Source: Sedimenticola sp. (GTDB taxonomy: Bacteria > Pseudomonadota > Gammaproteobacteria > Chromatiales > Chromatiaceae). From it: a stretch of DNA of 18,597 nt. Shown in pieces: positions 1 through 18,597 of the stretch. Within the stretch, counting starts at the first letter, position 1, and each line of letters opens with the position of its first letter. The notes beneath the pieces are model-generated. The model did no database searches. It was given only the letters and a program-made list of their open reading frames with translations, and had not been told where the DNA came from. The stretch is taken from positions 1 through 18,597 of the forward strand of contig JBEVXT010000432.1 of assembly GCA_040505955.1 (NCBI GenBank), in the 5' to 3' direction. A program made the position numbers and the translations under genes.

Positions 1-110
1 TGATGATCGATGGCGCCGGACTGGCTGATATCTGGCCCCACCTGCTGGTGCTGTCAGTGATGACCGTGCTGTTTATGTTTATCGGTGCACGTTTCTTTCG
101 CTGGGAGTAG
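1..110 (+). CDS. 3'-terminal fragment of a membrane-protein gene that starts upstream of the window; the hydrophobic helix plus RFFRWE tail resembles ABC-2-type permease C-termini
   Basis: Frame 3 is open from the window edge: MIDGAGLADIWPHLLVLSVMTVLFMFIGARFFRWE*, with stop TAG at 108-110. It is absent from the ORF track only because it is under 60 aa. Family assignment is by resemblance only. Confidence 0.35.
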   Translation, partial: MIDGAGLADIWPHLLVLSVMTVLFMFIGARFFRWE

Positions 111-175
111 AACCAATAGCACGCTAAAGAGACTACACTGATGTCGTTCTGGTCATATAGGTGAAAGGAGTCGTG

Positions 176-1312
176 ATGCACAAATACTTCAAATCACAGC
201 CACCACTACTGCTCGCCGCCCTTGTACTGGTTCTCTGCTGCAGCCTGCCACCCACCGCACAAGCAGCCAATGACTTCAAGGTGGTGACTCTGACTAAGGG
301 GTTAGAACACCCCTGGAGCATGGCTTTTCTTCCCGATGGCAGGCTGCTGGTAACAGAACGTCCCGGACGGCTGCGAGTGATCGAAAACGGTCGCCTGCTT
401 TCACAGCCGGTTGAGGGGCTACCGCCGATCACCCCTCGGGGACAGGGTGGCCTGTTGGATGTAGTACTGCACCCCGATTACAAAAACAACGGCTGGATCT
501 ACCTCTCCTACGCAGCCCCAGGAAAAGGGGGCATAGGCACTGAGGTGGGCCGTGGACGACTGCAGGATAACCGCCTTGTCGATTGGCAAGTGCTCTTTCA
601 ACTGCAGCCAAAGAGCGGTACCGGCCACCACTTCGGCTCGCGGCTGGTATTCGATAAAAAGGGTTACCTCTATATCACCGTCGGTGATCGGGGGGAGAGA
701 AAACGGGCGCAAAGGCTTGATGACCATGCAGGTTCAGTCATTCGCCTGCACGATGACGGCCGTATTCCAAAAGATAATCCTTTCAACGGAAAAACCGGCG
801 CACACCACGAAATCTACAGCTATGGTCATCGCAACCCTCAGGGTGCAGTATTGCACCCAGACAGCGGGAAACTGTGGATTCACGAACATGGCCCCCAGGG
901 AGGCGATGAGATTAATATCATCGCCGCCGGGGAGAACTATGGCTGGCCGGTGGTCAGCTATGGAAAGGAGTACGGTAGCGGCTTCTCAATCGGTGAGGGC
1001 ACTCACAAATCGGGTATTACCCAGCCAATCCACTACTGGGTACCCTCCATCGCCCCCTCCGGCATGACCTTTTACAACGGTGACCGGTTTCCACAATGGC
1101 GGGAAAACCTGTTTGTCGGCTCACTAAAATTCCAGTTACTGGTACGCCTGGAACTGGATGGCGAAAAGATAGCAAAAGAGGAGCGCTTGCTGAAAGGAGC
1201 GTTGGGGCGCATACGTGATGTCCGCAGCGGACCGGATGGCTTTATCTACCTGCTGACCGACTCCCCTGATGGTCAGCTGGTTAGACTGGAGCCCGCAGGA
1301 TATAAAAGGTAA
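176..1312 (+). CDS. yliI: Soluble PQQ-dependent aldose sugar dehydrogenase (YliI/Asd family), secreted
   Basis: The track ORF 161-1312 begins with GTG. ATG at 176 is preferred because the RBS AAAGGAG (164-170) lies 5 nt upstream. The N-terminus is a signal peptide (LLLAALVLVLCCSLPPTAQA). The motif GLEHPWSMAFLPDGRLLVTERPGRLRV and the beta-propeller-like GxW/PDG repeats are typical of YliI-type glucose/sorbosone dehydrogenases. Confidence 0.85.
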   Translation: MHKYFKSQPPLLLAALVLVLCCSLPPTAQAANDFKVVTLTKGLEHPWSMAFLPDGRLLVTERPGRLRVIENGRLLSQPVEGLPPITPRGQGGLLDVVLHPDYKNNGWIYLSYAAPGKGGIGTEVGRGRLQDNRLVDWQVLFQLQPKSGTGHHFGSRLVFDKKGYLYITVGDRGERKRAQRLDDHAGSVIRLHDDGRIPKDNPFNGKTGAHHEIYSYGHRNPQGAVLHPDSGKLWIHEHGPQGGDEINIIAAGENYGWPVVSYGKEYGSGFSIGEGTHKSGITQPIHYWVPSIAPSGMTFYNGDRFPQWRENLFVGSLKFQLLVRLELDGEKIAKEERLLKGALGRIRDVRSGPDGFIYLLTDSPDGQLVRLEPAGYKR

Positions 1313-1349
1313 CGGGTAACTATTCAGCACAGTAATCCAGAACTCAGGC

Positions 1350-1413
1350 GTAGGAGCGAACTTGTTCGCGAAGAGCATGTTTCGTAGTCCATCGCGAACA
1401 AGTTCGCTCCTAC
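1350..1413. repeat. REP-like extragenic palindrome, copy 1: 22-bp perfect inverted arms GTAGGAGCGAACTTGTTCGCGA around a 20-nt loop
   Basis: Left arm 1350-1371 and right arm 1392-1413 are exact reverse complements. Each arm also contains the self-palindrome GCGAACTTGTTCGC. An identical structure recurs at 17575-17638. The outer sequence GTAGGAGCG...CGCGAAG matches the Pseudomonas-type REP consensus with a different core. Confidence 0.85.
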
Positions 1414-1561
1414 AACACCTCTGTTCCACCATCACTGTGGTTTTCAGGATTTTGCTACAGAGCCGGTTTAAGGATAAAAAGACACAAAATGCGTGTTTAT
1501 GCGTGCAGATGATTATTTTTTAACACTGAAGAAACACCCACTCGGGATACTTCCCTATTGA

Positions 1562-2428
1562 TCAATGTACTGTTTGGTCCAATCCCACCTCGAATTTTGT
1601 AAATATAGCTTGGCTCATGACCCTGTTTGACATTTTCGAATTTAAACCCCCTCCCATGCCGTAATAGCGGGTTATCTGACTGTACAACTGCAGAAGCCAG
1701 GATTGAAATTTTGGTATCATGATCATTTTATAGGAATCTACAGCACTTGGTTTCCCATTACTCTTCCAGGCCTTGATCGCGAACTCAACTTCCGGCGTGA
1801 GAAGGGTCATAAAGCGGTTGAACAGAAACGAAGGAACGCGATCATGCTTTTTAAATAATCGCATACCGATTTGTTCCTCAATCCTACTACCTCCGCCACC
1901 CTCCGTGCGCATTCGGCTATCCATAGCTCGGTATATCCACCCGTCATAATCTCTGGTGGTTTCAGACTGCGATATAGAGAGACCAATGGATGGCTCTAAC
2001 CCAACAGTAAGTATTGTTTTGCTCAGTTTCTGCCCCGACCGAAAGGCCCCCAGGGTGTTAAAGGCTACCTTACTTCCCTTATTGAATTTCGCAAGCATCT
2101 TATCGGTCCGGTCAAAGTTCAAGCGGTATACCGCTCTTTTATCCAGACTCCCACAGCCACGATATGTGGCAGACATTTTTACACAATATCCAGCCATTGG
2201 CAGCTCCCCGATGAATAGAGTATGGATTTTGAGGGCGCGCCGGTTACTGACTCTTAATTTAAATTCCTGCATGCATGAAAAGGCAATGCACTTGAGTGCG
2301 GCTTGTTTTGCAAATTCATACGTTTCTGTTTCACTTTCCTTTTGTGCTTTAGCCATATGGCTCAACCAAAAAAACACAACAGAATTTCTCATGGATTGAG
2401 ACCGAATAAAATCATGTATTGAGGACAT
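1562..2428 (-). CDS. Hypothetical protein, 288 aa, no recognisable family; lies in an AT-richer stretch
   Basis: Longest ORF in the region. A strong RBS AAGGAGG sits 4-5 nt upstream of the ATG at 2428. No signal peptide or TM segment is evident. Base composition is visibly lower in GC than the flanking genes. Confidence 0.55.
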   Translation of the reverse strand: MSSIHDFIRSQSMRNSVVFFWLSHMAKAQKESETETYEFAKQAALKCIAFSCMQEFKLRVSNRRALKIHTLFIGELPMAGYCVKMSATYRGCGSLDKRAVYRLNFDRTDKMLAKFNKGSKVAFNTLGAFRSGQKLSKTILTVGLEPSIGLSISQSETTRDYDGWIYRAMDSRMRTEGGGGSRIEEQIGMRLFKKHDRVPSFLFNRFMTLLTPEVEFAIKAWKSNGKPSAVDSYKMIMIPKFQSWLLQLYSQITRYYGMGGGLNSKMSNRVMSQAIFTKFEVGLDQTVH

Positions 2429-2669
2429 GGGACCTCCTTATAGGTCTGACAATCCAACAGAAAAACAGATGTGTGAACTGCGTTGACCACAGGATAAGGC
2501 ATCCATGGCTCCCCTGACAACCACCTTTCATATCACGGATGTGACACACCCCATCGAGATATCCACCATAGCCGTGGCAGACAGGATCAGCAGAGACAGA
2601 ATCAGGACACCCATCATTTAGTGCTACCCCTATTCCCGCTGATACCGAGCGCTACTTGATAAGGCTGAA

Positions 2670-3058
2670 ATAGAATTACTACCTCCCGATGAAAGCCTAA
2701 GGAAGAAAGGGCAGCGCGGTCGATTGAAGCGAACAAAGGCTCGTAATCTTCTTGAGCGCCTGTGCAACTTTGAGGATGACGTGTTGCGGTTTATGGTAGT
2801 AAAGAAGGCACCCTTTACCAATAATCAAGGTGAGAGAGGCCTGCGAATGACCAAGGTTCATCAGAAGGTGTCTGCTGTTTTCGTTCTATGATGGGTGCAG
2901 AGTATTTCAGTCGAATTCACAGCTATATATCCGCCTGCCGCAAAAATGGGGCATCGTCCACTGAGGCGCTCAGGCTCTTGTTCCAGGGTGAGATGTCTGC
3001 GTTCATCAATCCAGGTACCGGAATAGTTACAATCCGCCCCCATTTTTTCCTCAGTTAA
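2670..3058 (+). pseudogene. Remnant of a DDE transposase gene: only the C-terminal ~125 codons remain, 5'-truncated and split by a frameshift near 2880-2891
   Basis: Frame A (2670-2891) translates to ...ARNLLERLCNFEDDVLRFMVVKKAPFTNNQGERGLRMTKVHQKVSAVFVL*. Frame B (2891-3058) translates to MGAEYFSRIHSYISACRKNGASSTEALRLLFQGEMSAFINPGTGIVTIRPHFFLS*. Joined, they reproduce the conserved C-terminal signature of a transposase family (PFTNNxAERxxRMxKVxQKxSGxFRSxxGAxxFxRIRSYxSTCRKNG...LFxGxxPxFI). This signature is IS66-C-terminus-like or ISL3-like; the exact IS family is uncertain. There is no upstream catalytic part because the opposite-strand gene occupies 1562-2428. Confidence 0.6.
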
Positions 3059-3134
3059 AACCGTTTCAACCGCTCAGTGGTTTCTGGATCGAGGAAACCG
3101 GTAATCGTTGCTTCCGTTTCGCGCCGCAGTGCGG
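3032..3134. repeat. Direct repeat DR1: a ~103-bp copy, ~96% identical, of the 3' end of the enoyl-CoA hydratase gene plus ~20 bp of its downstream sequence
   Basis: 3032-3134 reads atccgcccccattttttcctcagttaaaaccgtttcaaccgctcag...cgcgccgcagtgcgg. It aligns with 13235-13338 with 3 substitutions and 1 indel, and the sequences diverge immediately outside. The repeat ends in the palindrome CCGCAGTGCGG. Confidence 0.85.
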
Positions 3135-3311
3135 TTGGGTTGGAGACAACCAAAACCAAGAGCAGAAGAATGCTTACAAGTCGGCTTGGCGGTTTCTCCT
3201 TATGTGACCGTTGATGACAGTAGGTGTTCTATTCTCGGACAGGCTCCTAAATGTCTCCTTTTGGCATGAGTTATACCGGACAGTAGTGAGTGAAAATAAT
3301 ACTTCTCTGAA

Positions 3312-6300
3312 TCACTCATTATCTTCACCACTTGGCTTTTTTCTCTTCGGCGCATAGCGCTTTGTTTTTACCTGTTCGATACTTTTTAAATCATCACGTA
3401 GTGTTCGAATTTCCGAAAAGATGTCGACCATATTCTGCTGGGTTTTTAGGTCGATTTTCAGTTTACCCTCCATCGAATGAACCAGTGGGTAGATGCTGTG
3501 TTCGAATGTGTCTGCGATAACCGAGAGGATTTTACTGAGCCCAGGCACCGGTTGATTGACCACTTCAATATTGTAATCGACGTTTTGCAGTGCCTCCCTG
3601 ACTCTGCCGATCTCGGCAACCACGCTTTCCCGCCCCTCTTTTTCTGATATATCAGCCACTGGCGAGAGCCGTTGATCCAGAAGTGTGGCAATGGTTTCCA
3701 TGCTTTTTCCCAAATCATAGAGTTGGGATACCACCTTGGCACCACTGTCGGCATCATCACCACCGAGACTTCTGTTTTTCAGAAATGCCTGAAGAATTTC
3801 AGCCCAGCGCTGCCGTTCCTGTTCTGTTTGGTTGCCTCGTAGTTCCGCCAGTTTAAGCAGGTTCTCCTCTGCCCCGGATGTCAGCAGTTGTGCCTCTCCG
3901 AGATAGTGGTCGCTGATCATCTGCATCAGCTCTTGGTTATTCATTACGGCTGATACTTTTTCAGCCATCTTATTCATGTTGCGATAGCTGCCCTGTAGTT
4001 TGAAGGTCGGCTCTGTGCGATATCTGTCATCTTGTGCGGCAGAGGCGATATAGCGTTGATTGACCTTCAGCACAATATCCCGAATCTGGTAGAGCTTTTT
4101 CAGCACTTCGACAATTTCGTTGATCTCCGCGCCACTGTATTGATGTGCCAACTCGGTGCTGGCGATGTTTTTCCCCTTTGCCATCTGCATCAGTTTATAG
4201 ACATCGTCCATCTCTCTGGTGGCAAGTGGTGCCAGTACTCGGTTGGAGGTCAGGCAGTTCTCGATATAGCTGGAGGCAAACTGCGCTTGCATACCGCCCA
4301 GAATGTCACCCAGGTTATAGATATCGGCACGATTTGCCAGCATATCCGGTACCTTGAACACTTCGCCCGATTCGGTATAGGGATTGCCAGCCATGACCAG
4401 ACAGAATTTCCGCCCTCTCATATCGTAGGTTCTTGTTTTGCTTTTCCAAACCCCTTCGATCCTGCGGGTACCATCACCAAGGGAGATGAATTTTTGCAGA
4501 AACTCGGGATTGGTGTGCTGGATATCATCGAGATAGAGCATCACGTTATTACCCATCTCGAAGGCCAGGTTGAGCTTTTTCAACTCCTGTGCTGCAGTGG
4601 CATTCGGTGCCTGGGCAGGATCCAGTGACAATACGCTGTGGCCAAGCGAAGGGCAGTTGATTTTCATAAAAATCAGGCCCAGCCTGCTGGCTACATACTC
4701 CATCAAAGTGGTTTTACCGTAACCGGGTGGCGAGATCATCATCAACAGCCCCATCAGATCGGTGCGCTTGCCTTCACCGATACTCCCCATCTGCTTTGCC
4801 AGATTGTCACCAATCACCGGCAGGTAGGCATCGTTGATCAACCGGTTTCTGACAAAGGAGCTGAGTGGCTTGGCCTTGAACTCTTCGAGATGAAGCCCCT
4901 CCCGCTCTTCGCTGATGATCTGGTGACGGGTTTTTAGATAGCGATGGTAGCCGGGTATTACAACCGCCTGGTGGTGTTGCTGGCGGAGCAAGAAATCATC
5001 CAGCGAAAACTGTAGTGTCTGTTTTTTTATTCTGGAGTGGTCACCCAGCAAGCCAGTTATGGTCAGCTCAATATCGGCTTCTGTGGATCTGCGGTCGATG
5101 CGCTCATCACTATTGATAAGTGCGACTGCTTCTGGAATATAGCCCGCCAGCCTGCTGAGCTGTTTACTCTCCACCAGCGCTTCCAGCCAGGCTTCAGTGA
5201 GTGCCCAGCGCTGTGCCACTCTGCCTTTAAGCTTATCCAGAGATGTCTGGTACTTACGCCATGATGAATCGGTCAAAGCTCGCTTCAGCTCATCGGCCAG
5301 TTCTCTGGCGTAGCGACTGACGATAAATTCGGCTCGCTCTCTACCCAACTCCGCAACCAGGTAACCGGCCGCACGCTGAATATCGAGCGCTGACACCGGA
5401 ATGACATGCGTTTCGAGAAAGAGGGTCAGTGACTGCTCCACTTCCGCCACCAGCAGTTGAATCGCCTTCGACTGACTGAGTTCGTGACGCATCTGATAGG
5501 CTGACTGAGCACGCTCGGGCCAGCTCTTGTGGGTGAAGTTAAATGTTGCACTTTGAGTCGATCCGGGCTGCAGGTTGGCCCAGAATATCTGAGCCAAACC
5601 CCGACTGAGCGGATCATAGCGCAGCAGGTCACCCCGCTCCAGGGCAGGCAACAGCTGTTTTAAAATAAGTGCGGCATCATGATCATGCACCCCCTTCTCA
5701 TATCCTTCCTTGTAACGGGGAGAGGAGAACTCCCTTGCCAGCTTCAACAGCCCGCTCTCATCACTCAATAGCCCGGTCAGACGCTCTGTGGTGAGGTTAC
5801 TCTCCTGCCTTTCTGCTGCCTCGATGATCAGATTGGCCAGATACTCACCCCGATAGAGCTGAGGGCTCTCGGATTCCAGCGGCATCTCCCAATATTGCCG
5901 TAGCGCCATCAGTTGACTGTTTTCGATCGGCTCGAAAAACTCGGTTCCGGTCAGGTGCAGGTTCAACTCCCCATCACGAGGAATGATGGTCAGGTCTAAC
6001 TCCTGGGTGTTAACACTGAAGCGATGGCGTGGCCCCAACCTGATGACTTGACCACCCGCCTCGTAGATCTCGGACTTATCCCTCAGTGAGCGAAGTGCCT
6101 GTTCTTTGATCGATTTAAAGCGCGCTTCGACATCATCCGCCTTTACCCGGCTGTCCAGTTCACCCAGGCGCTCTACCAACTCCCGCACCTTGATCACCAG
6201 GGCATCCGATGCAAAGTAGGTATTCAACTCATCCGCTTCGGTAAACTTTAGTGAGCGTCGTTCAATATTACTGAGGATACGGGATGCGGCATCGGCCACA

Positions 6301-8627
6301 GACTGTGCCTTACGCTGTCGCTCATCCAGCAGTTGTTGTTTGTGCGTTTCAAAGGATTCATAGAGCTCTTCCCGCTTTGCCATAATATCGGCAAGGAACT
6401 CGTCATGATCACTGAATTGGCTCTCCAGCTCTTCGAGTTGCACCAGCAGACGTGACAGTTGCTCATCACAACGCTCTGGGGTGGTGGCCATTCCGAGGGC
6501 GTTGGAGATACTTTGGGAGAAGAGTTTAAACTGTGCGCTGAACTGGGCTACCGCCTCTTCTGAACCAAGACTTTTCTGTTTATGCCTAGCACTGGCTTTG
6601 CTTTGATTGAGCTGAGAGTAGATTCCCGATATGGCGTCAATAATGCGCGTTCTAACGGTAGCATCCTGCACTTTGAGGGTGGTCATCAACTCAGACAACA
6701 GGTCAAGTCCCGATGCTGTGGATTCAATCACTTCAATCAGGGGCGTCAACAGGGCGATGGTATCCGCCTTTTTCACCTCTCTGTTCAGATTGTCTATCTT
6801 ATCCTGATAGGGCGACAACGCATCCTCTGAAGCCAGAAAGGTGATGGTTCTCCCGCTCAGACTTTCCTGACGCTTTATTAGCTCCTGATCCAACACATCT
6901 ATACGCTGAAGGTCGATATAGCGATGCTCACGAATCGTAGTCAGATGCCCTCTTTGATGACGAAGGCTATCCAGGGCCCGCACATAATCCTCTGCTGTAT
7001 GCCAGCTATCAGGCTGGATACTACGCAGGATCTCCTGCTGCTTTGCCTCCGCCTCTGCCATGCTCTTTTTTGATTGTCGGCGGATACTTTCAACTTTCTC
7101 AAACTCATCGATCACCAGCTCTGCCGTCGTTGCAATTTCATGCACGATAGTGGCTATCTCATCGACCTCTTCATCCTCAATCCAGTAGTGGTCGTCAAAC
7201 AGGCCCTGGGAGGATTTATTGAGATCTTCGTAGTGGCGTACCGATACCTCCTGATTCTCGATAATTCGACTGATGCTGAAGAGGCTGGATATACCCCGCA
7301 CCAGTTCGGCATTGCCGATGCGCCCCATAAAGCTCTGGCTGGCAGGCGTCTGACTGGCAAACTCCTGGCTTGTATAGGGGGTACTCCATACCTGCATGGG
7401 ATGGATGCGGGTCGGCTCACTTTCCGCAGAGAAGATAATGATGGTGCCATCCTCAGCCAAGGCATAACCGTGCCCAAGTATGGGTGTTTTCAACGCCTTG
7501 TTAATCAGGTTATAACCGAACAGTGCGACCTCACCGGCCTCGCGCTCATAGAATATGTAGAGCACATCTTCACCGTTGGGAGAGCGGACAACCCGTTTGA
7601 TGGTATATCCGGACAGGCCATCATCAAAGGTTTTGTATTCACCATTTTGCAGATAGTAACCACCGGGAAATGCAATGCCGTGATCTTCAGGCAGTTGCAC
7701 ACAGGAGTCACCGATCGCATCTATGCGGATAACACTTTGGGTCTGGGTGTTGAATACCAGATAGCGCCAGTTCTCTTCTCGATAGGGACGTATCTTCAGA
7801 AGAATAAGGGAGCCGATCTCTGCGTAGTGGATAGCCGCGTCGTCCAGAGACTGGGTCTTGTCTTCCACCGGTTCCCGGTAGATACCCAAACCATCCTTTG
7901 TGTTGTTCTCAACCTTGATCGTTAGATCTCCGGTGACGGTTTCAACAAATACTTTATCGAGGATGGAAACGTGGGGATGCGGACCATTGACAATATCTTC
8001 ACGGGTGGTTTCACTCCACTCAAAGTCGTGGGCAGGAGGCAGTTGAATATCTCGTTCACCACGATTATCCATGTAGGTAACTTCGCTGCCATCTGCGGAA
8101 ACAGACCAACGGAATACACGCAGATCATCCAAACGCTCGCCGATCTGAAAACCCGCCAGTAGCTTCCCCTGTTTGACTGTAAGTTCTACCAGACGCGTGT
8201 GTTTGTAGTAGCGATAGAGTTCTTCAAAATCTGTTCTGAAGTTTGCCTGATCCAAAAAGCTACCCGTGATGGAGGCCGCCTCGATCTCATAACCTGCCTT
8301 ACCACCATTAACATGAAACAGGGAAAATACATCGCTTATCCTGGTCTCCTTTTTCAGACCGATAAAAACGTTGTAGCCAAATAGCAGATACGTACCCACC
8401 TGAACAATGTCCCGGGCAACACTGTTGTTCTCGGTGCGAACACGAATACGTGCAGCCAGTTCCATGCCGGAACTTCCGAACTCACTCAGGCGGCTATCAT
8501 TAAGACGGGTGGTCGCTTGACTCAAGCGATTGCCCTGGTTCAGCAGCCGCTTACGAATCACCTCGTAAGCACCGCCTTCTGCAACCGCACTGTTAACAAT
8601 GCCGGTGGTATCTTCCTGCTGTACCAT
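3312..8627 (-). CDS. Giant 1771-aa protein with a beta-rich N-terminal domain (~aa 1-480), a long coiled-coil/helical region (~aa 500-1150), a single MoxR/AAA_5-type AAA+ ATPase module (~aa 1280-1480) and a helical C-terminal region
   Basis: Uninterrupted 5.3-kb ORF. An RBS AAGGA lies 9 nt upstream of the ATG at 8627. Walker A PPGYGKTTL is at nt 4704-4730 and Walker B MLYLDDIQH at nt 4517-4540. The downstream segment CLVMAGNPYTESGEVFKVPDMLANRADIYNLGDIL matches the MoxR/AAA_5 pattern (xATxNP...LPxALxxRF). The central region is rich in E/L/R/Q heptad-like sequence. The gene is transcribed in the same direction as the flotillin gene and separated from it by 214 nt. Confidence 0.85.
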   Translation of the reverse strand: MVQQEDTTGIVNSAVAEGGAYEVIRKRLLNQGNRLSQATTRLNDSRLSEFGSSGMELAARIRVRTENNSVARDIVQVGTYLLFGYNVFIGLKKETRISDVFSLFHVNGGKAGYEIEAASITGSFLDQANFRTDFEELYRYYKHTRLVELTVKQGKLLAGFQIGERLDDLRVFRWSVSADGSEVTYMDNRGERDIQLPPAHDFEWSETTREDIVNGPHPHVSILDKVFVETVTGDLTIKVENNTKDGLGIYREPVEDKTQSLDDAAIHYAEIGSLILLKIRPYREENWRYLVFNTQTQSVIRIDAIGDSCVQLPEDHGIAFPGGYYLQNGEYKTFDDGLSGYTIKRVVRSPNGEDVLYIFYEREAGEVALFGYNLINKALKTPILGHGYALAEDGTIIIFSAESEPTRIHPMQVWSTPYTSQEFASQTPASQSFMGRIGNAELVRGISSLFSISRIIENQEVSVRHYEDLNKSSQGLFDDHYWIEDEEVDEIATIVHEIATTAELVIDEFEKVESIRRQSKKSMAEAEAKQQEILRSIQPDSWHTAEDYVRALDSLRHQRGHLTTIREHRYIDLQRIDVLDQELIKRQESLSGRTITFLASEDALSPYQDKIDNLNREVKKADTIALLTPLIEVIESTASGLDLLSELMTTLKVQDATVRTRIIDAISGIYSQLNQSKASARHKQKSLGSEEAVAQFSAQFKLFSQSISNALGMATTPERCDEQLSRLLVQLEELESQFSDHDEFLADIMAKREELYESFETHKQQLLDERQRKAQSVADAASRILSNIERRSLKFTEADELNTYFASDALVIKVRELVERLGELDSRVKADDVEARFKSIKEQALRSLRDKSEIYEAGGQVIRLGPRHRFSVNTQELDLTIIPRDGELNLHLTGTEFFEPIENSQLMALRQYWEMPLESESPQLYRGEYLANLIIEAAERQESNLTTERLTGLLSDESGLLKLAREFSSPRYKEGYEKGVHDHDAALILKQLLPALERGDLLRYDPLSRGLAQIFWANLQPGSTQSATFNFTHKSWPERAQSAYQMRHELSQSKAIQLLVAEVEQSLTLFLETHVIPVSALDIQRAAGYLVAELGRERAEFIVSRYARELADELKRALTDSSWRKYQTSLDKLKGRVAQRWALTEAWLEALVESKQLSRLAGYIPEAVALINSDERIDRRSTEADIELTITGLLGDHSRIKKQTLQFSLDDFLLRQQHHQAVVIPGYHRYLKTRHQIISEEREGLHLEEFKAKPLSSFVRNRLINDAYLPVIGDNLAKQMGSIGEGKRTDLMGLLMMISPPGYGKTTLMEYVASRLGLIFMKINCPSLGHSVLSLDPAQAPNATAAQELKKLNLAFEMGNNVMLYLDDIQHTNPEFLQKFISLGDGTRRIEGVWKSKTRTYDMRGRKFCLVMAGNPYTESGEVFKVPDMLANRADIYNLGDILGGMQAQFASSYIENCLTSNRVLAPLATREMDDVYKLMQMAKGKNIASTELAHQYSGAEINEIVEVLKKLYQIRDIVLKVNQRYIASAAQDDRYRTEPTFKLQGSYRNMNKMAEKVSAVMNNQELMQMISDHYLGEAQLLTSGAEENLLKLAELRGNQTEQERQRWAEILQAFLKNRSLGGDDADSGAKVVSQLYDLGKSMETIATLLDQRLSPVADISEKEGRESVVAEIGRVREALQNVDYNIEVVNQPVPGLSKILSVIADTFEHSIYPLVHSMEGKLKIDLKTQQNMVDIFSEIRTLRDDLKSIEQVKTKRYAPKRKKPSGEDNE
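4180..4800 (-). other. AAA+ ATPase module of the giant protein (Walker A GYGKTT, Walker B LDD, sensor/NP motif)
   Basis: The motifs were read directly from the translation. It is a single AAA module, not a tandem pair. The NP(x)ESG / ANRADI arrangement indicates the MoxR/dynein-like AAA_5 clade rather than the classical Vps4/FtsH clade. Confidence 0.7.
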
Positions 8628-8733
8628 TATTTGATCCTTATTTAATCACCAAGGTAGCTACTTATCGATGTACTGAATAGTGGGTGTCTTTCTGAAAACA
8701 GGTAGCCTTACACCCCGTACGATGGTGCTGCAA

Positions 8734-8760
8734 CACAGATCACGGCAGTGGTGATCTGTG
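8734..8760. promoter_or_regulatory. Perfect 10-bp stem / 7-nt loop hairpin (CACAGATCAC-ggcagtg-GTGATCTGTG) in the flotillin-to-AAA+ spacer; no U-tract, so not a classical terminator
   Basis: Exact inverted repeat read from the sequence. It lies ~80 nt downstream of the flotillin stop and ~105 nt upstream of the giant gene start. It is a candidate RNA processing/stability element or protein-binding site. Confidence 0.5.
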
Positions 8761-8794
8761 TTACCTCTGGTAAAAATACCCTCTTGACGGGGTA

Positions 8795-8817
8795 TTGAAT
8801 AGTTACAAACTATTCAA
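8795..8817. promoter_or_regulatory. 23-bp AT-rich perfect palindrome TTGAATAGTT-ACA-AACTATTCAA, 25 nt downstream of the flotillin stop; candidate dimeric-regulator site
   Basis: Exact palindrome. Its half-site GAATAGTT(AC) is the same motif that recurs at 1315-1328, 3019-3032, 10821-10834, 10932-10944 and 8672-8685. Confidence 0.5.
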
Positions 8818-8841
8818 TATGTATAAAGAGCGAGACGCTCT

Positions 8842-10785
8842 TCACTCGCGATTAGCGCTCTCTTTGTCACTACGACTATCGATAAGCTTTTCCAGCAAGG
8901 CGGTAACCAGGCCACTCTTGCTACTGAAACCATCGACGGCCTTTCCCAGCGAGAGTGATTTGGCAAAGGTATCGAAGAAGTGTCCTTCACCGCCCACGAT
9001 GTCAATATTGGCGGCTTTAAGTGCATTGGAAAGTACCCCGGCATTCTCTCTGGCAACCTCTTTACCTGCATCAATGGAAGCAACCGCCTCTTTGAATGCG
9101 GTCTCCAGACCCATACGGAACTCTTCATGGTCACGGGCCTTGTCGCTCATGCTATCCATGGCTTCAAACTTATCCACCAGGCCCTCGGCCTCGGCCTTGA
9201 ACTGCTCGCGTGTAACATCCGCCTCAGCCATACCGATCTTCTTCACCGCATTTGCTTCGGCGCTGCCTTTTGCGTCGATAACACTGGCCTCTGCCCCACC
9301 CTGTGCTCCGGTGACTTTCGCTTCCGACTCACCTTTGGCATCGATTACGCGGGCTTCAGCCAGCCCCTCTTTCTCCAGCGCATCGGCCTTTGCCTCCTGT
9401 ACCTTGGCTTCCGCAAGACCTGGTGCTGCCACCTCGGCCTGTACACCCTCAGCCAGTTTCTTCTTACCATCCGCCTCCTTGGCAACCGCCTCAAGTTCTG
9501 CCTGAGCGATGGTGGTAATCTCATTGGCGCGGTGTTTTGCGGAAAGTTCTTCCGCTTCAGCCGCTTTCACCAGTTTCACCTTCTCTTCATCTGCCTGGGC
9601 TTCCGCCCCAAGCACCTGTACCTGCTTGGCACGATCTGCCTCTGATACCTCACGCACCTCTTTGATGCGCTCCTCCTCGATGGCAACTGTTTTATCGACT
9701 ACCACCCGCTCTCGAATCACATTGGCAATCTCTTTCTTCTCCAGTTCGATCGCCTTCTCAGCTTCAATACTCTGCAACTCAACTTCACGTTCACGGGAGA
9801 CGATCTCCAGATCCTTGGCCCGGGTTACTTTCTCCACTTCGATCACAACTGCACGCTGGCGGTTCTGCTCCGCCACCTCAATCTCACGCTGCTGATTCTC
9901 CTTCTGAACCGCTAAATCCTGATCAGTAGAAATGGTGGCCGATTCAGATTTCTTTCGCTCCTCCTCCTGAATGCGGATGGTCTCCGCCTCTTCCCTTGCT
10001 TGTATGCTTGCCACCTCTCTTGCCTGCTTCGCCTCCGCATCTGATTGCTGGCGCTCCAGCTCAAGCATCGATTCAATGGTTTCGACATTCTTCTTCTTGA
10101 TCGCTAACTCTTCATCCCGCTCAAGTATATTGGTGTGTATATTTTGAGCAGCTGTCAGGGCTGTGATTTTTTTGATACCTTCGGCATCGAGGATATTGTT
10201 TGGATCAAGGGATGATTTCGGCGTCTGTTCAAGATAGTCAATTGCGACATCCTCAAGCACATAGCCGTTCAGATCATCACCGATCACTTCAATGATTTTC
10301 TCTCGGAATTCCAGACGATTTTCAAACAGCTGTACAAACTCTATCTGCTTACCAACAGTTTTCAATGCTTCTGAAAATTTGGCATTGAACAACTGCTCTA
10401 CCGACCCCTTGTCAGATGCCCTGTCGGCACCCAGAGACTTAGCCACCTTGAGCACATCTTCTGCGGTCTCATTCACTCTGAGATAGAATGCAACGGTAAT
10501 GTCTGCACGCATATTATCTGCACATATCAGCCCATCTTTTCCCCGGCGATCAACCTCAAGGGTAATCAGGGAGACCCGCATCAACTCCTTCTTATAGATA
10601 ATCGGGTAGACCAACGCACCGGTAAAGTGCACCTTTGGCTTGGCGCTCATGTCATTCACGATCAGGGCCGTACCCTGATCAACCTTGATATAGAATGCCT
10701 TGAACAGTATCGCCAACCCCATCAGGATTGCGAAAAATATTCCAGCACCAGTAGCTATCGGCATAAGTACAGATAAATCAGCCAT
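8842..10785 (-). CDS. yqiK: Flotillin-like SPFH/band-7 protein (YqiK family), 647 aa, with an N-terminal TM helix and a long A/E/K-rich C-terminal repeat region
   Basis: N-terminal membrane anchor IATGAGIFFAILMGLAILF. SPFH-core-like segment (...MRADITVAFYLRVNE...). Extended EA-repeat coiled coil, with tandem units AEARVIDAKGESEAKV / AEASVIDAKGSAEANA at nt ~9250-9360. RBS GGAG lies 8 nt upstream of the ATG. The gene order NfeD then flotillin matches the yqiJK pair. Confidence 0.85.
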   Translation of the reverse strand: MADLSVLMPIATGAGIFFAILMGLAILFKAFYIKVDQGTALIVNDMSAKPKVHFTGALVYPIIYKKELMRVSLITLEVDRRGKDGLICADNMRADITVAFYLRVNETAEDVLKVAKSLGADRASDKGSVEQLFNAKFSEALKTVGKQIEFVQLFENRLEFREKIIEVIGDDLNGYVLEDVAIDYLEQTPKSSLDPNNILDAEGIKKITALTAAQNIHTNILERDEELAIKKKNVETIESMLELERQQSDAEAKQAREVASIQAREEAETIRIQEEERKKSESATISTDQDLAVQKENQQREIEVAEQNRQRAVVIEVEKVTRAKDLEIVSREREVELQSIEAEKAIELEKKEIANVIRERVVVDKTVAIEEERIKEVREVSEADRAKQVQVLGAEAQADEEKVKLVKAAEAEELSAKHRANEITTIAQAELEAVAKEADGKKKLAEGVQAEVAAPGLAEAKVQEAKADALEKEGLAEARVIDAKGESEAKVTGAQGGAEASVIDAKGSAEANAVKKIGMAEADVTREQFKAEAEGLVDKFEAMDSMSDKARDHEEFRMGLETAFKEAVASIDAGKEVARENAGVLSNALKAANIDIVGGEGHFFDTFAKSLSLGKAVDGFSSKSGLVTALLEKLIDSRSDKESANRE

Positions 10786-10965
10786 AACAGTTTCTCCATT
10801 TCCTTTTAGTTAACTATTTTGGTAACTATTCAGCGGATGTGAAGTATAGTTCGGGATCGGAGTCGATTGCGGCAAGAAACTACAAATTCCCCTACCATCT
10901 TCAACCCAATCAACTCCGACCCCGTACCCAACTGATATAGTTACGCTCGAATTATTGTAAATACA

Positions 10966-11658
10966 CTATATTCCAGAAAACTCTTTTTCTGAAATGACGT
11001 GGTAGATATTTTCATTCTCCAGGTACTCAATGAGCACAACACTATCACCTCTTTTGAATACCTGTTCTCCGATAGTCCGCACCTTCAATATCAACCCCGC
11101 ACCACCATCTTCCAGCGTCGCTTCTCCAAAGTGATGATCAACTCTTGAGGTTCGAACAACCGCAATCTGCCCCAATACAATTTTTTCTGTATGCTGCTGC
11201 GCCTTGTTGAACAGCTGACGCAAGGGTCTTATAACAACGGCTGTAATCATGGTCGCAACAAACAGTGAGGCGATGAATATTGGAATACCTGCCAGGTACT
11301 TCAGTACTCCCTCTGGAAAAAATCCCAGAAGAAAATAGACCAGGTAGTAACAGAGAAGCCATCCAAACAGTGATATAAACGAGACAGTGATGGTGACAGG
11401 AACACCATGAAGTCCAAATTTCATCATCAGCCCGGCTAATGCATCAGGCGTGGGTATCTCACTATCCGCATTGAGACCAGTAGGGCCGTCGAAATCAGGA
11501 AGGTCAATATCAAGGATATCGATATCCACCAGTCCCAATACGGCCACTAACCAGTAGAGCGCAACCAGCGCCAAAAAAAAGGTGAAAATGGCTGTTGGGA
11601 AGGATGAAATATTCTGATAAAACGGATCCATCCCTTCATTTAGGAATATCGCAAACAT
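10966..11658 (-). CDS. yqiJ: NfeD-like membrane protein (YqiJ / DUF1449-like): N-terminal multi-TM region plus C-terminal OB-fold-like domain
   Basis: Hydrophobic helices (FTFFLALVALYWLVAVLGLV, VSFISLFGWLLCYYLVYFLLGFF, IFIASLFVATMITAVVI). A C-terminal beta-rich tail (IVLGQIAVVRTSRVDHHFGEATL...GDSVVLIEYLENENIYHV) is typical of short NfeD partners of SPFH proteins. RBS GAGG lies 5 nt upstream of the ATG. The gene sits immediately upstream of the flotillin gene. Confidence 0.7.
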   Translation of the reverse strand: MFAIFLNEGMDPFYQNISSFPTAIFTFFLALVALYWLVAVLGLVDIDILDIDLPDFDGPTGLNADSEIPTPDALAGLMMKFGLHGVPVTITVSFISLFGWLLCYYLVYFLLGFFPEGVLKYLAGIPIFIASLFVATMITAVVIRPLRQLFNKAQQHTEKIVLGQIAVVRTSRVDHHFGEATLEDGGAGLILKVRTIGEQVFKRGDSVVLIEYLENENIYHVISEKEFSGI

Positions 11659-11706
11659 GCTTACCTCACAACTGATGCTTAAGAAATGCTAGCTGGCTAT
11701 TCGATA

Positions 11707-12396
11707 TTACCTGTTTTTTCGCTTCAGGCGCGCAAGAATATCATCCGCACTGCTGCTTTTGGCCGTGATACCCGCCTCTTCGAGTTTCGTCTGAAGCGTT
11801 GACTCAGAGCTCTCTTCTGCCAACTCAGCAGCGGCTGTCATCTGCGCACCTTTTAACGCCTGCTTCTCCTTAATGCGCTCAAGGGAATCCATCGCTGTAC
11901 GCAGTTTGGTATTGGAGCCACTATGGCGCTCAGCAACTGCCTGCTGTGCACGCTGTACACTCTCAGTAGCCTTGACCGTATCAACCTGCTGCTTGAGTCG
12001 TTTAATATTGCCCTCTGCCTGCTGTATTGCCAGGCGCAACATTATTGAACTCTGGGCATAGCCGATCCCGGACTCAGTCTCCAGCTGCAGCTGATTCTCT
12101 ATATGGGCTATTTTTTCAGCAACCTCTTGAGCAAGATTTTCGTCACCTTTATCGAGAGCCTTAAGCGCATACTCCTCGTACTCTTTGACCTGACTTTTCA
12201 GTTTACTGCCCTTCTCTTCAGAGAGTTTCTGGTGCGCCATGATGGCAGCCAGGCCATTCCTGGACTGCTTGAGTTCTTCGGAGGCGTCGCGCACCTCCTG
12301 ATCCAGAATTCGAAGTGCCTGACTGTCAATGATCGCTTCACCCGCCTCATTTGCGCCGCCACGGAGTGCGGTCAACATTTTTGCCCAAACATTCAT
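11707..12396 (-). CDS. PspA/IM30/Vipp1-family protein (YjfJ-like; ESCRT-III superfamily), 229 aa
   Basis: The translation MNVWAKMLTALRGGANEAGEAIIDSQALRILDQEVRDASEELKQSRNGLAAIMA... shows the characteristic PspA N-terminal amphipathic helix followed by a long coiled coil and a basic C-terminus (ILARLKRKNR). The start was set at the second in-frame ATG (12396; 1-nt gap after the upstream stop) on homology to PspA N-termini. The alternative ATG at 12417 would overlap the upstream gene by 20 nt. Confidence 0.8.
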   Translation of the reverse strand: MNVWAKMLTALRGGANEAGEAIIDSQALRILDQEVRDASEELKQSRNGLAAIMAHQKLSEEKGSKLKSQVKEYEEYALKALDKGDENLAQEVAEKIAHIENQLQLETESGIGYAQSSIMLRLAIQQAEGNIKRLKQQVDTVKATESVQRAQQAVAERHSGSNTKLRTAMDSLERIKEKQALKGAQMTAAAELAEESSESTLQTKLEEAGITAKSSSADDILARLKRKNR

Positions 12397-12397
12397 T

Positions 12398-13036
12398 TCA
12401 GATTGCCCCTTTAGCATCGACCTGGATATTCAAGTACTCACTGTAAGCTTCGGTCGCCTGAATTACATTGCTGGCCAGCACCTCTATCTCGAAAACAACG
12501 CTGGTAAGAATAGAGCTCGAACTCAGTGCGCCAAACATATGGTAGTAATCATCATCTCCCGACATGCTGTCCAAGCTCACCGAGGAGAGTGGAAAGTACT
12601 TATGGGTTCGAAGTAGGGTTTCATTAAATGCAGACGGGTCTTTTACATCTGAAATCGCCCACAACACCACTTCTGCAATAATCTGTTCGCCGGAAACCGT
12701 CAGGAAGATCGGTAGATCACCGTACTCATGCATGACAATATGCAGCGAAGACTCAATCCCTTCGATCAATTCAAGTGAAGCCTGTCCAGTGGTAAATAAC
12801 TCCACATTCTGCAGTGCTTCGTAGAGAGTAGTAGTGGTCCATTCCGGTGATTTCATGGTCATCATTTCTTCTCCTGGTGACGTAGTAGAGAGATCGGCCT
12901 TTCGTAAATGTTTTTCCAGCGCTGCCAGTCGTTTGGCATTTTCAGGCCGTATCCAGATCTCTTTTTTAACCAACCCCTGCTCACGCAGCTTTCTTCTATA
13001 TTCTCGTTGGTAATACGCTGAAGTTTTCTTGCTCAT
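12398..13036 (-). CDS. First gene of the operon: YjfI-like (DUF2170-like) protein with an extra ~55-aa highly basic N-terminal extension
   Basis: The position immediately upstream of a YjfJ-type PspA gene mirrors E. coli yjfI-yjfJ. The C-terminal ~150 aa (from MMTMKSPEWTTTTLYEALQN...) is compatible with DUF2170 size. The N-terminus MSKKTSAYYQREYRRKLREQGLVKKEIWIRPENAKRLAALEKHLRKAD is Lys/Arg-rich and looks like a small DNA-binding (RHH/Arc-like) module. The DUF2170 assignment is from context and memory, not alignment. Confidence 0.45.
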   Translation of the reverse strand: MSKKTSAYYQREYRRKLREQGLVKKEIWIRPENAKRLAALEKHLRKADLSTTSPGEEMMTMKSPEWTTTTLYEALQNVELFTTGQASLELIEGIESSLHIVMHEYGDLPIFLTVSGEQIIAEVVLWAISDVKDPSAFNETLLRTHKYFPLSSVSLDSMSGDDDYYHMFGALSSSSILTSVVFEIEVLASNVIQATEAYSEYLNIQVDAKGAI

Positions 13037-13043
13037 AATCCGT

Positions 13044-13072
13044 ATTATAGAATATTACATGTAAGCTGTCAA
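13044..13072 (-). promoter_or_regulatory. Consensus sigma70 promoter for the yjfI-like to AAA+ operon: -35 TTGACA (13067-13072), 17-bp spacer, -10 TATAAT (13044-13049)
   Basis: The minus-strand reading is tttTTGACAgcttacatgtaatattcTATAATacggattATG. Both hexamers are perfect consensus with optimal spacing. The -10 ends only 7 nt before the ATG at 13036, which implies a leaderless or near-leaderless transcript. Confidence 0.65.
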
Positions 13073-13087
13073 AAACTTACATGTAAT
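13054..13087. promoter_or_regulatory. Operator-like twin palindromes: two copies of TTACATGTAA, centre-to-centre 22 bp, one overlapping the -35 flank and one inside the promoter spacer
   Basis: ATTACATGTAAG-ctgtcaaaaa-CTTACATGTAAT is a 12-bp inverted repeat. Each half contains the self-complementary decamer TTACATGTAA. No other copy occurs in the window. Confidence 0.6.
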
Positions 13088-13234
13088 TAAACTTCGTCCT
13101 AAGGTTGAACCCTCTGTCTTTAACCGGTGGTTGTTGAGTCTCATCTCATGCAGGTTTGAGTGATGCTCTTTTTTTGTCACGAACGAACTTTTTCCTTGCA
13201 TCACGGGGCGATCACTCGGGGTCGCCTAACATAA

Positions 13235-13338
13235 ATCCGCCCCGATTTTTTTCCTCAGTTAAAACCGTTTCAATCGCTCAGTGGTTTCTGGATCGAGGAA
13301 ACCGGTAATCGTTGCTTCCGTTTCGCACCGCAGTGCGG
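13235..13338. repeat. Direct repeat DR2: the partner of DR1, forming the authentic 3' end (last ~26 codons) and downstream flank of the enoyl-CoA hydratase gene
   Basis: Aligned with 3032-3134 as described for DR1. The 10.1 kb between the repeats holds the PspA/flotillin/AAA+ operon. Confidence 0.85.
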
Positions 13339-14020
13339 CATTGATATCTGTAGCTGCGCTCTGATTTAGCGCGCGTTTCATCGCACGCACAGAGAGTGGC
13401 GGAAGTGCGCTTAATTTTGCCGCCACCGCCTCTGCTTCATCGGCTAACTGGTCATCACTTACGACACGCCAGGCTACCCCCATCTTTAGCAGAGTTACGG
13501 CATCGTACTGCTCGCCAAGAAATAACATCTCGCGCGCTTTGTTAAGGCCTACCAGGGCAGGCAGTAGTGAGGTAACCGCTCCGGTAACGAACAGATTGAG
13601 CGATACCTCTGGGAAAAATGCGCGAGCGCTCTCCCCCCAGATTGGAAAATCACAATTTATCGCCCACTCAAAGCCCCCGCCAACCGCCCAACCATTAATG
13701 GCACCAACGACAGGCTTTGCACCATAGACAATCGAATGGGTGGCGCGTTGAATTGCATCTACAAACTCCCTTGCCTCTGACTCATTGGCGGGATGCACAT
13801 GGTTTCGTCGATCATCGCCAGCACAAAATCCACATCCCTTACCTGTAAAGATGATGGCTCGCGTCATTTCGTCGGCATTGGCATCATCAAATGCCAGGGC
13901 TACATCATCAATCAATTGGCGGTTCATTGCGTTGAGACTATCCGGACGGTTCAATGCAATGGTTCGGACACCGTTGTCTCCAAGAGTGCTCAGTATCGAT
14001 TTGTATTCAAAAGTACTCAT
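13259..14020 (-). CDS. Enoyl-CoA hydratase/isomerase (crotonase superfamily), 253 aa
   Basis: Crotonase signatures are present (FCAGDD oxyanion-hole region, GAINGWAVGGGFEWAINCDF). The start ATG overlaps the stop of the upstream ligase gene (TGATG), which indicates translational coupling. Confidence 0.85.
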   Translation of the reverse strand: MSTFEYKSILSTLGDNGVRTIALNRPDSLNAMNRQLIDDVALAFDDANADEMTRAIIFTGKGCGFCAGDDRRNHVHPANESEAREFVDAIQRATHSIVYGAKPVVGAINGWAVGGGFEWAINCDFPIWGESARAFFPEVSLNLFVTGAVTSLLPALVGLNKAREMLFLGEQYDAVTLLKMGVAWRVVSDDQLADEAEAVAAKLSALPPLSVRAMKRALNQSAATDINAALRCETEATITGFLDPETTERLKRF

Positions 14021-15323
14021 CAGTAATTCCTGATTACGCGTTTTGTTTTTCCTTCGGTTTTTGGGAAGCCGCCAGTCGGCAGCACACTTACCGTGGCACT
14101 CGCACCAAGGGCAGATTTAATGGCGCGGGAAACAGTCTCGGCCAGTGATCTGCTGTTCTCGTACCCTGGTGCCAACTCAACCTGCACAGGCAGCACGTCA
14201 TAAGGGGGTTTGGTATCCAACACAATACGGTAATCACCCGTTAGCTCTTCATGCTGATTCACCACGCTGGCGATCATGGTCGGGAAGATATTCAGGCCGC
14301 GTATCACCACCATGTCATCGCTGCGCCCCACCACCCGGAATCGCATGCCGTGGCGCCCGCAGCGACAGGGTTCTGTGGTATCCACCGCTATAATGTCACC
14401 CGTGCGAAAGCGCACCAACGGCTGGCACTCACGTTCCAGGTGCGTCAGTACCAGTTCGCCTTCGCTTCCTGATTCAATGGGCAGAGGTTCATTGCTCTCG
14501 GGGTCTATTATCTCTGGGTAGAGCACATCGCCTGCGAGAAAATGTAACCTTGTATCGTATTCGCACTGAGCCGCAAAGTTAGACAATACATCTGACACGC
14601 CATAATTTGCATTGCGCGGTTCCATCCCCCAGGTCTCTTTAATACGTTCCCGAAATGCCGGATCATCCAGACCCGCTTCACCACCAAAAAGACCGAGCCG
14701 CAGCCCAAGGTCGCGAGGCTTGAGTCCTGGATAGATATCAGCGATCACCCGCTCCAGCACGGCAGGGTAGGAGGGTGTGCAGGAGATGGCTGTAATGCCA
14801 ATTTCACGGATCGTCCGTACCAGTAACTCCGTCCCCCCAACCCCAAAGGGAACCACCATGGCACCGGTGTTTTCCAAGGTAAGGTGATCGCTTACGCCTC
14901 CCATCCACATTTGATAGTTCAGACAGTGGACTACAGTATCTTCAGGCGTTAATCCGGCTGCCCGATGGCTGCGCCCTCCGACGCTTTGGGTGATTTCGCA
15001 ATCCCGTTTTGACAGTGCAAGATTCATCGCTTGCCCGGTGGTACCTGAGGTGCGATGAAGTCGTGTTACCGCAGTGCGGTCAGTCGCAAGATAGTTACCA
15101 AACGGGGGATGTTCCGCCTGGGATTCGCGCAGCATGGATTTTAATGACAATGGTAGTGTTGATATCTCTTGTAACCGCTCTGGTGGTTGGGAGCCGTTCC
15201 ATAGGATTTGATAAAAGGGTGAGTTTTCAATGACCACCCGGCGCTGCCTTTCCCATGCCAATTGTTGATGATTTCTCATCTTTACAGCAGAGAGTGTTTC
15301 CGCATCATCTTTTAGTGTCATAT
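14020..15323 (-). CDS. Phenylacetate-CoA ligase-like (PaaK / coenzyme F390 synthetase family) adenylate-forming enzyme
   Basis: AMP-binding P-loop-like TSGTTGQAM is present. Overall colinearity with PaaK follows (N-terminal DDAETLSAV...QQLAWERQRR aligns with PaaK DPIETASVDELQALQTQRLKW; C-terminal GRSDDMVVIRGLNIFP). The ATG at 15323 is preferred over the in-frame TTG at 15342 by this N-terminal alignment. Confidence 0.8.
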
Positions 15324-15372
15324 GCTTGGTACCCGACTCCAATCGTCTTTACCATAAGCAGCTCTTCAACAA

Positions 15373-15744
15373 TTAAACCCTGAACCTCATATAGTTGGCA
15401 ATCTCATAGGCATCCGGCTTCCCCTCTTCATAACCGAAAAAGCAGATATCCTGTGCCGACCCCTTGCTTGAAGCGGCGATTCCAACAACAAATTCACACT
15501 TGTGTTCGGTGGCTTGACTATAGAGAAACTGCAGGGCTTTCTTTAGATCGGAGCGTCTCTTTGCCTCCAGATTGATTCCCAGATTCCAGAAGGATTCACC
15601 CGCTTCATCTTCACCAGGCTGGTGGCGATCATTAACCAGGGTGGCACTGCCGTCACTCTTTTTCACCCAACCGGCAATCGCCTCACTCATGGGCTCGGCA
15701 ATCGCTTCGAGGTCATCTGATTCAGCATAGATGTAAACTTTCAT
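15373..15744 (-). CDS. Small acidic hypothetical protein (~124 aa) between dctM and the ligase gene
   Basis: ORF with an AGGAG upstream of the ATG at 15744 (MKVYIYAESDD...). The longer track ORF (to 15792) would overlap dctM. No family was recognised. Confidence 0.5.
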   Translation of the reverse strand: MKVYIYAESDDLEAIAEPMSEAIAGWVKKSDGSATLVNDRHQPGEDEAGESFWNLGINLEAKRRSDLKKALQFLYSQATEHKCEFVVGIAASSKGSAQDICFFGYEEGKPDAYEIANYMRFRV

Positions 15745-15752
15745 GGGGCGGT

Positions 15753-17033
15753 TCAGCTCCTGCCCGGCAGCCATAGAGAGAGCGCGGGCCAATAGGTGAT
15801 AATAAGTACGGCAACAAGCAGAATCAGGAACCAGGGCAAGGTGGCCCGGTAGAGCTGCATCACCGGCTTGTTGAAGCGGTAGCTGGCAATAAAGAGGTTC
15901 ATCCCCACCGGCGGGGTGAAGTAGCCGATCTGCATGTTGGCGAGGAAGATGATACCGAAATGTACCGGGTCTACGCCATAGCCAATGGCGATGGGCAGCA
16001 GCAGGGGCAGCATTAAGACCAGGGCGGAGAAGATATCCAGCAGGGTGCCGAGCACCAGCAGAAAGAGGTTGAGCAGGATCAGAAAGGTGAGCTTGCTGCT
16101 GACCATCTCCTGCAGTGTCTCAAACAGGCGGGCGGGCACTTCCGCATCAATCAGGTAGTTGGTGGATGCCAGTGAGAGACCGAGAATGACCAGTATGCCG
16201 CCAACCATGATCATCGACTCCCGCATCACCTTTGGCAGTTGTCTGAAACCGATCTCACGTTTGATCAACACCTCGACGATAAAGAGATAGATCACGGTGA
16301 CCGCCGCTGCCTCGGAGATGGCGAAGAAGCCGCTGTAGATCCCCCCCAGCACCAGCAGGGGCAGCGGGATCTCCCACCCTGCCTCTTTAGCCGCAGCCAG
16401 CGCCTCAGCACTATTGAAGGGTATAGCTTCCTGGCCGCGACTGTTGTAGATGCTCCAGAGGGAGAGCAGCGCCAGCATCAGCAGTCCCGGCAGTATGCCG
16501 GCAAGGAACATGGCATTGACGGTAATGTTGCCGCCTGTTCCCAGTTGCTGTGCAATCACCGCATAGAGGATCAGCGGCAGCGCCGGGGCAAAGAGCAGGC
16601 CAAGACTGCCCGAGGTAGTGACCAGGCCGAGGCCGAAGTTCTCCTTGTAGCCGGACTGAGTGAGTGCAGGATAGAGCAGCGCACCCAGGGCGACGATGGT
16701 GACACCGGATGCACCGGTAAAGGCGGTAAAGAGCGCACAGGCGATCAGCGATACTATGGCCAGACCACCCGGCATCCAGCCGAGCAGTGCGTGGGTGAGA
16801 CGCACCAGGCGCTGGGGCGCGCTGCTCTCGCCCAGCAGATAGCCGGCAAAGGTGAAGAGCGGAATAGCCAGCAGGATCGGCATCTCGGCAATGCGAAAGA
16901 ACTCGATGGCGACAACCGAGAGATCCACTTCCGAGCGATAGAAACCGAGCATGGCACTGGCGGCGATAATGGTAAACAGCGGCGCACCCAGCAGCGCCAA
17001 CAGCAACAGTAGAAGGCCGATAAGGATCATCAT
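15753..17033 (-). CDS. dctM: TRAP transporter large permease subunit (DctM family), 426 aa
   Basis: Polytopic membrane protein with typical DctM composition. Its start overlaps the dctQ stop (ATGA). Confidence 0.85.
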   Translation of the reverse strand: MMILIGLLLLLLALLGAPLFTIIAASAMLGFYRSEVDLSVVAIEFFRIAEMPILLAIPLFTFAGYLLGESSAPQRLVRLTHALLGWMPGGLAIVSLIACALFTAFTGASGVTIVALGALLYPALTQSGYKENFGLGLVTTSGSLGLLFAPALPLILYAVIAQQLGTGGNITVNAMFLAGILPGLLMLALLSLWSIYNSRGQEAIPFNSAEALAAAKEAGWEIPLPLLVLGGIYSGFFAISEAAAVTVIYLFIVEVLIKREIGFRQLPKVMRESMIMVGGILVILGLSLASTNYLIDAEVPARLFETLQEMVSSKLTFLILLNLFLLVLGTLLDIFSALVLMLPLLLPIAIGYGVDPVHFGIIFLANMQIGYFTPPVGMNLFIASYRFNKPVMQLYRATLPWFLILLVAVLIITYWPALSLWLPGRS

Positions 17034-17509
17034 GGCGATGCCCCCCCTGCCGTCCGACCAAGCAGGGTGTGAAGCAAAAAACGGAGGCCCATAAGGGTAA
17101 AACCGATGGGGATAATCAGTTCGCAGAGCCAGGCGGGAATATTGAGAAAGAGTGTCGCACCCGCCTCCATCTCAAAAAGAACAAAGCGCAGGCCATGCCA
17201 GGCGACCAGCAGGCAGACGATAGCGGCAAAGCTGTCGGTAAGGCGGTGGATCCACCCTTTATGTCTCTCCGACAAGTAGTGGCTGATCACATCAATGCTG
17301 ATGTGGCGGCTGTCGCGGGCGGCAACCATCGCCCCCAGCAAACCAACCCAGAGCACCAGAATGCGCAGGGTGGGATCGGCCCAGACAAAACCGCCATCGA
17401 AGAGGTTGCGCAGAAATATCTGTGCACCTGAAAGCCCTATCATCGCTGTCAGTAGCGCAACCAGAAAGCCCTCTTCAATCAGCAGTAGTGCTTGCAGCAG
17501 GCGTTTCAT
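17030..17509 (-). CDS. dctQ: TRAP transporter small permease subunit (DctQ family), ~159 aa
   Basis: Four-TM small protein directly upstream of and overlapping dctM. The track ORF begins with GTG at 17512; the ATG is at 17509. Confidence 0.8.
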   Translation of the reverse strand: MKRLLQALLLIEEGFLVALLTAMIGLSGAQIFLRNLFDGGFVWADPTLRILVLWVGLLGAMVAARDSRHISIDVISHYLSERHKGWIHRLTDSFAAIVCLLVAWHGLRFVLFEMEAGATLFLNIPAWLCELIIPIGFTLMGLRFLLHTLLGRTAGGASP

Positions 17510-17516
17510 CACAATC

Positions 17517-17722
17517 GTAACTTCTCAATAAGTTCGTGCACCGGGCCCTGCCAACTGAGAAGGCCCACCTGACTGTAGGAGCGAACTTGTTCGCGATTAG
17601 CTTCGTAGAACACTCTTCGCGAACAAGTTCGCTCCTACGCTAAAAGTTTCGTAATCCCTCAATAATCCTGTGTAGTGGAACAACTCATACACCCCTATGG
17701 CACGGGCTTATTGAGAAGTTAC
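17517..17722. repeat. 206-bp MITE-like intergenic element: perfect 16-bp terminal inverted repeats GTAACTTCTCAATAAG / CTTATTGAGAAGTTAC enclosing REP copy 2, with a degenerate internal direct copy of the terminal repeat
   Basis: 17517-17532 is the exact reverse complement of 17707-17722. Similarity extends a further ~7 bp inward (CGTGC). 17651-17668 (gtaatccctcaataatcc) is a third, degenerate copy. The element fills the dctP-dctQ spacer. Confidence 0.65.
17575..17638. repeat. REP-like extragenic palindrome, copy 2 (same 22-bp arms as 1350-1413; the 20-nt loop differs but shares TTCGTAG)
   Basis: Arms 17575-17596 and 17617-17638 are exact reverse complements and identical to the arms of copy 1. 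Confidence 0.85.
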
Positions 17723-17735
17723 CTCACGATCACGT

Positions 17736-18597
17736 TTATTGTCTGAACTCTTTGAGTATTTTCTTTATTCTCATAAACAGCTCGACCGAGTAGGCGCCGT
17801 CTCTCCCCATCTCGTCTACTGCCCGATCCGTGGCGGCCCGCCACTTATCCATATCACCCAGGGCCGGGGTATTGAAGCGGATACCTTGCTTTTTAAGCGC
17901 CTCGCGGGCATTGATATTATCTTTTCTACTCTGCCTGTTGATTTTGTCGAAGACCTTGCGCATCTCCTGCTCAAGAGCATCTCGATCCACCGCAGAAAGC
18001 TTGCCGAGGGCCTTCTCATGGATCACCAGGCTGCCGTAGAGATAGAGCAGGGGGATATCGGTAAGATGTTTGATGCGGGTGTGCCACTGCAGGGTGATGG
18101 CACCAACGGGTGAGGTTCCCACCGTGTTGATCAATCCGGTCTGAAGGCCAGTGAGCACATCGGTCAGCGGCAGGGGGATGGGAGAGACACCTACCGCCTT
18201 GAAAGCAGCCTGACTGATGGGGTCGCCTTCGGGGGCCCACACCTTCTGCTGCTGTAGATCATTGAGGTTGTTGAGTTGGGTTGCCGACATCAGGTAGGCA
18301 AATCCCCCTTCGCTGAATCCGTAACTGGCAAAACCCTTCTCCCGGAGAGCCGTCTCGATCAGTGGATCCATCTGCTGGCGCACATAATCTACCTCGGCAA
18401 AAGAGCGGAAGAGAAAGGGCAGGCTGTAGAGGTTAAGATCGGGATTGATCGCCGCCAGACCACCCCCGGTAATCGCCCCACCGTGGAGTTGGCCAATGCG
18501 GATCTTACGCATCAGGCTCTTGTCGTTACCCATCACCCCGCCGGGGTAGAAGCGCAGCTTGACCCGCCCTTCGGTTCGCTTATCTATGACTCTTGCC
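17736..18597 (-). CDS. dctP: TRAP transporter solute-binding subunit (DctP family), 5'-partial because the N-terminus lies beyond the window end
   Basis: The reading frame stays open to the window edge (...ARVIDKRTEGRVKLRFYPGGVMGNDKSLMRKIRIGQLHGGAI..., which matches the early DctP region). The internal M listed in the track is not the true start. Confidence 0.75.
   Translation of the reverse strand, partial: ARVIDKRTEGRVKLRFYPGGVMGNDKSLMRKIRIGQLHGGAITGGGLAAINPDLNLYSLPFLFRSFAEVDYVRQQMDPLIETALREKGFASYGFSEGGFAYLMSATQLNNLNDLQQQKVWAPEGDPISQAAFKAVGVSPIPLPLTDVLTGLQTGLINTVGTSPVGAITLQWHTRIKHLTDIPLLYLYGSLVIHEKALGKLSAVDRDALEQEMRKVFDKINRQSRKDNINAREALKKQGIRFNTPALGDMDKWRAATDRAVDEMGRDGAYSVELFMRIKKILKEFRQ

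Follow-up and report, generated by a model that had tools for sequence, protein, structure and literature searches.

A recurrent intergenic motif in a Sedimenticola contig is the terminal repeat of ISBst12-type IS66 elements and MITEs

In terms of mechanism, IS66 is among the least understood families of insertion sequences (ISs). Members of its ISBst12 group, such as ISBst12 and ISDge4, are about 1.5-1.8 kb long and carry one open reading frame for a DDE transposase of ~450-490 aa with an IS66 domain. They have short terminal inverted repeats beginning 5'-GTAA and duplicate 8 bp of the target. In ISDge4 from Deinococcus geothermalis the terminal repeats are GTGACTACTCAGCA / GTAACTGCTCAGCA, the transposase has 449 aa and the direct repeat 8 bp (PMC12898284). 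Bacterial MITEs derived from ISs, such as MITEPsy1, which derives from ISPsy2 (PMC3189936), and the Correia elements, are short, non-coding and bounded by the terminal repeats of the parent. Their target duplications are as long as those of the parent, and they can form hairpins and occur in several, mostly intergenic, copies; their mobilisation is presumed to occur in trans. The elements described here share these properties of both groups, with the terminal repeat GTAACTATTCAGC in 80 loci and with 8-bp duplications seen in relatives and in MITEs elsewhere, not around the window copies. However, unlike functional ISBst12-group ISs, the stretch of Sedimenticola DNA analysed here (18.6 kb, below called the window) has just a 400-bp 3' fragment and tips, and unlike MITEPsy1 and the Correia elements, the MITEs have an IS66/ISBst12 parent and fall into at least 55 unrelated clusters that have only 12-nt tips in common.

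The motif and its transposase

The 10-mer GAATAGTTAC is found four times in the window, at 1316-1325 (minus strand), 3021-3030 (plus), 8797-8806 (plus) and 10822-10831 (minus), against 0.01 expected copies, and none of 200 dinucleotide-preserving shuffles reached four. For the exact copies, this agrees with the first-pass annotation, according to which the exact or near-exact intergenic copies exceed chance. All sequences quoted there are found where it placed them, including the 14-mer GGTAACTATTCAGC common to 1315-1328 and 10821-10834, the complete 23-nt palindrome TTGAATAGTT-ACA-AACTATTCAA at 8795-8817, the partner tip CTGATATAGTTAC at 10932-10944, inverted relative to the 10821 copy, and the partial copies at 8672-8685 and 10811-10818. 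Allowing one mismatch to GAATAGTTAC adds no copies in the window. With two mismatches 16 copies are found and 9.9 expected, so that most degenerate copies are not separable from chance by count alone.

A genome scan gave 80 loci (1.04 Mb of sequence) from Desulfobacterota, Gammaproteobacteria, Nitrospirota, Planctomycetota, Bacteroidota and others. Here, the exact 10-mer is present only as GTAACTATTC upstream of a transposase gene and as GAATAGTTAC just after it. It lies within 110 bp of the end of the transposase match in 54 of 72 loci, and the 12-mer with at most two mismatches does so in 69 of 72. In three independent sources, homologous transposase C-terminal genes end ...CTGAATAGTTAC, followed by unrelated DNA. 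The consensus, for which 32 distinct left ends and 43 distinct right ends of ISs were used, is 5'-GTAACTATTCAGC at both ends when read inward, and nothing further inward is conserved among the 80 loci; the commonest tip variant among the loci sampled is GTAACTATTCAG.

The tip-bounded ISs have a modal length of 1.69-1.74 kb, and most of these elements combine that length with one open reading frame of 440-488 aa, which leaves no space for other genes, such as the tnpA/tnpB accessory genes of classical IS66. The full-length transposase of the relatives matches NCBIfam NF033517 with 289 bits (cut-off 180) and PF03050 with E = 2e-45. Target duplications of 8 bp are visible in the IS loci, for example L021, L024, L045, L061 and L062.

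The motif GAATAGTTAC is the tip of ISs and MITEs. We have high confidence in the wider reading that GAATAGTTAC/GTAACTATTC is the outermost part of the 12-13-bp inverted repeats of a widespread lineage of single-ORF ISBst12-type IS66 ISs (~1.7 kb, with one DDE transposase of ~470-490 aa) and of MITEs of roughly 105-135 bp, and that the window copies record their transposition into intergenic DNA. Judging from how DDE transposases work, the tip would be the sequence that the transposase binds and cleaves, and such a role would keep it near-invariant across phyla while the adjoining inner DNA varies freely.

Remains of elements in the window

The features of the window are as follows.

1316..1328, plus strand: putative solo left-end inverted repeat (IRL), GTAACTATTCAGC, 13/13 to the consensus
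2628..3010, plus strand: IS66-family transposase pseudogene fragment, last ~130 of ~472 codons
3018..3030, plus strand: right-end inverted repeat (IRR) of the putative decayed IS, CCGGAATAGTTAC, 11/13 to GCTGAATAGTTAC
8674..8685, plus strand: degenerate tip-like sequence, CTGAATAGTGGG (9/12)
8763..8806, plus strand: right arm of a putative truncated MITE, terminal tip TTGAATAGTTAC (11/12)
8807..8817, plus strand: tip-like half, AAACTATTCAA, abutting the MITE tip and completing the palindrome
10811..10818, plus strand: incomplete tip-like sequence, TAACTATT, flanking the 10822 MITE next to its left tip
10822..10944, no strand: 123-bp MITE with tips GTAACTATTCAGC (10822-10834) and GTAACTATATCAG reverse complement (10932-10944)

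The transposase pseudogene contains a frameshift and in-frame stops. It matches positions 226-283 of 284 in PF03050 (E = 3e-08) and 299-386 of 387 in NF033517, and tblastn with 11 full-length transposases likewise supports the assignment. Using a profile HMM of 12 full-length transposases, the matches in the window are limited to positions 344-470 of 472. The remnant ends ...GGAATAGTTAC at 3030, and a 104-bp duplicate (DR1) starts at 3031. The region 2628-3030 would represent a dead IS, of which a 3' fragment with the right tip is left.

At 1316, the likeness to real IS left ends reaches ~1336; by inspection, GTAACTATTCAGCACAGTAAT agrees with the left ends of the ISs in L022 and L049 at 20 of 21 positions. 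No transposase similarity follows this tip, using tblastn with the 11 transposases or the profile HMM of 12, and it is probably a solo left end. The distance from the left tip at 1316 to the right tip at 3030 is 1715 bp, i.e. the modal IS length, and by a rough estimate the chance of such a spacing by coincidence is ~1%. Given this spacing, the picture of two separate remnants may be incomplete. In a less likely alternative, 1316-3030 would be a single IS-sized shell of 1715 bp in which low-GC orphan DNA (ORF288) took the place of the first 1.3 kb. According to the same profile HMM, the interior (1329-2627) shows no similarity to transposase, and no target duplication flanks 1316-3030 (GGTAACGG / AATCCGCC).

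For the element at 10822-10944, the tips match the consensus at 13/13 and 12/13 positions (one inserted base) and the arms form an extended imperfect inverted repeat. It contains no ORF and its hairpin fold has z = -2.5. Over ~93 nt it shares 72-75% identity with the MITEs L118_249, L176_7448, L218_5753 and L219_3076. L118 (MOXF01) is from the same strain and belongs to the same assembly as L012/L013, both identical to the window. Its copy, of 126 bp, has tips without mismatch and an exact 8-bp duplication, GAATACTA; the other three are from a sister assembly, MOXH01. With the L118 copy, and the arm at 8763-8806 as a further member, several related copies of this MITE exist in the genome. At 10822-10944 itself no target-site duplication is present (flanks CTATTTTG / GCTCGAAT), which we read as an old insertion, and the element would be complete yet old. 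The sequence TAACTATTTTG, next to its left tip, also adjoins an independent MITE insertion in L104. The MITE sits between the NfeD-like and flotillin genes. In symbiont-like Sedimenticolaceae, elements within operons, as here in the NfeD-like/flotillin case, may affect expression.

The arm at 8763-8806 is 80% identical over 46 nt (E = 5e-08, pairwise) to the right arm of the MITE L219_3076 (MOXH01000271.1), and the region is missing from the orthologous spacers of relatives. It is best described as the right arm of a truncated MITE, and the abutting tip-like sequence completes the palindrome. A true left tip has a terminal GT, which is missing from that half (8807-8817). Among all fetched loci, a comparable right-to-left tip junction is found in L216 only, with an 8-bp spacer, and tip-like sequences are modestly enriched beside insertion sites. 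The degenerate sequence at 8674-8685 is possibly, on weak grounds, the end of another decayed element: a decayed MITE in L176 is closed by a similar tip, CTGAATAGTGAT, and copies as degenerate as this one are not above chance by count.

The 8-bp target duplication is missing around every window copy, and insertion events therefore cannot be traced within the window. The sole near-identical assembly (L012/L013) has the same insertions, and the spacers of the next relatives have diverged too far for alignment, with no empty site seen. The annotation of the contig gains what are read as a dead IS, a complete and a truncated MITE, and a solo end, an ordinary kind of feature.

Regulation, recombination and REP elements

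The palindrome had also been suggested as the binding site of a dimeric regulator. The motif would then be an operator half-site, with 8795-8817 as the full operator, of a dimeric factor controlling the flotillin and DUF3686 ATPase genes. Two copies do lie upstream of these minus-strand genes, at a distance of 36 nt from the flotillin start and ~170 nt from the DUF3686 start. One copy forms a perfect 10+10 palindrome, and the 10822 copy overlaps with a weak match to a sigma-70-like promoter, TTCACA-16-CAAAAT (10843-10816, minus). However, the motif is missing from the orthologous loci of three relatives. L094, L097 and L099 contain orthologous five-gene clusters with 80-88% protein identity and shorter spacers, and no copy with at most one mismatch to the 12-nt GTAACTATTCAG is found anywhere in their 13-16 kb. 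Another palindrome, TTACATGTAA, present twice upstream of the DUF2170 gene (the first of the cluster), is kept in all three and served as positive control for this conservation test. The remaining two exact copies sit downstream of convergent genes, and the same 12-mer bounds ISs and MITEs in unrelated phyla and habitats. Because the motif is not conserved in the relatives, the operator reading fails; we consider it largely refuted and highly improbable. This removes a false lead, as the motif does not define a regulon, and the copies in the Sedimenticola contig are transposon scars rather than regulatory sites.

A second proposal was that the copies are recombination sites, i.e. scars joining the modules of a mosaic region, either mediated by IS ends or site-specific. 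It finds weak support in the tip at 3030. Directly after this tip begins a duplicate (3031-3134, 104 bp, 98% identical) that repeats the 3' end of an enoyl-CoA hydratase gene at 13234-13338. Together the duplicates flank the whole five-gene psp/flotillin cluster, which has different neighbourhoods in relatives, and the flanks of 1316 and 3030 form no duplication. However, the 3030/3031 copy is the only one at such a junction, and the others are intergenic insertions or remnants. The MITE homology accounts for 10822-10944 and 8763-8806 without any role in recombination, and since both are located inside a gene cluster of conserved order, they did not join modules. What stands of the proposal is this one rearrangement junction, and as a general account it is improbable, if slightly less so than the operator.

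The first-pass annotation also considered the motif as a possible end of a MITE/REP-associated element family. The MITE part of this proposal essentially holds, while the REP part does not, as the parent is an IS66-family DDE transposase. In the corresponding reading, the motif belongs to a REP/REPIN system moved by RAYT, and GTAACT-type motifs end the REP-containing units. Like the elements found here, REP/REPIN sequences are short intergenic repeats that form hairpins, and REP-like hairpins do occur beside some tips, both here and in the sister assembly. A 64-nt hairpin (GTAGGAGCGAACTTGTTCGCG...) begins 34 nt past the 1316 copy, and the same hairpin is located within 17517-17722. The GTAACT-type motif precedes the REPs by 34 nt in one case (from 1316 to 1350) and by 58 nt in the other (from 17517 to 17575), as had been noted. 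In the sister assembly, tips also adjoin GTAGGAGC...GCTCCTAC hairpins; in L218 a hairpin at 2756-2832 is found beside a tip-like sequence at 2834-2845, and in L219 one at 6126-6204 after a tip at 6094. However, near the two window copies the motif is located outside the REP hairpins, and a REP hairpin is missing from all but one of the four exact window copies and from nearly all of the 123 MITEs found in metagenomes. In 69 of 72 loci the motif stands at the ends of a DDE (IS66-family) transposase gene, and its IS relatives and MITEs have 8-bp duplications. To our knowledge, RAYT/REP systems (IS200/IS605-like HUH enzymes) make none. The element at 17517-17722, whose terminal repeat had been likened to the motif, resembles it in GTAACT but not beyond, and has its own 23-nt inverted repeat, GTAACTTCTCAATAAGTTCGTGC. 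We thus give the REP reading very little probability. As candidates for the parent, a REP-associated tyrosine transposase and an IS200-like gene were rejected in favour of the single-ORF ISBst12-type IS66 DDE transposase; the window contains no RAYT-like gene.

MITEs with the same tips in metagenomes

Scanning metagenomes with the pattern GTAACTATTCAG-N80-110-CTGAATAGTTAC gave at least 120 contigs with elements of 104-134 bp bounded by the IS66-type tips. A perfect 8-bp duplication surrounds 56 of the 123 elements, and 16 more have one with a single mismatch. These 72, among 120 that could be scored, are true MITEs by virtue of their target duplications. The 123 elements sort into at least 55 sequence clusters, unrelated to one another except for the 12-nt tips, and in only one element is the similarity to a sampled IS end extended. 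They would be mobilised in trans.

We found no report of MITEs from IS66/ISBst12 parents in the literature searched, where the GTAACTATTCAG family appears undescribed. It is our tentative proposal, held at somewhat less than even confidence, that GTAACTATTCAG defines a very large, apparently undescribed set of bacterial MITEs of ~105-135 bp with 8-bp duplications and at least 55 unrelated interior families, mobilised by ISBst12-type IS66 transposases. If this is true, a terminal sequence of 12-13 bp suffices for recognition, and new insertions favour sites beside existing tips beyond expectation, which would explain the tip clusters and the palindrome of the window. The near-invariant 12-13-bp tip across phyla, together with the many unrelated MITEs, points to the minimal substrate of the ISBst12-type transposase. 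The tip also provides a simple pattern to annotate ISBst12-type elements in metagenomes. The tip-bounded MITEs come from soil, gut, marine and symbiont metagenomes.

Identity of the recurrent motif

The recurrence reported by the first-pass annotation is real and has an explanation: ISBst12-type elements of the IS66 family, and their MITEs (short non-coding derivatives bounded by the tips of the parent IS), carry the motif as their terminal repeat, which makes it an ordinary kind of feature. The window spans the whole of an 18,597-bp contig from a Sedimenticola sp. MAG. In it are the end of one dead IS, a complete MITE, a second MITE that is truncated and has an odd palindromic junction, and a solo end. 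A search of the window for exact GAATAGTTAC gives four matches, at 1316-1325 (-), 3021-3030 (+), 8797-8806 (+) and 10822-10831 (-), against 0.01 expected, and four were reached in none of 200 dinucleotide-preserving shuffles of the window. The claim that the copies are not due to chance is thus borne out, and all the sequences and coordinates quoted for them were correct on re-reading. Allowing one mismatch adds no further copies, and allowing two gives 16 matches vs 9.9 expected, so the weaker copies proposed earlier cannot be judged from the count alone. All four exact copies are intergenic in the gene map of the window, where no Rfam families were found:

161-1312, + strand: glucose/sorbosone dehydrogenase
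1562-2428, - strand: ORF288, an orphan ORF
about 2630-3010, + strand: IS66-family transposase fragment, frameshifted
3312-8627, - strand: DUF3686/AAA protein, 1771 aa
8842-10785, - strand: flotillin-like protein
10966-11658, - strand: NfeD-like protein
11707-12417, - strand: PspA
12398-13036, - strand: DUF2170/YjfI protein, first gene of the psp/flotillin cluster
beyond 13036: enoyl-CoA hydratase, AMP-ligase and TRAP transporter genes

The copy at 3021-3030 lies directly 3' of the transposase fragment. Relatives of this fragment were compared from an NCBI assembly, eight JGI metagenome contigs and an ENA contig, three sources independent of each other; in their loci the gene ends in, or is followed by, ...CTGAATAGTTAC, with unrelated DNA beyond. 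Scanning 185,579 species genomes with an alignment of transposase C-terminal fragments gave 80 loci, from Desulfobacterota, Gammaproteobacteria, Nitrospirota, Planctomycetota, Bacteroidota, Chloroflexota and others. Within their 1.04 Mb the exact 10-mer is restricted to two places per locus, GTAACTATTC usually ~1.7 kb upstream and GAATAGTTAC 10-82 bp past the transposase match. Among the 72 loci that reach far enough past the transposase, the 10-mer is exact in 54, and the 12-mer is found in 69 when up to two mismatches are allowed; tip variants among the loci include CTGAGTAGTTAC, CTGAGCAGTTAC and CTGGATAGTTAC. The consensus of the IS ends, from 32 distinct left and 43 distinct right ends, is GTAACTATTCAGC, and inward of it the same ends show no conservation. 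Target duplications of eight bases are evident in relatives, for example ATTATCTG (L021), AAACTATG (L045) and AGGCAAAT (L061).

The elements have a single ORF of 440-488 aa, which scores as an IS66-family transposase (NF033517, 289 bits with a cut-off of 180; PF03050, E = 2e-45), and are of the single-ORF ISBst12 type of this family. For ISDge4, a member already published, the terminal repeats are GTGACTACTCAGCA / GTAACTGCTCAGCA, the transposase has 449 aa and the direct repeat 8 bp (PMC12898284). From the type of the bounded elements and the comparison with ISDge4, it follows that the motif is the tip of the terminal inverted repeat of the group; among the meanings first proposed, end fragments of an element family was therefore essentially the right one. 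By the general mechanism of DDE transposons, the transposase would bind and cut at this tip. Searching the literature for the motif string gave nothing but eukaryotic primer sequences, which are unrelated.

Tip-bounded remnants in the window

A profile of 12 full-length transposases matches the region 2628-3030 only at profile positions 344-470/472; this region is what is left of a dead IS, its 3' part including the right tip, CCGGAATAGTTAC. At 3031, immediately past the tip, begins a 104-bp duplicate (DR1) of 13234-13338, 98% identical, which is the 3' end of the enoyl-CoA hydratase gene with 25 nt downstream, and the tip at 3030 therefore stands at a rearrangement junction.

The direct repeats, 3031-3134 and 13234-13338, bracket the whole five-gene cluster from DUF2170 to the DUF3686 ATPase (~10.2 kb), which in relatives has other surroundings. 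Such an arrangement resembles the insertion of an island at a gene's 3' end; no integrase is present with this putative island. A short-read assembly of the same strain is broken at both 104-bp repeats (L001). In JGI metagenome loci L003-L010, a 157-aa C-terminal fragment of the same type of transposase ends in the tip; past it, eight different contexts share an identical stretch of ~115 bp. That dead IS end is carried within another repeated mobile unit, beside a Mu-transposase-like gene.

The solo end at 1316-1328 is a perfect 13-mer in left-end orientation, and by inspection the IS left ends of two fetched loci (L022, L049) match the 1316 end at 20 of 21 positions. Past this end come a REP-like hairpin (1350-1413) and orphan DNA of low GC, with no transposase sequence. 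The left tip (1316) and the right tip (3030) are oriented correctly to each other and span 1715 bp, which is the modal IS length, and the transposase fragment is within ~33 bp of its place in an intact element starting at 1316. By our rough estimate, such an arrangement has a ~1% chance of being coincidental. Searches of 1316-2628 by tblastn and by profile HMM on six-frame translations did not find the missing two-thirds of the transposase, 1329-2627 shows no transposase similarity on either strand, and the flanks of the unit, GGTAACGG / AATCCGCC, are not a duplication. The unit is either a coincidence or one IS with its 5' 1.3 kb replaced, and an IS-sized unit with a foreign interior is modestly new. 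Only its last 400 bp are transposase-derived, and the rest has 42-48% GC vs 50-58% in the flanks. The orphan ORF288 (288 aa) is on the strand opposite to the transposase fragment and has no Pfam family; among 1.84 billion representatives, only a same-strain fragment and one weak match were found.

The complete MITE, 10822-10944, is 123 bp end to end, with tips GTAACTATTCAGC and, as reverse complement, GTAACTATATCAG; its arms form an extended imperfect inverted repeat (fold z = -2.5). It has 72-75% identity over ~93 nt to four MITEs, three from the sister assembly MOXH01 (L176, L218, L219) and one on contig MOXF01000025.1 of GCA_002832875.1 (L118). Two other contigs of GCA_002832875.1 are identical to the window across both spacers, so this assembly is the same strain. 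The L118 copy has 126 bp, perfect tips and a perfect GAATACTA duplication; the window MITE has no target duplication and is read as an older member of the same family. For an empty-site comparison, the sole near-identical assembly, GCA_002832875.1, has identical spacers, and no alignment was obtained with those of the next relatives, at 85-88% and 80% protein identity. Searching with the window spacers and the 17517-17722 element by blastn matched only tips in the transposase-related loci L002-L099, and MITE-family members in the metagenome MITE set. At 10816-10843 (-) a sigma-70-like sequence, a match at consensus level only (9/12), is directed at the flotillin-like gene; its -35 element, TTCACA, belongs to the MITE end, its -10 element, CAAAAT, to the flank, and the start codon of the gene (10785) is 31 nt past the -10.

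The truncated MITE, 8763-8806, has 80% identity over 46 nt to the right arm of the MITE L219_3076, tip included. Directly after its tip, AAACTATTCAA completes the palindrome TTGAATAGTT-ACA-AACTATTCAA, whose right half is without the terminal GT of a true left tip. No convincing sigma-70 match was found at the palindrome. The sequence at 8674-8685 (CTGAATAGTGGG) may, on weak evidence, be a further decayed end.

MITEs sharing the tip and possible insertion beside tips

A metagenome scan for GTAACTATTCAG, 80-110 nt and CTGAATAGTTAC, a pattern with 24 specified bases and therefore negligible chance matches, found at least 120 contigs from soil, human gut, marine and other samples. Among the matches listed, 123 elements are 104-134 bp long, and the flanking 8-bp duplication is perfect in 56 of them and has one mismatch in 16. 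These are MITEs of the ISBst12-type IS group. The 123 fall into at least 55 sequence clusters with the tips alone in common, and only one has extended similarity to a sampled IS end. No paper tying ISBst12 or IS66 to MITEs was found in the searched literature; that MITEs so widespread and diverse have only a 12-nt tip in common is modestly new, as is the hint of insertion beside existing tips.

This hint comes from the target sites and from one junction. Tip-like sequence beside insertions has a mean best match of 6.32 vs 6.02 in AT-matched controls (Mann-Whitney p = 0.0017), and a match of at least 9/10 occurs in 4 of 91 reconstructed target sites vs 0.5 expected. One target site with an 8/10 match (L104) has the same TAACTATTTTG as the flank of the window MITE, 10811-10821. 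The only other right-to-left tip junction in the fetched loci, in L216, has an 8-bp spacer. Together, this junction and the modest excess make insertion beside resident tips plausible as the source of tip clusters. That targets are tip-like in general was rejected; they are merely AT-rich, with tip-like neighbours in modest excess only.

At the L216 junction (1595-1626) two tip-bounded elements abut as CTGAATAGTTAC-GGTTCTTA-GTAACTATTCAG, with exactly 8 bp between tips, as would be expected if the second element had inserted into the target duplication made by the first.

Alternative readings and neighbouring repeats

If the motif were the operator of a dimeric regulator, as the first-pass annotation also suggested, it should be conserved with the genes. 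The five-gene cluster is found with unchanged gene order in three relatives, with flotillin identities of 88% (L094), 85% (L097) and 80% (Thiosocius teredinicola, L099). Their spacers are shorter and the 12-nt tip, with at most one mismatch, is absent across 13-16 kb, and this reading fails because the motif is not conserved in their clusters. As a positive control, a TTACATGTAA palindrome pair precedes the DUF2170 gene both in the window and in each of the three relatives. Assignment to a REP/RAYT system has in its favour that tips adjoin GTAGGAGC...GCTCCTAC hairpins at several places in this genome and the sister assembly. This assignment fails on two grounds: the motif is outside the hairpins, and the transposons it bounds are of DDE type and make 8-bp duplications. 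The reading of the copies as recombination sites holds only for the 3030/3031 junction, and not for the other copies.

The two TTACATGTAA copies of the window, at 13055-13064 and 13077-13086, are 22 nt apart just upstream of the DUF2170/YjfI gene, and the pair is 24-27 nt apart upstream of the orthologous gene in the relatives. Probably this pair is the true operator, or a promoter element, for the psp/flotillin cluster.

The REP-like hairpins, 64-79 nt long, were seen at 1350-1413 and 17575-17638 of the window, 2756-2832 of L218 and 6126-6204 of L219, and none was found in the locus of another Sedimenticola MAG (L015). In the window and MOXH01 they are 0-34 nt from ISBst12-type tips, and one is inside a 352-bp tip-bounded unit, L218 2494-2845. 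The 206-bp element at 17517-17722, between the TRAP dctP and dctQ genes, has no relatives in the fetched loci. Its hairpin is central (17575-17638), and it is bounded by a 23-nt inverted repeat of its own, GTAACTTCTCAATAAGTTCGTGC, with 91% complementarity; the likeness of the motif to this repeat, pointed out earlier, extends to GTAACT and nothing beyond. An 8-bp duplication, now decayed, may account for its flanks, TCACAATC / (C)TCACGATC.

Follow-up and report, generated by a model that had tools for sequence, protein, structure and literature searches.

Phage 21 and e14 at icd and ICESt1/3 at fda integrate in the 3ʹ end of a protein gene and bring an element-borne replacement end, so that the gene's 3ʹ end is duplicated imperfectly around the inserted DNA and the gene stays intact. 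CIMEs (cis-mobilizable elements) are decayed ICEs/IMEs, usually with remnants and a cognate helper element, and examples that keep their att sites without integrases have been documented (PMC5704250). Direct duplications of a short homology also flank insertions for which a site-specific recombinase is not needed: in an E. coli lacZ system, single crossovers between a circle with shortened homology and the chromosome gave flanking duplications of 109-950 bp (PMC3240628). The bac operon of Pseudomonas aeruginosa, bacABCDEF (PA3732-PA3728), encodes BacA (DUF2170), a PspA homologue, a small membrane protein, a flotillin-like protein and a DUF3686 AAA+ protein in this order, and a sigma-54 site has been proposed for it in PA14 (PMC2587700, PMC10948618).

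The window analysed here, a stretch of 18,597 nucleotides from Sedimenticola sp. (GCA_040505955.1 JBEVXT010000432.1:1-18597), contains a five-gene bacABCDE-like operon at 3312..13036 on the minus strand, which was recognised with Pfam and NCBIfam, is homologous to P. aeruginosa bacABCDE (PspA/flotillin/AAA+) and recurs as a unit in ~80 other fetched loci. Its genes, all on the minus strand, encode BacA/DUF2170 (12398-13036; NCBIfam NF050185 BacA equivalog, 313 bits against a cutoff of 300), PspA (11707-12417; Pfam PspA_IM30), a 230-aa protein (10966-11658), a flotillin-like protein (8842-10785; source name 'flotillin family protein') and a DUF3686 AAA+ protein (3312-8627; Pfam DUF3686). The gene order is that of P. 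aeruginosa, but the sixth gene is missing here. That gene is rhomboid-like in ~25 of the ~65 other loci having downstream flank, and a search of 2400-3400 for remnants of the common downstream genes (rhomboid-like, Zn-ribbon) found none. The operon has its own promoter and operator at 13044..13091 (minus strand), a TTGACA-17-TATAAT sequence (12/12 match) with two TTACATGTAA palindromes, which is of sigma-70 type, in contrast to the sigma-54 site proposed in PA14. Homology to other genera starts at this promoter/operator. Two lineage-specific spacers for which no homologue was found lie outside it, 142 nt at 13092..13233 and 177 nt between the bacE stop and the left repeat at 3135..3311, so that only 147 + 177 nt of non-coding DNA (142 + 177 nt outside the promoter) separate the repeats from the conserved parts of the operon.

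The 10.1-kb interval occupied by this operon is bracketed by direct repeats at 3031-3134 (DR1, 104 nt) and 13234-13338 (DR2, 105 nt), which are 96.2% identical and matched each other with E=5e-43 in a self-BLAST of the window. The original prediction had described ~103-bp imperfect direct repeats with three substitutions and one indel, diverging sharply beyond their ends, and both points held: the copies differ by substitutions at 3041, 3070 and 3122 and by one T-run indel, and the similarity breaks off abruptly at either end of the alignment. Only the extents proved 1-2 bases wider than first given. It was also correct that DR2 is the true 3ʹ end of the hydratase (ECH) gene and DR1 an orphan copy, as translation and the ECH_1 gene call demonstrated. 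Read on the minus strand, DR2 (13234..13338) consists of 2 nt, the last 25 sense codons of ECH, the stop codon and 25 nt of downstream sequence, while DR1 (3031..3134) has 2 nt, 25 sense codons, the stop and 24 nt downstream without the upstream gene body. Translated DR1 corresponds to the ECH C-terminus with one change, Arg for Cys. Two lineage-specific residues, Thr in ITGF and Arg in KRF, are common to both copies and missing from other homologues, indicating that the second copy came from a close relative. When the two coding differences were polarised, distant outgroups agreed with DR1 in the synonymous base and with neither copy at the Arg/Cys codon (weak, n=2). A widespread multi-copy intergenic element (REP or MITE) unrelated to ECH, which the original prediction had raised as the opposing case, was rejected: only two copies are present in the window, homologues align with the repeat at the 3ʹ ends of their ECH genes, and a 29-mer from the repeat core was found in JGI metagenomes in two orthologous contigs only, both 'integrated', and in 0 viral contigs.

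The repeats have a single novel joint, at 3134..3135, where the ECH sequence passes at an interior point (codon ~227) into DNA lying 177 nt beyond the bacE stop. The other three borders are the continuous ECH gene, a plain run-on into the upstream DNA of the operon, and the terminus of an IS66-family element. The gene-internal end of both repeats is the 11-mer CCGCAGTGCGG, an imperfect palindrome (5+1+5) that the original prediction had named as a possible crossover core; the palindrome is indeed there, but typical recombinase cores are longer. A comparison of the DNA to the left of the IS remnant with that to the left of DR2 revealed no longer or hidden homology, and a second AATCCGCC was sought and not found.

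The IS66-family remnant (2652..3030, plus strand) comprises a frameshifted C-terminal part of the transposase and an intact right terminus, ...GGAATAGTTAC, which is flush with the first base of DR1, confirming that DR1 lies directly against a transposase remnant. The Pfam DDE_Tnp_IS66 match for 2724-2891 was partial (E=4e-7, profile positions 226-275 of 284), and blastn with 2652-2944 returned plasmid IS66 remnants. As the plasmid and locus matches were remnants themselves, the IS end was defined from published IS66-family ends, whose inverted repeats begin GTAA and with which the terminus 5ʹ-GTAACTATTCCGG (reverse complement of 3018-3030) agrees. The sequence thus shares with IS66-family elements the transposase C-terminus and the terminal GTAAC... 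end, but only ~380 bp are left, without tnpA/B, the 8-bp target duplication or the left end with its second inverted repeat. Since the homology between DR1 and DR2 starts at the base right after this intact end, it is the IS that sets the outer limit of the repeat, and the original duplication probably extended further than what is now visible. We rejected the 104-bp repeat as an IS target duplication or the arm of a composite transposon, because IS66 duplicates 8 bp of its target and the single copy here is truncated.

As the window is an entire MAG contig, and Logan contigs from SRR28145943 end close to both repeats, we considered whether a chimeric contig had threaded a 10-kb circle or a second strain through the shared 104-bp sequence. 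A second independent assembly, MOXF01 (99.5-99.8% identical), makes this extremely improbable. One of its contigs (L097) covers the ligase, ECH, DR2 and bacA/B, and another (L098) covers the IS66 remnant, DR1 and bacE/D, including the joint 3134/3135; each runs through one of the repeats from unique DNA into unique DNA and keeps the copy-specific variants, and the repeat sequences in both are identical to those of the window. As MOXF01 spans both repeats with the same four differences, the arrangement is not an assembly artefact, and this explanation can be taken as largely refuted. Moreover, the longest exact run common to the repeats is 51 nt, and neither Logan end coincides with a repeat boundary: the end at 3229 lies beside a between-strain SNP at 3228, and that at 13200 is 16 nt from a SNP at 13184. 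A further Logan contig (L009) ends within multi-copy IS66 sequence. The Logan ends were accordingly rejected as structural variants, since they sit at or near between-strain SNPs or in multi-copy IS66 sequence. The two strains differ by 0.2-0.5% overall, more in the IS66/non-coding part, and the divergence is similar in the module and in ECH-ligase.

ECH (13259-14020, minus strand; Pfam ECH_1, E=2e-43) forms a two-gene cassette (13259..15342) with a PaaK-like CoA ligase (14020-15342, minus strand). This ligase-ECH cassette was found again elsewhere in unrelated contexts, with downstream genes that all differ. Both genes and the operon lie in a 14.1-kb variable interval (1297..15373) between two syntenic blocks, GSDH (3-1296) and p139-DctMQP (15374-18596). 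Ca. Sedimenticola ex Thyasira tokunagai, the closest relative with a complete genome, has 5.6 kb of unrelated genes in place of the whole interval with its ECH and ligase genes. Because ECH and the ligase are missing from the GSDH...TRAP interval of that relative, it offers no empty site in which ECH abuts yliI. The filled arrangement is identical in the 99.5%-identical strain, and the next relative is without ECH altogether. The original prediction had suggested looking for an empty site in relatives; pursued through ECH homologues, the comparison was uninformative, as the closest are only ~80% identical, stand in other contexts and have different downstream genes throughout. Exact-protein look-ups for ECH, the ligase and a 51-aa ORF across position 3229 had none on record. 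The neighbouring 288-aa ORF (orf288) is an orphan without homologues, and its predicted structure was unusable (mean pLDDT 34.6). The compositional comparison that had been suggested for the module revealed no contrast either: GC3 is 0.46-0.57 in the module, 0.48 in ECH and 0.54 in the ligase, neither GC3 nor tetranucleotide distances showed a step at DR2, and only the TRAP genes are richer in GC3.

According to the original prediction, the repeats are an attL/attR footprint. On that account they would belong to an integrative element that targets and restores the ECH 3ʹ end and is now integrase-less, CIME-like and mobilised in trans, with CCGCAGTGCGG at or near the crossover, which we judge to be quite unlikely. 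The duplication of the ECH 3ʹ end and the bracketing of one self-contained operon stand; the footprint itself is poorly supported, with no recombinase present and the outer edge set by an IS. The geometry is that of classical att sites, since the repeats run from a gene-internal point through the stop codon, one of them restores the 3ʹ end of the target, and together they bracket one discrete operon that elsewhere occurs in different contexts. The differences between the copies would fit an element-borne and a chromosomal 3ʹ end, and CCGCAGTGCGG occurs a third time exactly at 15069 (three occurrences in the window), where ~0.005-0.01 would be expected by chance (our own estimate, sequence length over 4^11). 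A block between att-like repeats without recombination or transfer genes is also what a CIME would be, and CIMEs with att sites and no integrases are on record. However, scans of the ORFs of the 18.6-kb window with Pfam, NCBIfam and PHROGs found no recombinase and no remnant of one, tyrosine or serine, inside the repeats or adjacent to them, extending the original observation that no integrase is visible in the module, and tRNA and Rfam scans of the window found nothing. An excisionase gene or pseudogene is likewise absent, and the DNA between the repeats leaves no space for one, as every ORF there is a member of the conserved bac operon; the mobility-module remnants of a decayed ICE/IME, like a helper, do not appear to be present. 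At the outer boundary of DR1 stands the IS end, and at DR2 there is no compositional step. Beyond the 5+1+5 palindrome, shorter than typical core sites, we found no inverted half-site core and no arm-type repeats, and k-mers of at least 8 nt common to 3135-3311 and 13092-13233 did not exceed those of shuffled sequences. The same operon was found beside different genes in many contexts, as the original prediction had proposed to check (flanking ORFs of other operon loci, ~150, grouped by BLAST clustering), and it is not accompanied by the same repeats or target: with the window as positive control, 0 of the ~60 other loci whose flanks were long enough on either side had direct repeats around the operon, and 0 of 83 loci had an ECH fragment or adjacent ECH gene. 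Unlike in phage 21/e14 and ICESt1/3, no integrase lies beside either repeat, the cargo is a housekeeping-type operon that is repeat-free everywhere else, and the target is accessory; its absence from the syntenic site of the nearest complete relative makes it a poor conserved target. No empty-site or circle contig occurred among the repeat-core matches. That the bac operon is an integrase-less cis-mobilizable cassette, moved in and out of the ECH 3ʹ end by an unlinked recombinase recognising the CCGCAGTGCGG region, is to our mind very unlikely.

The repeats have the appearance of a commonplace remnant of recombination, homologous or illegitimate, that lies in a variable stretch and was afterwards cut back by an IS. 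Our leading explanation, which we hold tentatively and at a little short of an even chance, sees in them the scar of a duplication, left when operon DNA carrying an ECH 3ʹ anchor was inserted by a Campbell-type or homology-facilitated event. In this scheme, a bacABCDE segment with an ECH 3ʹ stretch would arrive from a close relative as donor, or from a sister chromosome, and be joined to the resident ECH by general recombination. The segment could either be circularised and enter by one crossover within the ECH homology (Campbell-type single crossover), or be a linear fragment held by its homology to ECH, with a single illegitimate joint completing the insertion (homology-facilitated illegitimate recombination, HFIR). 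Both routes would duplicate the anchor on either side of the insert and leave the single novel joint 3134/3135, with the gene-proximal DR2 keeping ECH intact and the distal DR1 dead. An IS66-family element flush against DR1 would then set the visible outer end of the repeat, and most of the IS, together with whatever lay beyond, would be deleted later. The sequences themselves show the repeats, their one novel joint, the intact IS end, a variable interval, no recombinase genes and no repeats around other copies of the operon; how the DNA recombined, where it came from and in which order IS insertion and deletion took place is what we infer. The locus has the directly duplicated homology anchor on both sides of the insert and one novel joint, and resembles the E. 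coli lacZ insertions (PMC3240628) in geometry and in the size class of the duplication (104 bp here); it differs in being a natural genome from which the event has to be deduced, in the 3.8% divergence of the copies and in the IS truncation of the outer one. As the four differences are fixed and identical in two strains, they fit donor and recipient alleles that had diverged before they met at the event. Database sequences showed neither a donor-type locus, with ECH beside the bac operon and no DR1, nor a recipient-type locus, with ECH beside IS66 and no operon. This scar route presupposes that ECH and bac once stood side by side in a relative, which is itself unexplained, and the neat bracketing of the operon and the small terminal palindrome would also be given by an att-type event. 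The data do not distinguish it from an in-situ tandem duplication, which we regard as possible although doubtful. In that case, ECH and bac would already have been neighbours, a 10.2-kb segment (13338->3135) would have been duplicated to make the joint 3134/3135, the IS66 element would have entered copy 2 at 24 nt past the orphan stop (or made a deletion reaching to there), and what remained of copy 2 would have been lost along with most of the IS, the four differences arising afterwards. Such a course accounts for the single joint and for an outer edge at the IS end with no coincidence needed, and the frameshifted, decayed IS remnant fits some age. Likewise, GC3 of the module is like that of ECH and the ligase, and module and ECH-ligase diverge similarly between the two strains. 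Yet 3.8% divergence would have to accrue in place within 104 nt, both polarisable coding changes would sit in the functional and not the dead copy (weak, n=2), and tandem duplications usually collapse by homologous recombination instead of leaving a 104-bp stub. Moreover, the duplicated unit would happen to hold exactly one operon, and ECH stands beside a bac operon in no other genome. Since the interval is variable between Sedimenticola species and bears an IS remnant, the part of the original prediction by which the operon arrived or was rearranged here is plausible, but a self-integrating island is nowhere evidenced.

The finding matters little beyond this locus, and it cautions that a duplicated gene end around a discrete operon is by itself insufficient for calling an integrative island. 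If the repeats were att sites after all, we would have here a rare example of a stress operon of the housekeeping type acting as a cis-mobilizable cassette, and if the operon does move as such a cassette, the PspA/flotillin membrane-stress operon would be mobile cargo in relatives of marine sulfur-oxidising symbionts. For Sedimenticola itself, the locus shows how a conserved membrane-stress (bac/PspA-flotillin-AAA+) operon came into a variable, IS-scarred interval.

The window, 18,597 bp long, is a complete contig from an NCBI MAG that carries the label Sedimenticola sp. On its forward strand lie a PQQ sugar dehydrogenase gene (GSDH/yliI, 161–1312) and an IS66-family transposase remnant (about 2652–3030). 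Next to the remnant is the orphan repeat DR1 (3031–3134), which, like the ECH gene, reads on the reverse strand. The reverse strand encodes a DUF3686 AAA+ protein (1771 aa, 3312–8627), a flotillin-like protein (647 aa, 8842–10785), a 230-aa protein (10966–11658), PspA (11707–12417), a DUF2170 protein (12398–13036), the enoyl-CoA hydratase (ECH, 13259–14020) with the second repeat, DR2, at its 3ʹ end, a PaaK-like CoA ligase (14020–15342), the 139-aa protein p139 (15373–15792), and DctM, DctQ, and DctP (15753–18536). Also on this strand is orf288 (1562–2428), an orphan ORF of 288 aa without a Pfam, NCBIfam, or PHROGs match. A search of 1.8 billion representative proteins returned no real homologues of it, its matches being limited to its own fragment and a weak hit on a 5167-aa repetitive protein, and its predicted structure was unusable; orf288 may be a decayed fragment or a non-gene. 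Two 67-nt REP-like palindromic elements (1348–1414 and 17574–17640) each contain a perfect internal hairpin of 22 nt (GTAGGAGCGAACTTGTTCGCGA ... TCGCGAACAAGTTCGCTCCTAC), and the genome of the Thyasira tokunagai symbiont has comparable ones (L093, about 805–872 and 7829–7915).

The original prediction that direct repeats around the operon duplicate the 3ʹ end of ECH was correct, the repeats being 104 and 105 nt long and 96.2% identical (self-BLAST E=5e-43). DR2 (13234–13338) is indeed the true gene end, comprising 2 nt, the final 25 sense codons of ECH with its stop codon, and 25 nt of downstream sequence, and the DR1 peptide equals that of DR2 except for Arg replacing Cys. The orphan and functional copies have lineage-specific residues in common (Thr in ITGF and Arg in KRF), which places the origin of the second copy in a very close relative or in this same genome.

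A single scan of JGI metagenome contigs for a 29-mer taken from the core of the repeat matched exactly two contigs, both from the independent assembly MOXF01. L097 corresponds to window 14595→11561 (99.77%) and spans DR2 with unique DNA on either side, and L098 corresponds to 2463–10570 (99.46%), running through the IS66 remnant and DR1 into the end of the operon. Each repeat was identical between the two strains, with the same four DR1/DR2 differences in both, indicating that the arrangement is real and that the differences arose before the strains split; an assembly artefact is scarcely credible. The single-base deletions of L098 in the AAA+ ORF (relative to window 3965, 5837, and 6296) most probably stem from errors of sequencing or assembly in MOXF01 and not from true frameshifts. 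Among Logan contigs from SRR28145943, L001 matched window 3229–13200 exactly, ending beside a between-strain SNP (3228) and 16 nt from another (13184), and neither end coincided with a repeat boundary. L009 showed two mismatches and then stopped inside the IS66 remnant, which is what a multi-copy IS would predict.

At 3030, the IS66 remnant terminates in ...CCGGAATAGTTAC; read from outside, this end is 5ʹ-GTAACTATTCCGG. Published inverted repeats of this family open with GTAAGCG..., GTAACCG..., or GTAACTGCTCAGCA, and their target duplications are 8 bp (PMC12888890, PMC12898284). The DR1/DR2 homology begins at 3031, the base directly after the IS end, indicating that the outer break of DR1 is the IS insertion point. 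On this side, the sharp divergence reported outside the repeats is thus due to the IS and not to an att boundary. The repeat was probably longer originally, and the inner joint at 3134/3135 is the only informative border.

A synteny search anchored on GSDH led to the complete genome of Ca. Sedimenticola sp. ex Thyasira tokunagai (CP134874.1), in which GSDH and p139-DctM-DctQ-DctP are syntenic with the window in the same orientation (homology blocks 3–1296 and 15374–18596). Between the blocks, the window has 14.1 kb (1297–15373) and CP134874.1 has 5.6 kb of unrelated genes (L093 11119–16722), including OsmC, an asparaginase fragment, and others. This interval is a variable region in Sedimenticola. 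As it is replaced as a whole, ECH and the ligase themselves belong to the variable segment, which means that ECH does not qualify as a conserved target; the anticipated empty site, with the hydratase abutting yliI, was not found in CP134874.1. The ligase and ECH (13259–15342) constitute a cassette of two genes with overlapping coding sequences, stop over start, and this cassette was found again at 59–81% identity in unrelated genomic contexts (L002–L008).

With 313 bits against a curated cutoff of 300, the DUF2170 protein qualifies for the NCBIfam equivalog of BacA, a biofilm regulator. It has an N-terminal extension of about 65 aa that weakly matches ‘plasmid repression protein F’ (E=0.002). 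The gene order of the cargo is that of the P. aeruginosa bac operon (PMC2587700; PMC10948618). A GTDB scan with contig look-ups gave 83 loci that contain a gene for a flotillin-like relative, nearly all with the neighboring operon genes. The five-gene unit is retained in many Oceanospirillales and Cellvibrionales genera, Woeseiaceae, and lucinid-symbiont relatives, and a three-gene core in Polyangiaceae and one Planctomycetota MAG. The genes around the operon are different at nearly every locus, and of 432 clusters of flank ORFs, 349 were singletons. Two genes depart from this pattern (L010–L062): immediately downstream of the AAA+ gene, ~25 of ~65 loci with a downstream flank have a rhomboid-like gene (~180 aa), and a similar number (~25) have a double Zn-ribbon gene (~180 aa). 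They probably represent bacF and a seventh gene. The window lacks both, and a search of 2400–3400 turned up no remnants of them. In the closest relatives of the module (L089–L092 and L099; flotillin identity 85–88%), the operon adjoins toxin-antitoxin genes (PIN/MazE, RES/Xre, PhdYeFM) and an AEP-TOTE/DEAD helicase, neighbors typical of the flexible genome.

The operon has its own promoter at 13044–13091 on the reverse strand, a perfect match to the sigma-70 consensus (TTGACA-17-TATAAT). Two TTACATGTAA palindromes accompany it: the first immediately precedes the −35 hexamer and the second lies within the spacer, an arrangement that looks like a repressor operator. This layout is conserved 5ʹ of bacA in many genera (e.g., L089 and L099); for the PA14 bac operon, a sigma-54 promoter was proposed (PMC10948618). 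Cross-genus nucleotide homology begins at this promoter/operator, which sets the limits of the module in comparative terms at about 13091 and 3312, and no homologue was found for the 142- and 177-nt spacers between it and the repeats.

The repeats had been read as attL/attR of site-specific integration. In keeping with the remark that no integrase is visible inside the module, Pfam, NCBIfam, and PHROGs revealed no recombinase anywhere in the window, orf288 being the one ORF left unexplained. None of the ~60 operon loci with both flanks had direct repeats bracketing the operon, in a test that scored the window itself at 105 nt and 96%. The 83 loci contained neither an ECH C-terminal fragment nor an ECH or ligase gene next to the operon. 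The nearest ECH homologues are ~80% identical, and the ligase-ECH pair recurs with different neighbors every time. Foreign composition was not borne out: GC3 is 0.46–0.57 in the module, 0.48 in ECH, 0.54 in the ligase, 0.65–0.76 in the TRAP genes, and 0.60 in GSDH, with no step at DR2. As a palindrome, the suggested crossover core CCGCAGTGCGG amounts to no more than 5+1+5, and the module ends have no arm-type motifs in common. A third exact copy of this 11-mer lies inside the ligase gene (15069–15079) on the same strand as the repeat copies, in another reading frame and without flanking similarity; it was unexpected, at a chance expectation of ~0.005–0.01 estimated as sequence length over 4^11. 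Site-specific integration was thus supported by no test, whether of recombinase, other copies, empty site, composition, or site architecture, and an integrase-less att element is quite improbable.

General recombination yields exactly what is seen here: a single novel joint and an insert with the homology segment duplicated on either side, with no recombinase. In E. coli, a single crossover of circular molecules with a shortened homologous segment yields flanking duplications of 109–950 bp (PMC3240628). We consider insertion of the operon DNA through an ECH homology anchor the likeliest route, at somewhat below an even chance. A circular molecule may have entered by a single crossover within a shortened homologous segment; homology-facilitated illegitimate recombination of a linear fragment, with the illegitimate end inside the anchor, would give the same product. 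The fixed 3.8% difference between the repeats in two strains fits donor and recipient alleles that had already diverged. It is also compatible with slow divergence in place, and the main rival, an in-situ tandem duplication afterwards trimmed by IS66 and deletion, is rather unlikely. We regard the repeats as a scar of ordinary recombination and IS activity in a flexible genomic interval; the operon beside it is of an already known type.

Follow-up and report, generated by a model that had tools for sequence, protein, structure and literature searches.

The window analysed here is the whole stretch of 18,597 nucleotides from a Sedimenticola MAG, and its minus strand carries five co-directional open reading frames which run from position 13036 to 3312, at the same coordinates as in the original prediction. 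They encode, in order, a YjfI/DUF2170 protein, a YjfJ-type PspA, a short NfeD/YqiJ-like protein, a YqiK-type flotillin and a 1771-aa ATPase, and are called genes A to E below. The features of the operon and of the region ahead of it are as follows.

13055..13086, unstranded: palindrome pair TTACATGTAA, copies at 13077-13086 and 13055-13064, 22 bp apart
13044..13072, minus strand: sigma-70-type promoter, TTGACA at 13072-13067, 17-nt spacer, TATAAT at 13049-13044, 12/12 consensus
12398..13036, minus strand: gene A, 212 aa, YjfI/DUF2170 (CesT-like), BacA equivalog
11707..12417, minus strand: gene B, 236 aa, YjfJ-type PspA/IM30 protein
10966..11658, minus strand: gene C, 230 aa, short NfeD/YqiJ-like membrane protein
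8842..10785, minus strand: gene D, 647 aa, YqiK-type flotillin
8628..8841, minus strand: D-E spacer, 214 nt, structured, several stem-loops
3312..8627, minus strand: gene E, 1771-aa ATPase

The claim that five co-directional genes lie behind a consensus promoter thus agrees both with the positions of the reading frames and with the 12/12 promoter. No terminator-like site was found in the minus-strand intergenic gaps of the operon, and from the gene layout, together with the RT-PCR by which Wallart et al. 2024 found bacABCDEF to be co-transcribed in P. aeruginosa PA14 (PMC10948618), a single transcript would be expected here as well. The five genes form a genuine membrane-stress operon of the bac-type envelope-stress class. 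Novelty had been proposed for this linkage, but the operon type is already published and partly characterised, as bacABCDEF of P. aeruginosa and in Ravi et al. 2024 (mSystems, PMC11237479), and therefore the linkage itself is no discovery. The P. aeruginosa homologue, the 'biofilm-associated cluster' (PA3732-PA3727 / PA14_16140-16200; PMC2587700, PMC10948618), has the same gene order and the same families A to E as the window, which differs from it in being without the sixth, PLD-like gene (bacF). The Pseudomonas loci of our census (L007, L009, L012, L013, L018 and L036) have the order A-B-C-D-E, and each of them but L018 has a PLD-like gene next. In P. aeruginosa, PA3728-PA3732 are co-induced by phage infection (PMC12041424) and PA3731 is induced by osmotic shock (PMC2587700). 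The class described by Ravi et al. combines CesT/Tir-PspA, Band-7/flotillin, a novel AAA+ protein with a coiled coil and a beta-propeller, and YqiJ/YuaF, which are exactly the same five families as in the window; ATP-dependent membrane remodelling was suggested for it, and abbreviated operons of flotillin and YqiJ, with or without the AAA+ gene, were reported to be more widely distributed (PMC11237479). That study was purely in silico; it contains neither counts of ATPase-flotillin versus ATPase-PspA linkage nor a description of the leaderless promoter, its operator or the N-terminal module of the DUF2170 protein, which are dealt with below. As had been predicted, the classical Psp partners are absent: PspB, PspC and PspF are not encoded within the window and no match to the sigma-54 consensus (TGGCAC-N5-TTGC) was found upstream of the operon, so that of pspBC, pspF and a sigma-54 promoter, by which the classical Psp system is recognised, none was found.

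Gene B likely starts at Met8 (position 12396), which is 1 nt after the gene A stop codon and gives a protein of 229 aa. The profile search that had been proposed as a check put it in the PspA/IM30 family (PspA_IM30, E 9e-47; score 159.9 bits, cutoff 33.9), with a match over profile positions 1-217 of 220. Its identity to E. coli YjfJ is 36% (E 4e-34, with the alignment starting from residue 8) and to E. coli PspA only 25% (E 0.014), and by these comparisons it is nearer to YjfJ than to PspA and is assigned to the YjfJ subfamily of PspA/IM30, in the ESCRT-III superfamily. The assignments of SPFH and NfeD proteins stood when profiles were aligned to YqiK and YqiJ by hhalign and did not stand in Pfam, where neither protein had a match. 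Gene C likely starts at Met10 (position 11631), and in the alignment its product has three hydrophobic stretches, which on reading the sequence are predicted to be transmembrane helices, an acidic loop and a conserved C-terminal domain. No Pfam match was obtained for it (YqiJ_N, E 0.8; NfeD, none), and none of 20 homologues matched either model. BLASTP of the gene C protein against YqiJ was not significant and an iterative search from E. coli YqiJ recovered itself alone; the match came from profile comparison alone, in which the profile of 20 homologues aligned to E. coli YqiJ across the hydrophobic stretches and the C-terminal domain with a probability of 93.9% (E 1.5e-7). Its P. aeruginosa counterpart, PA14_16160, is a short NfeD (PMC13086221).

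The gene D protein has a hydrophobic N-terminal segment, then an SPFH core and then a long helical region rich in Ala and Glu. It had no match in Pfam, Band_7/SPFH included, and Band_7 was matched by only 1 of 20 diverse homologues (E 1.2e-7). Its profile aligned to E. coli YqiK with 99.8% probability (E 1e-29, 33% identity over 399 columns, the SPFH core included), a search seeded with YqiK returned the same 78 ORFs, and homologues are named flotillin or YqiK in their sources. No PDB sequence was matched in sequence and profile searches, and the AlphaFold2 model built with 20 close homologues was of unusable quality (pLDDT 50.6, below 40 in the SPFH region). The P. aeruginosa counterpart, PaFlo3, forms an operon with the short NfeD (PMC13086221). 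For both the C and D proteins we infer a cytoplasmic topology. The D-E spacer folds as RNA at -64.3 kcal/mol (z = -4.35) and none of 200 shuffles was as stable; it belongs to no Rfam family, and Rfam families were not found anywhere in the window. E. coli YjfI, YjfJ, YqiJ and YqiK are homologues of A, B, C and D, respectively, and in E. coli yqiJK and yjfIJ are separate loci, neither of which has a giant ATPase gene.

The promoter region and the gene A product

A 12/12 match to the sigma-70 consensus is expected by chance about 0.004 times per 12 kb. The -10 element ends 7 nt ahead of the gene A ATG, and because of this the operon mRNA is predicted to be probably leaderless; the identical spacing from the -10 element to the ATG was found in 25 related loci. 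One copy of TTACATGTAA (13077-13086) is just upstream of the -35 element and the other (13055-13064) is inside the promoter spacer. The motif occurs nowhere else in the window, where 0.09 matches would be expected, and 50 sites occur in the 25 x 120 nt upstream of long-form A genes compared to 5 in 607 kb elsewhere. The pair is a candidate operator for the gene A product, and such paired palindromes on a leaderless sigma-70-type promoter ahead of gene A suggest autorepression.

The gene A protein matches DUF2170 (E 1e-51, 174.6 bits, cutoff 27) and the NCBIfam equivalog 'biofilm formation regulator BacA' (313.4 bits, cutoff 300). Over residues 66-201 it shares 35% identity with E. coli YjfI, and the solved BacA structure 8q8o (PDB) matches residues 65-204 only (E 1.7e-44). 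The protein has an additional conserved N-terminal module of about 60 aa, and both E. coli YjfI and the crystallised P. aeruginosa BacA construct are without it. This module has a weak, sub-threshold match to MazE-like proteins (E 0.008-0.024) and, from this match and the operator pattern, it may bind DNA. In the bacA mutant of P. aeruginosa, BacB to BacF over-accumulate 6-13-fold (PMC10948618). The operator pair, the leaderless promoter and the N-terminal module would together give a concrete and testable account of this negative control by BacA. The P. aeruginosa authors propose a sigma-54 promoter for bac, whereas the promoter in the window is a perfect sigma-70 promoter with no sigma-54 match, and the sigma-54 assignment in P. 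aeruginosa may need re-examination.

Gene neighbourhoods of the ATPase

The census covered 81 ATPase loci, in which the relatives are the best 80 of at least 584 genomic relatives, each with 10 kb on either side. The loci come from Gamma-, Beta- and Zetaproteobacteria, Myxococcota, Nocardiopsis, a Clostridia MAG and an Acidobacteriota MAG. Among these best 80 of at least 584 relatives, the flotillin gene was directly upstream of the ATPase gene in 75 of the 75 loci with enough sequence and the NfeD-like gene was directly upstream of the flotillin gene in 71 of 72, whereas the PspA/YjfI pair, genes A and B always together, was present in 39 of 71. In the other 32 of 71 the ATPase had no YjfJ/PspA nearby, no extra YjfJ/PspA-like ORF was found within +/-10 kb even at E<=10, and the pair was in none of the sampled loci of Myxococcota, Actinomycetota and Clostridia. 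The gaps between genes were short or overlapping, with overlaps of -4 nt between C and D and between E and the next gene in Stenotrophomonas. The core module is thus the C-D-E triad, on the basis of co-occurrence, and the YjfI-YjfJ pair is an add-on in some Gamma- and Betaproteobacteria, including this Sedimenticola MAG. Co-conservation of the ATPase with its neighbours, which had been proposed as a check, held for flotillin and the NfeD-like gene and only in part for PspA. Since flotillin and NfeD are constant and PspA/YjfI is not, the ATPase would be first of all a partner of flotillin and NfeD, and PspA a proteobacterial add-on. This gene context groups the ATPase with the flotillin scaffold in preference to the ESCRT-III-like polymer, and having flotillin and NfeD as constant partners redirects experiments from PspA towards the SPFH scaffold.

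The original prediction was that the giant ATPase acts on the PspA polymer as its dedicated remodeller or disassembler, a non-homologous analogue of Vps4, in which case flotillin and NfeD would be only a recruiting platform. An ESCRT-III-superfamily gene beside an AAA+ ATPase gene is indeed what ESCRT-III-Vps4 and archaeal CdvB-CdvC have in common with the window. PspA and the ATPase share the operon here and in 39 of 71 loci among the best 80 of at least 584 relatives, their genes are co-induced in P. aeruginosa, and for pairs of PspA and AAA+ proteins ATP-dependent remodelling is brought up as a possibility by Ravi et al. According to a 2025 review, bacteria are without a Vps4-like ATPase for PspA (PMC7619361), and so the niche for a dedicated remodeller is open. 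In B. subtilis, PspA is recruited to the membrane by an SPFH protein (PMC8581546), and in the pspA-ydjGHI (samGHI) locus of this species SPFH and PspA are encoded together as in the window; that locus differs in having no AAA+ ATPase, no DUF2170 protein and different accessory proteins. The census weakens the idea of a dedicated PspA remodeller: among the best 80 of at least 584 relatives, PspA is missing near the ATPase in 32 of 71 loci, including all those sampled from Myxococcota, Actinomycetota and Clostridia, and flotillin never is. Four loci of the same best 80 of at least 584 relatives have A and B transcribed divergently, as seen in Marinobacter and in one genome of the Cellvibrionaceae, and the E. 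coli yjfIJ locus has no ATPase gene. What makes an ATPase Vps4-type, namely a classic-clade AAA domain, an N-terminal MIT domain and obligate linkage to ESCRT-III, was not found for gene E, in which no MIT domain was detected by Pfam; that the fold is unlike that of Vps4 had been foreseen correctly, and it is of the MoxR type. As PspA is an accessory of the wider C-D-E core, a dedicated PspA remodeller is not the best-supported reading and we consider it quite unlikely.

The giant ATPase and what it may act on

The gene E protein has an N-terminal DUF3686 domain, a helical middle of about 700 aa and a MoxR/AAA_5-type AAA+ module, and its features are listed here.

7185-8525, minus strand, residues 35-481: DUF3686 domain, E 2e-201
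6570-6824, minus strand, residues 602-686: DUF7902 (Pfam, above cutoff)
3948-4856, minus strand, residues ~1258-1560: AAA+ module
4707-4733, minus strand, residues 1299-1307: Walker A, SPPGYGKTT
D1367 and D1368: Walker B, LYLDD
residues 1412-1419: sensor-1 region, MAGNPYTE
R1433: conserved arginine

The Pfam scores for AAA (31.1 bits, cutoff 21.2) and AAA_5 (23.9 bits, cutoff 22) bear out the AAA_5 assignment made earlier. SPPGYGKTT, MAGNPYTE and R1433 are invariant in the alignment and so are D1367 and D1368 (23 sequences), which make Walker B DD and not the canonical DE, so that hydrolysis of ATP by this protein is an assumption. The nearest structural neighbours of the AAA+ module are MoxR, midasin or dynein modules, and the model has a beta-hairpin ahead of the sensor-1 strand and an NP sensor-1 motif. 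Sequence and profile searches against PDB sequences gave nothing or Walker A matches alone, and no obvious transmembrane segment was seen by eye. The DUF3686 domain consists of beta-propeller repeats according to Ravi et al. 2024 (PMC11237479); no mention of DUF3686 was found in the literature searched. Conservation of the C-terminal tail of the ATPase was considered as a feature that tracks the presence of PspA and was dropped, as the pattern was partial only and confounded by phylogeny.

Clustered at 90% identity, the family of gene E comprises more than 5,000 sequence clusters, from several phyla, and database names ('DNA repair ATPase' and 'ATPase involved in DNA repair' in NCBI and Pfam) are all that speaks for a DNA-repair ATPase whose membrane-gene neighbours would be incidental. 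No DNA-binding or nuclease domain was detected, the linkage to flotillin and NfeD is invariable in four phyla among the best 80 of at least 584 relatives, and the sixth gene, which varies among relatives, is mostly membrane-associated when identified by Pfam (PLD-like, rhomboid, peptidase M50B, TelA and MscK-like channel types). The name is therefore unsupported by gene context and we give this reading hardly any credence.

The MoxR ATPases CbbQ, NorQ and RavA are closest in fold to gene E and have the beta-hairpin, the NP sensor-1 motif and AAA_5 in common with it, whereas gene E is about six times larger, with the DUF3686 fusion, the helical region of about 700 aa and the DD Walker B. MoxR ATPases usually work with VWA partners on client complexes, and no VWA-domain match was found among the five operon genes. 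The ATPase could act on clients and not on the scaffold. It would then extract, mature or quality-control membrane clients held in a flotillin microdomain, in the manner of RavA, CbbQ and NorQ or of FtsH inside HflK/C cages. The nearest folds are indeed MoxR maturation chaperones, an AAA+ enzyme inside an SPFH cage is known from HflK/C-FtsH, and rhomboid and M50B intramembrane proteases and a PLD-like enzyme are often encoded after the ATPase gene. Against action on clients, neither a VWA-domain nor a protease match was obtained in the five operon genes, the variable sixth gene leaves no evident conserved client gene, and the long helical region would be more like a scaffold-binding element than a substrate pore adaptor. 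On this balance action on clients is unlikely.

The best explanation as a whole, to which we give a probability of roughly 55%, is one of nested modules with a flotillin-scaffold ATPase and autorepression by gene A. Flotillin and NfeD would form an oligomeric scaffold at the cytoplasmic face of the inner membrane; the ATPase, taken to be soluble, would form a ring through its AAA+ module, contact the scaffold through the DUF3686 domain and its helical arms, and spend ATP to assemble, turn over or disassemble this coiled-coil scaffold. The add-on pair contributes a CesT-like chaperone and a PspA/ESCRT-III-family protein and, where PspA is present, its polymers, drawn to the same patch, may be a further substrate of the ATPase. 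The gene A product would be bifunctional, with its N-terminal module binding the TTACATGTAA operators over the promoter and repressing the operon and its CesT-like domain binding the PspA-like protein, a circuit that would couple expression to PspA engaged at the membrane, like that of PspA-PspF in E. coli. The best precedent for a partnership of SPFH and AAA+ proteins is HflK/C-FtsH, where the function of an AAA+ machine is tied to an SPFH scaffold; FtsH differs in being a membrane-anchored, classic-clade AAA protease, whereas gene E has a MoxR-type fold and no protease match. That the DUF3686/MoxR-type ATPase is an ATP-driven remodeller of flotillin scaffolds, and also of PspA polymers where YjfI-YjfJ has been added, is a more tentative proposal, which we regard as possible and somewhat doubtful. 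If true, the ATPase would be the missing energy source for the turnover of bacterial membrane scaffolds, analogous to Vps4 or to FtsH in HflK/C and from a different AAA+ clade.

Phage induction and the operon flanks

PspA was first discovered through phage induction. The operon could be an anti-phage or abortive-infection system with its membrane components as effectors, since PA3728-PA3732 are up in all phage-infected P. aeruginosa samples and the operon here is a cassette between direct repeats beside an IS66 remnant. A PADLOC defence-system search gave no match for any of the five proteins, the C-D-E triad is at stable chromosomal positions across many genera, and induction by phage also fits a generic envelope-stress response, all of which makes a defence system very improbable.

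The flanks of the window are common to none of the 80 related loci (the best 80 of at least 584 relatives); hydratase relatives (~80% identity) had no bac operon downstream, and no clean empty site was found. The operon is bracketed by a direct repeat of 92 nt, whose two copies are 98% identical.

13247..13338, unstranded: copy 1, the 3' end of an enoyl-CoA hydratase gene plus 12 nt
3043..3134, unstranded: copy 2, an orphan hydratase 3' end

Copy 2 is 177 nt past the ATPase stop codon and abuts the IS66 remnant.

Operon structure and gene families

Five ORFs, all on the minus strand, were found to span positions 13036-3312, and they are referred to here as genes A to E. They follow a sigma-70-type promoter:

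13072-13044, minus strand: TTGACA-17-TATAAT, matching the consensus at 12/12 positions

The original prediction described a five-gene operon behind a consensus promoter and without the classical Psp partners, and this observation is confirmed by the promoter match, by the failure to find a sigma-54 consensus upstream of the operon or terminator-like sites on the minus strand in its intergenic gaps, and by the absence of PspB, PspC and PspF from the proteins encoded in the window. The feature is real and its gene annotation accurate. The remaining genes of the window code for a glucose/sorbosone dehydrogenase, an enoyl-CoA hydratase, an AMP-binding enzyme and a TRAP transporter.

Gene A (212 aa) matched the DUF2170 profile (E 1e-51), and its 313 bits against the NCBIfam equivalog 'biofilm formation regulator BacA' exceed the cutoff of 300; E. 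coli YjfI aligns to its residues 66-201 at 35% identity. The PspA/IM30 (YjfJ-like) assignment of gene B was borne out by the PspA_IM30 profile (E 9e-47), and E. coli YjfJ is a far nearer relative of the protein (36%, E 4e-34) than PspA is (25%, E 0.014). When its start is taken at Met8, where the YjfJ alignment opens, it has the predicted 229 aa and begins 1 nt past the stop codon of gene A. Genes C and D had no match in Pfam even at E<=10, except for YqiJ_N at E 0.8. At the profile level, the NfeD/YqiJ-like and flotillin YqiK-like calls held: a profile from 20 diverse C homologues hit E. coli YqiJ with 93.9% probability (E 1.5e-7), and one of D homologues hit E. coli YqiK with 99.8% probability (E 1e-29), SPFH core included. 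The P. aeruginosa counterparts of D and C have independently been named PaFlo3 and short NfeD in a 2026 paper (PMC13086221).

The operon belongs to a class that is already published and is not novel in kind. Ravi et al. 2024 describe this operon, together with abbreviated, PspA-less operons that are distributed more widely (PMC11237479). In P. aeruginosa the homologous cluster bacABCDEF (PA3732-PA3727) was defined by Macé et al. 2008 and Wallart et al. 2024, with RT-PCR links that span all junctions; bacA and bacB mutants have biofilm, rhamnolipid, swarming and virulence phenotypes, BacB is induced osmotically, and the bacA mutant accumulates BacB-F 6-13-fold (PMC2587700, PMC10948618). Co-transcription has been demonstrated only for this homologue and is predicted for genes A to E here. 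PA3728-PA3732 were also up-regulated in every phage-infected sample of one study (PMC12041424).

Conserved neighbourhood and the giant ATPase

When one genome per species was scanned, at least 584 relatives of gene E were found. The best 80 of these loci, with 10 kb of context on either side, were taken together with the window and its nearest metagenomic relative, and their ORFs were classified by iterated HMM searches that took the proteins of the window as seeds.

Genes accompanying the ATPase (best 80 of at least 584 loci, plus two)
Flotillin (D), co-directional and directly upstream of the ATPase: 75/75 loci with at least 2.5 kb upstream
NfeD-like (C): 71/72 loci with at least 3.5 kb upstream
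YjfI and PspA pair (A-B), never singly: 39/71 loci with at least 6 kb upstream

From these counts the order of dependence is a C-D-E core, then an optional A-B pair, then a variable sixth gene. Among these loci the A-B pair was carried exclusively by Gamma- or Betaproteobacteria, and was divergently transcribed in Marinobacter and one Cellvibrionaceae genome; it was missing in Stenotrophomonas, Xenorhabdus, Luteimonas, a Zetaproteobacteria MAG, all Myxococcota, Nocardiopsis and a Clostridia MAG. No additional PspA-like ORF was found within 10 kb on either side in the census loci, even at E<=10. The expected co-conservation of the ATPase therefore held with flotillin and the NfeD-like gene and in part failed with PspA, and the proposed remodelling machine needs to be re-centred on flotillin/NfeD. 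That the ATPase is a PspA-specific analogue of Vps4, a partner which a 2025 review states is lacking in bacteria (PMC7619361), ranks third among the readings, given that the pair is present in 39/71 loci and the flotillin in 75/75.

The gene after the ATPase differs by lineage among the related loci (L003-L082), being PLD-like in Pseudomonas (bacF) and elsewhere a rhomboid, peptidase M50B, TelA, MscK-like mechanosensitive channel or zinc-ribbon protein; the window has no sixth gene of these types. The majority of these products are membrane-associated, which argues against 'DNA repair ATPase', the NCBI name for the gene E family. This family is very large: at 90% identity it comprises over 5,100 clusters, and its N-terminal 700 aa still give 916 representatives when the identity level is set to 50%. 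PA3728, under the name of an ATPase, has been listed as recurrently mutated in cystic fibrosis isolates.

Gene E (1771 aa) carries DUF3686 at residues 35-481 (E 2e-201) and DUF7902 at residues 602-686; its AAA/AAA_5 module lies near residues 1295-1418. When its sequence profiles were searched against the PDB, the match was confined to the Walker A region. A structure model of residues 1201-1771 built from 28 homologues (pLDDT 79.8, AAA core above 90) ranked NorQ and CbbQ first in Foldseek against the PDB (E about 1e-7), which supports the predicted fold, MoxR/AAA_5-type and not Vps4-type. Across 23 homologues of 32-53% identity there is no variation in Walker A (SPPGYGKTT), MAGNPYTE or R1433, nor in the Walker B LYLDD (D1367-D1368, positions 4524-4529), which has DD where hhhhDE has DE. 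We assume that the enzyme is catalytically competent; judging from this motif, its mechanism may be atypical.

In the best-supported reading, a scaffold of flotillin and NfeD has a dedicated ATPase of MoxR type, and some proteobacteria have gained a PspA/YjfI pair in addition. The main rival is that the ATPase is a client-directed chaperone, comparable to MoxR or FtsH-HflK/C. Scaffold remodelling is, we infer, the most likely activity of gene E because flotillin is an invariant partner, the two candidate substrates both form long coiled-coil oligomers, and the enzyme itself combines a long helical region with DUF3686. The ATPase would then drive assembly or turnover of the flotillin scaffold and, where present, also of PspA polymers.

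A candidate autoregulatory promoter

A-type proteins occur in a short, YjfI-like form of about 134 aa and a long form of about 205-225 aa, whose N-terminal module is highly conserved (KSSAHYQRxFRQRLREQGLVKKEVWILPE). In the window, the elements concerned are:

12860-13036, minus strand: N-terminal module of gene A, about 60 aa, conserved, lacking in both E. coli YjfI and BacA structure 8q8o
13055-64 and 13077-86 (within 13044-13086): paired TTACATGTAA palindromes, the sole occurrences in the window (0.09 expected)

The module has a weak, below-cutoff match to MazE-like proteins. The match between structure 8q8o (146 aa) and gene A is limited to residues 65-204, so the crystallised construct is without the module. 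Upstream of 25 long-form genes, chosen by motif search from Pseudomonas to Comamonas, there are 2-3 palindromes with an ACATGT core (type TYACATGTRA), about 22 bp apart and flanking a -35-like element; a -10-like hexamer comes next and then, about 7 nt later, the ATG. The paired TTACATGTAA likewise overlap a sigma-70 promoter, probably leaderless; across the loci such palindromes occur 50 times in 3 kb upstream of long-form genes and 5 times in 607 kb of other sequence. This arrangement suggests that the gene A product directly autorepresses the promoter through the paired palindromes, and such control would account for the proteome of the bacA mutant. For P. aeruginosa, Wallart et al. propose a sigma-54 promoter and mention neither a DNA-binding domain nor a palindrome (PMC10948618); the layout calls this promoter assignment into question. 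As far as we could find, the regulatory observation is new in the literature.

Genomic setting

The whole operon is flanked by a direct repeat of 92 nt, 98% identical, with about 20 further nt that are similar:

13247-13338: repeat copy 1, constituting the 3'-terminal part of the enoyl-CoA hydratase gene
3043-3134: repeat copy 2, adjoining the transposase fragment
2724-2891, extending to about 3042, plus strand: IS66-family transposase fragment (DDE_Tnp_IS66 positions 226-275 of 284, E 4e-7)

IS66 ends typically begin GTAA, as does the sequence adjoining copy 2 when read on the minus strand. In relatives of the hydratase with about 80% identity, the AMP-binding/hydratase pair is retained and no bac operon lies downstream. 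Because of the bracketing repeat, the IS66 fragment and these relatives, the operon of about 10 kb with its own promoter looks like a lineage-specific insertion, in a MAG assembly where an artefact at repeats is possible; no recombinase is encoded between the two copies.

Within the operon, the 214-nt D-E spacer (8628-8841, minus strand) has no Rfam match and folds far better than its shuffles (z -4.35, 0/200); it includes a 14-bp stem and might attenuate or stabilise the transcript. Past the IS66 remnant, a 288-aa ORF of low GC (about 0.44; 1562-2428, minus strand) matched nothing in Pfam, NCBIfam or PADLOC, and none of the related loci compared contains a homologue of it. A 139-aa ORF without a Pfam match (15373-15792, minus strand) lies between the TRAP transporter DctM and AMP-binding enzyme genes, its start overlapping the end of the DctM gene. 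Finally, a 67-nt element is present twice, at 1348-1414 and 17574-17640, each copy with the perfect 22-bp inverted repeat GTAGGAGCGAACTTGTTCGCGA, and these elements resemble REP-type extragenic palindromes.

What the first reader, a model, noticed from the sequence alone, without database searches (positions are those of the whole stretch)
13036..13087. Perfect-consensus sigma70 promoter overlapped by twin TTACATGTAA palindromes and ending 7 nt before the start codon (leaderless-type operon)
TTGACA-17 bp-TATAAT is textbook consensus, which is rare and implies very strong intrinsic activity. Two identical self-complementary decamers TTACATGTAA sit 22 bp apart, two helical turns on the same DNA face. 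One abuts the -35 and one lies inside the spacer, the classic geometry of a repressor operator. The -10 hexamer ends only 7 nt before the ATG of the first gene. The operon mRNA would therefore begin at or within a few nt of the start codon, with no Shine-Dalgarno. The picture is a strong promoter held off by a dedicated repressor and released under a specific, perhaps envelope-stress, signal.
Basis: seen in the sequence. Interest (0 to 1): 0.6.

Follow-up and report, generated by a model that had tools for sequence, protein, structure and literature searches.

The report
Self-repressed leaderless promoter of bacA operon
This is the control region of a membrane-stress (PspA-type) operon: a strong promoter whose mRNA starts at the start codon and which is most probably shut off by the first gene's own product, through a small DNA-binding domain that was left out of earlier work on the Pseudomonas aeruginosa homologue.

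Summary
It reads TTACATGTAA-gttt-TTGACA-gc-TTACATGTAA-tattc-TATAAT-acggatt-ATG (13086 to 13034).

The gene is bacA (DUF2170/YjfI with a 50-residue basic N-terminal domain), first gene of a bacABCDE PspA-type operon. In 80 related genomes and P. aeruginosa the layout recurs:
- 2-3 YTACATGTRA palindromes around a TTGAca -35
- TAnnnT ending 6-7 nt before an ATG
- no Shine-Dalgarno
- a pyrimidine at -1

Published dRNA-seq for P. aeruginosa PA14 puts the start site exactly on the A of that ATG. It was recorded there as a 177-nt 5' UTR, because the gene had been annotated from an internal Met.

The N-terminal domain is homologous to Pfam PF11455 "MazE-like" antitoxins (hhalign 96%). Genes of that family carry GTTACATGTAAC palindromes upstream in 12 of 12 plasmid loci sampled. 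So BacA most likely binds these operators itself, which explains the published derepression in a bacA mutant.

I also found a conserved internal Shine-Dalgarno plus ATG (Met58/59), implying a second isoform without the DNA-binding domain.

DNA binding, the inducing signal and the second isoform remain untested. I rate this a new variant of a known kind.

The parts
13077..13086 (-). Distal operator TTACATGTAA, about -50 to -41 relative to the predicted start site; 4 nt upstream of the -35
   Evidence: Exact decamer. A second palindrome lies 21-24 bp upstream of the proximal one in most of 81 loci.
13067..13072 (-). -35 hexamer TTGACA
   Evidence: Promoter scan scores 12/12. TTGA.. is conserved at this position across the family.
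13055..13064 (-). Proximal operator TTACATGTAA inside the 17-nt spacer, about -28 to -19
   Evidence: Exact decamer. Its core lies 25-26 nt before the ATG in 63 of 81 loci. Family consensus is aTTACATGTAAt.
13044..13049 (-). -10 hexamer TATAAT; 7 nt (ACGGATT) separate it from the ATG
   Evidence: TAnnnT ends 6-8 nt before the ATG in 69 of 81 loci.
13034..13036 (-). ATG start codon of bacA and predicted transcription start (A at 13036): leaderless
   Evidence: 81 of 81 ATG starts, no SD, pyrimidine at -1 in 79 of 81. The PA14 dRNA-seq start site is 177 nt upstream of the old annotated start, which is the A of the orthologous ATG.
12896..13036 (-). Codons 1-47: basic N-terminal domain (helix 6-19, extended 20-30, helix 31-47), the proposed operator-binding domain
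   Evidence: 21 invariant residues among 19 homologues. Codon-position entropy is 0.60/0.37/1.39 bits, so it is translated. hhalign against PF11455 gives 96% probability, E 4e-9. AF2 model pLDDT is 87.6.
12870..12875 (-). Internal Shine-Dalgarno AGGAGA, lying in codons Pro54-Gly55-Glu56
   Evidence: GGAG lies 5-16 nt before the linker Met in 71 of 82 loci, against 8.3% background. The Gly codon is GGA in 66 of 66 in-frame cases, against 20% usage of GGA in bacA genes.
12860..12865 (-). Internal start codons ATG-ATG (Met58, Met59). Proposed start of a short isoform with the DUF2170 domain only
   Evidence: Met59 is invariant. The equivalent Met60 was the annotated start of PA3732/PA14_16140. 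The crystallised 8q8o chain (146 aa) covers only residues 65-204 of the window protein, starting just after that Met.
12431..12841 (-). DUF2170 / CesT-like dimerisation and partner-binding domain of BacA (residues 66-202)
   Evidence: Pfam PF09938, E 1.2e-51. PDB 8q8o, E 1.7e-44.
12398..13036 (-). bacA coding sequence, 212 aa
   Evidence: NCBIfam NF050185 'biofilm formation regulator BacA', 313 bits against a cutoff of 300.
11707..12417 (-). bacB, PspA/IM30 family. This is the longest ORF; the true start may lie a few codons in
   Evidence: Pfam PF04012, E 9e-47.
10966..11658 (-). bacC-like ORF, 230 aa, no family hit
   Evidence: Same position and similar size as PA3730 in L082.
8842..10785 (-). 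bacD-like ORF, 647 aa, no family hit
   Evidence: Same position and similar size as PA3729 (688 aa) in L082.
3312..8627 (-). bacE-like ORF, 1771 aa (DUF3686, DUF7902, AAA)
   Evidence: Same Pfam set as P. aeruginosa BacE.

Best explanation
This is the promoter and operator region of a bacABCDE operon, a PspA-family membrane-stress system.

A sigma70 promoter, perfect consensus in this genome, starts transcription at or within a nucleotide of the A of the bacA ATG. Full-length BacA is therefore translated from a leaderless mRNA.

Full-length BacA is the dedicated repressor. Its about 47-residue basic N-terminal domain is homologous to PF11455 'MazE-like' antitoxin DNA-binding domains. It would bind the two TTACATGTAA palindromes, one in the spacer and one just upstream of the -35, and exclude RNA polymerase. 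That gives negative autoregulation.

The C-terminal CesT-like DUF2170 domain dimerises and is predicted to bind the PspA-like BacB. The likely release step is a change in the BacA-BacB interaction when BacB is drawn to damaged membrane, by analogy with toxin co-repressors of antitoxins and with PspA-PspF.

An internal SD plus ATG (Met58/59) probably makes a second BacA lacking the DNA-binding domain. It could titrate BacB or form non-binding heterodimers.

Status of each step:
- Shown here: sequence anatomy, conservation, domain homology, and co-occurrence of operator and domain.
- Shown by others in the P. aeruginosa orthologue: the start-site position, and derepression of BacB-F in a bacA mutant.
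- Inferred: direct DNA binding by BacA, the signal, and the role of the short isoform.
For: Anatomy.

Conservation in 81 protein-first loci spanning Cellvibrionaceae, Hahella, Oleispira, Methylococcales and Woeseia, plus P. aeruginosa:
- Each locus has 2-5 ACATGT cores, with fixed positions, and about 2000-fold enrichment.
- ATG starts in 81 of 81, an SD-like 4-mer in 4 of 81, a pyrimidine at -1 in 79 of 81, and TAnnnT 6-8 nt before the ATG in 69 of 81.

P. aeruginosa has the same layout inside a 66% GC genome: TTACATGTGA-gctg-TTGAAA-tc-TTACATGTGA-tctcg-TAGTGT-gagtcc-ATG.

Start-site evidence: Wurtzel 2012, Table S3, TU 841 gives a start site at 1374599 and an annotated ORF start at 1374776, i.e. 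a 177-nt '5' UTR'. That distance is exactly the offset of Met60 from the long-ORF ATG. The operon end coordinate also checks (1153 nt in both).

The N-terminal region is coding. Third-position entropy is 1.39 bits against 0.60 and 0.37, and ORFs are 204-220 aa in all 82 loci.

Domain homology:
- Repeated sub-threshold hits to PF11455, UrfF and RepC.
- hhalign 96%, E 4e-9.

Operator-domain link:
- A DNA-pattern-first metagenome scan returned 5 bacA loci and 5 bona fide PF11455-PemK/MazF modules, each with the twin palindrome directly upstream.
- A protein-first sample of PF11455 genes on plasmids of four bacterial classes found GTTRCATGYAAC-type palindromes within about 60 nt upstream in 12 of 12.
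- pQBR103 has a YjfI protein with the N-domain in an E. coli-type operon, and it also has the palindromes.
- E. coli yjfI lacks the domain and lacks the palindrome.

Function: a bacA mutant accumulates BacB-F (PMC10948618). A BacA-BacB interaction is predicted with AF2 probability 0.98 (PMC13092808).
Against: - No binding experiment exists for BacA or for any PF11455 protein that I could find.
- The window's N-domain does not reach Pfam's gathering score for PF11455 (15-16 bits against 22).
- The N-domain model matches no solved fold.
- The decamer pair also occurs where no such domain is encoded nearby, in 70 of 80 metagenome loci and in all 20 viral contigs. It is therefore not exclusive to this domain.
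- Operator spacing varies 21-24 bp, so strict face-of-helix cooperativity is not supported.
- The start site was mapped in P. aeruginosa, not in this organism.
- Wallart 2024 proposed a sigma54 promoter and protein-protein regulation instead.
Confidence: 0.8

Rival explanations
1. The palindromes are operators, but for a different, unlinked regulator rather than BacA. BacA would then control the operon only through protein-protein contacts, as Wallart 2024 proposed.
For: Twin TTACATGTAA sites occur in many contigs with no BacA-N or PF11455 ORF nearby. There is no direct binding evidence. The published model invokes chaperone-like protein interactions.
Against: The palindrome follows the N-domain through three different gene architectures: the bacABCDE type, the pQBR103 yjfIJKLMC type, and PF11455-MazF toxin-antitoxin modules from four classes. 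It is absent from E. coli yjfI, which lacks the domain. No other regulator gene is conserved next to the operon; upstream neighbours differ between the window and P. aeruginosa.
Confidence: 0.08
2. The upstream ATG is not used. The gene starts at the internal Met58/59 behind its Shine-Dalgarno, as in the old PA3732 annotation, and the first 170-odd nt are a 5' UTR. The promoter would then not be leaderless in the functional sense.
For: A strong conserved internal SD plus ATG. The old annotation and the crystallised protein start there. RsmA is reported to bind around that SD (PMC4066749).
Against: Codon-position periodicity and 21 invariant residues in the first 47 codons. An open frame of 204-220 aa in 82 of 82 loci. 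Homology of the encoded peptide to PF11455 proteins. NCBIfam's BacA model includes these residues.
Confidence: 0.03
3. The operon is driven by a sigma54 promoter with an enhancer-binding activator, as in the classical psp operon and as proposed for P. aeruginosa bacA. The sigma70-like hexamers would be incidental.
For: Proposal in PMC10948618. The E. coli pspA precedent is from established knowledge.
Against: No TGGCAC-N5-TTGCW-like site at up to 3 mismatches on the minus strand between 13037 and 13258. The mapped PA14 start site sits 7 nt after a TAnnnT -10. The -35 and -10 geometry is conserved in 81 loci.
Confidence: 0.03
4. The self-complementary decamers act as DNA or RNA structure (cruciform, terminator or attenuator) rather than as protein-binding sites.
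For: Elsewhere the same decamers form long hairpins, for example TTACATGTAAGGaaaaaTCCTTACATGTAA in about 39% GC contigs.
Against: Here they lie upstream of the start site, so they are not in the RNA. The sequence between them is the -35 region and is not self-complementary. The leaderless mRNA 5' end shows no unusual folding, z = -0.22.
Confidence: 0.02

Closest known systems
P. aeruginosa bac operon (bacA-F, PA3732-PA3727) and its 'possible regulator' BacA (Wallart et al. 2024, PMC10948618; PDB 8q8o)
   Same: Orthologous first gene (NF050185 above cutoff). Same gene order: DUF2170, PspA, two unassigned ORFs, then a DUF3686/AAA giant. Same twin-palindrome leaderless promoter. Negative control by BacA was shown by proteomics.
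   Different: The published model has a sigma54 promoter and chaperone-like protein-protein regulation. The crystal and the old annotation lack the N-terminal domain. The operator, the sigma70 promoter, the leaderless start and the DNA-binding domain are not described there. The window's promoter is perfect consensus, whereas P. aeruginosa has TTGAAA/TAGTGT.
PF11455 'MazE-like' antitoxins of PemK/MazF toxin-antitoxin modules
   Same: Homologous helix-strand-helix basic domain (hhalign 96%). Same palindromic core GTTACATGTAAC upstream of their own genes. L148 even has the same layout: operator, TTGACA, operator, then ATG about 9 nt later.
   Different: BacA has no toxin partner. The C-terminal toxin-binding tail is replaced by a CesT-like DUF2170 domain, and the regulated genes are a PspA-type operon. 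The window protein scores below Pfam's threshold. I found no published operator or structure for PF11455.
Leaderless, autoregulated repressor genes such as lambda cI from PRM (established knowledge)
   Same: The mRNA begins at the AUG of the repressor, and the operators overlap the repressor's own promoter.
   Different: BacA heads a six-gene effector operon rather than a lone repressor gene. It is unrelated in sequence and carries an internal SD-led second start.
E. coli Psp system (PspF activator, sigma54, PspA as anti-activator) and E. coli yjfIJKLMC
   Same: A PspA-family protein is encoded next to its regulator, and partner-switching logic is plausible. YjfI shares the DUF2170 domain.
   Different: There is no sigma54 site, and the regulator is a repressor rather than an activator. 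E. coli YjfI lacks the N-domain and the palindromes.

Membership tests
Sigma70-type promoter | -35 TTGACA and -10 TATAAT hexamers with a 16-18 nt spacer | tested here: met
   12/12 match with a 17-nt spacer. TTGAca and TAnnnT are conserved at the same positions in 81 loci.
Sigma70-type promoter | Transcription starts about 7 nt downstream of the -10 | not testable with these tools
   No RNA data exist for this organism. In the P. aeruginosa PA14 orthologue the dRNA-seq start site is the 7th nt after TAGTGT.
Leaderless mRNA | Start site coincides with, or lies within a few nt of, the start codon | tested here: inconclusive
   Inferred for the window from the 7-nt distance and a T at -1. Shown for the orthologue, where start site 1374599 is the A of the long-ORF ATG.
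Leaderless mRNA | AUG start codon and no Shine-Dalgarno | tested here: met
   ATG in 81 of 81 loci; SD-like 4-mer in 4 of 81; none in the window.
BacA (NCBIfam NF050185) | Full-length score above the curated cutoff | tested here: met
   313.4 bits against a cutoff of 300, model positions 1-204 of 206.
bac / PspA-type operon | DUF2170 gene followed by a PspA/IM30 gene and a DUF3686-AAA giant gene | tested here: met
   same order as in P. aeruginosa L082.
Pfam PF11455 MazE-like | Score at or above the Pfam gathering threshold (22 bits) | tested here: not met
   15.1-16.5 bits. Homology is supported only at profile-profile level (96%, E 4e-9).
Type II toxin-antitoxin antitoxin | Adjacent cognate toxin gene (PemK/MazF) | tested here: not met
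   The next gene is PspA/IM30. True PF11455 genes are followed by PemK/MazF ORFs.
Ribbon-helix-helix repressors | An N-terminal beta-strand followed by two helices, forming an intertwined dimer | tested here: inconclusive
Autorepressor with operators overlapping its promoter | The repressor binds palindromic sites overlapping the -35, spacer or -10 of its own gene | not testable with these tools
   Site positions are met. Binding is inferred from operator-domain co-occurrence and from derepression in a bacA mutant.
Sigma54-dependent psp-type promoter | -24 GG / -12 GC element (TGGCAC-N5-TTGCW) | tested here: not met
   No match at up to 3 mismatches on the minus strand in 13037-13258.

The most novel reading that the evidence does not exclude
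One leaderless mRNA encodes two BacA proteins. The long one starts at the 5' AUG and is the operator-binding repressor. The short one starts at the conserved internal SD-ATG (Met58/59) and lacks the DNA-binding domain, so it would act as an anti-repressor through mixed dimers or by competing for the PspA-like BacB. The operon's set-point would then be fixed by the ratio of leaderless to SD-dependent initiation, tunable for example by RsmA in Pseudomonas or by stress states that favour leaderless translation. That would be a translational input into an envelope-stress circuit built from a domesticated antitoxin DNA-binding domain.
Probability: 0.3. Interest if true: 0.8.

Novelty: new variant of a known kind. 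Interest (0 to 1): 0.66.

Why it matters
BacA and BacB affect biofilm formation, rhamnolipid secretion, swarming and virulence in P. aeruginosa, yet how the operon is controlled is unclear. The published model rests on a sigma54 site and chaperone-like contacts.

This analysis gives a concrete, directly testable alternative:
- a sigma70 leaderless promoter;
- a defined 10-12 bp operator;

It also assigns a probable operator (GTTACATGTAAC) to the whole PF11455 antitoxin family, for which I found no structure and almost no literature.

Finally, it shows how an antitoxin-type autorepressor module was fused to a CesT-like chaperone domain to control a PspA-family membrane-stress system. This is a regulatory solution different from PspF/sigma54. 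I did not test it against LiaRS- or ClgR-type control.

Tried and rejected
- Megablast of the region against E. coli genomes found nothing, so this is not E. coli.
- A full-text literature search for TTACATGTAA found nothing relevant to bacteria.
- PDB sequence searches with the N-domain, its profile and a PF11455 protein found no meaningful match.
- I suspected the pRAS3 module was the classical pas system, with PasA an experimentally proven autorepressor of the same family. pTC-F14 pasA is annotated DUF6290 with a RelE/ParE toxin, so that link is rejected.
- A sigma54 site search was negative.
- Rfam over the whole window gave no hit.
- Folding the mRNA 5' region showed nothing unusual.
- tblastn of the N-domain against phages gave only one weak hit.
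- Brencic & Lory 2009 and Smith & Rawlings 1998 are not held. A second P. aeruginosa dRNA-seq paper has no supplements held.
- I did not test covariation between operator variants (TTACATGTGA against TTACATGTAA) and N-domain residues.
Full report
**1. Observation**

The feature is on the minus strand. Read 5' to 3' it is:
- TTACATGTAA (13086-13077), then gttt
- TTGACA (13072-13067), then gc
- TTACATGTAA (13064-13055), then tattc
- TATAAT (13049-13044), then acggatt
- ATG (13036-13034)

The promoter scan gives 12 of 12 with a 17-nt spacer. The decamer occurs exactly twice in the window. At up to 1 mismatch there are 3 matches against 0.37 expected. The one correction is that the distal decamer sits 4 nt from the -35 rather than touching it. 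The window is 51% GC and the promoter stretch 28% GC.

**2. What the gene is**

The ORF that starts at this ATG (12398-13036, 212 aa) is BacA.
- It scores 313 bits against NCBIfam NF050185 'biofilm formation regulator BacA', whose cutoff is 300.
- Pfam DUF2170 covers residues 66-202.
- Downstream on the same strand lie a PspA/IM30 gene, two ORFs with no family hit, and a 1771-aa DUF3686/DUF7902/AAA protein.
- This matches the P. aeruginosa bacABCDE gene order.

In P. aeruginosa a bacA mutant accumulates BacB-F. The authors read this as negative control. They proposed a sigma54 promoter and chaperone-like protein contacts, and described no DNA binding (PMC10948618).

**3. Conservation of the control region**

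A protein-first search returned 80 loci from Cellvibrionaceae, Spongiibacteraceae, Hahella, Oleispira, Methylococcales, Woeseia and others. Almost all repeat the design.

| Feature | Result |
|---|---|
| ACATGT cores in -200..+30 | 2 to 5 per locus |
| Proximal core to ATG | 25-26 nt in 63 of 81 |
| Next core upstream | 21-24 bp |
| -35 between the two cores | TTGAca |
| TAnnnT ending 6-8 nt before ATG | 69 of 81 |
| ATG start codon | 81 of 81 |
| SD-like 4-mer | 4 of 81 |
| Pyrimidine at -1 | 79 of 81 |

The pyrimidine at -1 fits the usual pyrimidine/purine preference at start sites, with +1 being the A of the ATG. The operator consensus is aTTACATGTAAt. YACATGTR is about 2000-fold denser in the 121 nt before bacA than in the other 512 kb of these loci.

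Exceptions exist:
- Four loci (two Hahella and two Cellvibrionaceae MAGs: L019, L025, L026, L075) have both palindromes upstream of or at the -35 and none in the spacer.
- L021 has a leader of about 25 nt.

**4. Experimental start site in the orthologue**

P. aeruginosa has the same layout inside a 66% GC genome: TTACATGTGA-gctg-TTGAAA-tc-TTACATGTGA-tctcg-TAGTGT-gagtcc-ATG.

Wurtzel et al. 2012 (PMC3460626, Table S3, TU 841) list for PA14_16140/16150 a start site at 1374599, an ORF start at 1374776 and a 5' UTR of 177 nt. The ORF then annotated begins at Met60 of the long ORF, which is 59 x 3 = 177 nt after the upstream ATG. The distance from that start to the end of the transcription unit is 1153 nt both in their table and in L082.

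The mapped start site is therefore the A of the upstream ATG. The '177-nt UTR' is in fact the coding sequence of the N-terminal domain plus linker. This is direct support for the leaderless reading in an orthologue. For the window itself it remains an inference from identical geometry.

**5. The N-terminal region is translated and is a DNA-binding-type domain**

Evidence that it is coding:
- Its first 47 codons hold 21 invariant residues among 19 homologues.
- Third-codon-position entropy is 1.39 bits against 0.60 and 0.37 for positions 1 and 2. The upstream non-coding 60 nt show 1.6 bits in all three phases.
- The frame stays open for 204-220 aa in all 82 loci.

PDB 8q8o, the published BacA structure, covers only the equivalent of residues 65-204.

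Evidence on what the domain is:
- A profile of the domain finds only 145 representatives among 1.84 billion proteins. They include free-standing proteins of 44-70 aa.
- These and BacA give repeated sub-threshold hits to Pfam PF11455 (MazE-like antitoxin), NCBIfam UrfF 'plasmid repression protein F' and RepC of IncL/M plasmids.
- Profile-profile comparison of 26 BacA-N-type sequences with five PF11455 proteins gives 96% probability, E 4e-9.
- AlphaFold gives helix 6-19, an extended segment 20-30, and helix 31-47, with pLDDT 87.6.
- No solved structure resembles it, so I do not assign a fold.

**6. Linking operator and domain**

Four lines of evidence connect the palindrome to this domain.

(a) DNA-first scan. 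A metagenome scan for TTACATGTAA-N10-16-TTACATGTAA returned 80 loci.
- Five are bacA loci.
- Five high-GC loci carry GTTACATGTAAC twice, immediately upstream of bona fide PF11455 genes (E 1e-22 to 1e-30). Each of those genes is followed by an overlapping PemK/MazF-like ORF.

(b) Protein-first sample. I took 12 PF11455 genes from plasmids of Alpha-, Beta- and Gammaproteobacteria and Mycobacterium. All 12 have GTTRCATGYAAC-type palindromes within about 60 nt of the start.

(c) A different operon with the same domain. Plasmid pQBR103 encodes a YjfI protein with the N-domain in an E. coli-type yjfIJKLMC operon. It also has TTACATGTAA and two degenerate copies upstream, though with an SD and a 17-residue extension.

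(d) A control without the domain. E. coli yjfI lacks the domain and has no such site.

The palindrome thus follows the domain across unrelated gene contexts. Together with the mutant phenotype, this makes BacA itself the most probable repressor.

The decamer is not exclusive to this domain. Many contigs carry it as long hairpins or as phage repeat arrays with no such ORF nearby.

**7. Mechanism**

With +1 at 13036, the proximal operator covers about -28 to -19 and the distal one -50 to -41. A protein bound in the spacer would occlude RNA polymerase.

Spacing of 21-24 bp is close to two helical turns but not fixed. That fits two dimers joined by flexible linkers better than rigid same-face cooperativity.

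The C-terminal domain dimerises in the crystal and is predicted to bind BacB. I infer that BacB modulates repression and that membrane stress shifts BacB away from BacA. The direction of that effect, co-repressor or anti-repressor, is unknown.

No sigma54-like element is present.

**8. Additional finding: an internal start**

A GGAG lies 5-16 nt before the conserved linker Met in 71 of 82 loci, against an 8.3% background for SD-like 4-mers before other ATGs. In 66 of 66 in-frame cases it is built from a GGA glycine codon followed by a codon starting with G. The encoded pair varies (GE, GV, GG, GD, GA), and GGA makes up only 20% of glycine codons in these genes.

- In the window: ccAGGAGAagaaATGATG (12875-12860).
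- In P. aeruginosa: GGAGAAGGAGGAagacATG, which is the old PA3732 start and is reported as an RsmA-bound SD region (PMC4066749 citing Brencic & Lory 2009).

This is selection at the nucleotide level for an internal ribosome-binding site. It implies a second, DUF2170-only BacA isoform of about the size of E. coli YjfI.

**9. Novelty and verdict**

Autorepressors with promoter-overlapping operators, and leaderless repressor genes, are classical. Negative control by BacA and the start-site coordinate are already published.

I found none of the following in the literature available to me:
- the operator;
- the sigma70 leaderless promoter;
- the overlooked antitoxin-like DNA-binding domain;
- the family-wide PF11455 operator;
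- the dual-start design.

I rate it a new variant of a known kind, with interest 0.66.

Noticed in passing
window 12860-12875 (- strand); L082 6160-6180: A conserved internal Shine-Dalgarno (GGAG built from an obligatory GGA Gly codon) lies 5-11 nt before the invariant linker Met. It implies a second BacA isoform without the N-terminal domain. This Met was the old annotated start in P. aeruginosa.
   Followed up: yes
L085, L086, L111, L139, L148; L225-L236: PF11455 'MazE-like' antitoxin genes paired with PemK/MazF toxins, from four bacterial classes, carry GTTACATGTAAC-type palindromes just upstream. This is a family-wide putative operator that I could not find described.
   Followed up: yes
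L084 3850-3950 (pQBR103, NC_009444.1): A plasmid-borne YjfI protein with the N-domain in an E. coli-type yjfIJKLMC operon, which also holds a rhomboid protease gene. It has TTACATGTAA plus two degenerate copies upstream, but also an SD and a 17-residue N-terminal extension, so it is not leaderless.
   Followed up: partly
L094, L097, L102, L119, L120, L125, L127, L137, L146, L162 and others (about 39% GC metagenome contigs): Recurrent intergenic hairpins of the form TTACATGTAAGGaaaaaTCCTTACATGTAA or tTTACATGTAAAGC-N6-GCTTTACATGTAAA. They look like a dispersed repeat or terminator family in one group of organisms, and no BacA-N or PF11455 gene is nearby.
   Followed up: partly
L206, L209, L213, L215-L217, L221, L222 (IMG/VR viral contigs): Arrays of three or more TTACATGTAA-like repeats in phage contigs, possibly operator or iteron arrays of an unrelated binding protein.
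   Followed up: no
L019, L025, L026, L075; L021: Variants of the bacA promoter. Four loci (two Hahella and two Cellvibrionaceae MAGs) have both palindromes upstream of or at the -35 and none in the spacer. L021 (an Oleispira MAG) has the whole promoter shifted about 25 nt upstream, leaving a short leader without an obvious SD.
   Followed up: partly
window 2429-3311: A stretch of about 880 nt between the end of bacE and the next long minus-strand ORF (1562-2428, 288 aa, no Pfam hit) has only short ORFs and no Rfam hit. It is unclear whether a bacF equivalent, a pseudogene or something else lies here.
   Followed up: no
window 13839-13848: A one-mismatch copy of the decamer (TTACCTGTAA) lies inside the upstream enoyl-CoA hydratase gene. 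It is probably chance.
   Followed up: no
window 13259-18536 (- strand): The genes upstream of the bac promoter are unrelated to it: an enoyl-CoA hydratase, an AMP-binding (phenylacetate-CoA ligase-like) enzyme, and a TRAP transporter (DctP, DctQ, DctM). Neighbours differ from those in P. aeruginosa, so no linked regulator gene is conserved.
   Followed up: partly
PDB 8q8o; PMC3460626 Table S3 TU 841: The published BacA crystal structure and the PA14 transcriptome table both rest on the short annotation. The N-terminal domain is absent from the structure, and its coding sequence is listed as a 177-nt 5' UTR.
   Followed up: yes
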